This document shows positions 1 through 64,000 of a stretch of DNA of 64,000 nt, one piece after another (the stretch's first letter is position 1; each line of letters starts with the position of its first letter). Position numbers and translations under genes: made by a program. Where the stretch lies: positions 142,128-206,127 of the forward strand of contig CAVVKW010000001.1 in NCBI GenBank assembly GCA_963749035.1, written 5' to 3'. The notes beneath the pieces are model-generated. The model had not been told where the DNA came from, did no database searches, and saw only the letters and a list, made by a program, of their open reading frames with translations. The stretch is from an uncultured Verrucomicrobiae bacterium (GTDB lineage Bacteria; Verrucomicrobiota; Verrucomicrobiia; Chthoniobacterales; JAATET01).

Positions 1-17
1 AAATTCCATACGTTGAT

Positions 18-3761
<3,744 letters not shown>

Positions 3762-3767
3762 GCCAAA

Positions 3768-3800
3768 ACGCTCACGCGAAGCCGCGACGTCGCGAAGAAC
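3768..3800. repeat. GC-rich REP-like intergenic repeat (CTCACGCGAAG-CGCGA-G-CGCGAAG), copy just downstream of metH
   Basis: cgctcacgcgaagccgcgacgtcgcgaaga matches the reverse complement of 30857-30890 at about 24/27 positions. Related inverted copies lie at 3941-3995. Confidence 0.6.
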
Positions 3801-4193
3801 CTGTTCAACGGGAGCCGACGCACCCAGCGTCAGAAATGCTCCGCTTCCTCCTCAGCGACGTCCGAGCGACTGCTTCCCCGCCTGCTTCCAGATAACCTAA
3901 GACGAACTTCAGCAAATCACTGGTGGATCTTTGCGGCTCTGCGCCTCTGCGTGAGACCTGCGTTCATTTTATTTCCTTCGCGCCTTCGCGCGTTGACCCT
4001 CTCGCTCCCAGTCATCGTCTTTGCTCCCGCTCCTCCGCCCTTCGGGCTGCCTACCGGCAAGCTATGTCACTTGACTCCCGCTGGCTCCATTGTCTCGCCC
4101 TTCGGATCCGGCAGCCGCCGGAAGCCGATCCACTCTGCCCCGCGGCTTCCAGGCCGCCGGTGCTAACGTCCGGAATTCATTATCTCCAGACAT

Positions 4194-4234
4194 GAGAAAA
4201 CCCGTTTTGCCCCAATGGCCAAACGGGTTTTCTC
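4194..4234 (-). terminator. Rho-independent terminator-like hairpin downstream of hup
   Basis: Perfect inverted repeat gagaaaacccgttt / aaacgggttttctc with a 13-nt loop, 34 nt past the hup stop. On the minus strand the stem is followed by UUUUCUC. Confidence 0.7.
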
Positions 4235-4267
4235 GGTGCGGGGGGGAAATCCGCTAGGGGAAAAGTT

Positions 4268-4543
4268 CTACAGCAGTTCTTTGAATGCTTTTCCGGCGGT
4301 GAACTTCACGCTCTTCGACGCCTTGATCTTGATCTTTTCGCCTGTCTTGGGATTGACGCCGGTGCGTGCCTTGCGAGCCGCAACCTTGAACGTTCCAAAC
4401 CCAACGAGCTGGACAATCTTCGTTTTTTTGACACCAAGCTTGATCGAATCGATCACTGCCGCGAGAGCGCGTTCCGCGTCGGCTTTGCTTGCTTCCTTGC
4501 CGAGCGATTTCTGGACGGCTTCAACGAGTTCAACTTTGTTCAT
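4268..4543 (-). CDS. hup: HU family DNA-binding protein (91 aa from the internal ATG of ORF 4268..4597)
   Basis: [15 protein letters not shown]...[26 protein letters not shown] is a typical HU/IHF fold sequence. Start set at cat 4541-4543. Confidence 0.93.
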
Positions 4544-4717
4544 GGAAATTTGTTTTGGGAACCCCGGAGAGGAGGTGACAAGAAAGCTACTGTTCAAAGG
4601 ACTGCGTTGTCAATCATCGCATTGCCATTTTCTCGTAGTTTTTCGAAATAAACCGGCTCAGCCTCCGAGGTCGCTCCCAATTTCCCCACCGCCTTTCACC
4701 TCTCCTTCAACCAGCCG

Positions 4718-5260
4718 ATGAATTTCGAAACCCAGATCAACCGATTTCTCAGTCGGCGCCCGACCATCGCAGCTTCCGCATTCATCGCGCCGCACACCTT
4801 CGTTCACGGCGACGTCACGATCGGCGAACAGGCCAGCATCTGGCCCCAGTGTTCGCTGCGCGGAGACGTCTCGTCCATTCACATCGGCGCCCACTCGAAC
4901 GTTCAGGACGGCACCGTCGTCCACGTCGCCGACAACCTGCCAGCCATCGTCGGCGAGTGGGTCACCGTCGGTCACCAAGCCACCGTCCACGCCTGCACCG
5001 TCGAAGACGAAGTCCTCGTCGGAATGGGAGCGATCATTCTCGACGGTGCCCGGATCGGATCCCGCTCCATCATCGGAGCAAATTCCACCGTCACGATGAA
5101 GACCGAGATTCCCCCGGGCTCACTCGTCCTCGGATCACCCGGCAAAGTCGTTCGCCAACTTTCACCGGAGGAGCAGAACGGCATCCGCACCTGGGCGGAG
5201 CGCTACGTCACGCTTTCCCGACGTTACCTTGCCGAGTTCCCGCTCGAACACCGTTGTTAG
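4718..5260 (+). CDS. Hexapeptide-repeat (left-handed beta-helix) protein, gamma-carbonic anhydrase / YrdA-PaaY-like
   Basis: Family pattern: IAPHTFVHGDVTIGEQASIWPQCSLRGDV..IHIGAHSNVQDGTVVH. Confidence 0.85.
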   Translation: MNFETQINRFLSRRPTIAASAFIAPHTFVHGDVTIGEQASIWPQCSLRGDVSSIHIGAHSNVQDGTVVHVADNLPAIVGEWVTVGHQATVHACTVEDEVLVGMGAIILDGARIGSRSIIGANSTVTMKTEIPPGSLVLGSPGKVVRQLSPEEQNGIRTWAERYVTLSRRYLAEFPLEHRC

Positions 5261-5288
5261 AACGCCCCGCCGCTGGTAAGTTTGCGTC

Positions 5289-5771
5289 ATGAGCAAGGCG
5301 GTCGTCGAAGTGCACGTCAAAGCACTGATCCCCACGAACGGCGGGTGCGCTGTGTTCATCGGAAATTCCGAGAAACTCTTCGTCATCCACGTCGACCCGA
5401 GCGTTGGCAGCGCGATTGCCATGTTCATGAGCGGCCAGAAAAAGGAGCGTCCTCTCACCCACGATCTCATGGCGCTTCTCCTCTCAGCGGTCGGCGCAAA
5501 GGTCGAACGCATCGTCATCAACGACCTCAAGGACGGCACCTACTTCGGACGGCTCATCATCACTGCGGAAAACGAAATCCATCAGCGCAAAATCATCGAG
5601 CTCGACGCCCGTCCCAGCGATTGCATCGCCCTGGCCTCCCAGCAAAACGCGAAGATCTACGTCAGCGCCCACGTGTGGGACGAAGTCGACGACATGAGCG
5701 AAGTCCTCGAAGAAATCAAATCCGACGACAACTCCACCGAAGAAGACGATCCGGATCTTTCCACAGATTAA
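5289..5771 (+). CDS. Bifunctional nuclease (BFN/DUF151) family protein
   Basis: LTHDLMALLLSAVGAKVERIVINDLKDGTYFGRLII...ELDARPSDCIALA is characteristic of the BFN domain. Acidic C-terminal tail. Confidence 0.8.
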   Translation: MSKAVVEVHVKALIPTNGGCAVFIGNSEKLFVIHVDPSVGSAIAMFMSGQKKERPLTHDLMALLLSAVGAKVERIVINDLKDGTYFGRLIITAENEIHQRKIIELDARPSDCIALASQQNAKIYVSAHVWDEVDDMSEVLEEIKSDDNSTEEDDPDLSTD

Positions 5772-5821
5772 ACGGAAGTGCGCGAATTGCGTGAGGGATC
5801 TTCGGTCCCAAAACTGAAACC

Positions 5822-5862
5822 AGAAATCTGCGTCCTTCTGTTTAATCTGCGGACGAACCTCA
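5822..5862. repeat. REP-like repeat AATCTGCGTCC-n8-TTAATCTGCGGAC, diverged third copy
   Basis: agaaatctgcgtccttctgtttaatctgcggacgaacctcac shares the core (about 34/41) with the two 57-bp repeats flanking the CRISPR-Cas locus. Confidence 0.6.
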
Positions 5863-6429
5863 CATCCGCGGAATCGTGATCCCGCGCTGCTTCATGTATT
5901 TCCCCCCGCGATCCGCGTAGCTCGTTTCGCAAACCTCATCCCCCTGAAAAAACACCACCTGCGCCAGCCCTTCGTTCGCGTAGATCTTCGCGGGGAGCGG
6001 CGTGGTGTTGGAAATTTCCAACGTCACGTGACCCTCCCACTCGGGCTCGAACGGCGTCACGTTCACGATGATTCCGCACCGCGCATACGTCGATTTCCCC
6101 ACGCAGATCGTCAGCACATCCCGCGGAATCCGGAAGTATTCCACGCTTCTCGCCAGCGCGAACGAGTTCGGCGGCACGATGCAGATTTCCGTTTCCATGT
6201 CGACGAACGACCGGTCGTCGAACGCCTTCGGATCGACAACGGTATTGTAAACGTTCGTGAAAACCTTGAACTCCGAAGACACGCGAAGATCGTAACCATA
6301 ACTCGAAAGACCGTAGCTGATCAGTCGTTCTCCCGCGGGATCGTGCCGCACCTGCTCCTCGGAAAACGGCTCGATCATTCCCCGCTCCACCGCCATCCGA
6401 CGAATCCACTTATCTGAACAAACCGACAT
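5860..6429 (-). CDS. dcd: dCTP deaminase
   Basis: [22 protein letters not shown]...GYDLRV...KSTYARCGI...[15 protein letters not shown]. Start taken at the internal ATG (cat 6427-6429), which matches the canonical Dcd N-terminus. Confidence 0.93.
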
Positions 6430-7288
6430 GAGCACCGAACTACACGAAGCGCCCCCACTCCCCCAATCGAAAATCAACGACCCTCGATCAAAACTCCACA
6501 GCGCTCTCGTGCTCATCGGTCACGGTTCCACCCTCAACCCGGACTCCAGCGCCCCCACCCACGACCACGCCGCCACCATCCGCGCCCGCGGCATCTTCGG
6601 CGAAGTTGTTTCCACCTTCTGGAAGGAAGAACCCTCGTTCCGCGAGGTTCTGAGGATGATCGAAGCCGACGACATCTACCTCGTGCCGAATTTCATCAGC
6701 GAAGGGTATTTCACCCAGACGGTCATCCCGCGCGAACTCGAACTCGACGGACCCGTCACGCGCGTCGGCTCCCGCACCCTGAAGTATTGCGAGCCAGTCG
6801 GCAGCCACCCCGCCATGACCGACGTGATCCTTCAGCGAGCCCGTGAGACCGCCCCCTCCGTCGATCCTGCCGCGGCCAGCCTACTCATCGTCGGTCACGG
6901 CACCGGTCTCAACGATAACTCCGCCAAGGCCGCCAAAGACCAGGTCCGGTGGATCAGTGACCTCGGAATCTACGGCGAAGTCCTCGCCACCTACATGGAG
7001 GAGCCCCCCCTCATCTCCGAGTGGGACACGATCACCAAACACCCCGACGTCGTCGTCGTTCCGTTCTTCATCGCCGACGGTCTCCACAGTTATCAGGACA
7101 TCCCCGTCCTTCTCGGAACCGAAGAAGAGGGTGCTCCCGCCGCCAGTCAACGTGACGTCTTCCGGAAAAATCCCCACTCGCTCCGCGGCAAGCGCGTGCA
7201 CTACGCCAGCGCCATCGGCACGGAACCGTCCATGGTCGACGTCATCCTCGAGCAGGTCTCCGCGTTCGATGCCGCCCACCCGGAATAA
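6428..7288 (+). CDS. cbiX: Two-domain CbiX-type sirohydrochlorin chelatase
   Basis: Two repeats of the CbiX pattern (LVLIGHGS.. and LLIVGHGTG..; PFFIADGLH). Confidence 0.8.
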
Positions 7289-7425
7289 GCCGATCCGGCG
7301 CGCGACCTCGAGCTCGGGAGACGAGCCCAAAACCCCCACCTTTCGAATTCGACGCTGGTCGCGGTGCGAGCGAAACGCCGAACCCGCCCGGCACGGAATT
7401 CCCGTCCCTGCCGATCTTACAACCT

Positions 7426-9897
7426 CTAAAACTCGATCGCCTTCGGGGGCTCGATCGCGATCGCCGGCATGGAACTGCTGACGTCCATTGGCCGGACCGC
7501 CTCCGCCTTCCGGACCTCGCGCGGCCCCTCCGGCACCGCCTCGGCAGCGACCGCCGTGGCAGCCTCCGCGTCCTTCATCGCCGCGTCCGCCACTTGCTGA
7601 TCGACCGGCAAAGCTTTCGCGACCGGAATCTCGTCCTCCCGCATCCGCATCGCCGCTGGCCGCACGGATTGATAAACGTCATTGAGTCCGACCAAAGCCG
7701 GCTCCGATACCGCGATCGGACGGACCATTGCCAGATCCACCGCCGACGCCGCCCGCGGCCACTCCGACTCCTCCCGCTCTTCCGCGTAAAGTCGCATTCC
7801 GCTGCCGTGCACGTCGCAGGCGATGCTCGGCTTCTGAGCTTCCGTCGCGTATTCGATGTAACTCGTTTTCACCATCTTCCGCTCGCCGGTCTGCGGATCC
7901 ACCAGCGATTCCTCGCACCGAGGCGTCTCGAGTAACCCGGATTCGCGGCAGATCATGTAGGGCGTGACCGACTCCGGCGCGGTAAACGGCTCGGGCTTGA
8001 AATCATTCACGGAGGCGTTCATGACGTTCGTCCAGACGGGCAACGCGAGCTGATTCCCGAAAGCTCCCCGATAAATTCGACGCGGCTTGTCGAAGCCGAC
8101 CCACACCCCACACGTCACCGCAGTCGTGTAACCGACGAAGTATGTGTCGGTGAAATTGTAAGCCGTCCCCGTCTTGCCAGCCGCCGGATAGTTCCCGAGC
8201 CCGTCGCGAACCACCGCCGCCTGACCCGTCCCCTCGCGAAGTGCATCTTCGAGCTGGGTGTTGATCTGAAACGCGGTCGCGTCCGACATCACCGGCACCT
8301 TCGTCGGCTCCGCCTCGTAGATCACGCGGTCACCGTCGACGATCTTCTGAATGATGTAGGGCTGTTTGGCCCGCCACCCCTTCCCCGGAAACGTGGAATA
8401 CGCCAACGTCAGATCTTCCAGTGACATCTCGCTGGTCCCGAGGAACGCGTTCGAGAATTGACGGATCGGCGTGGAGATTCCCGCCTTGGCGGCCAGCTTC
8501 GTAACCGCGTCCAACCCCGCTTCCCAGCCCAACCGAACGGTCGCTCCGTTCTTCGATTTTACCAACGCCTCGCGCGCCAGTATGTTTCCCTCGTATTCAT
8601 TGTCCGTTCGCTCGACGCCCCACTCACCCAGAATCCCGGTCGTTCCACCGATGTTGACGTAGCGGTTGTCGAGCGCCGCGTCCTGCACCATGCGGCCCGG
8701 GAAAATTCCCTTCTCATACGCGGCCGCAAAAACGAACGGTGTAAAAGCCGTCCCCGCCGGTCGCCGGGACTGAAAAGCGCGGTTGTATTCGCTGTGTTTG
8801 AATTCCCGGCCGCCGATCAGCGTCAACACCCCACCCGTCGCGTTGTCCAAGGCAAACACCGCTCCCTGCAGGTAATCCGGCGTCGGAGCCTGCGCGCTCG
8901 GGAAACCGCCGGTCCGCAACGTTTTCTCGGTATCGGCGAATTCCTGCACGAAGTCCGGATAGGTCTGATGATCGTATTCATCCCGATCTTCGACCGTGTT
9001 CAAGCTGTTCCGCAAAGCCACCTCCCCCGCGCGCTGCATGTCCAAGTCCAGCGTCGTGTAGATTTCGAACCCTCCATTCATCGCCCGTTCGTAGCCTAGA
9101 GCCGCGATGGCCTGCTGCCGGACGTAGTCCACGGCGTAAGACACCTTGTAGGGATTGCTCCGCCGACGCGTCACCATCGGGGCTCCGCGATCCCGCTGCT
9201 CCTGCTCCTTCGAGATGAACCCCAGGTCCTCCATCTTACCCAGGACCACGTCCCGCGCACCCTTCGCACCCTCCGGATTATTCCAAGGCGACAGCCCATT
9301 CGGGCTCTTCAACAACCCCGCCAGCGTCGCACATTGGCCCGCCGTCATCTCCTCCGCCGGAACTCCAAAGTAACCGCGCGCCGCCGCCTCGACCCCGTAG
9401 AGACCGGAGCCGAAGTAAACCCGGTTCAGATAGAGCTCCATGATCTTCTGTTTCGAAAATCGCGCTTCGACCCGACCCGCGAGCAGGATCTCGATGATCT
9501 TGCGCTCGTAGGTTTTTTCGAACATGTCGAAGGAATTTCGAGCCAATTGCTGCGTCACCGTGCTTGCCCCCTGCTTGTTGCGACCCGCGCGATAGTTCGC
9601 GATCGCGGCGCGCATGATGCCGAAATAATCGACGCCACTGTGCGTCCAGAATCGGTTGTCCTCAGCCGCCACCACCGCGTCGACCATCAGCCGGGGGATC
9701 TTATCGTAGGGGATCGGATTCCGGTTCTGGATGAAGATCTTTCCAAATTGCGTCCCGTTCCGGTCAAAGAGCAAAGTCGATGCCTCCATCTTCTCCATCT
9801 CGTTCAGATCATACGCACCCGCCCGAGCCTCATACTTCGACTTCAGCACCGAAGCCGAGATCAGGCCCACGACGGCCAGCACCGCGAGGCCAAGCAA
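7426..9897 (-). CDS. Class A penicillin-binding protein (glycosyltransferase + transpeptidase), PBP1A-like
   Basis: GT51 motifs (AEDNRFWTHSGVD, RKIIEILLA), a transpeptidase module, and an N-terminal TM helix. The true start is probably upstream of the TTG at 9897 (see findings). Confidence 0.93.
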   Translation of the reverse strand: MLGLAVLAVVGLISASVLKSKYEARAGAYDLNEMEKMEASTLLFDRNGTQFGKIFIQNRNPIPYDKIPRLMVDAVVAAEDNRFWTHSGVDYFGIMRAAIANYRAGRNKQGASTVTQQLARNSFDMFEKTYERKIIEILLAGRVEARFSKQKIMELYLNRVYFGSGLYGVEAAARGYFGVPAEEMTAGQCATLAGLLKSPNGLSPWNNPEGAKGARDVVLGKMEDLGFISKEQEQRDRGAPMVTRRRSNPYKVSYAVDYVRQQAIAALGYERAMNGGFEIYTTLDLDMQRAGEVALRNSLNTVEDRDEYDHQTYPDFVQEFADTEKTLRTGGFPSAQAPTPDYLQGAVFALDNATGGVLTLIGGREFKHSEYNRAFQSRRPAGTAFTPFVFAAAYEKGIFPGRMVQDAALDNRYVNIGGTTGILGEWGVERTDNEYEGNILAREALVKSKNGATVRLGWEAGLDAVTKLAAKAGISTPIRQFSNAFLGTSEMSLEDLTLAYSTFPGKGWRAKQPYIIQKIVDGDRVIYEAEPTKVPVMSDATAFQINTQLEDALREGTGQAAVVRDGLGNYPAAGKTGTAYNFTDTYFVGYTTAVTCGVWVGFDKPRRIYRGAFGNQLALPVWTNVMNASVNDFKPEPFTAPESVTPYMICRESGLLETPRCEESLVDPQTGERKMVKTSYIEYATEAQKPSIACDVHGSGMRLYAEEREESEWPRAASAVDLAMVRPIAVSEPALVGLNDVYQSVRPAAMRMREDEIPVAKALPVDQQVADAAMKDAEAATAVAAEAVPEGPREVRKAEAVRPMDVSSSMPAIAIEPPKAIEF

Positions 9898-10099
9898 CGG
9901 CCCCCAAAACCAGGGTTTCCGGTAAAACTTCCGCCGACGGCGACGGCGCGGCCGCTCCTCCCAACTGTAATAATCCTGTCCGATAGCGCGGACTACATTC
10001 CACGAGAAACCCGCGAGAGCAAATCAGAAAAGCGCATTCCGCCCCGCGACCCGCACCGCCCTTGCAATCGATCGCGATCGGGCCAGAATTCATCCCACC

Positions 10100-11290
10100 A
10101 TGACCCGCTCGATTCTCCTGCTCGGCGCGATTTCGCTCGCTGCTCTATCTGCACCGCTCGCTGCGCAACCCGCCGCCTCCGTTGGCAAGATCGAGACGCC
10201 AGCCATCGACAGCCCCATGCGGCTGGAACTGCTCAAAGTTCAGATCGTTCTTGATCGCGCCGGATTCCGACCCGGCAAGCTCGACGGACTCGGCGGCGAA
10301 TTCACCCAAGCCGCGCACGATCGTTACAACATCGCCAACGACATCCCGACGGGTCAGCGCCTCGATCTCTCCGACGTCGCCGAGCCGTTCCGCGAATACA
10401 CACTCACCGAAGAAGATCTCGAGTGGGTCGGCAAAACCGCCTCGACCCCCGCCGCGCAGGAGAAACTTCCCAACATGCCTTACGCCAACGCGTGGGAACT
10501 CATCGCGGAAAAATTCCACGCTGATCTCGACTACGTCCGTGAGCTGAACCCGGACATCTCCAATCCCGAGCCCGGCACGATCTTCCGTGTCCCGGACGTC
10601 GAAGAATTTTCCATGCAACGAGTCGTCGCTCTCAACGAAGAGCGGGCCGCCGCCGCAACCGCGAAGAAGAAGGCAGCGGAAGAGGCGGAGGCAGAACCCC
10701 CAGCCGCCGAGGAAGCCGCACCCGCCCCGTCCCCGACGGCCACCGCCACTCCCGCCCCAGCGGGTGTGGAAACGATCGACCCCGAAAACACCGCCGTCGA
10801 GGACTCCGCTCTCCTCGTCGACCAAGATGCCACGCCGACGCCGACCCCCAGCCCCACTCCGGAGCCGACTCCGGAACCAGACCCGGTCGTTCACCTCGTC
10901 ATCCTGCGTGAGCCGCGCATCATCGAGCTCTACGAAGACGATAAGCTGACGGGCTCATTCCCCTGCACACCGGGCTCCGGACGCGTCCCCGTGCCCGTCG
11001 GCACTTGGGAAATCACCTCGAACATCCTCATGCCCTACTTCCGCTACGATAAGTCCGTGCTCAAGGACGGCACCCGCAGCGACAACGCCTTCAACATCCC
11101 GCCCGGACCCAACAACTACGTGGGCATCGTCTGGATGGGAATCAACCGGAAGAGCGTGGGCATCCACGGCACCAACAGCCCCGACCAGATTGGGCGCAAC
11201 GAAAGCAGCGGCTGCATCCGCCTCGCGAATTGGGACGCCTTCACCGTAGCCCAAAAGGTCAAGAAAGGCACCGAGGTCGAGGTGCGATAG
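10100..11290 (+). CDS. L,D-transpeptidase (YkuD domain) with signal peptide and Pro/Thr/Ala-rich linker
   Basis: Signal peptide MTRSILLLGAISLAALSAPLAA. Catalytic motif GIHGTNSPDQIGRNESSGCIRL. Confidence 0.88.
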   Translation: MTRSILLLGAISLAALSAPLAAQPAASVGKIETPAIDSPMRLELLKVQIVLDRAGFRPGKLDGLGGEFTQAAHDRYNIANDIPTGQRLDLSDVAEPFREYTLTEEDLEWVGKTASTPAAQEKLPNMPYANAWELIAEKFHADLDYVRELNPDISNPEPGTIFRVPDVEEFSMQRVVALNEERAAAATAKKKAAEEAEAEPPAAEEAAPAPSPTATATPAPAGVETIDPENTAVEDSALLVDQDATPTPTPSPTPEPTPEPDPVVHLVILREPRIIELYEDDKLTGSFPCTPGSGRVPVPVGTWEITSNILMPYFRYDKSVLKDGTRSDNAFNIPPGPNNYVGIVWMGINRKSVGIHGTNSPDQIGRNESSGCIRLANWDAFTVAQKVKKGTEVEVR

Positions 11291-11305
11291 CCCGCCACCC
11301 GCGGC

Positions 11306-11770
11306 CTACGCGCGATCTGAGACCCGCACCGCGCGCCCTTCGTCCGCATCGAGGTAATCGAACATCGTGCGGATGTCGTCCCGTTCGGCCAATCCGCTCT
11401 CCGCCTTACGTTCCGCGAGCTTCGCCGCGAACGAATCGTCCCAGCCAAATTTCCGCAGGAAGCCGTTCCAAACCTCCACCTCGCCCTCACTTGGGCGGTG
11501 GCCATTGGCAAAACACCATCCCAGCGCGTCCAGGTCGGACACTCCGCTCAGAACGATCTCTTCGAGTTCGGAAAACTCGACCTGTAGAAAGTCCACGCAG
11601 ATCCGGTCGAAACCCACCCCGATGTTTCCCAGTAAGTCTTCCCGCAGTTCCCCCGCGGCCCGAAGCCGCAGCTTGTCGAGCATTCGAGCGAAGTAAAAGA
11701 TCCCCTCGGTTTTTGCGTAAGGCGAGCGCGGCACTTTCATCGCCGTAGGCTCCCGCATCGCTCCTGACAA
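11306..11770 (-). CDS. DUF5069-like protein
   Basis: PRSPYAKTEGIFYFARMLDKLR... resembles the DUF5069 N-terminal signature as recalled; not searched. Confidence 0.6.
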   Translation of the reverse strand: MSGAMREPTAMKVPRSPYAKTEGIFYFARMLDKLRLRAAGELREDLLGNIGVGFDRICVDFLQVEFSELEEIVLSGVSDLDALGWCFANGHRPSEGEVEVWNGFLRKFGWDDSFAAKLAERKAESGLAERDDIRTMFDYLDADEGRAVRVSDRA

Positions 11771-11789
11771 TGCAACTCCCCGCGCGGAG

Positions 11790-14700
11790 TCAATCCACCG
11801 AGTGATGAACTCGCTCTTCGATGCGAGCGTGGGCCCGCTCGAGGGCGGCCGCGAGGTCGACGTTCCGCAACGGCTTCGTCAGAAATTCGACCATTCCAGC
11901 GTTCTTCGATTGCTCGCGCTCTTCATCGGAAGCCGCGGCCGTCACGGCAACGATCTGCGGCGCGCCCGTCTTCTCTGACTCGGCAAGGATTCGCCGGGTC
12001 GCCTCGAGCCCGTCCATCACCGGCATTTGAAGGTCCATCAGGATCAAATCGTATTTGCGATTCAGCGCCGCCTCGTGGCCAGCCTTTCCGTCCGTCGCCA
12101 AATCCGACTCGTATCCCAGCTTTCGGAGGACCGCTCGCGTCAGCCGGTGGTTCACCTCGCAATCCTCGACCACCAAGATCGCCAGCGGGCAACGCTCGCC
12201 CAGCTTGTTGTCGAGCCCGCCGTTTTTCAAAGTCGCCACTCGTCGGCTCTGCACGGCCACCAGCGGGATCTCGAACGTAAATTCCGAACCCTGCCCGACC
12301 ACCGAGCGAACCCGAATTTTCCCGCCCATGATCTCGACCAACTTCCGGCTGATCGCCAGGCCCAAGCCGACCCCGCCAAACCTCCGCGAGTCACTCACGT
12401 CCACTTGATCGAAGCTCTGGAAGATCCTCTCCAAGTCACCTCCCGCCACCCCGATCCCCGTATCAACCACCGAAAACCGGATTGCCTTGCCGCGGATCAT
12501 CCCCTCCCCAGGTCCGACGAACAATCGCACGGATCCCTCTTCGGTAAACTTGATGGCGTTGCTCAAAATATTCGTCAACACCTGCCGAAGGTGTAACGAG
12601 TCCGCCCTGATCTCCTTCGGCAACGCGGGTGAAAGCTCCATGGAAACTTCGAGCTTCTTGTCCTCAGCCTCCGGGCGGTTCATGCGCAGACATTCCGCCA
12701 ACACCCCGCGAAGATTCACGTCAGCCTCGTTGTTCGTGACCGTTCCCGACTCGATTTTTGAAAAATTGAGCACGTCCGTCATCAGATCCAGCAACGCATC
12801 CCCACTCGATCGGATCGTATCGAGATACTCCTTCGCTTCAGTCGCGGTCGGATCCGACCGGACCAGATCACACATCCCCAAGATCGCGTTCAGCGGCGTC
12901 CTGATCTCGTGACTCATGTTCGCCACGAACTGAGATTTTGCGGCGTTCGCATCTTCCGCCCGGTTCTTTGCATCGATGAGTTCCTGCTCGATCCGATGCC
13001 TCTCCGTGACGTCTCGGATCGCGCCGGAGAGTTTCACCGCTCGACCGCCTTCCTTCTCGACGGCCCACCGCACTCGAACGACCCGGCTGCGTCCGGTCTC
13101 CGTCACAAAATCCAGCTTCTTATCGTAAGGCTCACCCGTCTTGAGGCTGTGCTCGATCGCCCTCTTGATTTCCTTGCGCGCGTCCATCGGGTAGAAATCG
13201 AGTGCCGTGTCGTAGGTCGGCACGAAGTCATCGTCGACTTCGTGAATTCGACGGGTCTGTTTCGACCAGACGGGCGTCATGTTCTCGAGATCGAAGTGCC
13301 ACCCACCGATGCTCGCGACTTCCGCCGTCGTTTCGAGAAACGTGGCGTGCTGACGGAGGTCGTCCTCTCGAGCGTGTCTTTCCGAAGTGTCCACTCCGAC
13401 CAACAAAAAGCGGGTCACGGTCCCCGCGTCATCGTGCAAAGGGTCGAGCGTCCGGGCCGACCAGTAGGTTTGCCCGTTCTTCGCGTAATTCAACATCTCG
13501 CCTTTGAAGGGTTCCGCCCGCTCAATGCTCGAGCGCAGATTGGCGACCATCGCGAGATCCGTATCCGGCCCGTGCAGCAAGTCCTGGATGCGCTCGCCAG
13601 CGACTTCGGCAAGAGAATAGCCAGACGCTTTTTCAAATGCCTCGTTCACCCACTCGATCCGACCTTCCCGATTCGCGATTGCGACAAAATTATCGGTCCG
13701 CGCCGCGACGGCCGCCAGCAGCTGCATCTGAGATTCCGTCTCTCTCTCCGCCGTAACGTCTCGCGCGACTCCGTAAAGCTCCCCGATCGAACCGTCGGCT
13801 TGTGGGACCGCGAATCCCTGCACTTCGACCCACGCAGGTTCCCCCCCCTCGTCGCGCCGCCGCAGACTCAGGCGAAAGGCTCGGCCATGGGTTTTTGCCG
13901 CTCGCAGAACGGCCTGAAGTTTGTCGAAGTCCCTCTCGTCGAACAGCTCCCTCTGGTCTTCGAAATTGAGTGAACCCCCGTGCCCACTCCGGCCCAACAC
14001 CCGGAACAGACCCTCCGACCAGAAAGTCCGGTTCGTAGCGGCGTCCCATTGCCAGCTTCCGCTCGTCGATGCCAGTTCCACCTTGTCACGCAGTGCCCGC
14101 TGCGATTTCAGCTCACGATCCACGCGAGCCTGCTCGGTGGTGTCGATCACGGCGACCAAAACGCGACCGTAATCCCCATTCGACTCCGGAAACCGGGCCT
14201 GGACCATCGCGATCACCGGGTTGCCCTTCAGCGTCCGCAACGGCATCTCCGCCAGGAAAGTCCGCTGGCCCTTGATCAACGCCAGCAGCTTCTGCTCAAA
14301 TTCGGGTGACACCACCGCATCCGCCCGCGACCGCTCGAGCTCGTCTCTGGAGATCTCTTCCCCGTCCGTCTCAAAAACCTTCTGCGCTTCCTGATTGAAC
14401 TTGCTCACGCGGACCATCGCCGCCAATCGAGACACTTCCTTCGGATGCTCTTTGAAGTAATCTTCGAAGTCCTCGATTCCCTCTGACCTTAAACGCGAAA
14501 CCTCGGCAGTCACGTCCCTCCAATCTTCCTCCCAGAGCGACACTGGCGCGGAAGCAAACAGCTCGTGCCATCGAGCCTCACTTGCCCGCAATCTCCGCGC
14601 CTCGGCGACTCGCTCGGAGGACCGTTTCCAGATCCCGATTGCGGCCAGCGTCCCGGCTAACGACAGGAAGAGGAAAAGTCCACCCGCCAGCAGCTGAATT

Positions 14701-15635
14701 GGGAACAGCAGAGCCGCGACCCTCTCCTTCGGCACGTGCGAGAGAACGAAGTGTTCCCCTTGCAGATCGACCAGTGCGCTCCCACTCCGCTCCCATCCGG
14801 TCGCGTTGGCCGTCGAGAGTCGGCGCCAGACGTAAAGATCACCGTTGGTGTCCGCCCGCCCCCTCGGGACACTTTGCATCGCCGACCACAATCCCGGTCG
14901 GGTCTGAGGCATCGACATTGCGGCTCGCTCGGGAATGTGGTGGCCCCACTCGATTTGACGGTCGACCGCCCGCTCCCAGAAACCCGAAGCGCTCAAAAGC
15001 TCCAACCCGACTCCGTCACGAGGAAACAACCTTTCTAAATTTAGGAACAAGCGGTCCAGGTTCAGGTTGATCACGACGACTCCAAACGGATCTCCGTTAG
15101 CCTTGAACACCCTTGCTGCCAGCCGCACCACCGGGCGAAACGGTCGCTCGATCTCGCCACGTTCGACGTTGAGATCGAAGGCGGAGACAAGCACCGAGCC
15201 AGCGGCCAAATTCCTACCCGCCTGGAAGTAAGCCGTCCCGCCCTTGTTCTGTAAATCATCAGGCCTGACGATTTCGCCGCCGTCGTTAACCCGCAAAAGT
15301 TCCCAGCCATCATCCGATATCAACCGGACCTGATCGATCTCCCGATCAAGCTGAGCGAGAACGGCCGCCTCTTCCAGGAAAGCCTTCTCTCCTCCCGGAA
15401 CACCGTTCGCAAAGGCTGCCGTCGCCTCGGCACGCGCAAGCGCCCGCACCACGGACGCGCCATTTCTCAGTTTCGACTGAATAAAGACCTGAGCGACCCG
15501 CGTTCTCTCGTTCGCCGTTGTGACCGCCAGGTCCTTGATTCGCGTGACCTCGCGCAGATAGAGAATGCCAACCCCGAGAGCACTAAGCCCGAGAATCGCC
15601 AGGATGACCACTATCAATACAACTCGGCGATACAT
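11790..15635 (-). CDS. Hybrid sensor histidine kinase / response regulator with periplasmic sensor, multiple PAS domains, HisKA, HATPase and receiver
   Basis: H-box MSHEIRTPLNAILGM; ATPase G-boxes (DTGIGV, GGVGLGLAISR); receiver DLILMDLQMPVMDG. Start placed at MYRRVVLIVV (cat 15633-15635). The ORF extends to 15716 through AT-rich, promoter-like sequence. Confidence 0.9.
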   Translation of the reverse strand: MYRRVVLIVVILAILGLSALGVGILYLREVTRIKDLAVTTANERTRVAQVFIQSKLRNGASVVRALARAEATAAFANGVPGGEKAFLEEAAVLAQLDREIDQVRLISDDGWELLRVNDGGEIVRPDDLQNKGGTAYFQAGRNLAAGSVLVSAFDLNVERGEIERPFRPVVRLAARVFKANGDPFGVVVINLNLDRLFLNLERLFPRDGVGLELLSASGFWERAVDRQIEWGHHIPERAAMSMPQTRPGLWSAMQSVPRGRADTNGDLYVWRRLSTANATGWERSGSALVDLQGEHFVLSHVPKERVAALLFPIQLLAGGLFLFLSLAGTLAAIGIWKRSSERVAEARRLRASEARWHELFASAPVSLWEEDWRDVTAEVSRLRSEGIEDFEDYFKEHPKEVSRLAAMVRVSKFNQEAQKVFETDGEEISRDELERSRADAVVSPEFEQKLLALIKGQRTFLAEMPLRTLKGNPVIAMVQARFPESNGDYGRVLVAVIDTTEQARVDRELKSQRALRDKVELASTSGSWQWDAATNRTFWSEGLFRVLGRSGHGGSLNFEDQRELFDERDFDKLQAVLRAAKTHGRAFRLSLRRRDEGGEPAWVEVQGFAVPQADGSIGELYGVARDVTAERETESQMQLLAAVAARTDNFVAIANREGRIEWVNEAFEKASGYSLAEVAGERIQDLLHGPDTDLAMVANLRSSIERAEPFKGEMLNYAKNGQTYWSARTLDPLHDDAGTVTRFLLVGVDTSERHAREDDLRQHATFLETTAEVASIGGWHFDLENMTPVWSKQTRRIHEVDDDFVPTYDTALDFYPMDARKEIKRAIEHSLKTGEPYDKKLDFVTETGRSRVVRVRWAVEKEGGRAVKLSGAIRDVTERHRIEQELIDAKNRAEDANAAKSQFVANMSHEIRTPLNAILGMCDLVRSDPTATEAKEYLDTIRSSGDALLDLMTDVLNFSKIESGTVTNNEADVNLRGVLAECLRMNRPEAEDKKLEVSMELSPALPKEIRADSLHLRQVLTNILSNAIKFTEEGSVRLFVGPGEGMIRGKAIRFSVVDTGIGVAGGDLERIFQSFDQVDVSDSRRFGGVGLGLAISRKLVEIMGGKIRVRSVVGQGSEFTFEIPLVAVQSRRVATLKNGGLDNKLGERCPLAILVVEDCEVNHRLTRAVLRKLGYESDLATDGKAGHEAALNRKYDLILMDLQMPVMDGLEATRRILAESEKTGAPQIVAVTAAASDEEREQSKNAGMVEFLTKPLRNVDLAAALERAHARIEERVHHSVD

Positions 15636-15772
15636 GAGTTGATTATACTGATACCCGCCCGCGTCGCAACGACTATCGCGCCGCTCTTGGATGCCCCTAT
15701 CGCGAACTTTTTTCACTATTTTTTCACAACGCGTTCACTCGATGCGCACATCAGTCAGCGACGCTTGGGATC

Positions 15773-18609
15773 ATGATCGCCACTGACCCGACCCCGCTCC
15801 CACCAGTCCCGACGCTCACCGACGAGCCCCCGCCGCACCGCCCCCGCCGTCCATTCCTCTTTCCCACCTCGGTCACTCACCCGTTCACTCTTGTCGGCGT
15901 TGCTCTCCTCCCGCAGATCATCCTGACGATTCTTAATCTTCAGACTTGGCATCTGATCTCGGGCGAAGTCAGCGCGTTGCAGCGAACGACCGCGCTCGCG
16001 CTCTTCTTCGGAGAGTGCCTCCTCTTGATCGGCTCAATCTCGCTCGTCACTTTCCTCGCACTCCGGCAGCGCCCGGTCACTCGTGCTTTCGGGCTTCCCT
16101 TGATGTTCGTCCCGGCACTCTACCTCGCCGCAGCCACGTGCTTCGGACCGGGCGCCATCCCAGCGTCGCTGACCACCTGGATCGTTCCGCCGGATCAATG
16201 GCTCGGCCGCCAATTTGTCTTCGTCGCACCGACCGTCCTCTACGGCGCGCTGCGTTTCGCCTGTCCATCCCGCGAAACTCCGGAAGCAAGCCTCACCTTT
16301 GGAGTGCTCGGTGTTCTGCTGCTGACTGGCGTGATGATCGGGCTCGGAGTTTTTGGCAGCGTCATGGCTTCGTTCGTCTCGACCGTTGCGCCCGCCTTCC
16401 CGGGACTTGCGACTTCTGTCGTCGTCGTTCCCATCGCTCTCGCGGGAGCCATCTGCTTCGGTATGATGCTGGTCGCGCTAATCCTGCGCATTGGCCTTTC
16501 GATGGACTCCGCCTCCCGGCGATCGAATCCTCGAGCGCTAGCCGCTTTCACCGCCGTCATCGCGATCCTCGGTCCCATCGGCGGATTGATTCTCAACGCG
16601 CAGATCCCCTTTCCCGCCGACTTCCAATCGCCCGCCATTTACGCTGCCGCGTTGCTTAATGGCATCCTGCTGACCCTTCCAAATTTCGCCCACCCCCTGC
16701 TTCATCGCGCCATCTGGCTTGGCCAATGCGCTCTGTTCCCGTTCACCGCCTACTTCTTCGTCGTTTTTCTCCCTTGGCTTCCGTTGACACCGGTCGCGAT
16801 CTGCTTCCTCGGCTTCGGCCTCCTGATGGTCGTGCCACCGCTCCTCTTCATCATCCACGGCGCCCGCATTCTCGACGGTTTCGCCGCCGAGGTGCGCGGC
16901 GGCAACGGCGTTGGTCCGGCCATTCTCGCTCTCACCGCGATCCTCGCGTGGCCCTTCGTTTTCACGCTCTCCGCACGGGCCGATCGAGCCGCCCTGCACG
17001 AGGCTCTCGACTACCTCACCTACCCGGACTACGCCGAAGCCGCACCGTTCGAGGGCGATCTGACTGCTCTGGAACGGAGCCTACGAAACCTCCGAAAATT
17101 CAAGACCGGCATCTACCTCCCGCTTCTGTCCGAATATCAGAACTGGCTGACGTTCGATAACCTCGTGCTTCCCGATGACCAGCTCGACGCTCTGGAAACC
17201 ACGTTCTTTGGCGAGGTCACTCCCGTCGAATCACTGGAAAATCCCAACCACGGATTTGGCTTCGCCACCCGAGACAATCGCCGCCTGGCTTCCCGCGTTC
17301 TCGACTCGCCCAACGGCGAACGGCCTTCGACCCACGCCGTCACGCAATCCATCACGACGCAACCAATCCCCGGCGGCATCCGGGCCACGATGAAATTCCA
17401 TAATCCCACGACTGAAATCACCGAATACCAAACCGCATCCACCTTCCAACCAACGCCGCGATCACCGACTTCCACCTCACGATCGGGACAGACCGCGTTC
17501 CCGGCAATCTCTTCGAAGAGCGGGCCGCGGAGTGGGTTTACCGTAAGATCACCGAAGCCCGGCCCGTTCCCCGCGACCCCGCCATCCTGAAATACCTTTC
17601 GCCCGGTCACGTCGATCTCCGGGTCTATCCCGTCGCGCCGGGTGAAACCCGCACCGCCGAAATCGATTTCGCCATCCCGGAAAGCTCGGCTCATCTCGTC
17701 ACCATCGACCACCAGCCGATCGTCACTCGGCGCGCTCCCCCGGTCCCGCCGCGCCCAGCCGCCTCGACCCCCTCGACCCCCTCGACCCCCGTGACGCCTC
17801 ATTTCATCGCCGACCTTTCGGTCGACTCCACTCTCGCCGACCCCGCCACCCTCCTCGCTCTCCTTCGGACGTCCGCCGCCCAGCTCGACCTCCCGGATCC
17901 CGTCCGCATCTCGTTCGTGAACTACGAACTCCGAGACTTCCGCGACGGTCGCCCGGTCAATCTCGAGACCCTCACTCCCGGCGAACTCGCCTCCGAGCTT
18001 CCTCCCGCTCGCGGCGGTTTCCTCGAATCTCGCGCCATCAAGACCCTGATCCGCCGCGCGTTCGATCGACCCGGCACCCTTCCCACGCTGATCGTTCTCC
18101 GTGACAGGAACACAGCTGCCCCCGCCCCCGACGAAGAAATCTCCTGGTTCGCTGCGCTTGTCCCCGGCTTGGACGAATACACCCTGGTCACCACCGCACA
18201 AAACGAACCGCGCGTCATCCCACTCACCACCCATCCGACCCAACGTCTCTCGTATCGACCATCACCCGTCCGCTCCGGGAATCCCACACCCGCGGATGCG
18301 ATGAATCTCGCTCTCGAAAGGATCTTCTCCCCCACGCCAGAAAACAAAAACCGTCTCACCGAATTGCTGACCCTCGCTCGTGAGACGGGAACGCTCGTTC
18401 CCTCGACCGCCTACATCGTCGTTGAAAACAGCGCGCAGTGGAAAATGCTCGAACTCACCGAAAAGAAAACGACCTCCGGCCACGAGGCGCTCACCCTCAG
18501 CGGAGAGCCCGCCGCCACCCCGGAACCCGCGACCATCGCCCTGCTAATTCTTGCAGGCGCGGCCCTTTTCTTCCACCACCGCCGGAAACATCGGCCGCTG
18601 CCCGCGTGA
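15773..18609 (+). pseudogene. Frameshifted gene: polytopic membrane domain + VIT-like domain + C-terminal PEP-CTERM sorting signal
   Basis: ORF 15773..17590 (frame 2) and ORF 17791..18609 (frame 1) belong together. Frame 1 is open from 17416. It reads NRIHLPTNAAITDFHLTIGTDRVPGNLFEERAAEWVYRKI... (VIT-like), continuing ...ATMKFHNPTTEITEYQ from frame 2. C-terminus: TPEPATIALLILAGAALFFHHRRK (PEP, TM helix, basic cluster). Confidence 0.75.
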
Positions 18610-18610
18610 C

Positions 18611-19735
18611 CTATTTCTTCGCCACTGCCACCGCCTCGGACTCGGACGCGCCGGCGGAGTTCGCCAGACCGGCTTCCTCGGGCGGTAGGAAATTTTTGAA
18701 CCGCCCCTTGTCGATCGCCTTCATGTAGGCCTCGAGGGGCGAAACGGTTCCGGTGCGCAGATGCTCCCAGATCGCGTCGTCCATAAACTGCATTCCGTCC
18801 CCCCGTCCACCCACGATCACGTCCTGCAGCTTCTGCGTTGCGCCTTCACGGATGATCGCCGCCGCCGCCGAATTCACCACCAGGATTTCGTTCACCGCTA
18901 CCCGCCCGCTCCCGTCGTGCTTCTTCATCAGCAACTGCGCGATCACCCCTCGCAGCGAAGCTGCCAACATCGTCCGGACCTGCGCCTGCTGATCGGCCGG
19001 AAAGACGTCGATCATCCGATCCACCGTCTTCTGGGCGTTGTTCGTGTGAAGCGTTCCGAAGACCAACATGCCCGTCTCCGCCGCGGTCAGTGCCAGCGAG
19101 ATCGTCTCGAGATCACGCATCTCGCCGACGAGCACGATGTCCGCGTCCTCGCGCAACGCCGCCTTCAGCCCCGTCGGAAACGATTTCGCGTTCTCCGGCA
19201 CTTCGCGCTGCGTGATGATCGACTTCTTGTTCCGATGCACAAATTCGATCGGCTCCTCGATCGTCACCACGTGCCGCGACGACGTGCTGTTGATGTGATC
19301 GATCAGCGCCGCCAGCGTCGTGGATTTTCCCGAACCTGTCGGACCCGTCACCAAAACCAGACCACCCCGCAGATCCGCGAAGTTCTTGATCACGCTCGGC
19401 ACGTTCAACTCGTCGAGAGTGGCGATCTTGGTCGGAATCAACCGGAATACCGCCCCGTAACCATTGCTCTGCTTCAAATAGTTGCAACGGAACCGCGAGT
19501 CCTCGTTCATCTCGTAGGCAAAATCGAGGTCTCCGCTCTTCTCGAAATCCTCCCACCGCTGCGGCGAACAAATTTCGCTCAACATGTAGGTCGCCTCGTC
19601 GCGAGTCAGCACCTCGTCGCGGATCGGGAGAATTTCACCGTGCCGCCGCACCTTTGGCGGCTCGCCCTCGGCGAGGTGAAGATCGGACGCGCCAGATTCG
19701 ACGAGGACGTTGAAGAATTGATCGATGTAAGCCAT
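18611..19735 (-). CDS. pilT: Type IV pilus retraction ATPase PilT family
   Basis: MAYIDQFFNVLVESGASDLHL..., Walker A GPTGSGKSTT, Asp/His boxes. Start at the internal ATG (cat 19733-19735). Confidence 0.9.
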   Translation of the reverse strand: MAYIDQFFNVLVESGASDLHLAEGEPPKVRRHGEILPIRDEVLTRDEATYMLSEICSPQRWEDFEKSGDLDFAYEMNEDSRFRCNYLKQSNGYGAVFRLIPTKIATLDELNVPSVIKNFADLRGGLVLVTGPTGSGKSTTLAALIDHINSTSSRHVVTIEEPIEFVHRNKKSIITQREVPENAKSFPTGLKAALREDADIVLVGEMRDLETISLALTAAETGMLVFGTLHTNNAQKTVDRMIDVFPADQQAQVRTMLAASLRGVIAQLLMKKHDGSGRVAVNEILVVNSAAAAIIREGATQKLQDVIVGGRGDGMQFMDDAIWEHLRTGTVSPLEAYMKAIDKGRFKNFLPPEEAGLANSAGASESEAVAVAKK

Positions 19736-19775
19736 TTCGTGGGAGGGTTTGAGTTTGGAATGGTCGCGGCGGCCT

Positions 19776-20900
19776 TCAGCCAAGCCCCGTGAGTCGGCGC
19801 ATGTCCTTTTTTTGTTCCGAGCGCGAGACCGCTTCCTCGGCCGTGATCAATCCCTGCTCGAATAATTCGAAGAGCGAGTCGTCCATCAGCTTCATTCCCA
19901 GCCGTTTTCCGGTCTGGATGATGCCCGGCAACATGAACGTCTTGGCCTCGCGAATCGTGTTCGCGACGGCAGGAGAGTTCATCAAAACCTCCAGTGCCAA
20001 GCAACGCCCCGTCCCGTCCGCTCGGGGGACCAACTGCTGCGAGATCACACCGCGAAGCGATTCCGACACCATGATCCGAATCTGATCGCGTTGATCCACG
20101 GGAAACACGTCGAGCAAGCGATCCAACGTTCGAGCGGCGTTCGCCGTGTGGAGCGTCCCGAGCACCAAGTGGCCCGTCTCCGACGCGGTGATCGCGAGCT
20201 GGATCGTTTCCAGATCTCGCATTTCACCAACCATGATGACGTCGGGATCCTCACGCAAAGCTCCCCGCAGAGCGGCGGCGAAAGACTTCGTGTGCGTGTG
20301 CACCTCGCGCTGCGTCACGTGACAGCCACGCGAAGGGATCGTGTATTCGATCGGGTCCTCCAGCGTGATGATGTGGTCCTTGCGCGATCGGTTGATCTCG
20401 TCCACCAACGCCGCCAGCGTCGTCGACTTCCCCGAACCCACCGCACCCGTCACCAGCACGAGGCCGTTATGGTATTGCGTGAGAAGCTTCAGTGCCGGAG
20501 GTAACTTCAGCTCGTCCATCGTCCGGATCTCACTGCTGATGATTCGGAAAGTCAGATCGAGCCCAAGGCGCTGCCGGACCACACTCGTTCGGAAACGTCC
20601 CATCTCATTCGCGTAGGCAAAATCCACGTCACCGATGTCAGCCAGATGGTGCTTCTGCGCGGCACTGAGAAATCCCATGGCCAGCTTCTCGGTCTCCGCG
20701 GCACTCAACGGCGGAGCGTCGTCCCAGATCGGCGTCAATCTTCCGAAGCGACGCCAGGTCGGCGGCGCGTTGACGGCAAGGTGGATGTCGGAGGCTTCGT
20801 ATTCTTTACCGATGTTCAAAAACTCATCGACGTGCTGGAACTTCTGTTCCGGTTCGTGCAAGTCTTTCGTCGGGTCTGCGGTCTGGGAGGGTTCGCTCAC
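19776..20900 (-). CDS. Second PilT/PilU-family ATPase
   Basis: ASDIHLAVNAPPTWRRFGRL..., Walker A GAVGSGKSTT. Tandem paralogue of the downstream pilT. Confidence 0.88.
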   Translation of the reverse strand: MSEPSQTADPTKDLHEPEQKFQHVDEFLNIGKEYEASDIHLAVNAPPTWRRFGRLTPIWDDAPPLSAAETEKLAMGFLSAAQKHHLADIGDVDFAYANEMGRFRTSVVRQRLGLDLTFRIISSEIRTMDELKLPPALKLLTQYHNGLVLVTGAVGSGKSTTLAALVDEINRSRKDHIITLEDPIEYTIPSRGCHVTQREVHTHTKSFAAALRGALREDPDVIMVGEMRDLETIQLAITASETGHLVLGTLHTANAARTLDRLLDVFPVDQRDQIRIMVSESLRGVISQQLVPRADGTGRCLALEVLMNSPAVANTIREAKTFMLPGIIQTGKRLGMKLMDDSLFELFEQGLITAEEAVSRSEQKKDMRRLTGLG

Positions 20901-20972
20901 GGTGAGGAATTAAAAATGGTGATGCTGATACGAACAATCGAATTCGGAGTCCTCACGGGCCAGACTTTCAAG

Positions 20973-21407
20973 ATGTCCGCCCGGCCCTCGGCTATCGTTT
21001 TCGCTTGTCTGTTGTTAGTAACAATCGGTTGCGACGGCGATCAAAACGCACTTCGCCGCGAGATCCTCGCCGCCCAGCGCCAGCACGTCGAAGCTCTGCC
21101 GGCCGGCGACATCGATGCCGCCCTCACCACAATCCATCCCGAAAGCGCGAGCCTCGACGAAGCTCGCCTCACGGTCGACCGCCTCGCCCAGATCGGCGTC
21201 GAATTCACGCTCGAGAACTCCGACGTCGTGAGCGTGGGTGACGGAACCGCCGTCGCCAGGTTCGTGATCCTCGCTCGAGGCCCGGACTCCTTCCGCGACC
21301 ATCGCCTCACCGGTCAGCACGAACTGCGCCTCGACGACCGGGACTGGAAAGTCTTCGCGACCCAGATCGAGAGACTGGAATATCTCGACGATTCACGATC
21401 AGAATAA
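20973..21407 (+). CDS. Putative lipoprotein, SnoaL/NTF2-like
   Basis: Lipobox MSARPSAIVFACLLLVTIGC. The rest of ORF 20646..21407 overlaps pilT antisense, so the start was moved to ATG 20973. Confidence 0.6.
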   Translation: MSARPSAIVFACLLLVTIGCDGDQNALRREILAAQRQHVEALPAGDIDAALTTIHPESASLDEARLTVDRLAQIGVEFTLENSDVVSVGDGTAVARFVILARGPDSFRDHRLTGQHELRLDDRDWKVFATQIERLEYLDDSRSE

Positions 21408-21433
21408 TCGCCGCGCCCAACCCGAATTCCTCT

Positions 21434-21452
21434 CGTTTAATTAAATTAAACG
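21434..21452. promoter_or_regulatory. Perfect 19-bp AT-rich palindrome cgtttaatt-a-aattaaacg (candidate operator)
   Basis: Read directly from the sequence. Lies 50 bp upstream of the small membrane-protein ORF, in an otherwise GC-rich context. Confidence 0.4.
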
Positions 21453-21502
21453 CGGGACACCACCGGGCCACGATCTACCCGCAACCAACCAATACCTACA
21501 TT

Positions 21503-21649
21503 ATGCTCTGGACCATCCTCATCATCCTCATCGTCCTCTGGGCGCTCGGCCTCGGATTCGGCATCGCCGGAAACTTGATTCACCTCATCCTTTTGATCGC
21601 GCTGATCGTCTTAATCGTGCAGCTCGTCACTGGCCGCAAGGCACCGTAG
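21503..21649 (+). CDS. Small hydrophobic protein (48 aa), lmo0937-like family
   Basis: Absent from the ORF track (<60 aa). Encodes MLWTILIILIVLWALGLGFGIAGNLIHLILLIALIVLIVQLVTGRKAP and is followed by a terminator hairpin. Confidence 0.6.
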   Translation: MLWTILIILIVLWALGLGFGIAGNLIHLILLIALIVLIVQLVTGRKAP

Positions 21650-21673
21650 AGACCACCTCAATTCAATCGACCG

Positions 21674-21705
21674 AAAAAGGGCGCTTCGCTGAAGTGCCCT
21701 TTTTC
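21674..21705. terminator. Bidirectional terminator-like hairpin
   Basis: gaaaaagggcgcttc-gct-gaagtgcccttttt: an 11-bp stem (one G-U) flanked by an A-run and a T-run, between convergent genes. Confidence 0.65.
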
Positions 21706-21846
21706 TTGCCTTGAGCCGCGCTTCAAATGGAGCGTGGAAGCGTGCGCCTGCCAGCTGCGTCACCGGCCCACCGAGGGCCGCAGTTATCCGACGGATCTAC
21801 CCCGCCAACCGCCTGAGTCTTGATGTGGCAGCCCGAGCGAGTTCGC

Positions 21847-22218
21847 CTATTTCTTCAGATTCACCGCGAGATCCGCAAATTTCTTCGCCGCCAACGCCGT
21901 GAAAGCCGGCCGGAGAACCGGGATCGCCAAGCGGACCGCCGACAAGAGGATCGTCACGATACCCAGCTTTTTCGTCTTCTGACTCACGACGGCCCCGTGA
22001 TCGTCGATCCGCTGCTGCAGCACGGCCTTCTTCTTCCGCGTTCGGCCCGAAAGCAACCATCCGATCGTCGCCGCACCACCCAACCAAGGCAGGGGATGGC
22101 GGCGAAACGCCTTCTTCGTCCGAGCCGGCACGTTGGCGGCGGCTCGGACCTGATGATAATCGCGCGCCACGGCCAAGCGGCTCGCCTCGAGTTCCTGAAG
22201 TGCTTCCTGTCGGGTCAT
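21847..22218 (-). CDS. YqjK-like small membrane protein (third gene of the yqjD/E/K-like operon)
   Basis: Start at MTRQEALQELEASRLAVARDY (cat 22216-22218), a 4-nt ATGA overlap with the upstream gene. Confidence 0.55.
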   Translation of the reverse strand: MTRQEALQELEASRLAVARDYHQVRAAANVPARTKKAFRRHPLPWLGGAATIGWLLSGRTRKKKAVLQQRIDDHGAVVSQKTKKLGIVTILLSAVRLAIPVLRPAFTALAAKKFADLAVNLKK

Positions 22219-22664
22219 CGCAAAGCCGGGTTGTTCATGTGCGCCAAAGCCGGGTCGTCGTTCTTGCTCAGCAGCGCCAAATCCTTCCGGATCTCTTCCG
22301 AAGTCGTTGTAAAGATCGGAGTCGAGAAATGCTTCTTCACGTGCGTTGCGCAAAACACCGCGACCAACAGATGGAAGACCGCGAAGCCCAACGTGATCCA
22401 GACCCACGCCCAGCCAAAGAGCCAAGCCACCGCGAACGCCGCTGCCAGCAGAAAGAAAATGTAGAACAGAAACAAAAACACCAGTGCCGCTCCCAGCATC
22501 ACCACCAACCGAACGTAAAGCCCGAGCGCTTCTTTCGTCTCAGATCCTGCCAACGAAAACAGTGCCTGAAAATGTCGGGAGAAGGAGCCGAAGAGTCGGA
22601 TCGTCTCGGTGACGAAGCCCTCGTTGGCGTCAGTCGGGATGTTCGTTCGGGATGTGGATGGCAT
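22215..22664 (-). CDS. YqjE-like (DUF1469/phage-holin-like) membrane protein
   Basis: Two long hydrophobic helices, positioned between the DUF883 gene and the YqjK-like gene. Confidence 0.6.
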   Translation of the reverse strand: MPSTSRTNIPTDANEGFVTETIRLFGSFSRHFQALFSLAGSETKEALGLYVRLVVMLGAALVFLFLFYIFFLLAAAFAVAWLFGWAWVWITLGFAVFHLLVAVFCATHVKKHFSTPIFTTTSEEIRKDLALLSKNDDPALAHMNNPALR

Positions 22665-22721
22665 GATGACGCAAAAATCGGCGGGACACCTCTTGGCGTC
22701 CCGCCGCTACACAAAACTCGA

Positions 22722-23093
22722 TTACTTCCGGAGAATCAATCCAATCAGGAAGCCTGCGCCAAGCGCACAACCGACCGCCTGCAGAGGATTCTCGCGGACG
22801 TATTGCTCAGTGTCCGACTGGACGGATTTCGCCTTGGCCTGAGCTTCGTTAAACGCGTCCTGAGCCTTGCCCTTGTAAACTTCACCCTGGGCCGCCGCCT
22901 GCGTTTTAAGGTCAGCGTATTTCGCGTTCGCAGCGTCGCCGATGTCCTTGGCCGCCTTCGAGACCTGGTCCTTGCCCGTTGCGTAGGCATCTTTAGCCAC
23001 CGTTTTCGCGTGCTCGACCTTCGACTCCGGCTTGGAAGTTTCCGGCTCGTGAATCGGATGCTGGGAAATGAGATCTGTGACTTCTTCGGACAT
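22722..23093 (-). CDS. YqjD/ElaB (DUF883) family membrane-anchored stress protein
   Basis: Lys/Ala-rich helical region, then the C-terminal anchor ENPLQAVGCALGAGFLIGLILRK. Confidence 0.8.
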   Translation of the reverse strand: MSEEVTDLISQHPIHEPETSKPESKVEHAKTVAKDAYATGKDQVSKAAKDIGDAANAKYADLKTQAAAQGEVYKGKAQDAFNEAQAKAKSVQSDTEQYVRENPLQAVGCALGAGFLIGLILRK

Positions 23094-23242
23094 GATATTT
23101 AGGAGTGGATGATTGAACCGTTGATCGCACGAAAGGTGGCAGACGGTCGTATCGGCGGTAAAGAGATTTTGCGAACGGCCCCCCCGAATCCGAAGATCCC
23201 GGAAGCTCGACGGAATGAACGGAAATTATTTATCGTCCGCAA

Positions 23243-24319
23243 ATGCTGTCAAAGTTTGCCCCCGGTCGAGTCGAACTACTCGGAAACCATACCGATTACA
23301 ATCAGGGCGTCGTTCTTTCTGCCGCGCTGGACCTCGGCACGACCATCTCCGGTGAACGAACCGACAACGGCATCGTAACTCTGGAAAGCGAGGGATTCGG
23401 CGGAGTCGAACTCGCTCTGGCCGACGGACTCACAAAATCCGGTCAGTGGAGCGACTACGCGCTCGGCGTCGTTGCCGTTATGCGAAGAGAAGGTTTTCCG
23501 GTCGACGGCTTTACCGCCAAGGTCTCCTCCAACCTCCCGGTCGGAGCCGGCCTCTCCAGCTCAGCCGCCCTCGAAGTCGCGACCGCGGTCTTTCTCCGGG
23601 ACCTTTTCGAGCTCGAAATCGATCGGATGGGCATCGCGAAGCTGTGTCGCCGGGCGGAAAACGAATTCGTCGGCGTCAATTGTGGCCTCCTCGATCATGT
23701 CTCTTCCGTCTTCGGCGAAGCCGGACGCGCCGTTCACCTCGATTGCCGGGACGAAACCGTCCGCACCATCGCCTTCCCCGACGAAGTCGACCTTCTCATC
23801 ATCAACTCCGGCGGACACCACGAGCTCAGCGGCGGTGAATACAACGAGCGTCGCGAGCAGTGCATCGAAGCCGCCGAGGGACTCGGCGTGTCTTCACTTC
23901 GCGAAGCCACTCCGCAAATGCTTCGCGACGCCGACCTTTCCGACCTCGCCCGGCGCCGCGCCGCCCACGTAATCGGCGAAATCGAACGCGTCGAAGCCGC
24001 CGTCGACCTCCTCGGATCCGGCGACGTCGAAGGTTTCGGTCAGCTCCTGTCCGCCTCACATCGAAGCTCGATGGAAAATTTCGAAAACAGCACCCCCGAA
24101 CTCGACCAACTCGTCGAAGTCGCACTCCTCCAAGAAGGCGTGCTCGGATCGCGGCTCACCGGCGGCGGCTTCGGCGGCGCCACCGTTTCGCTCGTGCGCT
24201 CCGAAAATGTCGAAGCTGCCCGCCGAGCCATCCTCTCCGAATACAAATCCCGCACCGGAATCGAAACGGTCGCGTTCCGCTGCCGCATCGGCGAGGGAGC
24301 AGGCGCGACCGGCTTCTAG
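23243..24319 (+). CDS. galK: Galactokinase (GHMP kinase)
   Basis: Galactokinase signature PGRVELLGNHTDYNQG; GHMP motif PVGAGLSSSAALEVA. Confidence 0.92.
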   Translation: MLSKFAPGRVELLGNHTDYNQGVVLSAALDLGTTISGERTDNGIVTLESEGFGGVELALADGLTKSGQWSDYALGVVAVMRREGFPVDGFTAKVSSNLPVGAGLSSSAALEVATAVFLRDLFELEIDRMGIAKLCRRAENEFVGVNCGLLDHVSSVFGEAGRAVHLDCRDETVRTIAFPDEVDLLIINSGGHHELSGGEYNERREQCIEAAEGLGVSSLREATPQMLRDADLSDLARRRAAHVIGEIERVEAAVDLLGSGDVEGFGQLLSASHRSSMENFENSTPELDQLVEVALLQEGVLGSRLTGGGFGGATVSLVRSENVEAARRAILSEYKSRTGIETVAFRCRIGEGAGATGF

Positions 24320-25044
24320 CGAGCGACGCGACCGAGAGCCTCCCGCAGCCGCCCCTGCGCTGCCCGCCCGAGCCGCAATGGGTCCTCTCGACCTTCCAAC
24401 CACAGCAGCCCCTCGTCCCGCGACACGCGCCGCCAACGCCGCACCAACGCCCGGTTCACGATTCGGGACCGGTCGATTCGCACGAAAATCTCTTTCGGTA
24501 GAACGCCTCCATAATTTCCCAGTGATCGGCAAATCAACACCGGCTTCTCTCCCGCCACGAAAACCCGGGTGAAGTCGCCGTCCGCCTCCAACGCCACCAA
24601 TTTCGAAACACCCGTAACCAACGTCCGGCCCGGTGTTCGCAGGCAAATTCGGTCCCCCGCCGCGTAACACTCCTCACCCCCATCGGCCGTTTCACACACC
24701 GCCCGCAATCGGTTGACGGCCGCCTCCAAGCGACTCACCCGCACCGGTTTCAGCATGTAATCGACCGCGTCGATTTCAAACGCCCGAACCGCGTGTTCAG
24801 CGTGCGCCGTCACGAACACGACCCTCGAGCCCGCCGCGATTTCCCGGGCCAATTCGAACCCATCCCCGAGCGGCATCTGCACGTCGAGAAAGATGCCGAC
24901 TGGCCTCTCCCGCTCGATTAGCTCGAGCGCCGACTTCAGTCCGTCCGCCTCCCCGACAATCTCCACCCCCCCGATCTGCGACAGCGCGCGCCGCAAGGCC
25001 TGCCGCGCCAACCGCTCATCGTCGACCACCCCTACGCGAAGCAC
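24316..25044 (-). CDS. LytR/AlgR-family response regulator (receiver + LytTR)
   Basis: Receiver (VVDDERLARQAL..., FLDVQMPLGDG) plus a LytTR-type C-terminus. Overlaps the kinase gene. Confidence 0.88.
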   Translation of the reverse strand: MLRVGVVDDERLARQALRRALSQIGGVEIVGEADGLKSALELIERERPVGIFLDVQMPLGDGFELAREIAAGSRVVFVTAHAEHAVRAFEIDAVDYMLKPVRVSRLEAAVNRLRAVCETADGGEECYAAGDRICLRTPGRTLVTGVSKLVALEADGDFTRVFVAGEKPVLICRSLGNYGGVLPKEIFVRIDRSRIVNRALVRRWRRVSRDEGLLWLEGREDPLRLGRAAQGRLREALGRVAR

Positions 25045-26063
25045 GGCTCGCCCTCCAACGCCAGTTCCGCCCCGACCACCCCGTTACAATGACTGAGTTC
25101 GAAGGTCGATCGCCCCGGATAATGCAGCGCCAATCTCCTCCGCAACGTCTCCAACCCCACGCCCTCCACCACCTCCAGCGACTCCGGGATCCTCCCCGGA
25201 TTCGTCACCAGAATCCGTAACGTTGCCCCCTCGGACGTCGCCACCACCCCGATGACGCACCGTTCGGCCTTCAACCCGTGCTTCACCGCGTTCTCCACCA
25301 GAGGCTGCAGCAAAAAACTCGGCACCAGTCTCCGCCGCGCCAGGGTTTCCGCCTCGACCGTCGCCTCCATCCGTTCCCCGTATCGAACCTGCTCGATCCG
25401 CAGATACGCCACCATCGCGTCGATCTCCGTCGCCAGCGGAGACACGAGGTGATGCCGCTGATCGAGGGAAAACCGCAGGTAATCCGCCAATTCATGAATC
25501 ATTTCCTCCGCCGCCTCCGGTCGCTCCGGGATTTCCGCAGCCACGCTGTTCAGAGAATTGAAGAGGAAGTGCGGATCGAGCTGCGCCCGCAACAAATCCA
25601 ACTCGACGCGCTCGGCCTGCTGCAAAGCCCCCACCGCCAACCGCCGCGACCGCAAAGCGTAGAACGCCAGACTCCAGCTCAGAAACGCAAACCAACTGAA
25701 GACCAACCGCAACAACCACTCCTCCCTCGACGACCAACCCGGCGGCGTGGAATCCAAAACGTCCGACCACCCCCGCGCGATCGCCGCCGTCACGATTGCC
25801 GCTAGAAAACTTACGCCGACAAGCATCGCGGCCGTCACCACGCCAAAGTTGTCCTCCGGCTGCGTTCGCTGGTATGCCCAGAAAAGGATTCCCGAAATCA
25901 GAAACGCGATCGGCTCCAGAACGACCGTGAAAAGCAACGCCGAACCGACACTTTGGAACAACAGACACCGAATCCCGAACGCCACCACCGCAAACGCACT
26001 CCACGCCAGAAAATTCCAGCGCCAGAACGCCCAACGATCCTCCCAACCACGAGTCAGCATCAC
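25032..26063 (-). CDS. LytS/YehU-type sensor histidine kinase
   Basis: Multi-TM N-terminus, His_kinase motif LDPHFLFNSLNSV, and an HATPase region. Confidence 0.88.
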   Translation of the reverse strand: MMLTRGWEDRWAFWRWNFLAWSAFAVVAFGIRCLLFQSVGSALLFTVVLEPIAFLISGILFWAYQRTQPEDNFGVVTAAMLVGVSFLAAIVTAAIARGWSDVLDSTPPGWSSREEWLLRLVFSWFAFLSWSLAFYALRSRRLAVGALQQAERVELDLLRAQLDPHFLFNSLNSVAAEIPERPEAAEEMIHELADYLRFSLDQRHHLVSPLATEIDAMVAYLRIEQVRYGERMEATVEAETLARRRLVPSFLLQPLVENAVKHGLKAERCVIGVVATSEGATLRILVTNPGRIPESLEVVEGVGLETLRRRLALHYPGRSTFELSHCNGVVGAELALEGEPCFA

Positions 26064-26194
26064 CCCGACGCTATCACCACAGCCGGTCGGAACCTAATCA
26101 ATCCGCACGCGAGCCCGCCCGCTTCACCGAGTTCTGCGCCTGACTCGTCGAGTTCCGCTTTTCAACCCCCCAACGACGGACCGATTCATTCGGT

Positions 26195-29100
26195 ATGTCA
26201 CGGCCCTCCCTCCGCTCCGTCCTCCTCTGTTTCGCATTCCTCCCCCTCGCTCACCAATCGACCTTCGCCCACGGATCGATGGCCGATCCCATCAGCCGCT
26301 CCTACGACGTCTTTCTCGGGAATCCCCAGACGCCTGACAACCCGGCCCACGTCGCCGCCATCGCCGCCGCAGGCACGCAGGCCTTCTACGACTGGCACGA
26401 AGTCTCCGGCCTTTTTCCCGACTTCGACTACCAAGCCAGAATCCCCGACGGGCAACTCCCCGGAGTCGGTCGCGCCAAATACGCCGGCCTCGACCTCGCT
26501 CGCGCCGACTGGCCCGCCACCCCCGTTGCCCCCGGCCCCTACGCCTGCACCTTTTACGCTGCCACTCCCCACGACCCCTCATTCTTCGAACTCTACCTGA
26601 CCAAACCCGGCTACGATCCCACCGCCCCCCTCCGGTGGTCCGATCTCGAGCGCTTGCCCGATCCCACCGACACCCGGCTCGAGGGATCGAACTACAAGTT
26701 CACCGCCAACCTTCCCGCCCGCACCGGTCGTCACGTGCTCTACGTTATCTGGCAGCGCATCGACCCCGCCGGCGAAGCCTTCTTCTCGACCAGCGATCTC
26801 AGCTTTGACGGTGGCTCCAACCCCAACCCAACTCCAAACCCCGCTCCAACCCCCACCCCAGGGAGCCACCACGGCCACGCCACGCTCGATGTCACCAACG
26901 ATTGGGGGGCCGGCTTCGTCGGTCGAATCCAAGTCGAAAATTCCACGCACTCCCCCCTCCGGGAATGGACCGTGCAATTCGATCTCGACCGCCAGATCGT
27001 CGGCCTCTGGGACGGCGAGATCGTGTCCCAAGTCGGCAACACCTACGTCGTTCGCAACGCCCCGTGGAATGGCACCGTCTCCGCCCACGGCTCCCTCTCA
27101 TTCGGAATCCAAGCCAGCGGCGGGGATGGCACCGTCCAGCCCACCCACGTCAAGTTTCTCAACGCCACACCAACACCAACACCAACACCAACACCAACAC
27201 CAACACCAACCCCGACTCCGCAACCAACTCCCACACCAACGCCAACGCCAACGCCAACGCCAACGCCAATCCCAATCCCAACCCCGACGCCAACCCCGAC
27301 GCCAACCCCGACGCCGCAACCAACTCCCACGCCAACTCCAACTCCGACTCCGACTCCGACTCCGACTCCGACTCCGACTCCGACTCCAACGCCAATCCCC
27401 GGATTGCCGAACACCACCGTCGAGCTCGCCGAGGCTCGGATCACCTTCACCGTCTCGAGCGATTGGGGCAGCGGATTCGAAGCCCGCGTCGAGATTCGGA
27501 ATTTGACCGCCCAACCGCTGCCGGCTTGGAAACTCACCTTCGATCTTCCGCGCGCCATCCAAAACATCTGGAGCGCCCGGATCTCTGCGACCTCGGGAGA
27601 CACCCGCACCATCGACGCCCAGCCATTCGCCTGGAACGCGACCATCCCCGTCGGCGGCAGTCAATCATTCGGCTTCATCGGTGAATCCGGCGGACTTACG
27701 CAACCACCCACGAACTTCTCACTCACCCACAGCGGCACTTCCCCTACTCCTACTCCTACTCCTACTCCTACTCCTACTCCTACTCCTACTCCGAGCCCGA
27801 CACCGACACCCACCCCGACACCGACACCGACACCGACACCGAGTCCAACTCCCGCTCCGTCGCCATCTCCGACACCCGCTCCGTCGCCGACTCCGACGCC
27901 CACCCCCGGCGAATACAACTACGGCGAGGTCCTGCAAAAATCCCTCTACTTCTACGAAGCCCAGCGTTCCGGCGTCCTCCCGCCCGACACCCGCGTCGCG
28001 TGGCGAGGAAACTCCGCCGTCGCCGACGGTGCCGACGTCGGCCTGGACCTCACCGGCGGCTACTACGACGCCGGCGACCACGTGAAATTCGCCCTCCCGA
28101 TGTTCAGCACGCTCACCCTCCTGGCGTGGGGCGGTATCGAATACCCCTACGGCTACGGCACCGAACGCGACACCCTGCTCGACACCGTCCGCTGGGGCAC
28201 CGACTGGATTCTCAAAGCCAACCCCGCACCGAACGTTCTCTACGGCCAGGTCGGCAACGGCGGCCTCGATCACTCCTACTGGGGTCCCGCCGAGACGATG
28301 ACCATGCCCCGCCCGGCCTACGCCATCACCGCACAAGCGCCCGGCACCGAGATCGCCGCCGAAGCCGCCGCCGCCCTCGCCGCCGCGTCGCTCCTCTTCC
28401 AGGACGACGACCCCACCTACGCGGCAACCCTCCTCACCCGATCCCGCCAGCTCCACGTCTTCGCCGACACCCACCGCGGCACCTACGTCGACGCCATCCC
28501 CGATGCCGCCGCCTACTACTATTCCTACTCCGGCTACTTCGACGAACTCATGTGGTCCGCCGCCTGGCTCCACCGCGCCACCGGCGAAGCCGCCTATCTC
28601 CAGCAAGCCGAATCCATCTTCGCCCAGAAATGTTCCAACGCCACCCCTCGCTGGACCCACAACTGGGACGACAAAGGCTACGGCGCCGCCCTCCTCCTCG
28701 CCCAACTCACCGACAAACCCGCTTACAAAACCATCACCGAACGCTGGCTGAACTACTGGACCACCGGCGACAACGGCGCCCGCGTCACCCACACCCCCGG
28801 CGGCCTCGCCTGGCTCGCGAAGTGGGGCAGCCTCCGCTACGCCACCACCACCGCTTTCCTCGCCGGACTCTACGCCGACCGCGTCCGTGACGTCGGCACC
28901 CGCTACGCCGATTTCGCCAAACGCCAGGTCGACTACGCACTCGGCGACAACCCCACCAGCCGTTCCTACGTGGTCGGCTTCGGTCAAAATCCGCCCGTCC
29001 ACCCGCACCACCGCGGAGCCCACGGTTCATGGGCAAATTCCATCACCTCCCCCGCCGACAATCGCCACGTCCTCTACGGAGCCCTCGTCGGCGGGCCATC

Positions 29101-29722
29101 CGCCCCGTCCGACACCGCCTACGAAGACGACCGATCCAACTACATCGATAACGAAGTCGCCCTCGACTACAACGCCGGCTTCACCGGGGCCCTCGCCCGC
29201 CTCGCCTCCCTCCACGGCGGTTCCCCCCTCACCAACTTCCCGCCAGCGGAAATCCCCGACGACGAATTCTTCGTCGAAGCCGCCATCAACGCCTCCGGCC
29301 CCACCTTCACCGAGATCCGCGCCTTCCTGAACAACCGCTCCGCCTTCCCCGCCGGTGCGTCCGACTTCCTTTCGTTCCGCTACTACCTCGACCTCACCGA
29401 ACTGATCGCCACCGGCTACCAACCGACCGACCTCACCCTCACCACCGGTTACAACCAAGGTGCCACCGTCACCGGGCCGTTCCTCCACGACGCCGCGCGA
29501 GACCTCTACTACCTCCTCGTCGACTTCACCGGCACCCGCCTCGCCCCCGGCAGCTCACAGACCTTCCGCAAAGAAGTCCAATTCCGCATCACCGCCCCCA
29601 CCGCCGCCTGGGACCCCGCCAACGACCCTTCCTACCAAGGCCTCGGCACCGGTACACCAGCACTCTCCGATCACCTCCCGGTCTTCCAGATCAACGACCT
29701 CCTCGGCGGCCAGATTCCGTAG
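26195..29722 (+). CDS. Secreted multimodular enzyme: AA10 lytic polysaccharide monooxygenase - CBM2 - PT linker - CBM2 - PT linker - GH9 endoglucanase - CBM3c
   Basis: Signal peptide ends ..STFA|[12 protein letters not shown], so His would be residue 1 of the mature protein. AA10 region parallels CBP21-type LPMOs ([27 protein letters not shown]). Two CBM2-like modules ([14 protein letters not shown].., [14 protein letters not shown]..). GH9 motifs [31 protein letters not shown]3c-like tail. Approximate nt: AA10 26270-26810, CBM2a 26880-27160, CBM2b 27410-27735, GH9 27908-29240, CBM3c 29250-29719. Confidence 0.9.
27168..27400. repeat. Tandem hexamer DNA repeats encoding PT linker 1
   Basis: Runs of (ccaaca)n, (ccaacg)n and (ccgact)n. 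Confidence 0.9.
27744..27906. repeat. Tandem hexamer DNA repeats encoding PT/PS linker 2
   Basis: Runs of (cctact)n and (ccgaca)n. Confidence 0.9.
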
Positions 29723-29771
29723 GCCACCCGGACGAAACGCCCGACCAATCCCCCCACCTCGAACGACGCCC

Positions 29772-30626
29772 TTAATCGCGAAAAACGATCGCCCGCGCCC
29801 CGTGGACGAGCACCCGGTCTTCAACGTAGAAACGCACCCCTCGCGCCAACGCGAGCCGTTCGCAATCGCGGCCGATCCGCTTGAGATCACCGATCTCGTG
29901 AAAGTGCTCCACCCGCATCACTTCCTGTTCGACGATCGGACCCGCGTCCAGTTCCGCCGTCGCGTAGTGACACGTCGCGCCGATCAGCTTCACCCCCCGC
30001 TCGAAGGCCTGCCGATACGGATTCGCGCCCGCAAACGCCGGCAAAAACGAATGGTGAATGTTCAGCACCCGCCCCGCCCATTTTTCACAAAACCAGTCCG
30101 GTAAAATCTGCATAAACCGAGCCATCACGATCAACTCGGCCCCGAGCGCCACGCACCGCTCATCGATCCGTCGGAAGGCCGCGTCCCGCTCCGCCGCCGG
30201 AATCTCGATTCGCTCAAAGGCCAACCCCTCCGCCTCCACCAAACCCCGGCAATCCTCGTGGTTCGCGATCACCGCCGGGATCTCCACCCGCAGTTCCCCG
30301 CCCCGCTTCCGCCAAAGCAATTCCGCCACGCAATGCTCCTCCCGGCTCGCCAGCACCACCATCCGGAGTGCCTCACCCGCCCCCCGCAGCGACCATTTCG
30401 CCCTCAGCTCCTCCGCGATCGGCCCCAACCCCGACCGCAGTTTCTCCGCCCCGCCCGGCCCGGGCTCGATTTGCATCCGCGTGAAAAACCAGCCGCTCAG
30501 CGGATCCGTGTATTGATGCACCTCCGTCAGGTTCGCCCCGCACCCAGCGAGAAACCCCGTCAACCGCGCCACCAAGCCCACCGCATCCGGGCAATTCAGT
30601 TTCAAAATCTCCGTCCCACCGCTCAT
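29772..30626 (-). CDS. purU: Formyltetrahydrofolate deformylase
   Basis: ACT domain (ILKLNCPDAVGLVARLTGFLA) plus formyltransferase (NIHHSFLPAFAGANPY). Start at MSGGTEILKL (cat 30624-30626). Confidence 0.9.
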   Translation of the reverse strand: MSGGTEILKLNCPDAVGLVARLTGFLAGCGANLTEVHQYTDPLSGWFFTRMQIEPGPGGAEKLRSGLGPIAEELRAKWSLRGAGEALRMVVLASREEHCVAELLWRKRGGELRVEIPAVIANHEDCRGLVEAEGLAFERIEIPAAERDAAFRRIDERCVALGAELIVMARFMQILPDWFCEKWAGRVLNIHHSFLPAFAGANPYRQAFERGVKLIGATCHYATAELDAGPIVEQEVMRVEHFHEIGDLKRIGRDCERLALARGVRFYVEDRVLVHGARAIVFRD

Positions 30627-30638
30627 AATCGAAGCATC

Positions 30639-30854
30639 GTGAACCCTGAGGCCAAAATCCAAAACCCAAAAGCCACCGTCCTCCCCCTCCTCTGCTGCCC
30701 CCACACGCACCAGCCGCTCCGCCCCGCCACCCCCGCCGAACTTACCACCCTCGGCCTCACCGACGCCCTCGTCCGTAAAGACGGCCAGGCCGCCTACCCC
30801 GTCCGCGACGGCATCCCGATCCTCCTCCCCGAGGAATCGATCCCTCTGGGTTAA
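30639..30854 (+). CDS. Trm112/UPF0434-like small protein (start uncertain, GTG proposed)
   Basis: The C-terminal part of ORF 30258..30854 reads LLCCPHTHQPL....YPVRDGIPILLPEE, the Trm112 zinc-ribbon-like pattern. The upstream part of that ORF is antisense to purU. Confidence 0.5.
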   Translation: MNPEAKIQNPKATVLPLLCCPHTHQPLRPATPAELTTLGLTDALVRKDGQAAYPVRDGIPILLPEESIPLG

Positions 30855-30856
30855 AA

Positions 30857-30890
30857 AACCTTCGCGCCTTCGCGCCTTCGCGTGAGAACC
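30857..30890. repeat. GC-rich REP-like repeat (CCTTCGCG)x3-TGAGAACC upstream of thrS
   Basis: aaccttcgcgccttcgcgccttcgcgtgagaacc; same family as 3768-3800 (inverted) and 3941-3995. Confidence 0.6.
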
Positions 30891-30904
30891 TCCCGGCCCT
30901 TCTC

Positions 30905-32782
30905 ATGACTCCGCAAATGACCGAACTCGAGCGTCTCCGCCACTCCTGCGCCCACGTTCTCGCCACCGCCATTCTCAAAATCTGGCCCGACGCCCAGTTC
31001 GCCGCCGGCCCACCCGTCGACCAGGGCTTCTACTACGACGTCGACCTCGACCACCGCATCAGCCCCGAAGACTTCGAGAAAATCGAAGCCGCCATGAAGA
31101 CCGAGACCAAGGCCAACAACCCCTTCGAACGCGTCGAGATCTCTCGCGCCGAAGCCATCGCCCTCGCCGAAGCCGGCGAACTTGCCGCCCTCGGGCCCCG
31201 CTCCGCCCCGTCGAAGTTCAAACTCGATATCCTCACCCGCATCCCCGAAGGCGAGACCATCACCCTCTTCCGCAACGGCGAATTCACCGATCTCTGCGCC
31301 GGACCGCACGTTCCCCGCACCGGCAATCTCAAAGCCTTCAAGCTCACCCACGTCGCCAGCGCCTACTACCTCGGCGACGAAAACAACCCTCAACTCCAGC
31401 GCATCTACGGCACCGCCTTCAAGAACAAGACCGAGATGGCCGAGCACTTCGAGATGCTCGAAGAAGCCAAGCGCCGCGACCACCGCAAGATCGGCGCCGA
31501 GATGGGTCTCTTCGCCATGGACCCCGACTACGTCGGCCCCGGCCTCCCCTTGTGGCTACCAAAAGGCACCGTCCTCGTCGAAGAACTCGAAAAATTGGCG
31601 AAGGAAACCGAATTCGCCGCCGGCTACGACCGCGTCCGCACCCCGCACCTCGCCCGCGAGAAGATGTATCAGACCAGCGGCCACCTCCCCTACTACGAAG
31701 ACAGCATGTTCCCCCCGATGGAACTCAGCGAATCCTCCAACGGCGAAGCCGCTGACTCCTCCACTCAACCCTCAACACTCAACCCTCAACCCGCCGAAGG
31801 CGACTCCGACCGGTATTACTTGAAGGCGATGAACTGCCCGCACCACCACCGCATCTTCGCGGCGGAGCCCCGCAGTTACCGCGACCTTCCCCTCCGGTTC
31901 GCCGAATACGGCTGCTGCTACCGCTACGAGCAATCCGGCGAGCTCCTCGGCCTCATGCGCGTCCGCAGCATGCAGATGAACGACGCGCACATCTACTGCA
32001 CCGAAGAGCAGTTCGCCGACGAGTTCCGCGCCGTCAACGAGATGTATCTGAAGTATTTCAAGATCTTCGGCCTCGACCGCTACCAGATGCGGTTCAGCAC
32101 CCACGACCCCGCCAAGCTCGGCCAGAAGTTCGTCGACGACCCCGCCCTCTGGAAAAAAACCGAAGACATGGTCCGCCGCGTCCTCATCGACTCCGGCATT
32201 AACTACGTCGAAGTCCCCAACGAAGCCGCCTTCTACGGACCCAAGATCGACGTCCAGGTTTGGAGTGCCATCGGCCGCGAATTCACCATCGCCACCAACC
32301 AAGTCGACTTCGCCGTCCCGTCGAAATTCGGCCTCGTTTACAAGACCAGCGAGAATACCGAGGCCACCCCGCTCTGCATCCACCGCGCCCCGCTCGGCAC
32401 GCACGAGCGCTTCATCGGCTTCCTCATCGAGCACTACGCCGGCAATTTCCCCCTCTGGCTCGCCCCCGAGCAGGTCCGCATCATCACCATCGGCACCGAC
32501 GAACCGCTCGTCGACTACGCGCAAAAAATCCACGCCGAACTCCGCGCCCAGGGCGTCCGCGCCGAACTCGACGCCACCGCCGACAACATGAAAGGCAAGA
32601 TCCAGCACGCCGAGCAGCGCAAGGTCCACACCATGCTCGTCATCGGCATGCGCGACTTGGAAGCCGGCAACGTCAGCCTCCGCCTCCACGGCCAAGGCAA
32701 CAAAGGAGCCAAGCCCCGCAACGTCGCCATCGCCGATATCCTCACCCAAATCCGCGAACGCTCAGACTCATCCACAGAATAA
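30905..32782 (+). CDS. thrS: Threonine--tRNA ligase
   Basis: Editing-site motif HSCAHVLA, class II core (MNCPHHHRIF), anticodon-binding domain. Carries a heptamer-repeat-encoded insertion at 31764-31791. Confidence 0.96.
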   Translation: MTPQMTELERLRHSCAHVLATAILKIWPDAQFAAGPPVDQGFYYDVDLDHRISPEDFEKIEAAMKTETKANNPFERVEISRAEAIALAEAGELAALGPRSAPSKFKLDILTRIPEGETITLFRNGEFTDLCAGPHVPRTGNLKAFKLTHVASAYYLGDENNPQLQRIYGTAFKNKTEMAEHFEMLEEAKRRDHRKIGAEMGLFAMDPDYVGPGLPLWLPKGTVLVEELEKLAKETEFAAGYDRVRTPHLAREKMYQTSGHLPYYEDSMFPPMELSESSNGEAADSSTQPSTLNPQPAEGDSDRYYLKAMNCPHHHRIFAAEPRSYRDLPLRFAEYGCCYRYEQSGELLGLMRVRSMQMNDAHIYCTEEQFADEFRAVNEMYLKYFKIFGLDRYQMRFSTHDPAKLGQKFVDDPALWKKTEDMVRRVLIDSGINYVEVPNEAAFYGPKIDVQVWSAIGREFTIATNQVDFAVPSKFGLVYKTSENTEATPLCIHRAPLGTHERFIGFLIEHYAGNFPLWLAPEQVRIITIGTDEPLVDYAQKIHAELRAQGVRAELDATADNMKGKIQHAEQRKVHTMLVIGMRDLEAGNVSLRLHGQGNKGAKPRNVAIADILTQIRERSDSSTE

Positions 32783-32826
32783 ACGGACCGACCCAGGTCT
32801 GATTTCAGCATTCCGAATCGAATGCC

Positions 32827-32883
32827 AAAAATCTGCGTCCCTCGGCTTAATCTGCGGACAAAACTCAGGTAACGACATCGCCA
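32827..32883. repeat. Left 57-bp direct repeat bracketing the CRISPR-Cas locus
   Basis: aaaaatcTgcgtccctcggcttaatctgcggacaaaactcaggtaacgaCatcgcca; 55/57 identical to 46169-46225. Confidence 0.95.
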
Positions 32884-32907
32884 TAAAGTCCTTTGAACGG
32901 ACAACCC

Positions 32908-35262
32908 ATGCAGTTCTTCGCCCACACCGATCCGGACCACCCCGATCCCGGCGATGCCGCCCGGCATTGGGAGCCCCTCTTCACGCCGTTCGGCGAAGGC
33001 CCGGACGAATGCCGGCAAGACGCCTGCAAAAGGTGCGAGTCGCTTGACCGCTTCCACGGCCACCTCAACAAAGTCGCTTGGTGGACCGCCAAATTCGCCG
33101 CAGAAATGTTTCCCCCCGGCCCCGACCGGGAATCCGCCCACCAATGGGGCACCCTCACCGGCCTCTGGCACGACCTCGGGAAATTTGCACCTGAGTGGCA
33201 GGACTATCTCGAAGCTAAATCCGATCCTCACTCGACCGAGATCGCCGGAAAACTCGATCATTCGTCGGCCGGAGCCCGACACGCCGTCAGCCGAATTCCC
33301 CACGTCGGCACCTTCCTGGCCTACTTAATCGCCGGACATCACGCCGGTTTGGCCGACGGAATTTCCGACTCGAATACCAGTCTCGAAAACCGCCTTCGAC
33401 TGCGCCCCACGTCTCTCGACGGCCCACCCGAACTTCTCGCGTTCGCAAATACTCTCCCACCCATTCCCCTAGCATCCGACTCCGGCCCCAGCCACGCATT
33501 TTTCCTCCGCTTCCTCTTCTCCGCCCTCGCCGACGCCGACTTCCTCTCCACTGAGGCGTTCATGTCCGCCGATCGCGCCCGCTTCCGCCCCACCGCGCAG
33601 CCCTCCATCGCCGCTCTCGAATCCACCCTTACCACCCACCTTGAGAATCTCGCCAGCAAAGCCCGCCCGTCCCCCGTCAATCAATACCGCGCCAACATCC
33701 TTCGCGATTGCCGATCAGCGGCCAACGCCCCCCCCGGCCTCTTCTCCCTCACCGTCCCCACGGGCGGCGGGAAGACCCTCTCGTCCCTGGCTTTCGCCGT
33801 CAGTCATGCCCGCATTCACGACCTCCGACGGATCATCTACGTAATCCCCTACACCTCCATCATCGAGCAAAACGCCGCTGTCTTCCGGGAAGCCCTCTCC
33901 GCACTCGGCCCGGACGTCGTCCTTGAGCATCACTCGAGCTTCGACCCCGACAAGGAGACCACCACCTCCCGCCTCGCCACCGAGAACTGGGACGCCCGCC
34001 TCATCGTCACCACCAACGTCCAATTTTTCGATTCCCTCCACGCTCACAAAACCTCCCGCTGCCGAAAACTCCACCGCATCGCCCGTTCGGTCGTCATCCT
34101 CGACGAGGCCCAATCCCTTCCCACCAAGTTTTTAGCCCCCTGCCTTCGCACCCTCGAAGAACTCACAGCCCACTATCAGACCTCCGTCGTTCTCTGCACC
34201 GCGACCCAGCCCGCCATCATCCGAAACGATGAATTTAAAATCGGCCTCCAGCCGCCCCGTGAGATCATCCCCGATCCCGCCGACCTCTACCAGTCCCTCC
34301 GCCGCGTCACCACCACCCGCCTACCTGGAAAAACTCTCGACGAACCCCTCATCCACCACCTTCGCGATCACCCCCAGGCCCTCTGCATCGTCAATACCCG
34401 CCGCCACGCCCGTTGTCTCTTCGACCTGCTTCCGAACGATCCCGCTCGTTTCCACCTTTCCGCCCTCGTGTGTCCCGAGCACCGCACCGAAAAGCTCCGC
34501 ACTATCAAACACCGTCTCGACACCGACCTCTCCGTTCATCTCATCTCGACTCAACTCATCGAAGCTGGCGTCGACATTGACTTCCCCGTTGTCTTCCGAG
34601 CACTCGCCGGTCTCGACTCCATCGCCCAATCGGCAGGCCGCTGCGATCGCGAAGGCCGCCTCACCGCCGCAGCCGGCACTCCCGCCGGCCGCCTGTTCCT
34701 TTTCGAGCCACCAGCCGCTCCACCTCCCGGCTTTCTCGCCTCCACCGCCGCCTCCGCCGCCGAAGTCCTGTCCGCCGACCCGACTGATCCCCTCGATCTC
34801 TCCGTGATCGAATCCTATTTCCGGACCCATTACTGGAAACACGAGAACTCCACCGACGAAAAAAACATCCGCGACTGCTGGCCGCGCGAGCCGCTACGGC
34901 ATCCCCGCCAACTCCTCCAGTATAAGTTCAAGACCTGCGGCGAAACCTTCCGCCTGATCGATAACGACTACACGCAACCCGTCCTCATCCCCTACGGCGA
35001 CAAAGGCCGTCACCTCTGCGACCTGCTCCGCGAGACTTTCGACCCCTCCGAAATCCGCGACCTCGCCCGAAAGCTCCAGCGCTTCACCGTCAACATCCCC
35101 CCACACCAGCACGCCGCCCTACTTCGTGCCGGAATTCTCATCCCCCTCCACGACACGCGCTTTTTTCTTCTCAATTCCGCGCCACACTACGACGACGAAT
35201 GCGGCCTCCATCCCGAGCCCGACCTCACTCTCGACCCCTGCCATTTTCTTATCGCCGGATGA
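32908..35262 (+). CDS. cas3: Cas3 HD nuclease / SF2 helicase (type I-C)
   Basis: HD region (HLNKVAWW..LWHDLGKF..LDHSSAGARH); helicase motifs (TVPTGGGKT, VILDEAQ, LCTATQP); C-terminal domain. ATG 32908 preferred over TTG 32893. Confidence 0.95.
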   Translation: MQFFAHTDPDHPDPGDAARHWEPLFTPFGEGPDECRQDACKRCESLDRFHGHLNKVAWWTAKFAAEMFPPGPDRESAHQWGTLTGLWHDLGKFAPEWQDYLEAKSDPHSTEIAGKLDHSSAGARHAVSRIPHVGTFLAYLIAGHHAGLADGISDSNTSLENRLRLRPTSLDGPPELLAFANTLPPIPLASDSGPSHAFFLRFLFSALADADFLSTEAFMSADRARFRPTAQPSIAALESTLTTHLENLASKARPSPVNQYRANILRDCRSAANAPPGLFSLTVPTGGGKTLSSLAFAVSHARIHDLRRIIYVIPYTSIIEQNAAVFREALSALGPDVVLEHHSSFDPDKETTTSRLATENWDARLIVTTNVQFFDSLHAHKTSRCRKLHRIARSVVILDEAQSLPTKFLAPCLRTLEELTAHYQTSVVLCTATQPAIIRNDEFKIGLQPPREIIPDPADLYQSLRRVTTTRLPGKTLDEPLIHHLRDHPQALCIVNTRRHARCLFDLLPNDPARFHLSALVCPEHRTEKLRTIKHRLDTDLSVHLISTQLIEAGVDIDFPVVFRALAGLDSIAQSAGRCDREGRLTAAAGTPAGRLFLFEPPAAPPPGFLASTAASAAEVLSADPTDPLDLSVIESYFRTHYWKHENSTDEKNIRDCWPREPLRHPRQLLQYKFKTCGETFRLIDNDYTQPVLIPYGDKGRHLCDLLRETFDPSEIRDLARKLQRFTVNIPPHQHAALLRAGILIPLHDTRFFLLNSAPHYDDECGLHPEPDLTLDPCHFLIAG

Positions 35263-35352
35263 CCCTCTCCTTCTGCACGAACGCAAGGTTGAAATAAGCC
35301 CTATTCTCAATAGGCTTCTGCAAAAGGGAAATACCAAGACCGACCCGCGACC

Positions 35353-35586
35353 ATGCAAACCATCGACTGCGCCCACATCCCATTCCCCGCATCACTCCTT
35401 GAGTCGCTTAAACACGGCGAAACGATCGCCGTGCTCGACAAATCCCGCACGCTCGCCTTCATCGTTCCCGGGTCACCTTCCACTAAATCCCGCCCGTTTG
35501 GTTGCGCCAAGGGAGAATTCACGCTCGCCGACGACTTCAACGACCCGGACCCGGAAGTCGAAAGCCTGTTCTACGGAACAAACTGA
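35353..35586 (+). CDS. Phd/YefM-like type II antitoxin (PIN-associated)
   Basis: 77 aa. The C-terminal RPFGCAKGEFTLADDFNDPDPEVESLF is the typical tail of antitoxins paired with VapC-type PIN toxins. Same architecture as the antitoxin at 57333. Confidence 0.7.
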   Translation: MQTIDCAHIPFPASLLESLKHGETIAVLDKSRTLAFIVPGSPSTKSRPFGCAKGEFTLADDFNDPDPEVESLFYGTN

Positions 35587-35593
35587 ATCGCAA

Positions 35594-35691
35594 AATCGAA
35601 TCCCCGACCCGCAAAAACGAGCCGGGGAAATTCGATGGCAATGAGAGCCTTCGGATTAGAATTTCAATCCCCACCACGAAATCGTAGCGAC
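35594..35691 (-). ncRNA. Candidate degenerate mini-CRISPR RNA (psi-repeat, 34-nt psi-spacer, hairpin/terminator), creA/creR-like
   Basis: Minus strand 35691->35661 reads GTCGCTACGATTTCGTGGTGGGGATTGAAAT; the array repeat is GTCGCCCCCTCACACGGGGGCGCGGATTGAAAC. The first 5 nt are identical and 9 of the last 11 match. A replacement 6-bp stem (CGCUAC/GUGGUG) with a 6-nt loop keeps the geometry. A 34-nt spacer-like segment follows (35660->35627). Then comes a 10-bp hairpin CCCCGGCUCG-UUUUUG-CGGGUCGGGG (35627->35602) followed by AUUCGAUUUUG, starting where the next repeat would start. Confidence 0.6.
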
Positions 35692-35694
35692 CTC

Positions 35695-35726
35695 TTGACA
35701 ATAGCTGCCCAACCTCTATTGTTCAA
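35695..35726. promoter_or_regulatory. Palindromic pair of overlapping divergent sigma70-like promoters
   Basis: TTGACAATAG-n11-CTATTGTTCAA. Plus strand: TTGACA (35695-35700), 16 nt, TATTGT (35717-35722). Minus strand: TTGAAC (35726->35721), 17 nt, TATTGT (35703->35698). The predicted minus-strand TSS (about 35691) is the first nt of the psi-repeat. Confidence 0.5.
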
Positions 35727-35729
35727 GCC

Positions 35730-35766
35730 TTCTCTAAACAGAATGCTCTATGTCCACCGTTAGATA
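35730..35766 (+). promoter_or_regulatory. TTC-PAM-flanked partial protospacer matching the psi-spacer (candidate Cascade operator)
   Basis: TTC (35730-35732), then TCTAAACAGAATGCTCT, against psi-spacer TCTAATCCGAAGGCTCT. That is 14/17 identical, with mismatches at positions 6, 8 and 12. Identity is 4/17 over the remaining positions. The site lies between the predicted plus-strand TSS and the PIN ATG (35770). Confidence 0.55.
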
Positions 35767-35769
35767 GAT

Positions 35770-36153
35770 ATGAATTTTCTCTGCGATACTCATGCCTTTC
35801 TTTGGTTCGCCGGCGGGGATTCACGACTGCGTCAGGATCAGCGAGAAGCCCTCGAGGACACCGGAAACATCATTTTCCTAAGTTCGGTCTCATCCACTGA
35901 GATTGCCATCAAGCACAGCATCGGCAAACTCCCGTTGCCGGAATCCCCCGAGATCTACGTTCCACGGCTTCGCGAACGAGTTCAATTTTCGGAACTCCCG
36001 TTGGATGAACGAGCGTCCCTCCGCCTCGCGACCTTACCCCTCCTCCACCGCGATCCCTTTGATCGCCTCCTGATCTGCCAAGCTCTCACCCTCGAAATCA
36101 CAATCGTAACCTCCGACTCCCACGTCCGCCAATACGACGTCCCGACCCTCTAA
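35770..36153 (+). CDS. vapC: PIN-domain (VapC-like) toxin embedded between cas3 and cas5
   Basis: FLCDTHAFLWF...EIAIKHSIGKLPLP...HRDPFDRLLICQA...IVTSD. Same subfamily as the free-standing PIN at 57566. Confidence 0.85.
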   Translation: MNFLCDTHAFLWFAGGDSRLRQDQREALEDTGNIIFLSSVSSTEIAIKHSIGKLPLPESPEIYVPRLRERVQFSELPLDERASLRLATLPLLHRDPFDRLLICQALTLEITIVTSDSHVRQYDVPTL

Positions 36154-36162
36154 TCTCACCCC

Positions 36163-36849
36163 ATGTCCTACGGTATCAAAATCCACGTCTGGGGCGAATT
36201 CGCCTGTTTCACCCGCCCGGAAATGAAAGCCGAGCGCGTTACCTACGAAGTCATCACGCCCTCAGCCGCCCGCGGCATCCTCGAAGCCATTTACTGGAAG
36301 CCCCAAATCCGCTGGGTCATTGACAAACTTCACCTCCTCACCCCCGTCCGCTTCACCAGCATTCGCCGTAACGAAGTGGGCAAAAAAATGTTCTCGCCCT
36401 CTCAATCCGTCATGAGCAGCGCAGAGCCGGTCACCGTCGGACTTGCCGTCGAAGACGAGCGCCAGCAACGCGCCTCTCTCGTCCTCCGCGATGTCGCCTA
36501 CATCATCGAAGCCCATTTCGAACTCATCGACCGCACCGAACCCGAAGGCAAGCACCTCGACATGTTCAACCGCCGCGCCCGCCGCGGCCAATACTTTCAC
36601 CATCCCTATCTTGGTACCCGCGAATTCCCCGCCGACTTCGCCCTCATCGAATCCGATCACCCCGCTTCACAGCTCCCGCCCGCCAACCGCGACAGGGACT
36701 TCGGCTTCATGCTCCACGACATCGAATTCGATCAGGATCCCCGGACCAAAAAAGTCCGCAACACCACGCCCCGCTTTTATCCAGCCGTCATGAAGAATGG
36801 CGTCATCGACGTGCAGCAATGCCTTCGCAACTCCCCCCTCGGTCGATGA
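36163..36849 (+). CDS. cas5: Cas5c (Cas5d) crRNA endoribonuclease, type I-C
   Basis: MSYGIKIHVWGEFACFTRPEMKAERVTYEVITPSAARGILEAIYWKP is the canonical Cas5 I-C N-terminus. Confidence 0.93.
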   Translation: MSYGIKIHVWGEFACFTRPEMKAERVTYEVITPSAARGILEAIYWKPQIRWVIDKLHLLTPVRFTSIRRNEVGKKMFSPSQSVMSSAEPVTVGLAVEDERQQRASLVLRDVAYIIEAHFELIDRTEPEGKHLDMFNRRARRGQYFHHPYLGTREFPADFALIESDHPASQLPPANRDRDFGFMLHDIEFDQDPRTKKVRNTTPRFYPAVMKNGVIDVQQCLRNSPLGR

Positions 36850-38729
36850 TCCTCCAATCGCTCAACCAGCTTTACGGACGCCTCGCCGAAGACGACGACT
36901 ACCAACTCCCCCAGCCCGGCTACGCCACTCAGAACATCACCTTCCGCATCGTTCTTAATCCCGACGGCTCCCTTCAAAACATGGAAGACGCCCGCCAACC
37001 CATCACCGAGACACTCAGATCGGGAAAGACCAAAACCAGGCACGTCCCCCGGCAAATGCTCGTTCCCGATCTCGGCGGACGCACTTCCGGCATCAAACCC
37101 TACTTCCTCAGCGACAAACTCGCCTACCTCACCGGCTACGACAAGGACTCCGGCAAACGCGCCTTGGCGGAAAACCAGTTCGCCGCCTCCAAAGAGCTTC
37201 ACATCGCACTCGCCGCCCAGATCGAATCCGACGAATTCAAAGCCGTCTGTGCTCATTTCGAGCACTTCCACTGGGAGACCGCAACCGATCTGCTCGAAGA
37301 ATGCGCCCCATTCGCCTCCACCGGCTTCGGTGTTTTCCGCGTCCTGCCGGTCCGCGCCAACGTCCACGAACTCCAATCCATCCGCGACTACTGGGCCGCG
37401 AGAAAACCAGCCGCAACGGATGAACCCGAAACCGAAGGCCAATGCCTCGTCACCGGCGAAACCCTCCCGCTCGCCAGAATTCACGAGCCAAAATTTGGAG
37501 GCTTCGGAACCGACAAGCCCCTCCTAGTCTCCTTCAACGACCCAGCCTACCGCTCCTACGGCAAAGACCAATCCTACAACGCCCCCGTCTCCCGCCAAGC
37601 CACCTTCCAATACTGCAACGCCCTCAACGCACTCCTCTCCGGCCCTCGCTCCCACCGCCATCGCATTACGATCGGTGATGTCACCACCGTCTTTTGGACC
37701 GAACACGAAACCATCATCGAAGAGAAATTCGCCGCATTCTTCCGGGGCGAAATTGACACTCCTGAGAACCCGGCATCCCCGGCATCCGAAGACCGCAACG
37801 CCCACCAACGCCTCGACGCATTTCTTCGCCTCTTCCGCCGGGGCTCAGCCACCACTCTCGAAGACCTCGACGTCGATCCCGGCACAAAATTTTACATCCT
37901 CGGAGTCTCCAAGGTCACCAAAAGCCGCCTCGCCGTCCGTTACTGGCACGTCGGCACCATCCGCGAAATGATCGGCCGCCTCCGCGATCACTTCGACTGC
38001 CTCGCCATCCAACGCGCTTTCGACAACGAACCCGAATTCCCCTCCGCCAATCGCCTCCTCGATCAGACCGCCCCATTTCGAAACGGCAAATACGACCGCA
38101 AGACCATCTCCCCACTCCTCGGCGGCCAGCTTCTCCAGTCCATCCTTGGAGGCACACCCTATCCAATTGCCCTCGTCCAAGGCGTCCTTCACCGCCTCCG
38201 CGCCAACGACCCCATCAACTATCTCAAAGCTTCCATTCTCAAAGCCTTCCTAACCCGCAACCGCCAACAACCCATCCCCATGAGCCTTAATTTCGAAATC
38301 ACCGAACCCGCTTACCTAATGGGCCGCCTCTTCGCAGCCTTGGAAAAAACCCAGGAAGACGCCCTCGGCAAAGTCAACGCCGGACTCCGCGAGCGTTTCT
38401 ACGGCAGTGCATCCGCTTCGCCAGCGAGCGTCTTCCCCCGCATCCTTCGAACCTATCAGCATCACCTTGCCAGAATGACTAGCGGAGCTTTGGCCGATCA
38501 TGTCGGAGCGGAGAGGGCCGCGAAGGCAAAGGTCAGTCGCGAAAAATTAATCCGATCCATTCACGACTCAATCGATGCGAATATCGGCTATCCCGTTCAT
38601 TTCACATTGGAGGAACAGGGGCTGTTCGCCATCGGCTATTACCAACAGCGCCAGGCATTTTTTAAACCTTCTGGATCATCATCCGATCTCAACAACCAAG
38701 ACTCAACCACCACCCAAACCAACCCATGA
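36846..38729 (+). CDS. cas8c: Cas8c large subunit (Csd1), type I-C
   Basis: [17 protein letters not shown]... with an ATGA overlap onto cas5. Size and position are typical. Confidence 0.9.
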
Positions 38730-39583
38730 ACCGCACCGACTTCATCTACCTCTTCGATTGCACCGACGCCAACCCGAACGGCGACCCCGACGCCGGCAAC
38801 CTTCCCCGCCTCGATCCCGAGACCGGCCAGGGCCTCACCACCGACGTCATGCTCAAACGGAAAATCCGCAATTTCGTTCAACTCACCAAAGGCGACGACC
38901 CCGGCCACGACATCTACGTCAAAGAAAAAGCCGTCCTCAATAACCAGCACGCCCGGGCCTACCAGGCACTGGAGCTCGATCCGAAAAAGGCAAAACAGGA
39001 ACAGCGCGATCAGGCTAAGGCGTGGATGTGCCAGAATTTCTACGACATCCGCACCTTCGGAGCCGTCATGACGACAGACGTGAATTGCGGCCAGGTCCGC
39101 GGTCCCATCCAACTCTCCTTCGCTCGCTCCATCGACCGAATCGTCACCGCCGAGCACTCAATCACCCGCATGGCCGTCACGAAAATCGAAGACGCCGGAA
39201 AGCAGTCCGGAGACAACCGCACCATGGGCCGCAAATTCACCGTCCCCTACGGCCTCTACAAAGCCCAAGGCTTCATCAACCCCTTCCTTGCCAAACAAAC
39301 AGGCTTCGACGACGACGATCGTGAGCTTCTGTTTCACGCGCTCGAAAACGCCTTTCAGTTCGACCAATCCGCCGCCCGCCCCGCAGGCTCCATGGCACCC
39401 CGCGCCCTGATCATTTTCGAACACAACTCCGAACTCGGTAGCGCCCCCAGCAATAAGCTTTTCGAGAGCGTTACCATCACACGCAAACCCGGTGTCACTA
39501 CCCCCCGATCCTTCGCCGACTACGAAGTCACCATCGACGAATCCGCCATCCCCGACGGCATCACCCTCACCCGCCGAATCTGA
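38726..39583 (+). CDS. cas7: Cas7c backbone subunit (Csd2), type I-C
   Basis: [34 protein letters not shown].. is the Csd2 signature. ATGA overlap with cas8c. Confidence 0.93.
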
Positions 39584-39650
39584 AGCCGGCAGATCCGGGC
39601 CCTCCAGGCCCGAACTCCTCTCAACTCTCAACCATCAACTCTCACCCCCC

Positions 39651-40280
39651 CTGCCTGACTCCCTCCCCATCTCCGCGCTCCAACATTTGCTCTATTGCGA
39701 GCGGCAATGCGCGCTCATTCACATCGAGCGCCTCTGGACCGAGAACGTCTTCACCGCCGAAGGACGAGCCATGCACGAACGCGCGCACGACGGCCCCTCC
39801 GAATCACGCCCCGGCATTCGCACCGCCCGCGGGCTCAGCCTCATCTGTCAGCGGCTCGGTCTTCACGGCCAGGCTGACGTCGTCGAGTTCCATCGAGACG
39901 GCCCAGTCATCCCCGTCGAATACAAACGCGGTAAACCCAAGGCCCATCGCGCCGACGAAGTTCAACTCTGCGCCCAAGCCCTCTGCCTCGAGGAAATGCT
40001 CGGCCGCGAAGTCCCTTCCGGCAGCTTGTTCTACGGAAAAACCCACCGACGCCTCGACGTTGCTATCGATGCAGAGCTGCGCAAACTCACCGAGTCACTG
40101 ACAACCCGCCTCCACGCTATGGTTGCGGCCCGCGACACGCCACCACCGATTTTCGAATCCAAAAAATGCGGCGCGTGTTCCCTCATCGACGACTGCCTCC
40201 CTCGTCTGTCGAAACGGCCACGAGCTGGCGCCTGGTTCGAACGTCAGCTCCACACCGCCTTGACCCATGCAGACGAATAG
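39651..40280 (+). CDS. cas4: Cas4 RecB-like exonuclease (start codon unresolved)
   Basis: PISALQHLLYCERQCALIHIE..., and the C-terminal Cys cluster KKCGACSLIDDC. There is no ATG/GTG/TTG in frame between the cas7 stop and the conserved N-terminus. Options are CTG 39651, or ATG 39492 (92-nt overlap with cas7). Confidence 0.85.
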   Translation: MPDSLPISALQHLLYCERQCALIHIERLWTENVFTAEGRAMHERAHDGPSESRPGIRTARGLSLICQRLGLHGQADVVEFHRDGPVIPVEYKRGKPKAHRADEVQLCAQALCLEEMLGREVPSGSLFYGKTHRRLDVAIDAELRKLTESLTTRLHAMVAARDTPPPIFESKKCGACSLIDDCLPRLSKRPRAGAWFERQLHTALTHADE

Positions 40281-40295
40281 ACGATTTTAATCTGC

Positions 40296-40508
40296 ATGAG
40301 AACGACACTTAACCTCGATGACGACCTCATCGGTCAAGCCATGGAACTGACCGGAATCACGCAGAAAACCGAACTACTCCACCGCGGCCTACGCGAGCTC
40401 ATCGAACGCGAAGCCGCGCGACAACTCGCTGAGATGGGCGGCACCGCACCCGACTTCCAGCTCGCTTCCCGGCACCGCCGCCAAAAATGCCATGCCCGTC
40501 CTCGTTGA
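40296..40508 (+). CDS. vapB: VapB-type antitoxin (MRTTLNLDDDL family) between cas4 and cas1
   Basis: MRTTLNLDDDLIGQAMELTGITQKTELLHRGLRELIERE. Overlaps the downstream PIN gene by 17 nt. Confidence 0.85.
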   Translation: MRTTLNLDDDLIGQAMELTGITQKTELLHRGLRELIEREAARQLAEMGGTAPDFQLASRHRRQKCHARPR

Positions 40509-40875
40509 TACGTCCGTCTGGGTGGATCATTTGAATCGCGGTGAGCCCGCCCTCGCCCGCCTCCTTAGAGCGGGACGCGTCTGCACCCACGAGATCGTCC
40601 TCGGCGAGCTTCTCAGCGGCAACTTACCGGCTCGTTCACGAACGTCGGCAATCTTCCTCAACCTCCCCCGCCTGCAAACTGAGAAGTTTAAAGTAACACT
40701 CCGCTTCATCGAACATCACCGTCTCCACGGCCGAGGTTTGAATTGGAATGATCTCGGACTGCTCGCGTCCGTGGCAGTGGCCGACGCCTCCGAATTTTGG
40801 ACCCGAGACAAAACTCTTCGAACTTCCGCCGCCGAAATCGAAATCCCGCTCTTCGACGAAGGCATCAGCGACTGA
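40492..40875 (+). CDS. vapC: PIN-domain VapC toxin between cas4 and cas1
   Basis: MPVLVDTSVWVDHLNRGEP...THEIVLGELL...DLGLLASV. Confidence 0.85.
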   Translation: MPVLVDTSVWVDHLNRGEPALARLLRAGRVCTHEIVLGELLSGNLPARSRTSAIFLNLPRLQTEKFKVTLRFIEHHRLHGRGLNWNDLGLLASVAVADASEFWTRDKTLRTSAAEIEIPLFDEGISD

Positions 40876-40935
40876 CCTCTAGCCACACACCAGACACCAC
40901 TCAACTCTCAACTCTCAGCGACCGTCCCACCTCGC

Positions 40936-41955
40936 GTGAAGATCCACCTTAACACCCTCTTCGTCACCCGCGAAGACACCTATCTCGCCAAGGACGGAGC
41001 CGCCGTCGACGTCCGGAAAGACGGCAAATCCCTCCTCCGCGTTCCGCTACATAACCTCGATGGCATCGTCGCCCTCGGCTACGACATCGGAGCCAGCGCG
41101 CACCTCATGGCCGCCTGCGCCGAAGCCGGTGTCACGCTCTCCTTCTGCACACCCAACGGCCGCTTCCTCGCCGCCGTCCGCGGATTCACCCCCGGCAATG
41201 TTCTCCTCCGCCGCACGCAATACCGCATTTCCGACGACCTTAACGCCTCCCTCCACATCGCCCGCCCCATGATCGCCGCCAAGCTCGCGAACACGCGCAC
41301 CGTCCTCCAGCGAGCCACCCGCGACCACGGATCAACTCCCGAGATCGACGCCGCCGCCGCCTGGCTCGCTCGCAGCGCACAGAAAGCTCACCGCACCAAC
41401 GACCTCGACGCCCTTCGAGGAGTGGAAGGCGACGCCGCCGGGGCCTACTTCGAAGTCTTCGCAAAATTGATCAAGGCCGACGGATTTGCCTTCCCCGGCC
41501 GCATCCGCCGCCCACCCACCGATCCCGTCAACGCGCTCTTATCCTTTCTCTACAGTCTGCTCGCGCACGATTGCCGCTCCGCGCTCGAATCCGTCGGCCT
41601 CGACGCCGCCGTCGGCTTCCTGCACCGCGACCGCCCCGGTCGCCCCTCGCTGGCACTCGACCTAATGGAGGAATTTCGACCCGTCCTCGCCGACCGCGCT
41701 GTCCTGACCTTGCTCAACCGACGGCAATTGAACGGAAAAGATTTCCGCACCGGAGAACTGGGCGCAGTCGAACTCACCGACGACGCCCGCAAGTCCGTCC
41801 TTACGACCTGGCAGGAGCGAAAGCGCGACGAAATCACCCATCCATTTCTGGACGAAAAGACGACCATCGGACTCCTACCATTTCTACAGGCCCGCCTCTT
41901 GGCGCGGCACCTCCGCGGTGACCTCGACGCCTATCCCGCCTTTCTTTGGAAATAG
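40936..41955 (+). CDS. cas1: Cas1 integrase, type I-C (GTG start)
   Basis: [24 protein letters not shown]... [12 protein letters not shown]... typical Cas1. Confidence 0.94.
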
Positions 41956-41959
41956 CGCC

Positions 41960-42250
41960 ATGCAACTCCTCATTACCTACGACGTCGCCACCAGCACCGA
42001 AGGAGGAGCCCGCCGCCTGCGCCGCGTCGCCAAAGTCTGTCTCGACTACGGCCAACGCGTCCAAAACTCCGTCTTCGAATGCGCCGTCGATCCCGCCCAA
42101 CTCGTCGAAATGAAAACCCGCTTGCTGGACATCGCCGACCTCGATCACGATTCTCTCCGGTTCTACAACCTCGGAGCCGAGTGGGACCGCCGAGTCGAAC
42201 ACTTCGGCACAAAGCCCTCGATCAATCCCCGGGGACCACTCATCATCTGA
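41960..42250 (+). CDS. cas2: Cas2
   Basis: [41 protein letters not shown]. Start at the internal ATG 41960 of ORF 41918..42250. Confidence 0.93.
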
Positions 42251-42428
42251 ACCGCGAACCCAAAGCAGTCAGAAGTCACTTAAGGAGTTCGCGGGCAGCA
42301 GAAGCGACTGACTGCTAACGCTCTTTGAAAATGTGACCCCGAATCAGCTTTCTGAGGGAAGCATCATCGCGAGAGTTCGCGCAAAATCTTTCTCGGGCAA
42401 TTGATGCTGAACGCTTTAGTATCCAAGG
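42251..42428 (+). promoter_or_regulatory. CRISPR leader
   Basis: 178-bp AT-richer non-coding stretch between cas2 and the first repeat. The degenerate terminal repeat is at the distal end, so the array reads on the plus strand. Confidence 0.7.
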
Positions 42429-45400
42429 GTCGCCCCCTCACACGGGGGCGCGGATTGAAACATTTCTCGAAAAACCTCCGAATCCACGGCCAGACCGTCG
42501 CCCCCTCACACGGGGGCGCGGATTGAAACAAATAGCTGAATCTCCAAGGGGCGGCTCAAGAGGTCGCCCCCTCACACGGGGGCGCGGATTGAAACTGAGC
42601 TATATCCGTCTTGAGGTGATACTGCGTCTGTCGCCCCCTCACACGGGGGCGCGGATTGAAACAGCAGCCCAGCGAGTTCTGTTTGCAGAGCTAGGATGTC
42701 GCCCCCTCACACGGGGGCGCGGATTGAAACGCTCAGCGACGTCCGCAGTTCCACGCTCGCCACGGTCGCCCCCTCACACGGGGGCGCGGATTGAAACGAC
42801 TTCTTCGCGAGCTGTTCAGCGTTCCGATTCTGGTCACCCCCTCACACGGGGGCGCGGATTGAAACGTGGGGCTGGAGCGGCTGGCGCTGGACAAGCGGAG
42901 GTCGCCCCCTCACACGGGGGCGCGGATTGAAACTGATCGGTTGTTTTCATGATTTCGTTTCAGTTGGCGTCGCCCCCTCACACGGGGGCGCGGATTGAAA
43001 CACCACTGGCGGCTTCTCGCAGTGCCTGGGGATCAGTCGCCCCCTCACACGGGGGCGCGGATTGAAACCCGCTGTGATGTCCCGCAAAACCGGCTCCGAT
43101 CGGTCGCCCCCTCACACGGGGGCGCGGATTGAAACACTTATTGCTATCCGGAAACGACATATTGATTGTGTCGCCCCCTCACACGGGGGCGCGGATTGAA
43201 ACAGCGGCATCTCCGCCGCCAGCTGCACCGAGCCTTGTCGCCCCCTCACACGGGGGCGCGGATTGAAACACCGCCGCCACCCCCGGCGTCAGATTCGGCC
43301 CCTGTCGCCCCCTCACACGGGGGCGCGGATTGAAACAGCGTCTGATCGACCGGGCGACCGTTCGCGCCCTCGTCGCCCCCTCACACGGGGGCGCGGATTG
43401 AAACGTGCGGACCGTGCGGTTCCTCCCAAGGCAGGGGCGGTCGCCCCCTCACACGGGGGCGCGGATTGAAACTTGAGCTACGAGCTGATCGACTCGTGCA
43501 AATACGTCGCCCCCTCACACGGGGGCGCGGATTGAAACGATCCGGATCCCGGACCGGCAGGAGATCGCGGCGGGTCGCCCCCTCACACGGGGGCGCGGAT
43601 TGAAACCAAGCGCGATCGCGGTTCCCTCGACGTCGCCTAGTCGCCCCCTCACACGGGGGCGCGGATTGAAACCGCCCCCGCCGACCTCGGCGACACCGCC
43701 GGGTCAGTCGCCCCCTCACACGGGGGCGCGGATTGAAACAGGCGAAGATCGGCAAAGCGGCGACCGCTGAAGAGTCGCCCCCTCACACGGGGGCGCGGAT
43801 TGAAACGCCCGCCTCCGGGAAGAAAACTCCGGCTCAGAATGTCGCCCCCTCACACGGGGGCGCGGATTGAAACAGCTCCGCCAGAGACTGCGCCCGCTCC
43901 GCTTGGGCGTCGCCCCCTCACACGGGGGCGCGGATTGAAACATCCTGGTAAGACCAATATCCCGCCGCCCGTGGATGTCGCCCCCTCACACGGGGGCGCG
44001 GATTGAAACTGGCTGCTGGGTGACGACGCGTTGACGCGGCGACGGTCGCCCCCTCACACGGGGGCGCGGATTGAAACTTCGTCCTCATCCATATCGATGA
44101 TTATCCACCAGCTGTCGCCCCCTCACACGGGGGCGCGGATTGAAACACCTCCAGCCGCACCGAGTTCGCAGCCTTCACCGGTCGCCCCCTCACACGGGGG
44201 CGCGGATTGAAACGGGTCGCGACCACGGTAGGACAGACGGCGTCGCTGTCGCCCCCTCACACGGGGGCGCGGATTGAAACAGTGACTCAATGGCGGGCGT
44301 CAACTATCTGCTCAAGTCGCCCCCTCACACGGGGGCGCGGATTGAAACATGTTGCCCTGCTGGACGGGGGGCGGCATCGTTCAGGTCGCCCCCTCACACG
44401 GGGGCGCGGATTGAAACGACAGGCGCGTGCCGGAAGGATTCTGGGCGTGGGGGTCGCCCCCTCACACGGGGGCGCGGATTGAAACACTGGTGACAATGCC
44501 GATAAGGATGAGGCGCTCGGTCGCCCCCTCACACGGGGGCGCGGATTGAAACCATTATCGAAGAGCCCTCTGGTTATCGACCGAGCGTCGCCCCCTCACA
44601 CGGGGGCGCGGATTGAAACGGATTTTTCGCTGGGGGATGGCGAGGCGGTTCGCCGTCGCCCCCTCACACGGGGGCGCGGATTGAAACTTCGCCGCCACCT
44701 TCCGATCACCCGTCCCCAGAGGTCGCCCCCTCACACGGGGGCGCGGATTGAAACCGGGCCTGACCGGCGCGATCACGACAACTCGCCGGTCGCCCCCTCA
44801 CACGGGGGCGCGGATTGAAACCCCCTCCGGCGACTGCGTCACCATCAGCCCCGGATGTCGCCCCCTCACACGGGGGCGCGGATTGAAACACCGCCTTGTT
44901 CGGCGAGCGCGCATCTTATGTGGTCGCCCCCTCACACGGGGGCGCGGATTGAAACCGTTTTGGAGAGTCAGTCGCACTTCCTTGAGCGTCGTCGCCCCCT
45001 CACACGGGGGCGCGGATTGAAACAAAGTCGTCCCCGCAGCATTTTCGCAGCTATCCGGTCGCCCCCTCACACGGGGGCGCGGATTGAAACTTCGCACTCT
45101 TAGCATCCCAAATGTTATTTAATTTGCCCCCTCACACGGGGGCGCGGATTGAAACCTCGCCGGCTGGGTGATCGCGGCCGTCCCGCTGCTGTCGCCCCCT
45201 CACACGGGGGCGCGGATTGAAACGCCGTCTTCACGCTCAAGATGCTCTGCCGCCATGTCGCCCCCTCACACGGGGGCGCGGATTGAAACATACATCGCAC
45301 CATTCTTCCGGATCTTCGTCCCGTCGCCCCCTCACACGGGGGCGCGGATTGAAACAGGTAATCGACTTCCTAAGATTCGTCGGGAGGAGGTCGCCCCCTC

Positions 45401-46090
45401 ACACGGGGGCGCGGATTGAAACCATGGAATCAACTTGGCAACATCATCCTCCGTAATGTCGCCCCCTCACACGGGGGCGCGGATTGAAACAGGTTCCCCC
45501 ATTTGTTTCAGTAAAAGATTCCGGTCGCCCCCTCACACGGGGGCGCGGATTGAAACCTCGTCGGTCATGGTCGGCGGGAATACAGCGAGGGTCGCCCCCT
45601 CACACGGGGGCGCGGATTGAAACAAACCTCAGTTCGCTCCGCTCGTGGAATCAGGTGTCGCCCCCTCACACGGGGGCGCGGATTGAAACCCCTTTGGTTT
45701 CGGTGCCGGTTTCGGAGTGGTCTGTCGCCCCCTCACACGGGGGCGCGGATTGAAACGTCGCGAGGATCTGATTCCCGATTTGATCCAGCGTCGCCCCCTC
45801 ACACGGGGGCGCGGATTGAAACAACTGAATCGACGTGATCTGGGCTCCGGACCACGGTCGCCCCCTCACACGGGGGCGCGGATTGAAACGCATTTTATGC
45901 GATTTATTTTCGGGCGTCGAAACGGTCGCCCCCTCACACGGGGGCGCGGATTGAAACTCACGCCCGCGCATCGCCCACGTGAACGCGTTAAGTCGCCCCC
46001 TCACACGGGGGCGCGGATTGAAACCATTGCTCGACGCATTCCCGATCGACTGCCCATGTCGCCCCCTCACACGGGGGCGCGGATTAAGAT
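42429..46090 (+). CRISPR. CRISPR array, 55 repeats / 54 spacers, type I-C repeat
   Basis: The 33-nt repeat GTCGCCCCCTCACACGGGGGCGCGGATTGAAAC was counted by hand at every unit. Spacers are 32-36 nt. Variant repeats: 42833 (G4A), 45123 (5-prime GTC->TTT), and terminal 46058 (..GGATTAAGAT). Confidence 0.99.
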
Positions 46091-46168
46091 GTCGTCGATC
46101 TAGCGATGAAGGCCGCCAACATTGATTCAAACTCTAGAAAGTCGGTAAACGACCCATCCTCGCCTCAG

Positions 46169-46225
46169 AAAAATCCGCGTCCCTCGGCTTAATCTGCGGA
46201 CAAAACTCAGGTAACGAAATCGCCA
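46169..46225. repeat. Right 57-bp direct repeat bracketing the CRISPR-Cas locus
   Basis: aaaaatcCgcgtccctcggcttaatctgcggacaaaactcaggtaacgaAatcgcca; 55/57 identical to 32827-32883. Confidence 0.95.
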
Positions 46226-46273
46226 CATTGGCGGCATTGCCACCGTGTAATCATTGCGTTTGGCTCCCGGCCA

Positions 46274-47740
46274 ATGAGCGAATCGCCATCCGCGGATCAC
46301 CGGCGCACGGTCCAGGAATACATCGACGAGACCCCCGTCTGGTCTGACGGGACCGCCGCGCCGGAGGCCCCGTTGACCTCGATGCAGTGGCGCATCTGGA
46401 GCCTCGCTTGCGCCGGGAAGTTTTTCGAAGGACTCGTCGTTTTCATGACCGGTGTCGCGCTCCCGCTGATCTCGCTCGAGTTCGACCTCGACCCCGGAGC
46501 CAAAGGGATCGTCGGGGCTGCCTCCCTCGCCGGGATCCTCGTCGGGGCCTCCGCCCTTGGCGGACTCGCCGACCGCTTCGGACGCCGCGCAATGTTCATC
46601 GTCGAGATGGCCATTTTCGTCGCCTTCCTCACCCTCACCGCGCTCAGTCCGAACTTCACGGTCCTCGTCATTTGCCTCTTCGGGATGGGCATCGCGCTCG
46701 GGTGCGATTATCCCACCGCCCACGTCGTCATTTCTGAGAGTATCCCGAGCAGCTTTCGGGGCCGACTCGTCCTCGCGGCATTTGGGTTTCAGGCCGTAGG
46801 AGCCCTCGCCGGGACCATCATTGGATTTCTGATTCTACGGTCGAGCGAATCCATTGACGACTGGCGGATGATGTATGCCACCGCCATCATCCCAGCGCTG
46901 CTCGTCCTGGGCGGTCGATTTTTCATCACCCAGAGCGGCTCGTGGCTCGTTTCCCGTGGTCGGATCGAGGAAGCCGAGCAAGAGACCACCCGCCTCCTTG
47001 CCCGCAATCCTCGATACCCGAAAAGAGTCGAACTCCGCGATCCTCACGCTCATCTGGCAGCCGCCGATCGCAAGCCAAGCTACGGGAAGCTTTTTAAAAA
47101 GAAGCACCGGCGCGCCACGATCCTCGCGTCAGTCCCTTGGTTCCTCCAGGACCTCGGCACCTACGGCATCGGCATCTTTACGCCCACGATCCTCGCTGCA
47201 ACCATCGGCGCGAAAAACCCCCACGAACACAGCCTTGCCGAAGTGATCCACAACGACATGCTCGCCGCCGAAGGGGCTGCCCTCATCGACATTCTTCTCA
47301 TCGTTGGTATCGTTGCCGCGGTTCTCCTAACTGACAAACTCGGCCGCATCCGCCTCCAGATCGGCGGGTTTATCGGCTGCGCCATTGGCCTCGCCATTGC
47401 GGCACTCTCCGTCCACTTCACCGGCGTCCTCGCAACCGTCCTGATCTTCATCGGCTTCATGCTCTTCAATTTCATGACCAACCTCGGCCCCAACGCGATG
47501 ACCTATCTACTCGCGGGCGAGGTCTTCAGCACTCACAACCGCGGGACCGGCGCCGGTTTCGCCGCGTCGTTCGCCAAGATCGGCGCCGTCCTCACCGCAT
47601 TTCTCTTTCCAGTGCTGCTTCACAAAATCGGCACCGCCCCCCTGCTCTGGGGGCTCGTCGCCACCTCTCTTCTGGGTGCCTTCATCACCTGGCGGTTCCA
47701 AATCGAGACCCGCGGCGTCAATCTCGAGAAAATCGCCTGA
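46274..47740 (+). CDS. MFS transporter (sugar-porter-like)
   Basis: 12-TM pattern; motif GGLADRFGRRAMFIVE. Confidence 0.88.
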   Translation: MSESPSADHRRTVQEYIDETPVWSDGTAAPEAPLTSMQWRIWSLACAGKFFEGLVVFMTGVALPLISLEFDLDPGAKGIVGAASLAGILVGASALGGLADRFGRRAMFIVEMAIFVAFLTLTALSPNFTVLVICLFGMGIALGCDYPTAHVVISESIPSSFRGRLVLAAFGFQAVGALAGTIIGFLILRSSESIDDWRMMYATAIIPALLVLGGRFFITQSGSWLVSRGRIEEAEQETTRLLARNPRYPKRVELRDPHAHLAAADRKPSYGKLFKKKHRRATILASVPWFLQDLGTYGIGIFTPTILAATIGAKNPHEHSLAEVIHNDMLAAEGAALIDILLIVGIVAAVLLTDKLGRIRLQIGGFIGCAIGLAIAALSVHFTGVLATVLIFIGFMLFNFMTNLGPNAMTYLLAGEVFSTHNRGTGAGFAASFAKIGAVLTAFLFPVLLHKIGTAPLLWGLVATSLLGAFITWRFQIETRGVNLEKIA

Positions 47741-47813
47741 GCGGACGCAGCAGGTCCGGGTGATTCCGCGATTTCAGAACTCCTAACATCCCATCCGGCG
47801 CCTCATGAGACGA

Positions 47814-47867
47814 TCGCCCATGTCGCCCATGTCGCCCAGGTCGCCCGGGTCGCCCGGGTCGCCGGAG
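47814..47867. repeat. Six tandem 9-bp units TCGCCCATG -> TCGCCCGGG
   Basis: tcgcccatg x2, tcgcccagg, tcgcccggg x2, tcgccggag, lying between convergent genes. Confidence 0.9.
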
Positions 47868-47891
47868 GGGTTCGCGGAACCGGCGGGAACG

Positions 47892-48167
47892 TTACAACGT
47901 CCCCGTAGCCACGGCAGACCCGAAGAACGAAGAAACCCCGCCCATCAGAAGCGCGATCACGATTCCACCGACCCATAGCACCACCGAGACGATCCCGAGA
48001 ATCCGCCCGACGTTCGTCATATCCTTGCCGGCCGGATCCATTGTCCCAGCTGCCATCTCCTTCAGATCGTTACCACCCATCACCCATGCTGCAATGCCTA
48101 CTGGCATACAGATGATGAGGCCGAGGATACCAAGAATCAGGATGAGGGTGCCGCGATGTGGTTTCAT
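47892..48167 (-). CDS. Small integral membrane protein (DUF4190-like)
   Basis: Two hydrophobic helices: LILILGILGLIICMPVGIAAWV and ILGIVSVVLWVGGIVIALLMG. Confidence 0.6.
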   Translation of the reverse strand: MKPHRGTLILILGILGLIICMPVGIAAWVMGGNDLKEMAAGTMDPAGKDMTNVGRILGIVSVVLWVGGIVIALLMGGVSSFFGSAVATGTL

Positions 48168-48330
48168 CCAGCTATCGTGTAAAACGCCACCGGTTTGGAG
48201 GCAAAATAAAAGCTCCTCTCCCTGCCAACGACCCTCTTGCTGACGATCCTCGCAAAAATCCCCACCGCCCCGCTCGCGTGCATTTCGCGTTTCTCATTTC
48301 CTCGCGCCCCGCCTATTTTCCGAGCCGTCC

Positions 48331-49008
48331 ATGTCCATTCACCTCGCTTCAGCTTTTTCTTCGATCGGGGGGTTCTTCCTCGAAGGCGGCATCTTCATGC
48401 TGCTCCTCCTCATCCTTTCGGTCGTGGCACTCACCGTTATCGTCCAGCGAACAATGGCGCTCCGCGAAGCGCAGGTCATGCCCGATGAACTCGAAGACGA
48501 GGTCGAACGACTACAGCCCGGCGACGAACTCACCAAGCTCAGCCGCTTGATGATCAAGCATCGCTCCCCGCTTTCCCGCATCCTCCTCACGCTCATGCGG
48601 CACCTGTCGTGGTCGAAGAGTGAGAACGCCGAGGCCGTCCAGACCCAGGCGCGACACGAAACCGCCCGCATGGAGAGCGGCCTCGTCATCCTCGAGATCA
48701 CCACCGGCGTCGCCCCGATCTTCGGCCTTCTCGGCACCCTCTCAGGGCTCGTCGGAATCTTCGCCAACGTCGGCGACGGCGACCCGATCGTCATCGCCCG
48801 CGGGATCTCCGAGGCTCTGAACACCACCATCATGGGCCTCGCCGTCGCGGCCCCGAGTCTCATCGCCTACAATTACTTCATGCGAAAAATCGAGGTGATG
48901 TCCGTCGAGATGGAAAGCGTCGTCGCCGAACTCCTCGTCAAATGCTACCCGAACCCCGGAGAGCAACCTTCGATTCACGAAAACTTCGAGCCCGAGGTTC
49001 CCGAATGA
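48331..49008 (+). CDS. exbB: MotA/TolQ/ExbB proton-channel protein
   Basis: Three TM helices; signature GLLGTLSGLVGIF...ISEALNTTIMGLAVA. Confidence 0.88.
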   Translation: MSIHLASAFSSIGGFFLEGGIFMLLLLILSVVALTVIVQRTMALREAQVMPDELEDEVERLQPGDELTKLSRLMIKHRSPLSRILLTLMRHLSWSKSENAEAVQTQARHETARMESGLVILEITTGVAPIFGLLGTLSGLVGIFANVGDGDPIVIARGISEALNTTIMGLAVAAPSLIAYNYFMRKIEVMSVEMESVVAELLVKCYPNPGEQPSIHENFEPEVPE

Positions 49009-49457
49009 CTTTCTACACCCGCAAACGGCGAAGCCCAGCGGTCATCATCGTCTCGCTCATCGACATTCTCGCCATTCTGCTGATCTTTTTCATCGTCACT
49101 ACGACCTTCAAAAAGACGCAGCCGCAACTCGAGATCAACCTCCCCGATTCGAAAACCGCCGCTCCCGCAAGCGAGGCGGAAACCGACCCCCTCGTCCTCC
49201 GCGTCAAATCCGCCGAAGAAATCACCCTCGACGACGAACCGATCACGCTCGACGCCCTCGGCCCGGCGCTGAAATCCGCCCGCGAGTCCTCACCCGATCG
49301 CCCCGTCGCCATGCAGGCCGATCGCGAGGCGCCCTTCGGAGTCATCGTCTCCGTGCTCGACGCCCTCAAAGACGCCGGCATCAAGAACCTCCCCGCTTTC
49401 ACCAACCCGCTCCCCGCTGACAGCAATCCCCAATCCGCAATCCCCAATCCGCAATGA
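49005..49457 (+). CDS. exbD: ExbD/TolR biopolymer transport protein
   Basis: MTFYTRKRRSPAVIIVSLIDILAILLIFFIV...; ATGA overlap with exbB. The C-terminal tail is encoded by heptamer repeats. Confidence 0.85.
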   Translation: MTFYTRKRRSPAVIIVSLIDILAILLIFFIVTTTFKKTQPQLEINLPDSKTAAPASEAETDPLVLRVKSAEEITLDDEPITLDALGPALKSARESSPDRPVAMQADREAPFGVIVSVLDALKDAGIKNLPAFTNPLPADSNPQSAIPNPQ

Positions 49458-50008
49458 ATCTGCCCATCGTTCAATACGGTCACCCCGCGCTCCGCTCGAA
49501 AGGTAAACCCATCGACAAGATCGACGACCGCATCCGCAAGCTCGCCGACGACATGATCGATACCATGAACGACGCCGATGGGGTCGGGTTGGCCGCCCAG
49601 CAGGTGGGACTCGCTCTCCAAATTTGCGTCGTCGATGTCGCCGACGCGGGTGATCACGCGGGGACCATGCTCATCGACGGCCAACCCGCCGACCTCGACG
49701 ACTACATGCCCCTCGTGCTGATCAACCCCGAGGTCGAACCCTTCGGCGACACCGTCCCCGCCACTGAAGGGTGCCTAAGTTTCCCCGCGCTTCAGGGTCA
49801 GATCCCCCGTCCCGGCCAGGCCCGAGTCACCGCGAAAACTCTCGAGGACGAAACTCTCTCCTTCGAAGCCGACGGCTTGCTCGCCCGCGCCATTCAGCAC
49901 GAAAAGGATCACCTCGAAGGCGTTCTTTACATCGACCGCATGCTAGACGAAGACCGCCAGCAGCTCGCCCCCGACCTCGACAAGCTCATGCGTCAAAACG
50001 CGATGTAG
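49454..50008 (+). CDS. def: Peptide deformylase
   Basis: Motifs GVGLAAQQVG, EGCLSFP, QHEKDHLEG. Confidence 0.95.
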   Translation: MNLPIVQYGHPALRSKGKPIDKIDDRIRKLADDMIDTMNDADGVGLAAQQVGLALQICVVDVADAGDHAGTMLIDGQPADLDDYMPLVLINPEVEPFGDTVPATEGCLSFPALQGQIPRPGQARVTAKTLEDETLSFEADGLLARAIQHEKDHLEGVLYIDRMLDEDRQQLAPDLDKLMRQNAM

Positions 50009-50016
50009 CCGCGCCG

Positions 50017-50799
50017 CTACGGCATTCGCCCAGCCGCATCCACCCACTCCGCGTAGGTCATCGCCCCACGAGTCCGGCGCGCTCGCTCCACGCAATGCCG
50101 AACGTGTCCCCGAATCTCACGAAAATCCCAGTCCGGCGGATGCAGCCCGACCCGCACCAGCGGCGCCGATCCAGCTTCCAGCCGGAGCGATAACCCCTCG
50201 TTCCACACCAAGCTCGTCGCGCGGCGCCAACCCGCCCGCACGCTCCAGACCAGACTACGGGATTGGTAAATCCGTTCCGCCTCGAAGTCTTCGACGGTCC
50301 CGATCCTCGTGGTGTAGCGGAACCCCGCCGCCCGCACCGCTCGCTCCGCCTCCTCGCCCAGTAACCACGCCGGCGCGATGAACCCTTCCGGTCGCAACCC
50401 AACGGCCGCGAATTCCTCCCGGCCGCGCGCCAACGCTTCCGCCGCCTCTCCCTCGTCCAGATCGAGAAATTCACCCTCCCCCGCCGTGTAGCTTTCAGTG
50501 GTCATTCGTTTCACGAAGCCGTCACCGGCTTTGCGCTCCCGCCGGTGGAGATACCCGTGCGCGACCGCCTCGTGGCCATCTGCCACCCGTCTCCTCAGCC
50601 ATTCCCCAAATTCCGAATCCAAACTGATCCGCCCCCGCCCGTGGTGATCGGGGATCACCAACAACGAAGTCCGCGATACCCCCCACTCCGCGAGGTCGCG
50701 GAGCATCTCGTCGACCCGACGCCAGTTCTGCGTCGACACGTCGTGCACCGACACGACCAATCCGCGGCAATCACGGTCCATTTCGCCACCCCGATTCAC
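50017..50799 (-). CDS. DUF2334 (polysaccharide deacetylase-like) protein
   Basis: VVSVHDVS...LLVIPDHHG...HGYLH pattern recalled from DUF2334; not searched. Confidence 0.6.
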
Positions 50800-50842
50800 G
50801 ACTGATCAATTCCTTGGCGCCGTTTGCATTCCCATCCCCACT

Positions 50843-52930
50843 ATGTTACCCAAAAGGGCTACTCCAATCCAATTTCCCGAAATGTCTGACAACGATCCCC
50901 GCGCCCCGAAAGAAAAGGGGCAGCGCCCTAACGGGAACGACCCCCAGTTTAACTGGCGCGGGCTCGTTCTCCTCGCCGTTGCCTTCGCCCTCATCGGCGG
51001 CGCGTTTCTCTTCCGTGGCAACGCTCTCCTCCAAGTCGATCAGCTGAGTTACCCTCAGTTCGAAGCACTCGTCAGCGACGAAAAGGTCATCGCGACCACC
51101 GAAAAACCGCTCGAACTCGTCGTCGAACAAAATTCGAAGACCGAATACCTCACCGGCACCTACAACAAGCAAGCCGCCGACGGCACCGAGGTTGCCACGC
51201 CCTTCCGCGTGGACGTTTTCACCGAATTCAACGGCACCGCAATTCGCGACGCCCTCTCCGCCGCCAACCTTCCCGTCGACGTCCGTCCGGAATCCAATCT
51301 CTGGGCGTCCACTCTCATCGGCCTCCTGCCGATCGCGATCTTCTTGCTCGTTCTCTACTTCTTCTTCCGCTCGCAGATCAAAATGGCCGGAAAGGGCGCG
51401 ATGAGTTTCGGCAAATCCAAGGCCAAGATGATGGCCCGCGAAAAGAACAAGATCACCTTCAAAGACGTCGCCGGCGTCGAGGAAGCGAAGGACGAAGTCT
51501 CCGAACTCGTCGAGTTCCTCAAGGACCCGAAGAAATTCCAAAAGCTCGGTGGCCGCATCCCCAAAGGCGTCCTCATGGTCGGGCCTCCCGGCACCGGCAA
51601 GACTTTGATCGCCCGGGCCATCGCCGGCGAAGCCGACGTTCCGTTCTTCAGCATCTCGGGCTCCGACTTTGTCGAAATGTTCGTTGGCGTCGGCGCGTCC
51701 CGCGTGCGTGACATGTTCGAACAGGGCAAAAAGTCCGCCCCGTGTCTCATCTTTATTGACGAAATCGACGCCGTCGGACGCCACCGCGGTCACGGCATGG
51801 GCGGTGGTCACGACGAACGTGAGCAGACCCTTAATCAGCTTCTCGTCGAGATGGACGGCTTCGACACGCAGGACGGCGTCATCATCATCGCCGCGACCAA
51901 CCGGGCCGACGTCCTCGATCCCGCCCTGCTCCGGCCGGGTCGCTTCGACCGTCAGGTCAACGTCGGCCTCCCCGACGTTAAGGGCCGCGAAGAAATCCTC
52001 CGCGTTCATTCCAAGAAGGTGAAGCTCGCCGAGGGCGTCGACATGTCGACCATCGCCAAGGGCACCCCCGGCTACTCCGGTGCGGAACTCGCCAACGTCA
52101 TCAACGAAGCCGCCCTTCTCGCGGCTCGCAATGGCCTCAAGGCCATCGGCCAACACGAGCTCGAAGAAGCCCGCGACAAAGTCCGCTGGGGTAAGGAACG
52201 CCGCAGCATGGCCATGAGTCCCCGCGAGAAGGAAACCACCGCCTTCCACGAGGCCGGTCACGCCATTCTCAACCTCCTCTGCGAGCACAGCGACCCGCTT
52301 CACAAAGTCTCCATCATCCCCCGCGGCCCCGCCCTCGGCGTCACGATGTATCTTCCGGAAGGTGATCGCTACACGAACCACCGACTCGAGCTCGCCGACC
52401 GCCTCGTCATGATCATGGGAGGACGGGTCGCCGAGGAAATCGCCTTCGGAGACATCACCAACGGAGCGTCCGGCGACATCCGGCAAGCGACCCAGATCGC
52501 CCGCAGCATGGTCTGCCACTGGGGAATGTCCGATAAGCTCGGCATGATCGAATACGGCTCGCACGAAGACCACGTCTTCCTCGCCCGCGACATGTCCTCC
52601 AGCGGTCGCGACTACTCCGAGGAAACCGCCCGCACCATCGACGCCGAGGTGATGCGCATCATCAGCGAGGCTTACGATCGCGCGACTGCCCTTCTCACGG
52701 AACATCGGGACAAGCTCGACCTCATCGCCAACGCGCTGCTCGAATACGAGACGCTCGATGGCAAACAGGTCCGGGAATTGATGGAAACCGGCAAGATGAG
52801 TAATCCTCCCGTGATGGAGGTCAAACCACCGCCGCTTCCGCCGCCACCCAACGCCACTCCCGCCCCCGAGCCGAAAGGAAAAAAGGGAGACGACCTGCCT
52901 CCCGGCAGCCTGGCACCCGCACCGGCCTAG
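50843..52930 (+). CDS. ftsH: ATP-dependent zinc metalloprotease FtsH
   Basis: Walker [13 protein letters not shown] region, zinc motif HEAGHA. Alternative start at ATG 50882. Confidence 0.96.
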
Positions 52931-52962
52931 GTCTGCTCCTCGTCGAGATCGATTGCAAGCGA

Positions 52963-53409
52963 TTGACAGCTTCCCACCGATTCGTTACGAACAGCTCCGC
53001 TGTGGCCACTGCACTTAACCGATTCGTCGCTCTGCTCGCCAAACCCGCTCTGTGCGTCGCGGTGTTTGGCCTGATTGGCGGGCATCTCGCCGCGTTTCAG
53101 ACCGTCGCCTGGGCGAAGATGATTCGCGACTACTCGGCCGCCGAAGGCTCCGTTGTCGCCGGGGTCGTCAAGACGTTTAGCGGAGAAGCACCCTGCGATT
53201 TGTGCGAAAGAGTCGAGAAGGCCCGCTCTTCCGAGAGCCAAACTCCGCCGGCACTGACGGCAAACACGAAAATCGACGGCCTCCCCGCCGTTCTCACCGG
53301 CTACCTCCGGCCGCCGACTCCGCGACCCCACCAATTTTTCACTCCGGCGCACCTTGCGCCACCCCTCCGCTCCTCCGCCCCCCCTGAGCCGGTCCCGATC
53401 GTCGCCTGA
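52963..53409 (+). CDS. Hypothetical membrane protein with Cys pair (APCDLCE)
   Basis: One TM helix (ALCVAVFGLIGGHLAAFQTVAW) and a Pro-rich tail. First gene of a co-oriented cluster. Confidence 0.45.
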   Translation: MTASHRFVTNSSAVATALNRFVALLAKPALCVAVFGLIGGHLAAFQTVAWAKMIRDYSAAEGSVVAGVVKTFSGEAPCDLCERVEKARSSESQTPPALTANTKIDGLPAVLTGYLRPPTPRPHQFFTPAHLAPPLRSSAPPEPVPIVA

Positions 53410-53541
53410 TCCTCAGTTACGCAAACTGCGCCCGCGCGTTCCCAGCGAACTCGCGGCTTGAGAATCGTTCGACAGGACCCGCCCGGCACCTTCGGAAGCT
53501 GACCAATTCGCTTCCTTCGTCGGGCACTACTTGGAGCAAAC

Positions 53542-54204
53542 ATGCCCAGCAAAGACATCGGCGCCCGCGCCTTCACGCTCATCGAGACGATCGTCGTCGT
53601 GGCCATCATTGGCATCACGACCGCGCTCGCGACGGCGGCTTGGCAACACACGCAAACCGCCGCTCAAGCAACCCAATGCCTCGCCAACCTGCGAAGTATC
53701 GGGGTGGCCGCGGCGAACTTCAGCGTTGAGCACGACGGGCTTTTGCCGCCATCGACCCATCAGGGTCCCGCGGAAGCCTGGCAATACGTCCTCCGTCCCT
53801 ACCTCGAAGGTCGGGACAAAGACGTCTTCAAGTCCCCGCTCGCTCCCAATCCGCGGCAGAGCTTCAGCTACGCCATCAACGATTTCCTCACCCGGAACCC
53901 CTACGGCGCTCCGGGCCTCAACATGGCGCGCCGCCAGAACGTTGGCACCCCGTCACAAACTCTCTTCTTCACCCTCATGACCGCTGCCTACGGGCCGAGC
54001 GATCATTTCCACTTCGCCAGCGCCGAAGACGGCGGCTACTCGCCGTCCGGATTCCAATGGCAGGTGCAAACCGACGTCGCCAATGGCCGCGGTCACTACC
54101 TCTACGTCGACGGCCACGCTTCGGCCATCCCGTGGGACCAAATCAAAACCGAACTCCGCCGACCCGGGTCCACCTTCATCGATCCGCGCGGCATCGACCA
54201 CTAA
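53542..54204 (+). CDS. Prepilin-type N-terminal methylation-motif protein with DUF1559-like domain (pseudopilin)
   Basis: RAFTLIETIVVVAIIGITTALA is the class III signal / methylation motif. The C-terminal ...HFHFAS...YLYVDGHA resembles the H-X9-DG end of DUF1559. Confidence 0.8.
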   Translation: MPSKDIGARAFTLIETIVVVAIIGITTALATAAWQHTQTAAQATQCLANLRSIGVAAANFSVEHDGLLPPSTHQGPAEAWQYVLRPYLEGRDKDVFKSPLAPNPRQSFSYAINDFLTRNPYGAPGLNMARRQNVGTPSQTLFFTLMTAAYGPSDHFHFASAEDGGYSPSGFQWQVQTDVANGRGHYLYVDGHASAIPWDQIKTELRRPGSTFIDPRGIDH

Positions 54205-54227
54205 CTCACAAACCAACGAACAACCTC

Positions 54228-54932
54228 ATGAAAACATCTACCCTGATCCTCGCTGCCGCCGCGCTGCTCACTCCATTCATCGCGACACCGGCTCAACACA
54301 ACCACGCCTACGCGGGTGACTTCAACGACGACAATTACCTCGATTTCGGAAACAACGCCACGGGTGACGTGATCTCCGACCTCGGCACCCGCACCATGGC
54401 TTATCAGCCCAGCGGTAACAACTACGCCGACGAAGGCTTCGTCTTCAACGGCTCCTGGACCCCCACCGCATCCCACGGCCGCGACAGCTCGATCTCGGAT
54501 CCCAACGGAGCGCTCAGCGGGACGTCGGTCCGCCTGGTTCTCCACGGCGTCGCCGGGCCCACCGGTGCCACCTTCGGGTTCTACGAAACGGGTGCCACCG
54601 ACGTGACCCTCTCGATGATGACCGGGACGACCGGCGGTACCGGTAGCCTCAACCTCACCGATCCGTTGTTCTTTGCTGCCAGCCCGTCCGACCCCTACGG
54701 CCACCTCCACGGTCGTCGCTGGGTCGCCACGGACGAGGGCGATTACACCGTCACCTGGGCCCTCATTAATAACGAGACTGGCGGCACTCTCAGCAGCCTG
54801 GATAACCCAGATTCCAGCCAGCACTTCTTCACCCAGACGTTCACCGCCGTCCCCGAGCCAAGCACCGTCGCTCTCATCACCGTCGCCGCTTCGGTCGGTC
54901 TCTACGCCTTCCGTCGACGCCGTTCGGCGTGA
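54228..54932 (+). CDS. PEP-CTERM sorting-domain secreted protein
   Basis: Signal peptide MKTSTLILAAAALL. C-terminus VPEPSTVALITVAASVGLYAFRRRRSA. Start at ATG 54228 inside ORF 54057..54932. Confidence 0.85.
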   Translation: MKTSTLILAAAALLTPFIATPAQHNHAYAGDFNDDNYLDFGNNATGDVISDLGTRTMAYQPSGNNYADEGFVFNGSWTPTASHGRDSSISDPNGALSGTSVRLVLHGVAGPTGATFGFYETGATDVTLSMMTGTTGGTGSLNLTDPLFFAASPSDPYGHLHGRRWVATDEGDYTVTWALINNETGGTLSSLDNPDSSQHFFTQTFTAVPEPSTVALITVAASVGLYAFRRRRSA

Positions 54933-57253
54933 CTCGCCGCCATTTCACCGCCGCCGCCCTGCTCCTCGCGAGTGGGGCGGCCGGCCTGGCGCACCAGATT
55001 CTTTGGATGCGCGTCATGGTGGACGCGCTCGGCGCCGACGCCGGTACGTTCGCCGTCGTCGCCGGAGCGTTCTTTCTCGGTCTTTCACTCGGAGCCTGGG
55101 CAGCTGACCGTTGGACCCCCCGCCACCCCGCGCTCGGCGTGGCTCTGGCCGAAATCGCTGTCGCCATCCTCTCCATCGGCGCCCTCTTCGTCGCCCGATC
55201 AGATTGGCTGACCGCACTTCCCCCGACCTCCGCCGAGATCGCGAAATCTTTCCTCCCCCTGCTCCTCGTAGGTCTCCCCGCGAGCTCCATGGGACTCGTT
55301 TTCCCTTGGCTCATTCGCGTCATCGGCGCCAGCCCCCGCGCCACGGTCGCCCTCTACGGTGTCAACACGCTTGGCGGCATCGTCGGCATCCTGGCGACCA
55401 CGATCCTCTTCCTCCCGACCCTCGGACTTACGAATGCCGTTCTTTGCGCCGCCGCCGCCAACGGACTTGCGGCCGCCCTCGCTCTGACCCTCCCGTCCTC
55501 CACGACCAACGAGCCCATCGTTCCGAAGGGAGAGAAGTCCCGCCACACGCCCGCACTCGTCGCGTTCGCCTCGGGATTCCTCATTCTCGCTCAGGAAACG
55601 ATCGCCCAGCACCAAGTTGCGCAGGTCACGGTCAACTCCCTTTTCTCCAGTGCCGCCGTCCTGACCGCCGTCCTCGCGGCCCTCGCTCTCGCCACCCTCA
55701 TTCACACCCTCGTTCCGCGACTTTCCCGCCTCGCCCCCGCGCTCTTTCTCGCCGCGCTCGCCTGCGTCGCCCAACCTTTCATCTTCGTCGCGTGGACCGA
55801 CGGTCTGACACCATTCTCCTGGCAGCTCAGCACCGCCGCCTACTACGCGCGCAGCGCCGCATTGCTACTGGTCGGTGTGGCCCCCGTCTTTCTTTGCGTC
55901 GGCCTCGTCTTCCCCGCCACCCTCCGCCTCGTTCCCCCGGCCCGCGTCGGCACCCTGCTCGCGTGGAACGGCCTCGGCGGCTGGCTCGGCGCCGAACTTA
56001 CGAACCGCTTCCTCGCCCCGGCCTTCGGACTCTGGCAGACCATGGCGCTCCTCGCGTGCGCCTACGTCGGACTCTTGGCCCGTCTTCACCCCCGCACCGC
56101 ACTTGCCCTCGTTCCCCTGATCGTCCTCGCGCTTCTTTTCGAAGCCAATCTGCCGGTCGTCGCCCGGGCTCCCGGCGAGGCCGTCCAAAGCGCCATCTTA
56201 GCGCGCGAGGGCCTGGTCGCCTCCGTTCGTCGCTCGTCGGAAGACCATCGCATCCTTTTCAACAACAGCTATTCTCTCGGCGGCTCCCTCGCGCGCCAAA
56301 ACCAGGAGCGCCAAGCCCACCTCCCAATTCTCCTCCATGGAAGCGCCCGCTCCGTTGCGACCCTCGGAGTCGCCACCGGAAGCACCCTCGCCGGAGCCGC
56401 CCAGCACCCGTCCGTCGAACACCTCAAGGCCATCGAACTCAGCCCCGCGGCCGCCCACATTGCGCGAACGCAGTTCGCACCATTCAACGACGACGTCTTC
56501 GCCGACCCCCGCGTCGATCTCACTCTCGGCGACGCCCGCTGGGTCATCGCCCGGCATCCCGCCGAGTATGATGTGATCATTGGCGACCTCTTCCTCCCGT
56601 GGCGCACCGGAGAAGGCCGACTTTTTACCGAGGAACACTTTGAAAACGTCCGCACCGCACTCCGACCCGATGGACTTTACTGCCAATGGTTGCCGCTGTT
56701 CCAACTCACCCGCCCCCAGTTCGAGGTCATTCTCCGGACTTTTCGAGCCGCGTTTCCAAAGGCCTTCCTCATCCGGGGCGACTTTTACGGAAACCAACCG
56801 ATCGTCGGTCTGGTAGGCGGACGCGGATGGGACGACCTCGACTGGCCGCAGATCGAAACCGCCACGCGCGCGCTTGCCCAAAACACCAACGATCCGCTAG
56901 CGACTCACGCCGAGGGCGTCGCCATGCTGCTCCTCGGCCCCGCTCCGGCGCAACCCGGGGGCCCGGTCAACACCCTCGCGAACGCTTGGCTCGAATGGAA
57001 CGCCGGGCGCAACGTCATCGGTCTCGCCGAACCTTGGTTTACCGGGGACTCGTTCACCGACTACGCCGCTGCACTCAGTCGATCGAGCCGCACCGTGCTT
57101 CCAACCCAACTCCAACCCGCTCACGCCGCCGGCGAAACCCTCGCCGTTGATCCGCCCGTTCGCATCGAGGAACTCCTCCCGAACTCCCTGCGTAACGACC
57201 TCCGCGCTGACTGGACCGCTTGGCCCGGTCAACGAAAACCCTACAGCCGCTGA
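54929..57253 (+). CDS. Fused polytopic membrane domain + spermidine/spermine-synthase-like methyltransferase-fold domain
   Basis: About 400 aa of TM helices, then DVIIGDLFLPWRTGEGRLFTEEHFENVRTALRPDGLYCQW (spermidine synthase-like). The GTG start overlaps the upstream stop (GTGA). Confidence 0.8.
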   Translation: MTRRHFTAAALLLASGAAGLAHQILWMRVMVDALGADAGTFAVVAGAFFLGLSLGAWAADRWTPRHPALGVALAEIAVAILSIGALFVARSDWLTALPPTSAEIAKSFLPLLLVGLPASSMGLVFPWLIRVIGASPRATVALYGVNTLGGIVGILATTILFLPTLGLTNAVLCAAAANGLAAALALTLPSSTTNEPIVPKGEKSRHTPALVAFASGFLILAQETIAQHQVAQVTVNSLFSSAAVLTAVLAALALATLIHTLVPRLSRLAPALFLAALACVAQPFIFVAWTDGLTPFSWQLSTAAYYARSAALLLVGVAPVFLCVGLVFPATLRLVPPARVGTLLAWNGLGGWLGAELTNRFLAPAFGLWQTMALLACAYVGLLARLHPRTALALVPLIVLALLFEANLPVVARAPGEAVQSAILAREGLVASVRRSSEDHRILFNNSYSLGGSLARQNQERQAHLPILLHGSARSVATLGVATGSTLAGAAQHPSVEHLKAIELSPAAAHIARTQFAPFNDDVFADPRVDLTLGDARWVIARHPAEYDVIIGDLFLPWRTGEGRLFTEEHFENVRTALRPDGLYCQWLPLFQLTRPQFEVILRTFRAAFPKAFLIRGDFYGNQPIVGLVGGRGWDDLDWPQIETATRALAQNTNDPLATHAEGVAMLLLGPAPAQPGGPVNTLANAWLEWNAGRNVIGLAEPWFTGDSFTDYAAALSRSSRTVLPTQLQPAHAAGETLAVDPPVRIEELLPNSLRNDLRADWTAWPGQRKPYSR

Positions 57254-57332
57254 CCCGAAACACCAATCCACCCAGACGTCGACGTTCGTTTTAATTTGCA
57301 GATCGGACTAAGTTGACTAAGGCTTAACTGGA

Positions 57333-57569
57333 ATGAAATCTGTCGCCACTCACGAAGCCAAGACCCATCTCTCGCGCCTGCTGAGCGAGATTGCCAACGG
57401 AGAAGAATACCTGATCACCCGCGGTCGCACTCCAGTCGCGCGCCTGTCGCCGATCGAGAGACAATCCAACCGCCCGAAGGTCGGTGAGATGATGGACCGC
57501 CCGTGCACCGTCTCGACTGAAGCCCTGCGCCCCCTGACGACCGACGAACTCGCAGCTTGGGGCTTGTGA
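57333..57569 (+). CDS. Phd/YefM-family antitoxin
   Basis: MKSVATHEAKTHLSRLLSEIANGEEYLITRGRTPVARLSP. Confidence 0.88.
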   Translation: MKSVATHEAKTHLSRLLSEIANGEEYLITRGRTPVARLSPIERQSNRPKVGEMMDRPCTVSTEALRPLTTDELAAWGL

Positions 57570-57952
57570 AGATCCTTCTCGACACCTGCACGTTTCTTTG
57601 GCTCGCACTGGAACCGACCCAGATCTCGCCCGCTGCCCGCGAGGTCCTGAACGATGAGAAGAATCGGCTCGCGCTCAGTCAGGTGAGCGTTTGGGAAATC
57701 ACCCTGAAGCACTCCGTCGGGAAACTTCCGCTACCTTTTCCACCCCGCGAATGGATCCCGACCCGTCGGGCCTTCTTCCAGATTCAGCCCGTCCAAACGG
57801 GTGAGTCCGCTGTCTTCCGGAGCGGCGAGCTTCCCCGGATCCACGCAGATCCGTTCGACCGCCTCCTCGCCGCCCACGCCATCGAAGAGAATTTCACGAT
57901 CGTTTCCCCCGACACCCCGCTCTCCCACCTCGGAGCCGCTCGCATCTGGTAA
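57566..57952 (+). CDS. vapC: PIN-domain VapC toxin (free-standing pair)
   Basis: VKILLDTCTFLWL...EITLKHSVGKLPLP...ADPFDRLLAAHA. GTG 57566 overlaps the antitoxin stop (GTGA). Confidence 0.88.
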   Translation: MKILLDTCTFLWLALEPTQISPAAREVLNDEKNRLALSQVSVWEITLKHSVGKLPLPFPPREWIPTRRAFFQIQPVQTGESAVFRSGELPRIHADPFDRLLAAHAIEENFTIVSPDTPLSHLGAARIW

Positions 57953-58004
57953 GTTCATCACCAAAGTGATGACGCCAGAGCAGAATCAACGATCTCTTCC
58001 GGAA

Positions 58005-58625
58005 TCAGGAGCTCTCCAACGTCTCCGTTACCTCGCGGCAGTATTCCTCCACGTCATCCGCCTGCAAAATCCCCGAGACGATCACGACTCGACGTGCGCC
58101 AGCAGCCATCACGTCCGCCAAATTCTCGCGCTTGATCCCGCCGATGCAAAAAACCGGAATCGACACGGCTTCGTGGACCGCGCGCACGTCTTCTAAACCG
58201 ACCGGCTCATAGTCCGGCTTGGTCGGGGTTGCAAACAACGGTCCAAACCCGATGTAGTCCGCGCCCTCCGCTACAGCCAGCTTCGCCTGCTCCAAGCTGT
58301 GCGTTGATTTCCCGATCAGCGCCGCCGTTCCCGCCAGCCGACGAGCTTCCGCCACCGGCAGATCATCCTGCCCGACGTGAGCACCCACTGCACCGGAGGG
58401 TCCCACCATTCCCGGACGGTCGTTAAGAATTAGCGGCACCCTTTCCTCCGCGCACAAGGTTGCCAGGTTCTGCGCGACCTCAAGCATCCGTGAAGCCGAT
58501 GTCTCCTTCGCCCGTAATTGAATCACCCCAACTCCGCCACGGATCATCTCCCGCGACACGCTCACCGCTCGATCCGGCGACACGTATCCCAGATCGACGA
58601 TTCCGTAGAGCCGAGCGTTCTTCAT
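58005..58625 (-). CDS. thiE: Thiamine-phosphate synthase
   Basis: LYGIVD...VIQLRAK...ILNDR...GKSTHS...DYIGFGPLFATPTK. Confidence 0.92.
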   Translation of the reverse strand: MKNARLYGIVDLGYVSPDRAVSVSREMIRGGVGVIQLRAKETSASRMLEVAQNLATLCAEERVPLILNDRPGMVGPSGAVGAHVGQDDLPVAEARRLAGTAALIGKSTHSLEQAKLAVAEGADYIGFGPLFATPTKPDYEPVGLEDVRAVHEAVSIPVFCIGGIKRENLADVMAAGARRVVIVSGILQADDVEEYCREVTETLESS

Positions 58626-58667
58626 CGGCAGACCCTCCGCCAGATCCCTCTAAGGATCAACGCTCGA

Positions 58668-60035
58668 TCAATCCTTCGGAGCGTCGAGGTCGCCTTTGGA
58701 AAGCATCTTCTCGATGAAGCCGGTGTCGTATTTTCCTTCACGAAATGCCGAGTTCCGCATGATCGCCTGCTGGAAAGGGATCGTCGTTTTCACGCCAGTG
58801 ATCATGTATTCGCCAAGCGCTCGGTTCATCCGCGCAATGCACGCTTCTCGAGTCGACGCGATGCAGATCAATTTCGCGATCATCGAATCGTAATTCGGCG
58901 GCACCGGGTAGCCGGCGTAAGCGTGCGAATCGATCCGCACTCCGCGACCGCCCGGCGCGTAGTAGAGATCGATCTCGCCCGGACACGGGCGAAAATTTTG
59001 GAACGGGTCCTCCGCGTTGATCCGGCACTCGATCGCGTGGTGCCGCGGCTTCGCGTTGAGAATGTATTTCGTCAGCTTCTCGCCCGCCGCGACTTGAATC
59101 TGCGCCTTCACGAGATCACAGCCGTAAACCTCCTCCGTGATCGGATGCTCGACCTGGATCCGGGTGTTCATCTCCATGAAATAAAAGTTGTTCTCGTTAT
59201 CGACGAGATACTCGATGGTCCCGGCGTTGAAGTAGCCGACCGAATTCGCGAGTTGCACCGACGCCTCGCCCATCTTCTGCCTCAGTTCCGGTGTCATCAA
59301 CGGAGAAGGGCACTCCTCGACGATCTTCTGATTGCGCCGCTGGATCGAGCAGTCGCGCTCACCGAGGTGCACCATGTTGCCGTGCTCGTCTCCGATGATC
59401 TGGAATTCGATGTGGTGGGGTTCGACGATGAACTTCTCGATGTAAACCGCCGGATTTCCGAAGGCCTTGTCCGCTTCCAAGCGCGCGCTGTGGTAACCCT
59501 GGATCAGACTCGCGTCGTTGGTCGCGATCCGCATCCCCCGGCCACCGCCGCCGGCGACCGCCTTGATCATCACCGGGAAACCGATGCCCCGCGCGACCTT
59601 CAGTGCCGTTTGCTCGTCGTCCACCGTGCCCTCGCTCCCCGGCGAGATCGGCACACCCGCTTTACGGGCACACGCCCGGGCGGAATTTTTATCTCCCATC
59701 AAACGAATCGCATCCGCCGAGGGCCCGATGAACTTGATGTTACAGCTCGCGCAAACGTCGGCGAAGTGCGCGTTTTCAGCCAGAAATCCGTAACCCGGAT
59801 GAATCGCCTCGACGTCCGCGATCTCCGCCGCACTGATGATCCGATCGATCTTCAGGTAGCTCTCTGAACTCGCCGCTCCCCCGATGCAGATCGCTTCGTC
59901 CGCCAATTGGACGTGCAATGAATCGATGTCGGGCTCGGAGTAAACCGCGACCGTCTGAACACCGAGTTCCTTGCAGGCCCGGATGATCCGAAGGGCAATT
60001 TCGCCGCGATTGGCGATGAGAATTTTTTTGAACAT
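58668..60035 (-). CDS. accC: Acetyl-CoA carboxylase biotin carboxylase subunit
   Basis: [25 protein letters not shown]...; ATP-grasp; [14 protein letters not shown]. Confidence 0.97.
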
Positions 60036-60048
60036 GGGGGCCCTCCGG

Positions 60049-60525
60049 TTATTTCACCCGGAAGAGCGCCTGGCCGTATTGCACCGGCTTTCCGTTGTCC
60101 GCCGCGATCTCTTCGATCGTGCCCGCGCACTCCGCTTTGATCTCGTTCATGACCTTCATCGCCTCGACGATGCACACCACCGTGTCCGGCGTAACGGTCG
60201 ATCCGACCTGCACGTAGGGAGCCGAGTCGGGGGACGGTGAGGCGTAATAAGTGCCGACCATCGGCGACGTGATCTCCTTGAGATCCGAAGCGGGAGCGGC
60301 CGGCGGGGCGGCGTCACCTTTCGGGGTGGCCCCCGCCGCCGGAGCCGCTGGCGTCGGCTGGGGAGCTGGCGAGTAGGAGGCGGGGTGAAACTCTGCGTTG
60401 GTCTGGAGGGTGATCTTGAATCCCTCCTTCTCCATCTTGAAAACGGCCAGGCCGTTTTTCTTCATCAGGTCGATCAACGCACGAATTTCTTTAAGCTCCA
60501 CAGGATACAAGTCGGTTAAGGCCAA
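60049..60525 (-). CDS. accB: Biotin carboxyl carrier protein
   Basis: Pro/Ala linker and biotinylation motif [10 protein letters not shown]. Confidence 0.95.
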
Positions 60526-60577
60526 GCATTTTGTCGGCGGTCAACCCGGAGTCAAGGATCAACGCCCCACCCCGCCG

Positions 60578-61918
60578 TCAGCCTACCGAAGTGGGGACAA
60601 GGATCGCGTCGCTCATTCCGTGCAGCAGCTTTTTGTCCGCTGGACAGATCGTCGCCAACGCTCCGGCGCACCTGACCCGATCCCGCTCATCCCCCAAGAA
60701 AAAATACGGACACAGCCGCACTCGCCCTTTAATCACCGACATCTCGTCACTCGCATCGTCCCACCACGGCTGCTCAACCAACCGGCCCTTGTGAAACTCC
60801 TGCAGGAGGTGCGGCTGGTCGCTCCAATGCTCGAGCGCGTCCGACAGCGCTTCCCGCCATTCGTTCTGCGGAACGTCCTGCGCCATCACGACCCCGCGGG
60901 ACCCCCACGCCGTCTCGCTGAATCCGCTCACCTTCAGGATCAACTCCCGGTCTTTCTGGCTCAGTTGCCCAACCTCACCCCACGAATTGACCTCCAGCCT
61001 CGGCAGCACGGCGTGCACCGGCAGCGGCGCTGGATCCACGACCCAGGAATACGGAATGACCTTCCGCAATTCCGTCACCGTTCGATCACCGACCGCGCGC
61101 CGCCAGTAATCCTCCAGCGGCTTCATCCAGAATAGCGCGAACCAGATTTTCTCTTCCAGCCAAGGCTTGAACGGCGGCGTCACGGCCACGTCCCCCGAAC
61201 GGGCTCGTTCCGCCAAGTCGTCCGCGCACGCCACGTTCGCCCAATCAAAGAGTTCGAAAAACCGATACACGCGCTCCTGCCAGTCGGATCTCTTCGAATC
61301 GTCGACCACCCTCCAGCCAATCCCCCGACCGCTCATTTCTCCCGCTCCCTTGCCGGCATTCATTCGTTCGGCTGCGTAAACCATTTCCGGCCGGTAGGTC
61401 GCCGCCTCCTCCGAAACGACGATGTCACCCCCGCCGGGAAGGATGGACGCCAAGCCCTCGAGCATTCCGTCCGGCCCTCCCAAGACATCCTCACCGAGTT
61501 CCGAGTAAACGTTCCCGAGCCACGCCGTCAGACCGATCCCACCCGGCACGCTATCGAGTTCCGCAATCGTGTAGCCGTCTTCCGTCAAGATGACATCCGG
61601 CCGAATGACCCGCGGAATGTCCTGCAAAAATGCCCGCTCACGCCCCAGTTCGATCAGCTCCCGAGGCTTCCCCCGATCCAGCAACTCCGCGACCCAACCC
61701 GGCTCCCGCCCGTCCGAACTCAGGCGGTAAAGGTCGTTGCACGCTCGCACAAATTTCGAAAGCCGGTACCCCAGCTTGTCCAATTCATCGGCAAAGTCAG
61801 CGCTGATCCGAAAGGCCCGCGGCGACACGCGCCACGTCTTTTCGTGGAAGAGCCCGCCCGCCGGAAGCGCCTCCCGGACCCGCTCGGCCCGGCGCCGATC
61901 GTCAGCCGCCCCGCTCAC
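60578..61918 (-). CDS. Conserved hypothetical protein (about 447 aa) translationally coupled to ruvA
   Basis: Coding-like composition begins at GTG 61918, which overlaps the ruvA stop (GTGA). The N-terminal 63 aa of ORF 60578..62110 lie inside ruvA. No family recognised with confidence. Confidence 0.6.
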   Translation of the reverse strand: MSGAADDRRRAERVREALPAGGLFHEKTWRVSPRAFRISADFADELDKLGYRLSKFVRACNDLYRLSSDGREPGWVAELLDRGKPRELIELGRERAFLQDIPRVIRPDVILTEDGYTIAELDSVPGGIGLTAWLGNVYSELGEDVLGGPDGMLEGLASILPGGGDIVVSEEAATYRPEMVYAAERMNAGKGAGEMSGRGIGWRVVDDSKRSDWQERVYRFFELFDWANVACADDLAERARSGDVAVTPPFKPWLEEKIWFALFWMKPLEDYWRRAVGDRTVTELRKVIPYSWVVDPAPLPVHAVLPRLEVNSWGEVGQLSQKDRELILKVSGFSETAWGSRGVVMAQDVPQNEWREALSDALEHWSDQPHLLQEFHKGRLVEQPWWDDASDEMSVIKGRVRLCPYFFLGDERDRVRCAGALATICPADKKLLHGMSDAILVPTSVG

Positions 61919-62523
61919 AGCAAGAGCTTCAGCCCCTGCCGAACCAACGCATCGGACTCCACCTCTCCACCGCCCTCGATCTCGATCACCCGCTTGATCG
62001 CCTTGTGGGCGTCGACCTGTTTGTAACCGAGCGAGATCAACGCCAGCGCCGCGTCGTGGATCGCCGCATCCTGCTTCGTCGGAGCGTTCTTCGCACTCGA
62101 GGCCTCCCATTCCGCGACCACCCCCAGCTTATCCTTCAACTCCAAAACCATTCGCTCAGCCGTCTTCTTCCCGACGCCCCGCGTTCTCGCCAGCGCCGCG
62201 ACGTCTCCGGCCACAACCATCGCCTTGAAATCCTCGACGCTCATCCCGCTCAGCACCGCCAGCGCCAGCTTCGGCCCGACCCCGGAAACGTTCTGGGTCA
62301 GCAACCGGAATAAATCCCGCTCCGCGACCGTCATGAAACCAAACAACAAATGCGCGTCCTCCCGCACCACCAGATGCGTCAGCACCCGGATCGCCTCGCC
62401 AACTCGAGGCAACCGGTCGAAACTCGAAAGCGGAATTAAGACCTGATAGCCGACACCCTGCACGTTTACGACGATCTGCGTCGGCAACGCCTCGTCCAGT
62501 TTGCCCTCCAAAAATGTAATCAT
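61915..62523 (-). CDS. ruvA: Holliday junction DNA helicase RuvA
   Basis: MITFLEGKLDEALPTQIVVNVQGVGYQVLIP...GVGPKLALAVLS...GVGKKTAERM. Start at cat 62521-62523. Confidence 0.93.
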   Translation of the reverse strand: MITFLEGKLDEALPTQIVVNVQGVGYQVLIPLSSFDRLPRVGEAIRVLTHLVVREDAHLLFGFMTVAERDLFRLLTQNVSGVGPKLALAVLSGMSVEDFKAMVVAGDVAALARTRGVGKKTAERMVLELKDKLGVVAEWEASSAKNAPTKQDAAIHDAALALISLGYKQVDAHKAIKRVIEIEGGGEVESDALVRQGLKLLL

Positions 62524-63178
62524 GTCAGAGCCCACTCCTACCATCGCCGCCGGGAAACACCAACCCGCCTCGCGGATTCTGTGCGCGCTCCTGTTGGCGG
62601 CTCTCGTCTTCACCCGGCCCTCCGCCGCGCAGGATTCCACTCCCGCACCGACCGCCGCGTGGCATTTCATGATCGAGCCCGCCTTCATGCAGCCCGAGGT
62701 CGAGATTGCCATTCCGGGAAGCGACCGCACCGTCATCACCCCGGCCCTGATCAGCGGCGACACCGTCACTTATTTGAAGCGCGAAACGCTCGAAGATCAG
62801 CAGCTCGATCTCGACTCCATCGAATCCCTGGCCCGCCGCGCCGCCTCCGCCGACCTCGCCACGCTCGAGCCCGCCTTCGTCCGCGACGACGAAGGCATCC
62901 TCCAGTTCGCCGTCATCGATTCCGACCTCCCCATCGTCGCCCCATCCGTCTTCGCTCCGGATTTCGTCGATAAGTTCCGGGACACCCTTGGGCCGGACCT
63001 CCTTCTCGCGATCCCTAACCGTTACCGCGTTTACGTCTTCCCCGCGCTGGCCAGCCGTTTTGCCGAAGCCGCCGATTCCATCCTCGCCGACTACGCACTC
63101 ACCCCTTACCCGGTCAGCAAAGAAGTCTTCCGGCTTCGCGACGGCAACCTCGAAGCCATCGGCACGTTCGAAGACTAG
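62522..63178 (+). CDS. Hypothetical secreted protein
   Basis: Signal-like RILCALLLAALVFTRPSAAQD. ATG 62522 preferred over TTG 62501. Confidence 0.5.
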   Translation: MSEPTPTIAAGKHQPASRILCALLLAALVFTRPSAAQDSTPAPTAAWHFMIEPAFMQPEVEIAIPGSDRTVITPALISGDTVTYLKRETLEDQQLDLDSIESLARRAASADLATLEPAFVRDDEGILQFAVIDSDLPIVAPSVFAPDFVDKFRDTLGPDLLLAIPNRYRVYVFPALASRFAEAADSILADYALTPYPVSKEVFRLRDGNLEAIGTFED

Positions 63179-63246
63179 CCAGAATGGCAAAAATTTTCTT
63201 CTCCCGGGCCGTGGTCGAATGAGGACCAAGCACCGCGTCGCACGGC

Positions 63247-63984
63247 TTAGAAACCGCGCACTTTCAGGAATTGCACGATTTCCTCTGTCGTTTGCTGGAA
63301 ATAGTTCTCACCTTCCGTCGAATTGAAGAAACCATGCGGTTGACCCGGATAGATGATGACCTCGACTTCGTTCCCAAGTTCACGGGACTCCGCCGCGAAC
63401 CCTTCGACGACCTCCAGCGGCGTGACCTGATCCTGATCGCCGAACATCATCAGCGTCGGCGGCATCCCAGCGACAAGGTTATGCCGTGGCGAAAAATCCT
63501 CCCAGTATTCCGACACCTGTTCGTTCGCGTATCCACCCGGACCCGTATCGAGCACGGGATTCAGCAACACCAGTGCCTCCGGTCTGAGCGACACCGACTT
63601 ATCCGCCGTCGCCTCGTCGATTTCCGGAGCAGTCATCAGCGACAGCGCGAGATGGCCACCGGCTGAGCCACCGCCAGCCGCGATGCGTTCCGGGTCGATC
63701 TCCAACTCATCCGCGTGCTCTTTGACCCAACGCATGGCCGTTTTGGCGTCTTGGACGCAATCGGCTGGTGTGACACCGTCTTGCGACGTCAACCGATACC
63801 CCGCGGAGATGCCAACGATTCCGTTCTCCGCGAGCACCTGACACTGCTGACCAATGCTTCGCCACTGACCCCGCTTCCAGCCCCCACCGTGGAATAGCAG
63901 CACCGCTGGCAGTCGCTCACCCTCCATCCCCGGCGGACGATAGACCGCGAGTTCGAGCGGATCCTGCGGCCGCTCTGCGTACAC
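63247..63984 (-). CDS. Alpha/beta hydrolase (esterase/lipase, HGGGW type)
   Basis: Oxyanion motif LLFHGGGW; nucleophile elbow GGSAGGHLA; C-terminal His (GQPHGF). The N-terminus is near the window edge and may extend further. Confidence 0.85.
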   Translation of the reverse strand: MYAERPQDPLELAVYRPPGMEGERLPAVLLFHGGGWKRGQWRSIGQQCQVLAENGIVGISAGYRLTSQDGVTPADCVQDAKTAMRWVKEHADELEIDPERIAAGGGSAGGHLALSLMTAPEIDEATADKSVSLRPEALVLLNPVLDTGPGGYANEQVSEYWEDFSPRHNLVAGMPPTLMMFGDQDQVTPLEVVEGFAAESRELGNEVEVIIYPGQPHGFFNSTEGENYFQQTTEEIVQFLKVRGF

Positions 63985-64000
63985 GTAAACTTCGGGTCCG

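Follow-up and report, generated by a model that had tools for sequence, protein, structure and literature searches.

A single gene in the window, the 64-kb stretch of DNA analysed here, joins an AA10 LPMO to a GH9-CBM3c enzyme in one polypeptide of 1175 aa. The fusion is real and represents another LPMO-glycoside hydrolase (GH) bicatalytic enzyme, with an architecture for which no biochemical study was found in the literature. This architecture recurs in Verrucomicrobia and their relatives, hence it is not unique. The protein is best explained as a secreted, non-cellulosomal bicatalytic enzyme for crystalline β-1,4-glycan, an explanation that we consider probable.

LPMO-GH fusions were described as rare in an earlier note on this DNA, in agreement with a 2023 review in which only one such bicatalytic enzyme, the AA10-CBM5-GH18 protein Jd1381, is listed as characterised (PMC10154629). 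No paper on an AA10-GH9 fusion was found. The architecture was not described in the literature searched on AA10-GH9, bicatalytic LPMOs and Verrucomicrobia LPMOs, although most subscription journals and CAZy lay outside that search.

Domain architecture and signal peptide

The open reading frame (ORF; 26195..29722, plus strand) is a single unbroken frame and begins with ATG, the first start codon past an upstream stop. It encodes the following features:

26195..26269, plus strand: Sec-type signal peptide, residues 1-25, with predicted cleavage after TFA exposing His26
26270..26809, plus strand: AA10 LPMO catalytic domain, residues 26-205 (Pfam PF03067, LPMO_10, 2.8e-40)
26879..27154, plus strand: CBM2 module 1, residues 229-320 (Pfam CBM_2)
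27155..27409, plus strand: PT linker, 85 residues (tandem 6/12-nt repeats)
27410..27730, plus strand: CBM2 module 2, residues 406-512 (Pfam CBM_2, best stretch 415-511)
27731..27907, plus strand: PT/PS linker, 59 residues (TRF arrays 27743-27903)
27908..29224, plus strand: GH9 catalytic domain, residues 572-1010 (PF00759, 3.5e-149)
29225..29722, plus strand: CBM3c module, residues 1011-1175, and stop codon (Pfam CBM_3, joined directly to GH9)

The domain order is signal peptide-AA10 LPMO-CBM2-85-aa PT linker-CBM2-59-aa PT linker-GH9-CBM3c. All five Pfam domains lie in the same reading frame with every match above the curated cut-off, whereas an NCBIfam search gave partial, sub-threshold matches only. 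The principal motifs are HGSMADP (residues 26-32), DAGDHVKF (625-632), HHR (938-940) and the GH9 Glu motif (986-995). The earlier note had proposed this AA10-CBM2-CBM2-GH9-CBM3c order in one polypeptide, with two CBM2-like modules on long PT linkers and a signal-peptide cleavage that would leave His as residue 1. The Pfam matches in a single frame, including two CBM_2 copies (139.9 bits), bear out the first two points, and the third is borne out by His26, which aligns to residue 1 of the mature AA10 chains 6if7, 8c5n, 7zjb and 5fjq, the cleavage itself being predicted. The LPMO_10 profile, matched over all of its 183 positions with 139.4 bits (cut-off 23), places AA10 at residues 26-202, in line with the span of 26-205 that had been put forward.

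As read from the sequence, the n-region of the signal peptide carries two Arg, its core is hydrophobic and positions -3/-1 are T/A; the leader is followed by HGSM in all family members with a complete N-terminus. A lipoprotein was considered and rejected, as the leader VLLC does not match a lipobox and is not conserved. There is likewise no C-terminal sorting or anchoring domain; the protein finishes with CBM3c, like 8u49. The mature protein contains only two Cys (C118 and C813).

CBM2 modules and PT linkers

The best PDB matches of CBM2 module 1 are the chitinase CBM2 of 6bt9 (1.7e-15) and the Cex CBM2a 1exg (2.2e-13), in alignments that show DW, LW and PWN, while module 2 best matches 1exg (1.2e-13). 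The three coplanar surface Trp of type-A CBM2a (W17, W54 and W72 in Cex) have W at the aligned positions in both modules. The CBM2a disulfide joining the N- and C-termini is absent, with no Cys in either module. The tandem-repeat DNA of the two linkers extends over 226 nt and 158 nt, the first forming a TRF array at 27170-27395 (period 6/12, 81% matches). Most relatives carry a Calx-beta domain at the position of the second linker; none is present in the window protein.

The hydrolytic half

The Glyco_hydro_9 match (PF00759) covers residues 576-1000 and the full profile (1-444) with 498 bits. Catalysis is assigned to Asp625 and Asp628 (nt 28067-28078) together with Glu987 (nt 29153-29155), which align to D55, D58 and E424 of Thermobifida fusca E4 (Cel9A); the family alignment shows both Asp in every sequence and E987 in at least 90%. 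The CBM_3 match (PF00942), at 29.9 bits (cut-off 22.4), covers residues 1027-1107. The alignment with T. fusca E4-68 is unbroken over 580 residues (574-1153; E = 1.7e-206), and that with 8u49 over residues 574-1172. These continuous alignments indicate that CBM3c is fused to GH9 without a flexible linker, and they confirm the complete GH9 and CBM3c in the Thermobifida Cel9A arrangement that had been read from the sequence.

The hydrolytic half can be assigned as a cellulase with high confidence. It may furthermore act as a processive endoglucanase, as suggested by its approximately 60% similarity to E4 and by the conservation in CBM3c of the equivalents of E4 F476, D513, Y520, R557, E559 and R563, which we take to be the residues tied to processivity in the Cel9A mutagenesis literature. 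Cel9A (theme B; PDB 1js4/4tf4) and the window protein share the rigid GH9-CBM3c unit, the catalytic D55, D58 and E424 and a family 2 CBM. However, Cel9A is arranged as GH9-CBM3c-Fn3-CBM2, with a C-terminal CBM2 and no LPMO, whereas the window protein has AA10 and its CBM2 modules at the N-terminus and lacks Fn3.

The AA10 domain

Sequence comparison places the AA10 domain in an uncharacterised family of Verrucomicrobiota and Planctomycetota. Its key residues (His26, His126, Phe196, Glu194, Arg188, Trp186 and Tyr65) are strictly conserved among approximately 70 family members at 60-85% identity, and the brace partner H126, F196 at the axial position and the gatekeeper E194 are invariant both in a 25-sequence alignment and in these approximately 70 loci. 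The best PDB matches are Tma12 (6if7, 4.5e-50), CbpD (3.8e-49), ScLPMO10D (7zjb, 1.4e-45) and CjLPMO10A (7e-31). In contrast, the cellulose-active structures 4oy7, 5uiz and 4oy6 match at only 1e-17 to 1e-21, some 25-30 orders of magnitude worse.

CbpD (Pseudomonas aeruginosa), ScLPMO10D (Streptomyces coelicolor, subclade A2) and Tma12 (fern) are the nearest structurally characterised AA10s, at 47-51% identity. They share with the window domain the His brace, the Phe, the Arg-Glu second sphere (WQR...E.F) and the L2 motif YDW(N/H)EVN. However, they have two disulfides, T/S-A-x-H and an Asn-Thr/Ser pair, whereas all four Cys of these disulfides are missing from the window AA10, which has A-T-P-H and His68/Ala123. 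At the C-terminal side they carry GbpA2/CBM73, a sortase anchor or no partner at all, and never a GH.

Two of these departures bear on function. In characterised AA10s the copper site is shaped by an Ala at the second position ahead of the second His (T-A-x-H), a conserved feature and not a formal family criterion. This Ala is found in all four reference structures, but is replaced by Thr124 in the window motif A123-T124-P125-H126 and by Thr (or Val/Ile) in every PVC-family member. In addition, the published patterns for the specificity 'polar pair' are Gln/Asn with Thr/Ser for chitin and Phe with Trp for cellulose, and His68/Ala123 matches neither. The only members that retain the chitin-type pair are some unfused planctomycete ones; the fused proteins have lost it. 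Thus, the activity and specificity of this AA10 are not readable from known rules; published LPMO specificity motifs are called provisional or unreliable by their own papers. An AF2 model of the domain (8-sequence alignment) reached a pLDDT of only 69, with the L2 region below 50, and no residue-level claim rests on it.

The same type of AA10 has GH18 and GH5 enzymes as further fusion partners, relatives combining it in single polypeptides with GH18, with GH18 and GH9, or with GH5 and GH18. In a tree of AA10 domains the GH18-fused members are nested among the GH9-fused ones, and neither the tree nor the key residues separate the two groups.

Recurrence of the fusion

Three collinear full-length orthologues were found, L001 (76.8% identity over 1179 positions), L003 (67.6%) and L006 (62.6%). 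The exact 1175-aa sequence is absent from a collection of 15 billion proteins; the closest full-length relative found is L001 (77% identity). PF03067 and PF00759 occur together in 24 protein clusters. Of 80 related loci retrieved, at least 23 carry AA10...GH9 fusions, among them the chromosome-level assembly L076 and cultured Cerasicoccus strains. The design is frequent in the genomes of Chthoniobacterales/Terrimicrobiaceae and other PVC bacteria in public databases, where the proteins are labelled only 'glycoside hydrolase family 9 protein'. Two loci, L002 and L006, have the same flanks as the window, with the kinase and regulator upstream and purU downstream; L002 also has thrS further downstream.

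These data bear directly on whether the fusion could be an artefact of assembly or annotation, in which the PT-linker repeats wrongly join an AA10-CBM2 gene and a CBM2-GH9-CBM3c gene or hide a frameshift. The linkers are low-complexity tandem repeats of a kind open to mis-joining in short-read assembly, the large collection lacks the exact protein, and homologues with GH9 but without AA10 exist (P0021, P0026, P0029 and P0030). However, at least 23 loci, spread over different species and assemblies and including isolates, show the same domain order, and the L002 and L006 synteny agrees on both flanks. Furthermore, all domains lie in one frame, which the gain or loss of entire repeat units would not disturb, their length in nucleotides being divisible by 3. 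An artefact is therefore extremely unlikely; a chimera or hidden linker frameshift is largely refuted and was rejected on the collinear orthologues and conserved flanks. The collinear orthologues together with the recurrence of AA10...GH9 establish that the fusion is real, and the continuity of the ORF across both PT linkers, which the earlier note had wished to see confirmed, is backed by the unbroken frame and by the same fusion in independent assemblies.

Regulatory genes and genomic neighbourhood

A two-component system and a tandem repeat lie upstream of the fusion gene:

24316..25044, minus strand: response regulator, receiver and LytTR domains, 242 aa (Response_reg 6e-21, LytTR 6.9e-7)
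25032..26063, minus strand: LytS/YehU-type sensor histidine kinase, 343 aa (Pfam His_kinase PF06580, 2.6e-23)
26123..26155, plus strand: tandem direct repeat, putative LytTR operator (TTCACCGAGTTC, 9 nt, CTCGTCGAGTTC; 21-bp period)

The kinase has approximately four N-terminal transmembrane helices and is transcribed divergently from the fusion gene. In at least 29 loci an orthologue of this kinase (37-69% identity) is the immediate upstream neighbour of the AA10 gene, and the LytTR regulator is conserved jointly with it. The repeat (TTCAnCGAGTT) finishes 39 nt ahead of the ATG and is the sole match in the window, even at 3 mismatches (expected 0.09). In approximately 16 other loci the same motif, spaced by exactly 21 bp, precedes the AA10 gene by 43-110 bp, as found by a search that permitted spacings of 20-22 bp and returned 17 pattern hits, one of them doubtful; the consensus across loci is TTCAnCGAgTTT..GCCcG.TTCgnCGAGT. 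Where a cupin gene lies between the kinase and the AA10 gene, the repeat still sits beside the latter. A simple scan detected neither a sigma-70-like promoter nor an intrinsic terminator for the fusion gene.

AgrA/ComE/AlgR-type LytTR systems resemble this locus in having a PF06580-type membrane kinase, a receiver-LytTR regulator and two direct repeats approximately 21 bp apart. In the AgrA and ComE sites the two direct repeats are imperfect and lie just upstream of the promoter, with their centres approximately 21 bp apart. However, the half-site TTCAnCGAGTT departs from the published LytTR consensus. The divergent LytS/LytTR pair, previously suggested as a regulator of the gene, is now assigned by Pfam, and the suggestion gains comparative support from the linkage and the repeat. 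Expression of the fusion gene is most likely controlled by the adjacent kinase and regulator via the 21-bp-period repeat. To our knowledge, no link of a LytS/LytTR-type regulator with an LPMO or cellulase gene has been reported.

The possibility that the gene belongs to a CAZyme cluster or PUL was rejected, the neighbours being galK, purU, thrS, metH, PBP, a hybrid kinase and type I-C CRISPR-Cas. No other cellulase or β-glucosidase is present within the 64-kb window.

Proposed mechanism and substrate of the oxidative half

Sec cleavage would expose His26, which together with His126 would form the copper histidine brace of an AA10 LPMO. The two type-A CBM2 modules on their long PT tethers would anchor the protein to a crystalline surface, where the LPMO would make oxidative chain breaks. 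The tethered Cel9A-type GH9-CBM3c would then take the loosened or nicked chains and hydrolyse them processively, resulting in intramolecular oxidative-hydrolytic synergy. The LytS-type kinase and LytTR regulator would act through the tandem repeat, just upstream of the promoter. Against this explanation, no outer-membrane export route was identified for the 1175-aa protein. The chitin-type nearest relatives of the AA10, its GH18-fused counterparts, its unusual active-site residues, the negative promoter and terminator scan and the lack of another cellulase or β-glucosidase in the window likewise count against it.

The precedent for such LPMO-GH synergy is Jd1381 (JdLPMO10A) from Jonesia denitrificans, in which it was shown experimentally (PMC10154629). 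Both proteins place an N-terminal AA10, then CBM and a C-terminal GH in one secreted polypeptide, secretion of the window protein being predicted. Synergy would be expected in both, but a full-length enzyme that outperforms its separated domains has been shown only for Jd1381. The two also differ in that Jd1381 is actinobacterial and has a GH18 chitinase and one CBM5, whereas the window protein has a GH9-CBM3c cellulase, two CBM2s, very long PT linkers, an AA10 of another, uncharacterised clade and a Gram-negative Verrucomicrobiota host.

Both catalytic modules had originally been described as cellulose-degrading. This holds for the hydrolytic half, with its E4-like GH9-CBM3c, but is uncertain for the oxidative half, which may act on cellulose, chitin or both: chitin activity is shown or predicted for its nearest characterised relatives (CbpD, ScLPMO10D, CjLPMO10A and Tma12), and the same AA10 is fused to GH18 and GH5. 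It is thus conceivable, and we give it appreciable though minority credence, that this is a dual-substrate enzyme whose AA10 oxidises only chitin while GH9-CBM3c hydrolyses cellulose, with no synergy on a single polymer. Its targets would be substrates that are mixed or that alternate, for example the walls of fungi, oomycetes or algae, or aquatic detritus. The far weaker match to cellulose-active structures, the experimental chitin activity of ScLPMO10D and CbpD, the GH18-containing relatives and the resemblance of CBM2 module 1 to a chitinase CBM2 all fit this reading. However, the chitin-type polar pair is lost in the fused proteins (H68/A123), and AA10 subclade A includes both cellulose- and chitin-active enzymes, with specificity motifs that are admittedly unreliable. 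Moreover, the LPMO has been kept tethered to a cellulase and CBM2a in many lineages, which is hard to explain if it is inactive where those bind.

It is improbable that GH9 is the only enzyme in the protein and that the AA10 module has lost catalysis or taken on another role, such as that of a binding module or a copper chaperone. Such a loss would be compatible with Thr124 (Val/Ile in some relatives) in place of the Ala, the missing cysteines of both structural disulfides and the modest AF2 model from a shallow alignment, and non-catalytic AA10-like proteins without the His are known in subclade A3. However, strict conservation of seven key residues is the pattern expected under selection for catalysis, and the His right after the leader is retained in every complete sequence.

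Within the explanation preferred here, that of a bicatalytic enzyme, a more specific proposal can be made tentatively. The N-terminal domain may represent a PVC-specific AA10 subfamily without disulfides and with a remodelled copper site (Thr/Val for Ala; His for Asn/Gln), whose specificity for cellulose and chitin would be broad or dual. It would be an oxidative 'warhead' that evolution has swapped time and again between GH9, GH5 and GH18 partners, and it would be switched on by a dedicated LytS/LytTR system and conserved tandem operator.

Implications

Synergy between LPMOs and cellulases underpins modern biomass-degrading enzyme cocktails. The single characterised natural LPMO-GH fusion works on chitin, and the recurrent AA10-CBM2-CBM2-GH9-CBM3c design offers a ready test of whether tethering an LPMO to a processive endoglucanase improves cellulose deconstruction. 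It would also probe the effect of linker length and the handling of oxidised chain ends by the hydrolase. The AA10 family departs from several published rules (no disulfides, Ala to Thr, a non-canonical pair) and has both cellulase and chitinase partners, and is therefore informative on LPMO substrate choice. The conserved kinase, regulator and putative operator provide a handle on the induction of such enzymes.

A stable-isotope study classed Chthoniobacterales/Terrimicrobiaceae groups as non-cellulolytic secondary consumers (PMC8545098). In contrast to that classification, the fusion gene gives Chthoniobacterales and Terrimicrobiaceae genes for direct attack on crystalline polysaccharide. 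If the tentative proposal of a PVC-specific AA10 subfamily of broad or dual specificity under dedicated LytS/LytTR control holds, the kinase, regulator and operator would be the first example of a regulatory circuit devoted to an LPMO fusion, and the protein the first natural fusion of an LPMO to a processive cellulase in which intramolecular synergy on cellulose could be tested directly.

Architecture of the fusion protein

The open reading frame at 26195..29722 (+) starts at the first start codon past the upstream stop and encodes 1175 amino acids without interruption. An earlier note, made from the sequence alone, had described its product as a single AA10-CBM2-CBM2-GH9-CBM3c polypeptide. 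The motifs it quoted were located at residues 26-32, 625-632, 938-940 and 986-995, and Pfam assigned five modules, including the AA10 domain, all of which share this one frame.

Pfam modules and linker DNA of the window protein
LPMO_10 (AA10): residues 26-202; full profile (183 positions) covered; 139.4 bits against a cut-off of 23
CBM_2: residues ~229-320
CBM_2: residues ~413-511
Glyco_hydro_9: residues 576-1000; full profile (444 positions) covered; E = 3.5e-149
CBM_3: residues 1027-1107; 29.9 bits against a cut-off of 22.4
Linker DNA, + strand, window positions 27170-27395: 6/12-nt tandem repeats
Linker DNA, + strand, window positions 27743-27903: 6/12-nt tandem repeats

The two PT/PS linkers comprise 85 and 59 residues, and the frame remains open through both. 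The repeat unit is a whole number of codons long, so slippage by complete units would preserve the frame. A Calx-beta domain lies between the second CBM2 and GH9 in most relatives, and is absent from the window protein and from three related genome loci (L001, L003, L006). The protein ends in CBM3c and therefore has no sorting or anchoring domain.

Read from the sequence, the 25-residue leader shows typical n, h and c regions. All family members whose N-terminus is complete have a leader followed directly by HGSM. In alignments, His26 falls on the first residue of mature Tma12 (6if7), CbpD (8c5n/7sqx), ScLPMO10D (7zjb) and CjLPMO10A (5fjq). Furthermore, the second brace histidine (H126), axial Phe (F196), gatekeeper Glu (E194), Arg188, Trp186 and surface Tyr65 show no variation in a full-length alignment of 25 sequences or in ~70 related loci.

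The GH9 region aligns with Thermobifida fusca E4 (1js4) over residues 574-1153 (E = 1.7e-206), pairing D625/D628 with the catalytic D55/D58 and E987 with E424. This alignment passes unbroken from the catalytic domain into CBM3c, which bears out the proposed Cel9A-like arrangement, the theme B common to E4 and the window protein and typical of processive endoglucanases. Mutagenesis of Cel9A has shown that CBM3c residues F476, D513, Y520, R557, E559 and R563 matter for processivity, and all six are conserved here. The planar tryptophan triad of type-A CBM2a (Cex W17, W54, W72) is intact in each of the two CBM2 modules. We assign the hydrolytic half, with high confidence, to the cellulases.

Distribution of the fusion

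The exact protein sequence is absent from a collection of 15 billion proteins, and the combination PF03067 + PF00553 + PF00759 occurs in 24 protein clusters. Scanning an AA10-domain alignment against one genome per GTDB species matched at least 590 loci, the best 80 of which were typed by BLASTP comparison with the domains of the window protein. AA10 and GH9 are joined in one ORF in at least 23 of these best 80, contig ends having cut off many of the others. Collinearity with the window protein extends over the full length in three loci: L001, from a Verrucomicrobiae metagenome-assembled genome (76.8% identity over 1179 positions), L003 (67.6%) and L006 (62.6%). The flanks of L006 and a further locus, L002, are those of the window, with kinase and regulator upstream and purU downstream, followed by thrS in L002. 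Among the loci with the AA10...GH9 fusion are one from a chromosome-level assembly (L076) and others from Cerasicoccus strains in culture. An assembly artefact is ruled out for practical purposes, because collinear loci occur in other assemblies and the window's flanks recur in L002 and L006.

Type and substrate of the AA10 domain

The window AA10 domain is closest to Tma12, CbpD and ScLPMO10D (E = 1e-45 to 1e-50; 47-51% identity), whereas the cellulose-active ScLPMO10C, TfAA10A and ScLPMO10B are far more distant (E = 1e-17 to 1e-21). Chitin activity is experimentally established for CbpD and ScLPMO10D and only predicted for Tma12 (PMC10067821; PMC9344471). In a neighbour-joining tree, the AA10 sequences of Verrucomicrobiota and Planctomycetota (PVC) form one clade, sister to these three proteins.

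Distinctive features of this clade were scored over ~70 members. All four cysteines of the two disulfides found in Tma12, CbpD and ScLPMO10D are replaced in every member, and the Ala of the T-A-x-H motif, at position -2 relative to the second histidine, is Thr, or in some Val/Ile, in all; the window reads A123-T124-P125-H126. The customary pair of terminal cysteines is missing from the window CBM2 modules as well. Owing to both losses, only two cysteines, C118 and C813, are left in the 1150 residues of the secreted protein. The 'polar pair', Gln/Asn with Thr/Ser in chitin-active and Phe with Trp in cellulose-active AA10s, consists in most of the PVC clade of His68 and a residue 123 that varies; the chitin-type Asn/Thr pair survives only in some unfused planctomycete members.

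The earlier note had taken both catalytic modules to degrade cellulose. This stands for the GH9 half by its alignment with E4; the AA10 half is nearest to chitin-type relatives, and its residues fit neither pattern. We put at roughly even the chance that the oxidative half acts on cellulose or on cellulose plus chitin. Activity on chitin only, to which the nearest characterised relatives point, appears somewhat less probable, and another substrate or inactivity is unlikely. The subclade of ScLPMO10D, A2, is a neighbour of the cellulose-active subclade A1, and AA10 specificity motifs are provisional, as the authors of both structural papers stress (PMC10067821; PMC9344471). The fusion partner gives no separation: GH18-fused L033 and L041 nest among GH9-fused L022, L035 and L036 in the tree, and GH9-fused and GH18-fused AA10s do not differ at these key positions among the ~70 members. 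The AF2 model of the domain is of low confidence.

Divergent regulators and upstream repeat

The fusion gene is divergent from a two-component pair, as the earlier note had observed.

24316..25044 (-): receiver-LytTR regulator gene
25032..26063 (-): gene for a 343-aa PF06580 (LytS/YehU-type) kinase with about four N-terminal transmembrane helices
26123-26155: tandem repeat (TTCACCGAGTTC, 9 nt, CTCGTCGAGTTC) in the 131-bp intergenic region

By TBLASTN, at least 29 loci have this pair directly upstream of their AA10-led gene (kinase identity 37-69%), with either GH9 or GH18 as the C-terminal partner. The tandem site occurs nowhere else in the 64-kb window, even when three mismatches are tolerated (0.09 matches expected). 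When upstream regions of other loci were searched with spacings of 20-22 bp permitted, the motif was found at exactly 21 bp in 17 of them (one doubtful by eye, two from nearly identical loci), 43-110 bp before the start codon; the consensus from 16 sequences is TTCAnCGAgTTT..GCCcG.TTCgnCGAGT. Two direct repeats ~21 bp apart, abutting the promoter, are the classic LytTR operator layout of AgrA and ComE, which the putative operator matches, and the LytTR regulator is predicted to bind the 26123-26155 repeat. Most related intergenic regions also carry, close to the start of the kinase gene, a further conserved element, GGTCAA(C/T)G, which may belong to the kinase promoter; the window version (26064-26110) has diverged: GGTCGGAACCTAATCAATCC.

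Seven loci have a cupin-domain gene of ~1.1 kb inserted between the kinase and AA10 genes; a similar repeat, outside the search pattern, is visible by eye directly before the AA10 gene. One of the seven is L039:8762-15769 (OZ239145.1, the complete 2.05-Mb chromosome of 'Ca. Methylacidiphilaceae' MiH-22), where a 338-aa cupin-domain protein is encoded between the LytS/LytTR pair and a gene for a 1946-aa AA10-CBM2-GH5-Calx-beta-He_PIGx6-CBM2-GH18 protein; L017, L023, L038, L045, L047 and L048 share this layout. The cupin might supply co-substrate, for example as an oxidase.

Other features of the window

A type I-C CRISPR-Cas locus lies at 32893-46150.

32893-35262: Cas3
36819-38729: Csd1/Cas8c
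to ~41955: further cas ORFs
42429 to ~46150: CRISPR array, ~55 repeats of GTCGCCCCCTCACACGGGGGCGCGGATTGAAAC, period ~67 bp

The + strand is C-rich across 1-64000, with negative GC skew in all 2-kb bins (-0.04 to -0.37). This unusually strong strand asymmetry peaks at 24-40 kb, independent of gene orientation. Pfam gave no hit at E <= 1e-5 for two long ORFs, 15773-17590 (605 aa, +) and 60578-62110 (510 aa, -).

Proposed mechanism and significance

Beyond sequence and synteny, we infer the function of the window protein as follows. Sec export and leader cleavage would expose His26, allowing copper to bind, and the two CBM2a modules would dock onto a crystalline surface, where the LPMO would introduce oxidative nicks. 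The GH9-CBM3c unit, on its 59-residue tether and with longer reach via the 85-residue linker, would take up chains and degrade them processively. Structural work on E4 indicated that cellotetraose is released from the non-reducing end; if so, a nick by C1 oxidation would give GH9 a native non-reducing end to work on. Jd1381 (AA10-CBM5-GH18) provides a precedent for gain from covalent linkage and was stated in 2023 to be the sole LPMO-GH bicatalytic enzyme yet characterised, in keeping with the rarity earlier ascribed to such fusions (PMC10154629).

All the module families and the class of LPMO-GH bicatalytic enzymes are already known. New relative to the searchable literature, whose coverage is incomplete, are GH9-CBM3c as an AA10 partner, the PVC-specific AA10 subfamily without disulfides and with Ala replaced by Thr, and the conserved LytS/LytTR-operator module. 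The AA10 partner domains previously given are GH5 and GH18 (PMC10067821), and, according to a survey of Planctomycetota, no AA10 from this phylum has yet been analysed (PMC11131199). Related sequences are already public and, if named at all, are called 'glycoside hydrolase family 9 protein'. Among the relatives, the isolate genomes of Cerasicoccus frondis (L057), C. maritimus (L058) and C. arenae (L071) encode ~1620-aa AA10-CBM2x3-GH18-GH9 proteins. These tri-catalytic proteins, which combine an LPMO with chitinase-family and cellulase-family domains in one ORF, come from cultivable strains, which are thus experimentally accessible.

Follow-up and report, generated by a model that had tools for sequence, protein, structure and literature searches.

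We found that a type I-C CRISPR-cas locus of an uncultured Verrucomicrobiae bacterium probably (roughly 0.65 by our estimate from the sequence) contains a VapC toxin cassette which is repressed by Cascade and co-transcribed with the Cascade genes, together with a separate and ordinary vapB2-vapC2 pair. In the cassette (pair 1), a solitary CRISPR repeat-like unit lies on the opposite strand between an antitoxin-like gene, AT1, and a toxin-like gene, PIN1, and the CRISPR complex probably keeps the PIN1 toxin switched off. The window, that is, the whole stretch of DNA analysed, is 64 kb long, and the positions in Table 1 are counted from its first nucleotide.

All genes from cas3 to cas2 lie on the plus strand. 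An earlier note on this DNA described two toxin-antitoxin (TA) pairs inside the I-C cas operon, and the gene order on a single strand agrees with that description, as do the gaps of 9 nt between the PIN1 stop and the cas5 start, with nothing else between them, and of 15 nt between the cas4 stop and the vapB2 start. Its statement that the gaps are very short holds at these two junctions but not for AT1 and PIN1, which are split by a 183-nt spacer; cas3 is separated from AT1 by 90 nt, and vapC2 from cas1 by 60 nt. Directly behind PIN1, cas5c, cas8c and cas7 (36163-39583) are tightly packed, and the true start of cas4 is probably internal to its longest ORF. The terminal repeat of the CRISPR array is degenerate. 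The flanking direct repeats mentioned in the note are real, and a perfect 41-nt repeat brackets the entire CRISPR-cas island. An independently assembled MAG and Logan assemblies show an identical arrangement, and the locus is therefore not an assembly artefact. The split of the locus by the TA pairs into three functional modules is descriptive only.

Table 1. Features of the I-C locus and its surroundings (positions in the window).
Feature	Position	Strand	Evidence or remark
Direct repeat, left copy, 41 nt	32835-32875		between thrS stop and cas3 start; exact-repeat search and alignment
cas3 (HD nuclease and helicase)	32893-35262	+	Pfam DEAD, Cas3-like_C_2, Cas3_HD; NCBIfam cas3_core, cas3_HD
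Weak putative AT1 promoter (TTGAAA, 16 nt, TAGGCT)	35289-35316	+	read from sequence; below scan threshold in window
AT1, 77-aa antitoxin-like ORF	35353-35586	+	NCBIfam TA_VapB, 5e-5
3' hairpin/terminator of crRNA-like RNA	35595-35636	-	12-bp stem, then T-rich tail on minus strand (scan)
Guide (psi-spacer) of crRNA-like RNA, 5'-TCTAATCCGAAGGCTCTC...	35637-35660	-	14/18 match to 35733-35750
psiR, solitary CRISPR repeat-like unit, GTCGCTACGATTTCGTGGTGGGGATTGAAAT	35661-35691	-	only handle motif outside array
Promoter-like site for PIN1 and downstream cas genes (TTGACA, 16 nt, TATTGT)	35695-35722	+	scan, 10/12
Putative promoter of crRNA-like RNA	-35 TTGAAC 35726-35721; -10 TATTGT 35703-35698	-	read from sequence
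Predicted Cascade binding site	35730-35750	+	PAM TTC 35730-35732 and 18-nt partial protospacer 35733-35750
PIN1	35770-36153	+	Pfam PIN, 5.9e-11
cas5c	36163-36849	+	full-length matches to Pfam and NCBIfam I-C models
cas8c	36819-38729	+	full-length matches to Pfam and NCBIfam I-C models
cas7	38726-39583	+	full-length matches to Pfam and NCBIfam I-C models
cas4	39492-40280 (longest ORF)	+	Pfam Cas_Cas4; NCBIfam cas4
vapB2	40296-40508	+	Pfam VapB_antitoxin, 1.4e-16
vapC2	40492-40875	+	Pfam PIN, 1.3e-9; NCBIfam VapC
cas1	40936-41955	+	Pfam Cas1
cas2	ends 42250 (cas1 and cas2 together 40936-42250)	+	NCBIfam cas2
CRISPR array	~42429-46090	+	~55 repeats of 32-33 nt, spacers ~35 nt
Direct repeat, right copy, 41 nt	46177-46217		exact-repeat search and alignment

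PIN1 is a VapC-family PIN protein of 127 aa in which D6, E44, D98 and D116 are intact, and these four residues are invariant across 30 homologues. Its AlphaFold model (pLDDT 96.7) is closest to structures of VapC toxins (TM ~0.7) and resembles the Cas9-associated PcrIIC1 (8wmm_G) weakly (TM 0.58). AT1 is a Phd/YefM-like protein with a C-terminal RPFGxAKGEFxxxDDFNDP, the toxin-binding motif of VapC partners, on which its NCBIfam TA_VapB match falls. A profile built on AT1 matches VapB46 of M. tuberculosis (6jqy; 5.6e-5), and AT1 aligns with the antitoxins that abut PIN1 homologues outside cas loci. AT1 itself gave no match in the Pfam search, and five of 15 AT1 homologues matched Pfam PhdYeFM. 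AT1 and PIN1 thus belong to the VapBC-type TA family, with the toxicity of PIN1 a prediction from its sequence.

Within the 183-nt spacer are a hairpin, a repeat unit in antisense orientation and a promoter-like site of its own for PIN1, and pair 1 accordingly lacks the adjacent bicistronic operon of type II VapBC systems. The repeat unit, which we refer to as psiR, consists of a hairpin and a 10-11-nt handle and resembles the array repeat GTCGCCCCCTCACACGGGGGCGCGGATTGAAAC; the motif GATTGAAA[CT] occurs outside the array only once in the 64-kb window, at psiR. The fold of psiR is also similar to that of the array repeat, with the hairpin ending 10 nt before the 3' end, although its stem is degenerate, with several G-U pairs, and its identity to the array repeat is only ~60%. 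Gene callers missed psiR, and related contigs carry long spurious ORF calls across the antitoxin.

No other promoter-like site or terminator-like hairpin in the 10-kb cas region is as strong as those in this spacer. The site ahead of PIN1 is the top promoter-like match in 32600-42500, and the homologous site in a related locus (L071) scores 11/12. The putative minus-strand promoter overlaps it and scores below the scan threshold; this promoter, the ends of the crRNA-like RNA and its processing are inferred from the sequence. The fold of the 112-nt minus-strand RNA is much more stable than those of shuffled controls (z = -4.46), and a hairpin 3' of the guide is present at the same place in all related loci; in the window, this hairpin is predicted also to insulate AT1 from PIN1 transcription. 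The weak promoter proposed for AT1 aligns with TTGAAA...TAG(A/G)CT upstream of AT1 in L071, where it was found by the scan, and more loosely with TTGAAA...TAACCT in L075.

The predicted Cascade site begins 8 nt past the -10 hexamer and 37 nt ahead of the PIN1 ATG. The window guide agrees with this target at 14 of 18 positions beside a TTC PAM (9 of 20000 shuffles were as good), with mismatches at positions 6, 8, 12 and 18. Matches of 14-16/18 were found in seven loci, this one included: 16/18 in L075 and L006 (0/20000 shuffles as good), 15/18 in L161 and L164, with a TTC PAM, and 14/18 in L081 and L089 (6/20000); the PAM is TTC throughout, except for TTT in L081. The shuffle test was run on five loci, and in each no more than 9 of 20000 shuffles were as good. 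Guides and targets co-vary, in that their sequences differ among loci while each guide fits its own target. A mismatch occurs at position 12 in all loci and at position 6 in four out of eight, the two positions left unpaired in type I complexes. Mismatches at positions 6 and 12 are likewise reported for the I-C CRISIS systems (bioRxiv 10.1101/2024.12.27.630466). The pattern is weaker in some relatives: the match in L071 is limited to an 11-nt seed, that in L079 is not significant taken alone, L163 has the repeat but no clear target, and no recognisable repeat was found in L072 in the related-locus comparison.

The cassette of AT1, antisense repeat and PIN gene recurs in nine or ten diverged I-C loci, from Chthoniobacterales MAGs, Akkermansiaceae MAGs and unassigned metagenome contigs. 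All cas-linked copies of PIN1 lie directly 5' of cas5 or cas3; the same is true of every PIN1 homologue above ~55% identity with informative contig ends, a count that takes only homologues whose contigs reach the neighbouring genes. Around 65 more-distant homologues have an antitoxin that abuts the PIN gene and no adjacent cas operon. The antitoxin-PIN gap is 0-50 nt (mostly <40) in these non-cas relatives, whereas it is 160-230 nt in all cas-linked copies. The psiR block is kept in nine related loci with differing stem sequences, and in most copies the hairpin ends 10-11 nt before the 3' end; those of L071 and L079 do not fold cleanly. In a neighbour-joining tree the repeat-bearing PIN1 copies cluster, with moderate bootstrap support of 37% in the strict set and 62% when L163 is included. 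The related loci share ancestry and are therefore not independent observations.

Pair 2 (40296-40875) has the canonical VapBC operon layout, with a 17-nt overlap between vapB2 and vapC2. D6, E39, D87 and D106 of vapC2 are intact and form invariant columns in 20 homologues, and the same antitoxin-toxin pairing is seen in homologues. Both PIN proteins of the locus thus keep all four acidic residues, the loss of which the earlier note had named as a possible refutation of its proposal. The nearest relatives of pair 2 (46-51% identity) are ordinary VapBC pairs outside cas loci; we found no cas-specific association among its homologues, which occupy ordinary non-cas loci, and the pair is absent from the cas4|cas1 junction of the closest related I-C locus. 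By its sequence, pair 2 looks like an ordinary type II VapBC module inserted at cas4|cas1 in this lineage, and at most a generic stabiliser of the island bracketed by direct repeats. The two pairs, which the note had treated as equivalent, therefore differ, and its concern that the insertions might be unique to this strain is answered differently for each: at least nine other genomes, all diverged, have kept pair 1 in their I-C loci, and pair 2 looks unique to this lineage.

The view that the canonical I-C operon has no genes at these positions was too strong. Among 65 diverse I-C loci we found insertions of at least 280 nt at cas3|cas5 (11), cas7|cas4 (14) and cas4|cas1 (7). Many of those annotated are toxin-, TA- or defence-like, and the junction insertions are varied, including Fic/DOC, Bro-N, NYN, RES-Xre, reverse transcriptase and helicase genes. 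Similar repeat-target pairs are present in other, unrelated I-C loci of the survey that carry other cargo, and an analogous antisense repeat lies ahead of NYN nuclease genes in I-C loci of Caenarcaniphilales and Melainabacteria; the NYN cases suggest that the antisense-repeat design arose more than once.

We propose that the minus strand of the spacer would yield a short RNA in which a guide of ~24 nt is flanked by a repeat-like hairpin with its handle and by a 3' hairpin. By analogy with the behaviour of I-C crRNA-like RNAs, Cas5c would be expected to cleave this transcript downstream of the repeat hairpin and to deliver it to Cascade. The guide could then pair over ~17 nt with the TTC-flanked site downstream of the PIN1 -10 hexamer, a match that is seen in the sequence; such a match would be too short for cleavage by Cas3 and sufficient to block transcription, so that Cascade would repress PIN1. 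As cas5, cas8c, cas7 and the genes behind them follow PIN1 with no space for a further promoter, the operon of Cascade itself would be subject to this feedback as well. AT1, with its own weak promoter and a hairpin downstream, would stand outside the repressed unit; it may neutralise basal toxin, and its level would not rise upon release of the PIN1 promoter. If Cascade were lost or blocked by an anti-CRISPR, PIN1 would outrun AT1 and growth would stop, which would penalise loss of Cascade and abort infection by anti-CRISPR-carrying elements. The suggestion that the TA genes are addiction or abortive-infection modules coupled to cas transcription thus gains direct support from the sequence for pair 1, where a crRNA-like guide matches the toxin promoter region beside a TTC PAM, but the coupling is not one of simple co-transcription; the solitary repeat between AT1 and PIN1 had been missed.

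A more specific form of this model, to which we give about even odds, is that pair 1 is a three-part hybrid TA system: a VapBC-type pair split by a crRNA-like RNA gene, in which the PIN protein is held twice, by AT1 and by guided Cascade, the guide provides CreR-like feedback on the cas genes, and a shortfall of Cascade leads to a toxin burst beyond the separately transcribed antitoxin. Jointly with that reading, and at the same even odds, the cassette may be an inherited, mobile accessory of I-C loci. If PIN1 and Cascade are transcribed together in the steady state, AT1 by itself might be enough, and the guide might only regulate the cas genes.

In an alternative which we consider unlikely, the solitary repeat is mainly a CreR-type autoregulator of the cas genes, and the PIN gene and antitoxin are a passenger TA pair at a regulated promoter with no guarding role. 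PIN1 is the first gene of a Cascade or cas3-Cascade operon in all copies, so any repression necessarily regulates cas genes, and solitary repeats aimed at cas promoters are common. The repeat, however, always lies between AT1 and PIN1 in both positions of the cassette relative to cas3, which indicates that the three parts move as one unit, and the PIN1 active-site residues and AT1 have been kept over deep divergence. Autoregulation in any case overlaps with a Cascade-repressed toxin cassette rather than excluding it. It is distinctly improbable that pair 1 and pair 2 alike are simple selfish type II TA modules in permissive cas junctions, with a tie to CRISPR limited to stabilising neighbouring DNA. 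This fits pair 2 fully, and insertions at I-C module junctions are indeed frequent and varied, but four features of pair 1 would be left unexplained: its conserved antisense repeat, guide-target pairs that co-vary and carry a TTC PAM, the mismatched positions 6 and 12, and a clade that is linked exclusively to cas genes.

The conserved position of PIN1 beside the effector genes and its weak fold likeness to PcrIIC1 could also mean that it is an accessory nuclease which aids CRISPR immunity, in RNA processing or as a pro-CRISPR effector partner, with AT1 as its regulator. We regard this as very improbable, as the closest folds and sequence families of PIN1 are VapC toxins, a cognate antitoxin family is retained, and the predicted repression by the effector suits a harmful product better than a helper. 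Scarcely credible is the remaining alternative, that guide and target are no more than an inverted repeat, acting as an operator for a protein or as a stem in RNA, and the repeat-like block a remnant of a decayed array. On one strand the two do form an inverted repeat around the promoter, and TA operators are often palindromic; but the two arms have different neighbours, the conserved 10-11-nt handle and variable-sequence hairpin lying beside just one of them and the TTC PAM beside just the other. The mismatches moreover cluster at positions 6 and 12, and the same design is seen in I-C loci that are unrelated and carry different cargo.

Links between TA and CRISPR systems have so far mostly been read as chance clustering or as special RNA toxins. 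Pair 1 appears to be a member of a classical protein TA family, of the most common kind, whose toxin promoter is placed under the CRISPR effector while the protein antitoxin is kept. If this is true, CRISPR-Cas can turn ordinary VapBC modules into its guards against loss and anti-CRISPRs, dual (protein and RNA-guided) control of a toxin coupled to cas autoregulation exists in nature, and a compact cassette of ~800 bp would be available for kill-switch or anti-CRISPR screening designs in I-C. Annotation of such loci calls for caution, as the repeat unit was overlooked and, in related contigs, spurious ORFs were called over the antitoxin.

The pair 1 cassette has the sequence features of the CreTA/CrePA/CRISIS class, namely a solitary repeat, a guide-target match and a place beside the effector genes. 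It is most similar in setting to CRISIS (bioRxiv 10.1101/2024.12.27.630466), which is likewise of subtype I-C with non-cas genes between cas3 and cas5c, and in which the crRNA-like RNA from a solitary unit has a single repeat, an 11-nt handle and a hairpin at its 3' end and partially matches a site at the cargo promoter, with a TTC PAM and mismatches at positions 6 and 12. The cargo here is instead a VapBC-type TA pair, which is not among the systems named in the text of that preprint (Nezha, Gabija, sole-Sir2, Wukong, Erlang, Tianpeng, Shaseng, Longwang, Guanyin and Tudigong). Whereas the CRISIS unit lies after the cargo and before cas5c, the unit here is upstream of PIN1, on the opposite strand, between antitoxin and toxin; psiR is ~40 nt from its own target, outside the layout criterion of the preprint, and the target, which in CRISIS lies 37-46 bp upstream of the transcription start, is here at that start. 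The cassette described here is also found upstream of cas3.

In CrePA (Acinetobacter I-F, CreA RNA; bioRxiv 10.1101/2024.01.05.574328) the promoter of a protein toxin is similarly predicted to be repressed by the effector and a crRNA-like RNA, and the expected role is again a response to anti-CRISPRs; that toxin is a KilA-N cell-division inhibitor rather than a PIN/VapC RNase-like protein, the subtype is I-F rather than I-C, and pair 1 has kept a protein antitoxin in addition to its RNA guide. CreTA (Li et al. 2021, Science; Cheng et al. 2021, 2022, NAR) is also embedded among Cascade genes, with a crRNA-like antitoxin that has a degenerate repeat and pairs partially with the toxin promoter, and in H. 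hispanica CreTA the second repeat is reported to be replaced by a terminator, as it is here. The toxin of CreTA, CreT, is a small RNA which acts by sequestering rare tRNAs, in contrast to the protein toxin and protein antitoxin of pair 1, and we rejected CreTA in the strict sense because the regulated gene encodes a 127-aa PIN protein and not a small RNA. In the survey of Shmakov et al. 2023 (PMC10120712), the promoters of embedded TA genes were predicted to be targets of repeat-like elements in cas loci, and TA genes were enriched beside such elements; their text describes no PIN/VapBC case in I-C, and their mini-arrays differ in being mainly I-D, two-repeat and upstream of cas10d. With canonical VapBC systems (such as Shigella MvpAT, Rickettsia VapBC2 and M. 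tuberculosis VapBC46) both pairs share the PIN fold, the four acidic residues and a small upstream antitoxin. Pair 2 also shares their classic overlapping two-gene operon, whereas the genes of pair 1 are uncoupled by 183 nt with a putative opposing transcription unit and a separate promoter-like site. Pair 1 is therefore best read, from its sequence features, as a member of the known CreTA/CrePA/CRISIS paradigm whose cargo and layout are new.

The type I-C CRISPR-cas locus of the window was found, by ORF listing and domain scans, to be complete and encoded entirely on the + strand. One toxin-antitoxin pair, AT1-PIN1 (pair 1), lies between cas3 and cas5c, and another, vapB2-vapC2 (pair 2), between cas4 and cas1. 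The junction distances given in the earlier note (PIN1-cas5, 9 nt; cas4-vapB2, 15 nt) are right; a gap of 183 nt between AT1 and PIN1 was absent from it. The identical sequence is present in the independent MAG GCA_049793755.1 and in Logan assemblies.

Features of the type I-C locus; genes from ORF listing and domain scans
Feature	Position	Strand	Sequence or remark
Flanking direct repeat, 41 nt, perfect	32835-32875 and 46177-46217		
cas3	32893-35262	+	
AT1	35353-35586	+	77-aa ORF
3' hairpin	35636-35595	-	
Repeat unit	35691-35661	-	GTCGCTACGATTTCGTGGTGGGGATTGAAAT
Handle of crRNA-like RNA, 11 nt	predicted 5' end ~35671	-	GGGAUUGAAAU
Guide			TCTAATCCGAAGGCTCTC
Promoter-like site	35695-35722		TTGACA-16-TATTGT
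PAM of target	35730-35732	+	TTC
Protospacer of target	35733-35750	+	TCTAAACAGAATGCTCTA
PIN1	35770-36153	+	
cas5c, cas8c, cas7, cas4	36163-40280	+	
vapB2	40296-40508	+	
vapC2	40492-40875	+	
cas1, cas2	40936-42250	+	
CRISPR array			~55 repeats, unit GTCGCCCCCTCACACGGGGGCGCGGATTGAAAC

Between 28000 and 42500, through thrS and every cas gene, C markedly and persistently outnumbers G on the + strand (GC skew -0.14 to -0.47), a bias that vanishes in the CRISPR array; GC content falls to 0.52 at 35500-36000, corresponding to the AT1-PIN1 spacer and PIN1. A 172-aa low-complexity ORF (35126-35644) overlaps AT1, and in two related loci gene callers place a long out-of-frame ORF over AT1 (319 aa, 'Bro-N', at 7007-7966 of L072; 160 aa at 156-638 of L075; L-numbers denote surveyed related I-C loci or contigs with PIN1 homologues). 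At such high GC, annotation can easily go wrong for this conserved 77-aa antitoxin.

The earlier description of pair 1 as a Phd-like antitoxin plus PIN toxin is sound, given the residues and fold of PIN1 and the family matches of AT1. Both toxins keep the acidic active-site residues that the earlier note had singled out: PIN1, a member of the very large VapC family, retains D6, E44, D98 and D116, which are invariant in the family, and the catalytic residues of VapC2 (D6, E39, D87, D106) are intact. As PDB sequence searches with PIN1, VapC2 and the PIN1 profile gave no match, a fold comparison was needed; the folds nearest to the AlphaFold model of PIN1 (pLDDT 96.7) are VapC of Shigella and Rickettsia and FitB of Neisseria gonorrhoeae (TM ~0.7). 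Among many VapC matches, the model is also similar to PcrIIC1, a Cas9-associated pro-CRISPR protein (PDB 8wmm_G, TM 0.58). AT1 itself has no Pfam match; it aligns with the antitoxins of non-cas PIN1-homologue pairs, its profile matches M. tuberculosis VapB46 at 5.6e-5, and five of 15 AT1 relatives match Pfam PhdYeFM.

We found that PIN1 homologues of more than ~55% identity, on contigs long enough to show neighbours, all lie in type I-C loci, directly 5' of cas5 or cas3. The order cas3, AT1, PIN, cas5 recurs in L071 and L075, so that a PIN gene does occupy the same junction in related I-C loci, where the earlier note had proposed to look for one; in L006, L078-80, L072-74, L081-83, L089, L161/162 and L164 the order is AT1, PIN, cas3, cas5. 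An AT1 homologue (46-69% identity) accompanies every cas-linked copy, with 160-230 nt separating it from PIN. In ~65 more-distant metagenome homologues the antitoxin abuts or overlaps PIN (gap 0-50 nt, mostly < 40), and there is no adjacent cas operon. The cas-linked copies form one group in a neighbour-joining tree, with moderate bootstrap support (37% strict, 62% with L163 added). The PIN genes of L022 and L062 were considered as members of this clade and rejected, as both fall outside it in the tree; they look like separate insertions.

The spacer between AT1 and PIN1 holds a solitary CRISPR repeat-like unit on the minus strand. Aligned spacers of the cas-linked loci share a conserved block (GTTTCAATCC, a stem-loop and GCGAC) which is the I-C CRISPR repeat in reverse complement, and the only copy of the motif GATTGAAA[CT] outside the array in the 64-kb window is this unit. 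In most related units, as in the array repeat, 10-11 nt lie between the hairpin and the 3' end, with stem sequences that differ wholly between loci; the L071 and L079 units fold less cleanly. Past the repeat unit, the minus strand continues with a stretch that resembles a spacer, followed by a strong hairpin (12-bp stem, T-rich tail), the top terminator-like match of the cas region in our scan, and the 112-nt minus-strand RNA has a fold z of -4.46 against shuffles. A search of 35250-36200 against Rfam at a permissive threshold yielded no CRISPR-DR family; matches to mir-2568 and NsiR1 on the 3' hairpin were set aside as chance. No repeat unit was found in the L072-L074 spacer although AT1 and PIN adjoin cas3 there, the unit being lost or too diverged.

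The sequence after the handle matches a + strand site between the repeat unit and the PIN1 start codon, and similar matches occur in related loci.

Guide-target matches by locus; the shuffle test (20000 shuffles) covers the window, L075, L006, L081 and L089
Locus	Match	PAM	Shuffles as good	Mismatched positions
Window	14/18	TTC	9/20000	6, 8, 12, 18
L075	16/18	TTC	0/20000	12, 18
L006	16/18	TTC	0/20000	6, 12
L081	14/18	TTT	6/20000	6, 12, 17, 18
L089	14/18	TTC	6/20000	4, 12, 17, 18
L161	15/18	TTC		12, 17, 18
L164	15/18	TTC		6, 12, 17

The guides belong to several unrelated sequence families, yet each fits the target of its own locus. All of these loci, which share ancestry, have a mismatch at position 12, and four of eight have one at position 6; positions 6 and 12 are unpaired in type I effector complexes. 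Only an 11-nt seed is left in L071, the match in L079 is weak, and L163, which has the repeat element, matches at only 11/18 on a contig too short to show cas genes. No phage mimic (handle plus guide seed) was found in viral contigs.

The target begins 8 nt past the -10 hexamer of TTGACA-16-TATTGT, the best promoter-like site in 32600-42500 by consensus matching only. A consensus-match scan of L071 gave TTGACA-16-TATCAT at the equivalent place; it also put a promoter-like site upstream of AT1 and a terminator downstream. On the minus strand of the window, a putative promoter (TTGAAC-17-TATTGT), below the threshold of the scan tool, would place the transcription start on base 1 of the repeat unit.

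Pair 2 differs from pair 1. VapC2 is without close relatives (best matches 46-51% identical), and the two homologues that we inspected belong to ordinary VapB-VapC pairs away from any cas genes; a cas association of pair 2 was rejected on these non-cas contexts. In L071, the closest related I-C locus (Cas1 81% identical), only 7 nt separate cas4 from cas1, with nothing between. Scans found no repeat handle motif near pair 2 in the 64-kb window and no promoter-like site in front of it. Judged from sequence, pair 2 is a canonical, lineage-specific VapBC insertion. The earlier note had treated the two pairs as equivalent, a view that does not hold, as homologues of pair 2 are non-cas whereas the nearest relatives of PIN1 lie inside I-C loci.

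To place these insertions in context, a Cas8c scan with one genome per species gave 65 I-C loci (25-48% Cas8c identity), whose cas genes were placed by tblastn. Insertions of at least 280 nt were found at cas3-cas5 (n = 11), cas7-cas4 (n = 14) and cas4-cas1 (n = 7), and 20 inserted ORFs were assigned by Pfam to Fic/DOC, Bro-N, Phd, PIN, NYN, a RES-Xre pair, reverse transcriptase, Schlafen-like helicases and others. Interrupted I-C operons are thus common, with cargo that is often toxin- or defence-like; genes at these junctions are present as claimed earlier, and are unsurprising alone. Individual loci show further arrangements. L053 has a RES-domain toxin with an Xre/MbcA/ParS-type antitoxin (10329-11428) between cas1 and cas2, a junction seldom interrupted. 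L029 (a Methylumidiphilus MAG), whose operon shows several additional gaps, carries a Phd/YefM antitoxin gene (4535-4819) at cas3-cas5 and a PIN gene (7926-8324) at cas8-cas7, so that toxin and antitoxin sit at separate junctions. In L161/162, where the AT1-repeat-PIN cassette already precedes cas3, the cas3-cas5 junction holds another small pair on the other strand (8951-9515 of L161 and 4005-4722 of L162, minus strand), made up of a 135-aa ORF and a FitA-like RHH antitoxin. In L089 the cassette is preceded by a cas3 end (2-526; 55% identity to the window Cas3) and followed by a second, far more divergent cas3 (1910-4129; 31%); a cas3 duplication or a tandem arrangement of two type I systems may account for this.

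The island appears mobile, as its close relative L071 has other upstream neighbours. Flanked by thrS on one side and an MFS sugar-transporter gene on the other, the whole 13.3-kb CRISPR-cas island is bracketed by the direct repeat, which extends to ~56 nt when two mismatches are allowed; no integrase was seen inside it.

Several elements of a proposed regulatory circuit can be read directly in the sequence: a solitary repeat unit; a guide and target that co-vary, the target having the I-C PAM and a promoter-like site shortly before it; a PIN1 gene tightly packed with the Cascade genes; and an intact toxin and antitoxin. We infer that a minus-strand RNA would be transcribed and, after cleavage by Cas5c, taken up by Cascade, which would occupy the PIN1 promoter (predicted transcription start ~35729-35732) and would not trigger Cas3, because pairing ends after ~17 nt. 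PIN1 would be repressed and, by co-transcription, so would cas5-cas8c-cas7, probably with all genes as far as cas2, as the + strand has no predicted terminator or promoter along this stretch. AT1, presumably transcribed separately, would buffer basal PIN1; were Cascade lost or inhibited, PIN1 would rise without AT1 and growth arrest would follow. Pair 2 would be only a generic stabiliser. The flanking repeats could permit deletion of the whole island, which both pairs would penalise if the toxins outlast the antitoxins.

Repeat-target pairs with TTC PAMs also occur in other surveyed loci. In L043 and L053, Caenarcaniphilales and Melainabacteria I-C loci with an NYN (PIN-like) nuclease between cas3 and cas5, antisense solitary repeats (8420 and 3274, both minus strand) precede the NYN genes (8712-9182 and 3373-3867), with guide-target matches of 16/18 and 13/18; this design is analogous to that of the window and possibly of independent origin. 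Solitary repeats directly before cas5 in L024 (2873), L040 (9263) and L066 (9255), all on the + strand, have guides that match minus-strand sites in the cas3-cas5 gap (13-15/18, PAM TTC, mismatches at 6 and 12), and look like CreR- or CRISIS-type regulators.

The general principle is already known from four bodies of work. CreTA combines RNA toxins with CreA guides, one repeat being at times replaced by a terminator; CrePA has a KilA-N protein toxin in type I-F (bioRxiv 10.1101/2024.01.05.574328); and in Shmakov et al. cargo toxin-antitoxin genes were predicted to be controlled by mini-arrays, mainly in I-D (PMC10120712). The closest precedent for the pair 1 cassette is CRISIS, a preprint describing I-C operons interrupted between cas3 and cas5c, in which crRNA-like RNAs carry a single repeat and a 3' hairpin, the PAM is TTC or TTA, and positions 6 and 12 are mismatched (bioRxiv 10.1101/2024.12.27.630466). 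PIN or VapBC cargo is not mentioned in these four texts, and a literature search for crRNA-like RNAs with VapC or VapBC was empty, with incomplete coverage, so that an earlier description elsewhere is possible. The layout also differs: in the window the repeat unit is antisense, between antitoxin and toxin and beside its own target, and the effector operon begins with the toxin gene. CRISPR-guided control of cargo in I-C operons is known; the VapBC-type cargo and this layout appear to be new.

Follow-up and report, generated by a model that had tools for sequence, protein, structure and literature searches.

A predicted CreA/CreR-like RNA gene probably splits a VapB/Phd-like antitoxin and PIN toxin pair in a Verrucomicrobial type I-C cas operon

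PIN/VapC ribonucleases are the commonest class of bacterial toxin. To our knowledge, experimental demonstration of CRISPR-repressed toxins is limited to small RNAs in types I-B and I-F and, in type I-F, a single KilA-N protein. CreTA was described in type I-B haloarchaea and also in type I-F of Pseudomonas (Li et al. 2021; PMC9458426; 10.64898/2026.06.02.729485). In CrePA of type I-F Acinetobacter, CreA represses the KilA-N protein toxin CreP (10.1101/2024.01.05.574328; reviewed in PMC12737573). CreR has been shown in types I-B, I-E and V-A, and its type I-C elements were noted by manual search (10.1101/2023.03.10.532045). In addition, toxin-antitoxin genes carried as cargo between cas3 and the effector genes, mainly in type I-D, were predicted to be under mini-array control, and this region was termed a gene-shuffling hotspot (Shmakov et al. 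2023, PMC10120712).

We analysed a type I-C locus in a 64-kb stretch of DNA (64,000 nucleotides, the window). Our results make it quite likely that a crRNA-like RNA gene of the CreA/CreR kind, in antisense orientation, splits a type II VapB/Phd-like antitoxin and PIN toxin pair in the I-C cas operon. By Pfam, the gene order is cas3, a 77-aa ORF, PIN, cas5c, cas8c, cas7, cas4, cas1 and cas2. All seven cas genes of type I-C are present, cas6 is absent, and the repeat ends in ATTGAAAC. The cas3 gene (HD nuclease-helicase; 32893-35262, plus strand; Pfam DEAD, Cas3-like_C_2 and Cas3_HD) precedes the pair, and the Cascade genes cas5c-cas8c-cas7 (36163-39583, plus strand; Pfam Cas_Cas5d, Cas_Csd1 and Cas_Cas7), which would load the predicted crRNA-like RNA, follow it. 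The PIN gene ends 9 nt before cas5c and the terminator scan found no plus-strand terminator between them; cas5c-cas8c-cas7 are probably co-transcribed with PIN. The CRISPR array (42429-46090, plus strand; 55 repeats of GTCGCCCCCTCACACGGGGGCGCGGATTGAAAC) was the reference for the repeat-like unit described below and is the source of competing crRNAs.

The 77-aa ORF (35353-35586, plus strand) matched NCBIfam TA_VapB (NF050009) in its C-terminal part with an E-value of 5e-5, which is below the cutoff of this family. Its counterparts in all related loci have 76-78 aa and the motif RPxGLAKGEF..DF, and homologues were found directly 5' of PIN homologues outside CRISPR loci in many genomes. The ORF is thus the predicted cognate antitoxin of the PIN toxin. 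The putative toxin (35770-36153, plus strand; 127 aa) is VapC-like and has PIN as its sole domain (PF01850, E 6e-11). Its catalytic residues D6, E44, D95/D98 and D116 were kept in 10 of the 11 aligned CRISPR-linked PINs, and the copy L009a reads APFDR. Like the canonical VapBC/Phd-PIN pairs of the window (57333-57952 and 40296-40875), the locus has a small antitoxin gene next upstream of a PIN gene with intact acidic residues. The canonical genes overlap or abut and are co-transcribed, whereas 184 bp separate the genes here, a stretch predicted to contain an antisense RNA gene, its terminator and separate promoters.

This gap is AT-richer than its surroundings, as the initial annotation had noticed (47% GC versus 62% for the window). 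The annotation had also read the gap as an insertion by comparison with a paralogous pair at 57333-57952. The PIN of that pair is indeed 42% identical, but its antitoxin has no pairwise similarity to the 77-aa ORF and is linked to it only via intermediate homologues. This argument was dropped and replaced by a comparison of gap sizes in about 160 PIN loci: the antitoxin-PIN gap was 160-270 bp in CRISPR-linked pairs versus about 25-45 bp in non-CRISPR pairs, counted only where an antitoxin homologue was detected.

The gap holds an antisense mini-CRISPR (35691-35591, minus strand), which consists of a repeat-like unit, a 33-nt spacer-like segment and a terminator-like hairpin. The degenerate repeat psi-R1 (GTCGCTACGATTTCGTGGTGGGGATTGAAAT, 35661-35691, minus strand) keeps the 5' GTCGC, a hairpin (8 bp in the fold) and the handle-coding 3' end; it agrees with the array repeat at all of the first 5 nt and at 9 of the last 11. 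The only exact copy of the handle motif GGATTGAAA outside the array, on both strands of the 64 kb, was the one in psi-R1, and the combination GTCGC-N-GATTGAAA was likewise unique, which bears out the repeat-like unit first proposed. The psi-R1 of the window is more degenerate than the repeat-like units of its relatives. The guide psi-S (UCUAAUCCGAAGGCUCUCAUUGCCAUCGAAUUU, 35628-35660, minus strand) was read directly from the sequence. It is 33 nt long and not 34 as first reported, because the hairpin behind it spans 35627->35602; this length is inside the spacer length range of the array.

The 3' element (35591-35627, minus strand) is a 10-bp hairpin, CCCCGGCUCG-UUUUUG-CGGGUCGGGG, followed by AUUCGAUUUUG, and was detected by both the terminator scan and folding. 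The predicted 112-nt RNA gave a fold z of -5.2. A hairpin follows the handle after 27-34 nt in all related loci. The element had been proposed to serve as both 3' handle and terminator. It is terminator-like, and it is possibly a remnant second repeat, a resemblance that is faint and present in the window only (GGGGATTCGA versus GCGGATTGAA). A true second repeat was rejected; relatives carry unrelated terminator hairpins. An Rfam scan of 35000-36300 with permissive E-values returned only noise (mir-2568, NsiR1) and no small-RNA family. All sequence strings quoted in the initial annotation were recovered at their positions.

The first 17 nt of psi-S match a partial protospacer on the plus strand (TCTAAACAGAATGCTCT, 35733-35749) at 14 positions, with mismatches at positions 6, 8 and 12. 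The protospacer is preceded by a TTC PAM (35730-35732, plus strand, read directly), and this TTC-flanked target sits 21-40 nt 5' of the PIN ATG (35770). The match, which the initial annotation had pointed out, was the best for psi-S in the 64-kb window on both strands, with or without a PAM, and the runner-up with a PAM reached 11/17. None of 2000 shuffled spacers equalled it, and past position 17 the identity fell to 4/17. The guide-target match in the window is therefore real and well beyond chance. Binding may be weak here because the mismatch at position 8 is at a seed position.

These features are close to those of CreTA. In both cases, a degenerate mini-CRISPR with one or two repeat-like units lies in the cas cluster, its handle part is conserved, its repeat stem differs from that of the cognate array, and its spacer is partly complementary to a TTC-flanked site at the toxin promoter. 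The logic that Cascade loss derepresses the toxin would be shared too. The toxin of CreTA (type VIII) is a small tRNA-sequestering or proline-codon RNA, whereas a 127-aa PIN protein of PF01850 is encoded downstream of the target here. Unlike CreTA, the locus also has a protein antitoxin gene, belongs to subtype I-C with Cas5c processing and no Cas6, and has a terminator hairpin as its 3' element with no recognisable second repeat.

Two divergent promoters had been proposed in the gap. The plus-strand promoter, predicted for PIN and the cas genes (TTGACA-16-TATTGT, 35695-35722, TSS about 35729), scored 10/12 in the promoter scan. The minus-strand promoter, predicted for the crRNA-like RNA (35698-35726), was read directly and is the less certain of the two: its -35 TTGAAC (35726->35721), 17-nt spacing and -10 TATTGT (35703->35698) agree with the consensus at 8/12, below the scanner threshold, though equivalents recur in relatives. 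Its +1 would fall at about 35691. The two predicted promoters overlap face to face, and the same arrangement was seen in the closest relative, L164 (TTGACA-16-TATCAT). TTGnnn and TAnnnT boxes at the same distance to psi-R1 were present in L002, L003, L081, L164 and L165, which would put +1 at the first psi-R1 base. The strict promoter scan of the related gaps detected the plus-strand promoter of the window only. Because of this, the promoter positions in relatives rest on sequences aligned at the psi-R1 start and are guesses from this aligned reading.

Within Verrucomicrobiota, about 13 type I-C loci carry the antitoxin/mini-CRISPR/PIN module (besides the window, L002, L003, L004, L005, L009 twice, L074, L081, L092, L164 and L172, with L165 as a copy without PIN). 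The mini-CRISPR lies exactly between antitoxin and toxin genes in 12 of 13 loci, and four close I-C loci without this toxin-antitoxin pair (L167-L170) had no mini-CRISPR. In a tree of 135 unique PIN homologues, the 11 CRISPR-linked PINs from the genome and metagenome scans (the window, L001-L005, L009 twice, L074, L081 and L092) grouped together to the exclusion of all others; L164 and L172 were found later and are outside this tree. The mini-arrays of Shmakov et al. are comparable in that they were identified computationally and their spacers partly match promoters of toxin-antitoxin genes embedded in type I loci. They belong to I-D clades and lie upstream of the whole cargo, whereas the present ones are found in I-C loci of Verrucomicrobiota. 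In the latter, the guide gene separates antitoxin from toxin and leaves the toxin as the only gene of the pair downstream of the target.

The co-variation of guide and target that the initial annotation had suggested looking for in homologous I-C loci was observed. The spacers differ fully between loci, and the targets change along with them. In seven independent spacer lineages, 96 of 98 pairs were matched at positions 1-16 except 6 and 12, compared with 3 of 14 at positions 6 and 12 (Fisher p = 5e-11) and 20% at positions 19-24. Matching ended at 16-19 nt in every locus and then dropped to chance level. Read from these alignments, the sparing of positions 6 and 12 together with the end at 16-19 nt is the pattern that marks pairing by a type I Cascade. 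TTC flanks the target in 10 of 11 tabulated loci (L005 has TTT) and also in L172 and L166. The own-locus guide-target score was 12-15 out of 15, versus a cross-locus mean of 7.6.

Shuffling gave a similar picture. The own-locus score was reached by 0 of 2000 shuffles in 8 of 10 loci, with L081 being weak (15/2000), and no shuffle among 300 equalled the match of L165, L166 or L172. Within homologous lineages, compensatory changes were seen at position 2 (L003 versus L081) and at positions 7 and 16 (L005 versus L092). The closest relative, L164, pairs over about 11 nt, which was not significant (45 of 300 shuffles over the whole locus). It was rejected as a stand-alone test of significance and counted as a weaker homologous copy of the window. 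For L004, where a mini-CRISPR is present, a search of the entire 5.5-kb contig found only a 5-nt seed. Taken over the related genomes, the comparison indicates that the guide-target match is kept by selection. The conserved module, the co-changing targets, the mismatches at positions 6 and 12 and the PAM all support the CreA/CreR-like reading of the initial annotation.

An independent case was found in another I-C locus, L166. Here a FitA-like/PIN pair, unrelated to the one above and encoded on the opposite strand, has a mini-CRISPR of its own. In the 66 nt that separate the antitoxin and toxin genes, a site flanked by TTC agrees with the guide at 13 of 14 positions (mismatch at position 6); the PIN start is 17 nt away from this site and the cas5 promoter about 300 bp. 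One strand carries both guide and target, which are about 480 nt apart with the PIN gene between them. The overlapping FitA/PIN pair of L171, which has no mini-CRISPR, is not homologous to the L166 pair, and the comparison of pairs with and without mini-CRISPR was therefore dropped.

Of the alternatives to toxin control, the one that survives best is that the mini-CRISPR was selected for autorepression of the cas operon, as in CreR, with the PIN/antitoxin pair as a passenger and toxin control as incidental. The likeness to CreR is clear: a degenerate mini-CRISPR precedes the effector genes and has its target at their promoter, an arrangement that predicts autorepression that senses crRNA load and anti-CRISPRs, and I-C elements of this kind are among those noted manually. 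A cas gene also follows PIN directly in most loci, with cas5 after 9 nt in the window, 4 nt in L164 and about 5 nt in L009b, and cas3 after 20-45 nt in L001-L003 and L081. Because of this 4-45 nt spacing, autoregulation of the Cascade genes is plausible. L165 has no PIN and keeps the mini-CRISPR, the PAM, the target and a match at 14/16 positions (6 and 12 being mismatched), with cas genes following it. Conversely, L001 has the toxin-antitoxin pair, and a search across the whole locus found no mini-CRISPR. Neither component therefore strictly needs the other. However, a passenger pair fits poorly with a mini-CRISPR that sits inside the pair in nearly all loci and is absent from the pair-less ones, nor with CRISPR-linked PINs that form their own clade with intact catalytic residues. 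Unlike in CreR, a toxin gene separates the cas genes from the regulated promoter, and the L166 target is in an opposite-strand toxin-antitoxin pair, away from every cas promoter. Both functions are moreover compatible, as CreA of H. hispanica represses both creT and cas8. We consider cas autorepression as the sole selected function unlikely.

A Cascade-free inverted repeat is very improbable. The plus-strand segments 35644-35660 and 35733-35749 agree at 14/17 and flank a palindromic promoter, and palindromes within the own operon are common binding sites of type II antitoxins. An operator for the antitoxin or another DNA-binding protein could be imagined, as could a plain antisense RNA or a long-range stem within an mRNA that reads through from antitoxin to PIN. 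An operator or stem would predict neither an invariant CRISPR 5'-handle beside one arm nor TTC beside the other; mismatches at every sixth position and a sharp end at 16-17 nt are not predicted either, and in L166 the guide and target, being on one strand, do not form an inverted repeat around a promoter. A non-functional relic is hardly credible. It would be a piece of a decayed array or a stray repeat, and the self-match would be due to chance or to a self-targeting spacer in decay. The repeat is degenerate beyond that of relatives, the match is only partial and stand-alone repeats are common (34% of I-C loci; PMC10120712, Table 1), but the module is kept across loci whose PINs are only 49-67% identical, the differing spacers still self-match, each time with a PAM and the 6-nt period, psi-S has no better match in the 64 kb, and the comparative data already contradict this reading.

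Repression of the toxin by a CreA/CreR-like RNA is the reading we prefer. Because the match appears to be under selection in relatives, it is most likely that the toxin, together with the cas genes that follow it, is kept off by the CRISPR machinery. The promoter at 35726->35698 would start the RNA at the first base of the degenerate repeat. Cas5c would cut after the repeat hairpin and leave the 11-nt handle GGGAUUGAAAU, and the terminator-like hairpin would form the 3' end in place of a 3' repeat hairpin. Cascade loaded with this RNA would read the TTC PAM at 35730 and pair over about 16-17 nt, in three 5-nt segments, a length that would allow neither a complete R-loop nor the recruitment of Cas3. 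When bound at the start site of TTGACA-16-TATTGT, it would block transcription of PIN and cas5c-cas8c-cas7, while the antitoxin would be transcribed separately from upstream. If Cascade were lost, mutated, titrated by crRNAs or inhibited by anti-CRISPRs, PIN and more Cas protein would be made without a matching rise of the antitoxin. The outcome might be growth arrest, or addiction to the CRISPR system. With a protein antitoxin present, the size of the toxic effect on derepression is uncertain.

A wider reading, which we regard as having an even chance, is that Verrucomicrobial I-C systems have made type II PIN pairs into CRISPR guards at least two independent times, by way of a target for Cascade placed between antitoxin and toxin. 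The independent conversions would be the clade of the 77-aa antitoxin with its PIN and the FitA/PIN pair of L166. Three parts would make up such a guard module: a protein antitoxin, a ribonuclease as the toxin, and Cascade, which with its crRNA-like RNA would serve as an antitoxin at the level of transcription. In the window, the toxin would be the first cistron of an autorepressed Cascade operon; Cascade inhibition would thus replenish Cas proteins and at the same time tip the toxin:antitoxin ratio towards abortive infection.

The initial annotation had presented a protein toxin in such a circuit as new, which was overstated, since CrePA is already known (PMC12737573; 10.1101/2024.01.05.574328). 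As in CrePA, a protein toxin gene lies directly 3' of the CreA-like target (35733-35749; ATG 35770) and would be repressed by Cascade guided by a crRNA-like RNA; for CrePA, it has been proposed that the toxin is released once the effector is disabled by anti-CRISPRs. CreP is a KilA-N protein that inhibits FtsZ in type I-F, whereas the toxin here contains only a PIN domain, of a ribonuclease family, and the system is I-C. In contrast to CrePA, a conventional protein antitoxin is kept, giving two layers of neutralisation, and the toxin gene heads the cas operon. What we rate as new is the I-C subtype, the PIN toxin and the type II pair split by a guide gene.

If this reading is true, the principle extends to type I-C, to PIN/VapC toxins and to classical toxin-antitoxin pairs that are rewired rather than replaced. 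It suggests the rule that a target between antitoxin and toxin uncouples both genes, which can be searched for across cas-embedded pairs. The relatives would also provide a natural data set on the I-C guide positions needed for binding without cleavage (three paired 5-nt segments, positions 6 and 12 free, an end near 17 nt), useful for I-C CRISPRi guides and kill switches. On the repeat side, the handle was invariant among 15 repeat-like or true repeats and the repeat hairpin was kept by compensatory changes. In the three loci whose cognate array is known, the stem sequence was replaced and 12-14 nt of the 3' end were identical.

The type I-C CRISPR-Cas locus of the window, which comes from a Chthoniobacterales MAG, is complete and lies on the plus strand. 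cas3 (32893-35262) is followed on this strand by a 77-aa ORF for the predicted antitoxin (35353-35586), the gene of the putative PIN-domain toxin (35770-36153, PF01850 match), cas5c (36163-36849) and then cas8c, cas7, cas4, cas1 and cas2. The CRISPR array, with 55 repeats of GTCGCCCCCTCACACGGGGGCGCGGATTGAAAC, spans 42429-46090. The antitoxin-PIN gap was AT-richer, as the initial annotation had claimed (47% GC versus 62% for the window), and all of the strings which that annotation quoted were found at their places. On the minus strand of the gap, the degenerate repeat-like unit psi-R1 (GTCGCTACGATTTCGTGGTGGGGATTGAAAT, 35691->35661), as read from the sequence, is directly followed by the spacer-like guide psi-S (UCUAAUCCGAAGGCUCUCAUUGCCAUCGAAUUU, 35660->35628), a hairpin with a 10-bp stem (CCCCGGCUCG-UUUUUG-CGGGUCGGGG, 35627->35602) and AUUCGAUUUUG. 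This hairpin was recovered by the terminator scan. The spacer had been given as 34 nt, but 33 nt were counted before the 10-bp stem, which fits the range of the array spacers (about 32-36 nt). The handle motif GGATTGAAA has 55 copies in the array and one elsewhere in the 64 kb (both strands), which is psi-R1; the combination GTCGC-N14-22-GATTGAAA was likewise unique to psi-R1 outside the array on both strands. Folding of the predicted 112-nt RNA produced a repeat hairpin and a terminal hairpin (z = -5.2).

A comparison of 15 repeat-like and true repeats showed no variation in the last 9-10 nt; the hairpin was kept, with compensatory changes in 4 of the 6 pairs. The cognate array is known in three loci (window, L085 and L164; L numbers denote related loci). 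Compared with it, psi-R1 kept the 5' (G/A)TCG and the 3' 12-14 nt, and its stem sequence was replaced. CreA repeats follow the same pattern of kept ends and replaced stem (PMC9458426). As the 3' element, a terminator-like hairpin follows the handle at 27-34 nt, and a faint likeness of its tail to the repeat end was seen only in the window.

The first 17 nt of psi-S were identical at 14 positions to plus-strand 35733-35749, directly preceded by TTC, and identity past position 17 was 4/17, both as initially described. This site was the best psi-S match in the whole window on both strands, with or without a PAM. The runner-up with a PAM reached 11/17, and none of 2000 shuffled spacers equalled the match in the local 329 nt. 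The mismatch at position 8 in the window is a seed mismatch.

Related loci were searched for with the PIN protein in genomes and metagenomes, and with the 77-aa protein and Cas5c in the protein collection. Type I-C loci of Verrucomicrobiota were found to contain the antitoxin-gap-PIN module, placed between cas3 and cas5 in some (window, L009b, L164, L172) and upstream of cas3 in others (L001, L002, L003, L005, L074, L081, L092). In an NJ tree of 135 unique PIN homologues, from which the later-found L164 and L172 are absent, the 11 CRISPR-linked PINs from two scans formed an exclusive clade. The acidic residues D6, E44, D95/D98 and D116 of PIN were kept across this clade, except in one L009 copy. 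The 77-aa protein was kept in all module loci; it carries a VapB-type toxin-binding motif in its C-terminal part, and its homologues lie directly 5' of PIN homologues in unrelated genomes. This protein antitoxin may blunt any toxic effect. The antitoxin-PIN gap is 160-270 bp in the CRISPR-linked module loci and about 25-45 bp in non-CRISPR pairs with a detected antitoxin homologue. On its minus strand, all module loci except L001 carry a near-canonical I-C repeat ending GGATTGAAAC/T, a spacer and a strong hairpin. L001 (Akkermansiaceae MAG JAYVNM010000205.1, 5840-6000) has the closest PIN homologue in the genome collection (61% identity) and keeps the TA pair, and no repeat-like unit was found in its 161-bp gap. 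In this gap, GGCCACGTCCGGGT occurs twice in tandem, and a fragment, CGCACTGCGAA, looks like the terminator hairpin seen in L002 and L003; this suggests secondary loss of the mini-CRISPR.

Guide and target were found to co-vary: the spacers differ between loci, and the targets follow. The first 16-19 nt of the spacer match a plus-strand site 8-67 nt 5' of the PIN start, except that no target was detectable in L004 and only about 11 nt pair in L164, the window's closest relative, which is not significant alone. The match in L081 was weak. The three bases before the target are TTC in the window, L002, L003, L009a/b (two module copies of one locus), L074, L081, L092, L164, L165 and L172, and TTT in L005. 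When guides were scored across loci, they reached 12-15 of 15 against their own locus versus a mean of 7.6 against other loci, and high off-diagonal scores occurred only between evidently homologous spacers. The observed score was reached by 0/2000 shuffles in 8/10 loci and by 0/300 in L165, L166 and L172. Compensatory changes were seen within homologous lineages (L003 vs L081 at position 2; L005 vs L092 at positions 7 and 16).

The mismatches are not evenly placed. Over 7 independent spacer lineages, positions 1-16 except 6 and 12 matched in 96/98 cases, and at 6 and 12 the matches numbered 3/14, as chance would give (Fisher p = 5e-11); of positions 19-24, 20% matched. Within the matched stretch, L003, L005, L074, L165 and L172 mismatch at 6 and 12, L002 at 12 only, and the window at 6, 8 and 12. 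Every sixth guide base of type I effectors is known from the structure of Cascade to flip out and stay unpaired, so the match pattern seen in these alignments is what one would predict if Cascade-mediated RNA-DNA pairing were under selection. Plain antisense pairing, a protein operator or a stem in the mRNA would not be expected to give this pattern. The uniform stop at about 16-17 nt would fit selection for binding without a full R-loop licensing Cas3.

Of the two promoters initially proposed, the plus-strand TTGACA-16-TATTGT was found by the promoter scan (10/12); the minus-strand TTGAAC-17-TATTGT is present in the sequence but, at 8/12, falls under the scanner's threshold. In most loci, aligned at the first base of psi-R1, TTGnnn lies about 35 nt and TAnnnT about 7-12 nt 5' of it (TTGAAC/TATTGT in the window, TTGAAC/TATGTT in L003, TTGCAT/TAGTGT in L164). 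With this spacing, transcription of the RNA gene would start at the repeat itself. The PAM is exactly 3 nt 5' of the predicted minus-strand -35 in the window, L002, L003, L009, L081 and L164, so the target abuts the guide gene's own predicted promoter. In the window (TTGACA-16-TATTGT) and L164 (TTGACA-16-TATCAT), a plus-strand promoter is predicted to overlap the minus-strand one face to face, with the target at about +1 to +20; in L003 and L074, TTGACA/TTGACT lies 23-31 nt into the protospacer instead. In either layout, the predicted promoter site is within the Cascade footprint.

Such binding could serve cas autoregulation. PIN heads the cas genes in most module loci. In the window, cas5c starts 9 nt after PIN and the terminator scan found no plus-strand terminator between them, so the regulated promoter probably also drives the Cascade genes. 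In L165, PIN has been lost, but the antitoxin and the mini-CRISPR persist, as does a 14/16 match next to TTC, in front of divergent cas genes; the TA pair kept in L001 without a mini-CRISPR points the same way. In L165 (Logan SRR20217183, 412-1120), about 400 nt of non-coding DNA precede the divergent cas5-like, cas8-like, cas7 and cas3 genes, and a cas3 N-terminal fragment lies upstream.

Control of the toxin is favored by the position of the mini-CRISPR inside the TA pair in 12/13 loci and by its absence from L167-L170, four close I-C relatives in which this pair is missing too. The most telling case is L166 (ENA ERZ25039505 contig_9618, 3600-4470), where the target is away from the cas5 promoter. 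Here a FitA-like RHH antitoxin and a 131-aa PIN, unrelated to the 77-aa antitoxin/PIN pair, lie between cas3 and cas5 on the strand opposite to the cas genes. On that strand too, just 3' of PIN, is the mini-CRISPR, GTCGCGCCCTCCCGGGCGCGCGGATTGAAAC then AAAGTTTCGAGATTGG, whose guide matches TTC-AAAGTATCGAGATT at 13/14 with a single mismatch at position 6 (0/300 shuffles). The 66 nt between antitoxin and toxin contain this target, which is 17 nt away from the PIN start; the cas5 promoter is about 300 bp off. L166 is an independent case of a mini-CRISPR aimed at an antitoxin-toxin gap. Toxin control and cas autoregulation are likely both present in the window; CreA of H. hispanica represses both creT and cas8 (10.1101/2023.03.10.532045). 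In the proposed common design, a Cascade target between antitoxin and toxin would uncouple toxin from antitoxin transcription.

CreA/CreTA circuits have RNA toxins and occur in types I-B and I-F (PMC9458426; 10.64898/2026.06.02.729485). CreR was shown in I-B, I-E and V-A, with I-C noted by manual search (10.1101/2023.03.10.532045). The initial annotation took CreT toxins to be small RNAs; this no longer holds, since CrePA of type I-F has a KilA-N protein toxin (10.1101/2024.01.05.574328; PMC12737573). Mini-arrays aimed at TA cargo between cas3 and effector genes were predicted by Shmakov et al., mainly in I-D (PMC10120712), so neither a protein toxin nor TA cargo is new in principle. No paper that ties such a circuit to a PIN toxin or to type I-C was found in the literature searched. 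The predicted circuit works like both CreTA and CrePA. However, the module falls outside CreTA because its toxin is not an RNA; it also falls outside CrePA, as it has neither a KilA-N toxin nor the I-F subtype.

The antitoxin gene may have its own promoter or operator at a shared upstream motif or palindrome. The motif A(A/T)NCCAAG(G/A)CC(G/A/T)AC lies about 15-25 nt 5' of the antitoxin start codon in the window (within 35262-35352), L002, L003, L009a, L081 and L165, and is preceded by CCGGCTTTTCTC in several loci. The window also has an imperfect palindrome, AAGCCCTATTCTCAATAGGCTT, at about 35299-35320.

In L009 (Verrucomicrobiales MAG JBBRYQ010000047.1, 600-6400) two tandem copies of the whole module flank cas3 and cas5 fragments. 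At psi-S position 14 one copy has C and the other T, the base that matches the target; their handles also diverge (GGATTGAAAC vs GGGTTGAAAC), and the upstream PIN has lost one catalytic Asp (APFDR). L172 (Logan SRR17267536, 560-1000, minus strand) has two more two-repeat mini-arrays upstream of cas3. In both, a 33-nt spacer separates a perfect GTCGCCTCCC...GGATTGAAAC-type repeat from a second one whose 3' end is degenerate, and the 9.7-kb locus yielded no self-target for either.

The intergenic junctions of Verrucomicrobial I-C operons appear to be hotspots of PIN TA insertion. The close I-C relatives L171 and L172 have other PIN TA pairs at several junctions: MazE-PIN between cas3 and cas5, and FitA-PIN and Phd-PIN between cas7 and cas4. 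Between cas4 and cas1 of the window (40296-40875) lies a second, unrelated VapB (PF09957, E 1e-16)/PIN (PF01850, E 1e-9) pair, with a 17-nt gene overlap and without a mini-CRISPR. The window thus holds three PIN TA pairs, two inside the cas operon and the third free-standing at 57333-57952.

Variant array repeats occur at 42833, 45123 and 46058; the variants include GTCACC... (1 mismatch) and TTTGCC... (2 mismatches at the 5' end), and the terminal repeat ends GGATTAAGAT (3 mismatches). A degenerate terminal repeat is consistent with a leader at the cas2-proximal end of the array. Outside the CRISPR locus, short tandem repeats were observed at 47814-47863 (TCGCCCAGG x5.6), 31762-31792 (CTCAACC x4) and 49423-49455 (CAATCCC x4.6).
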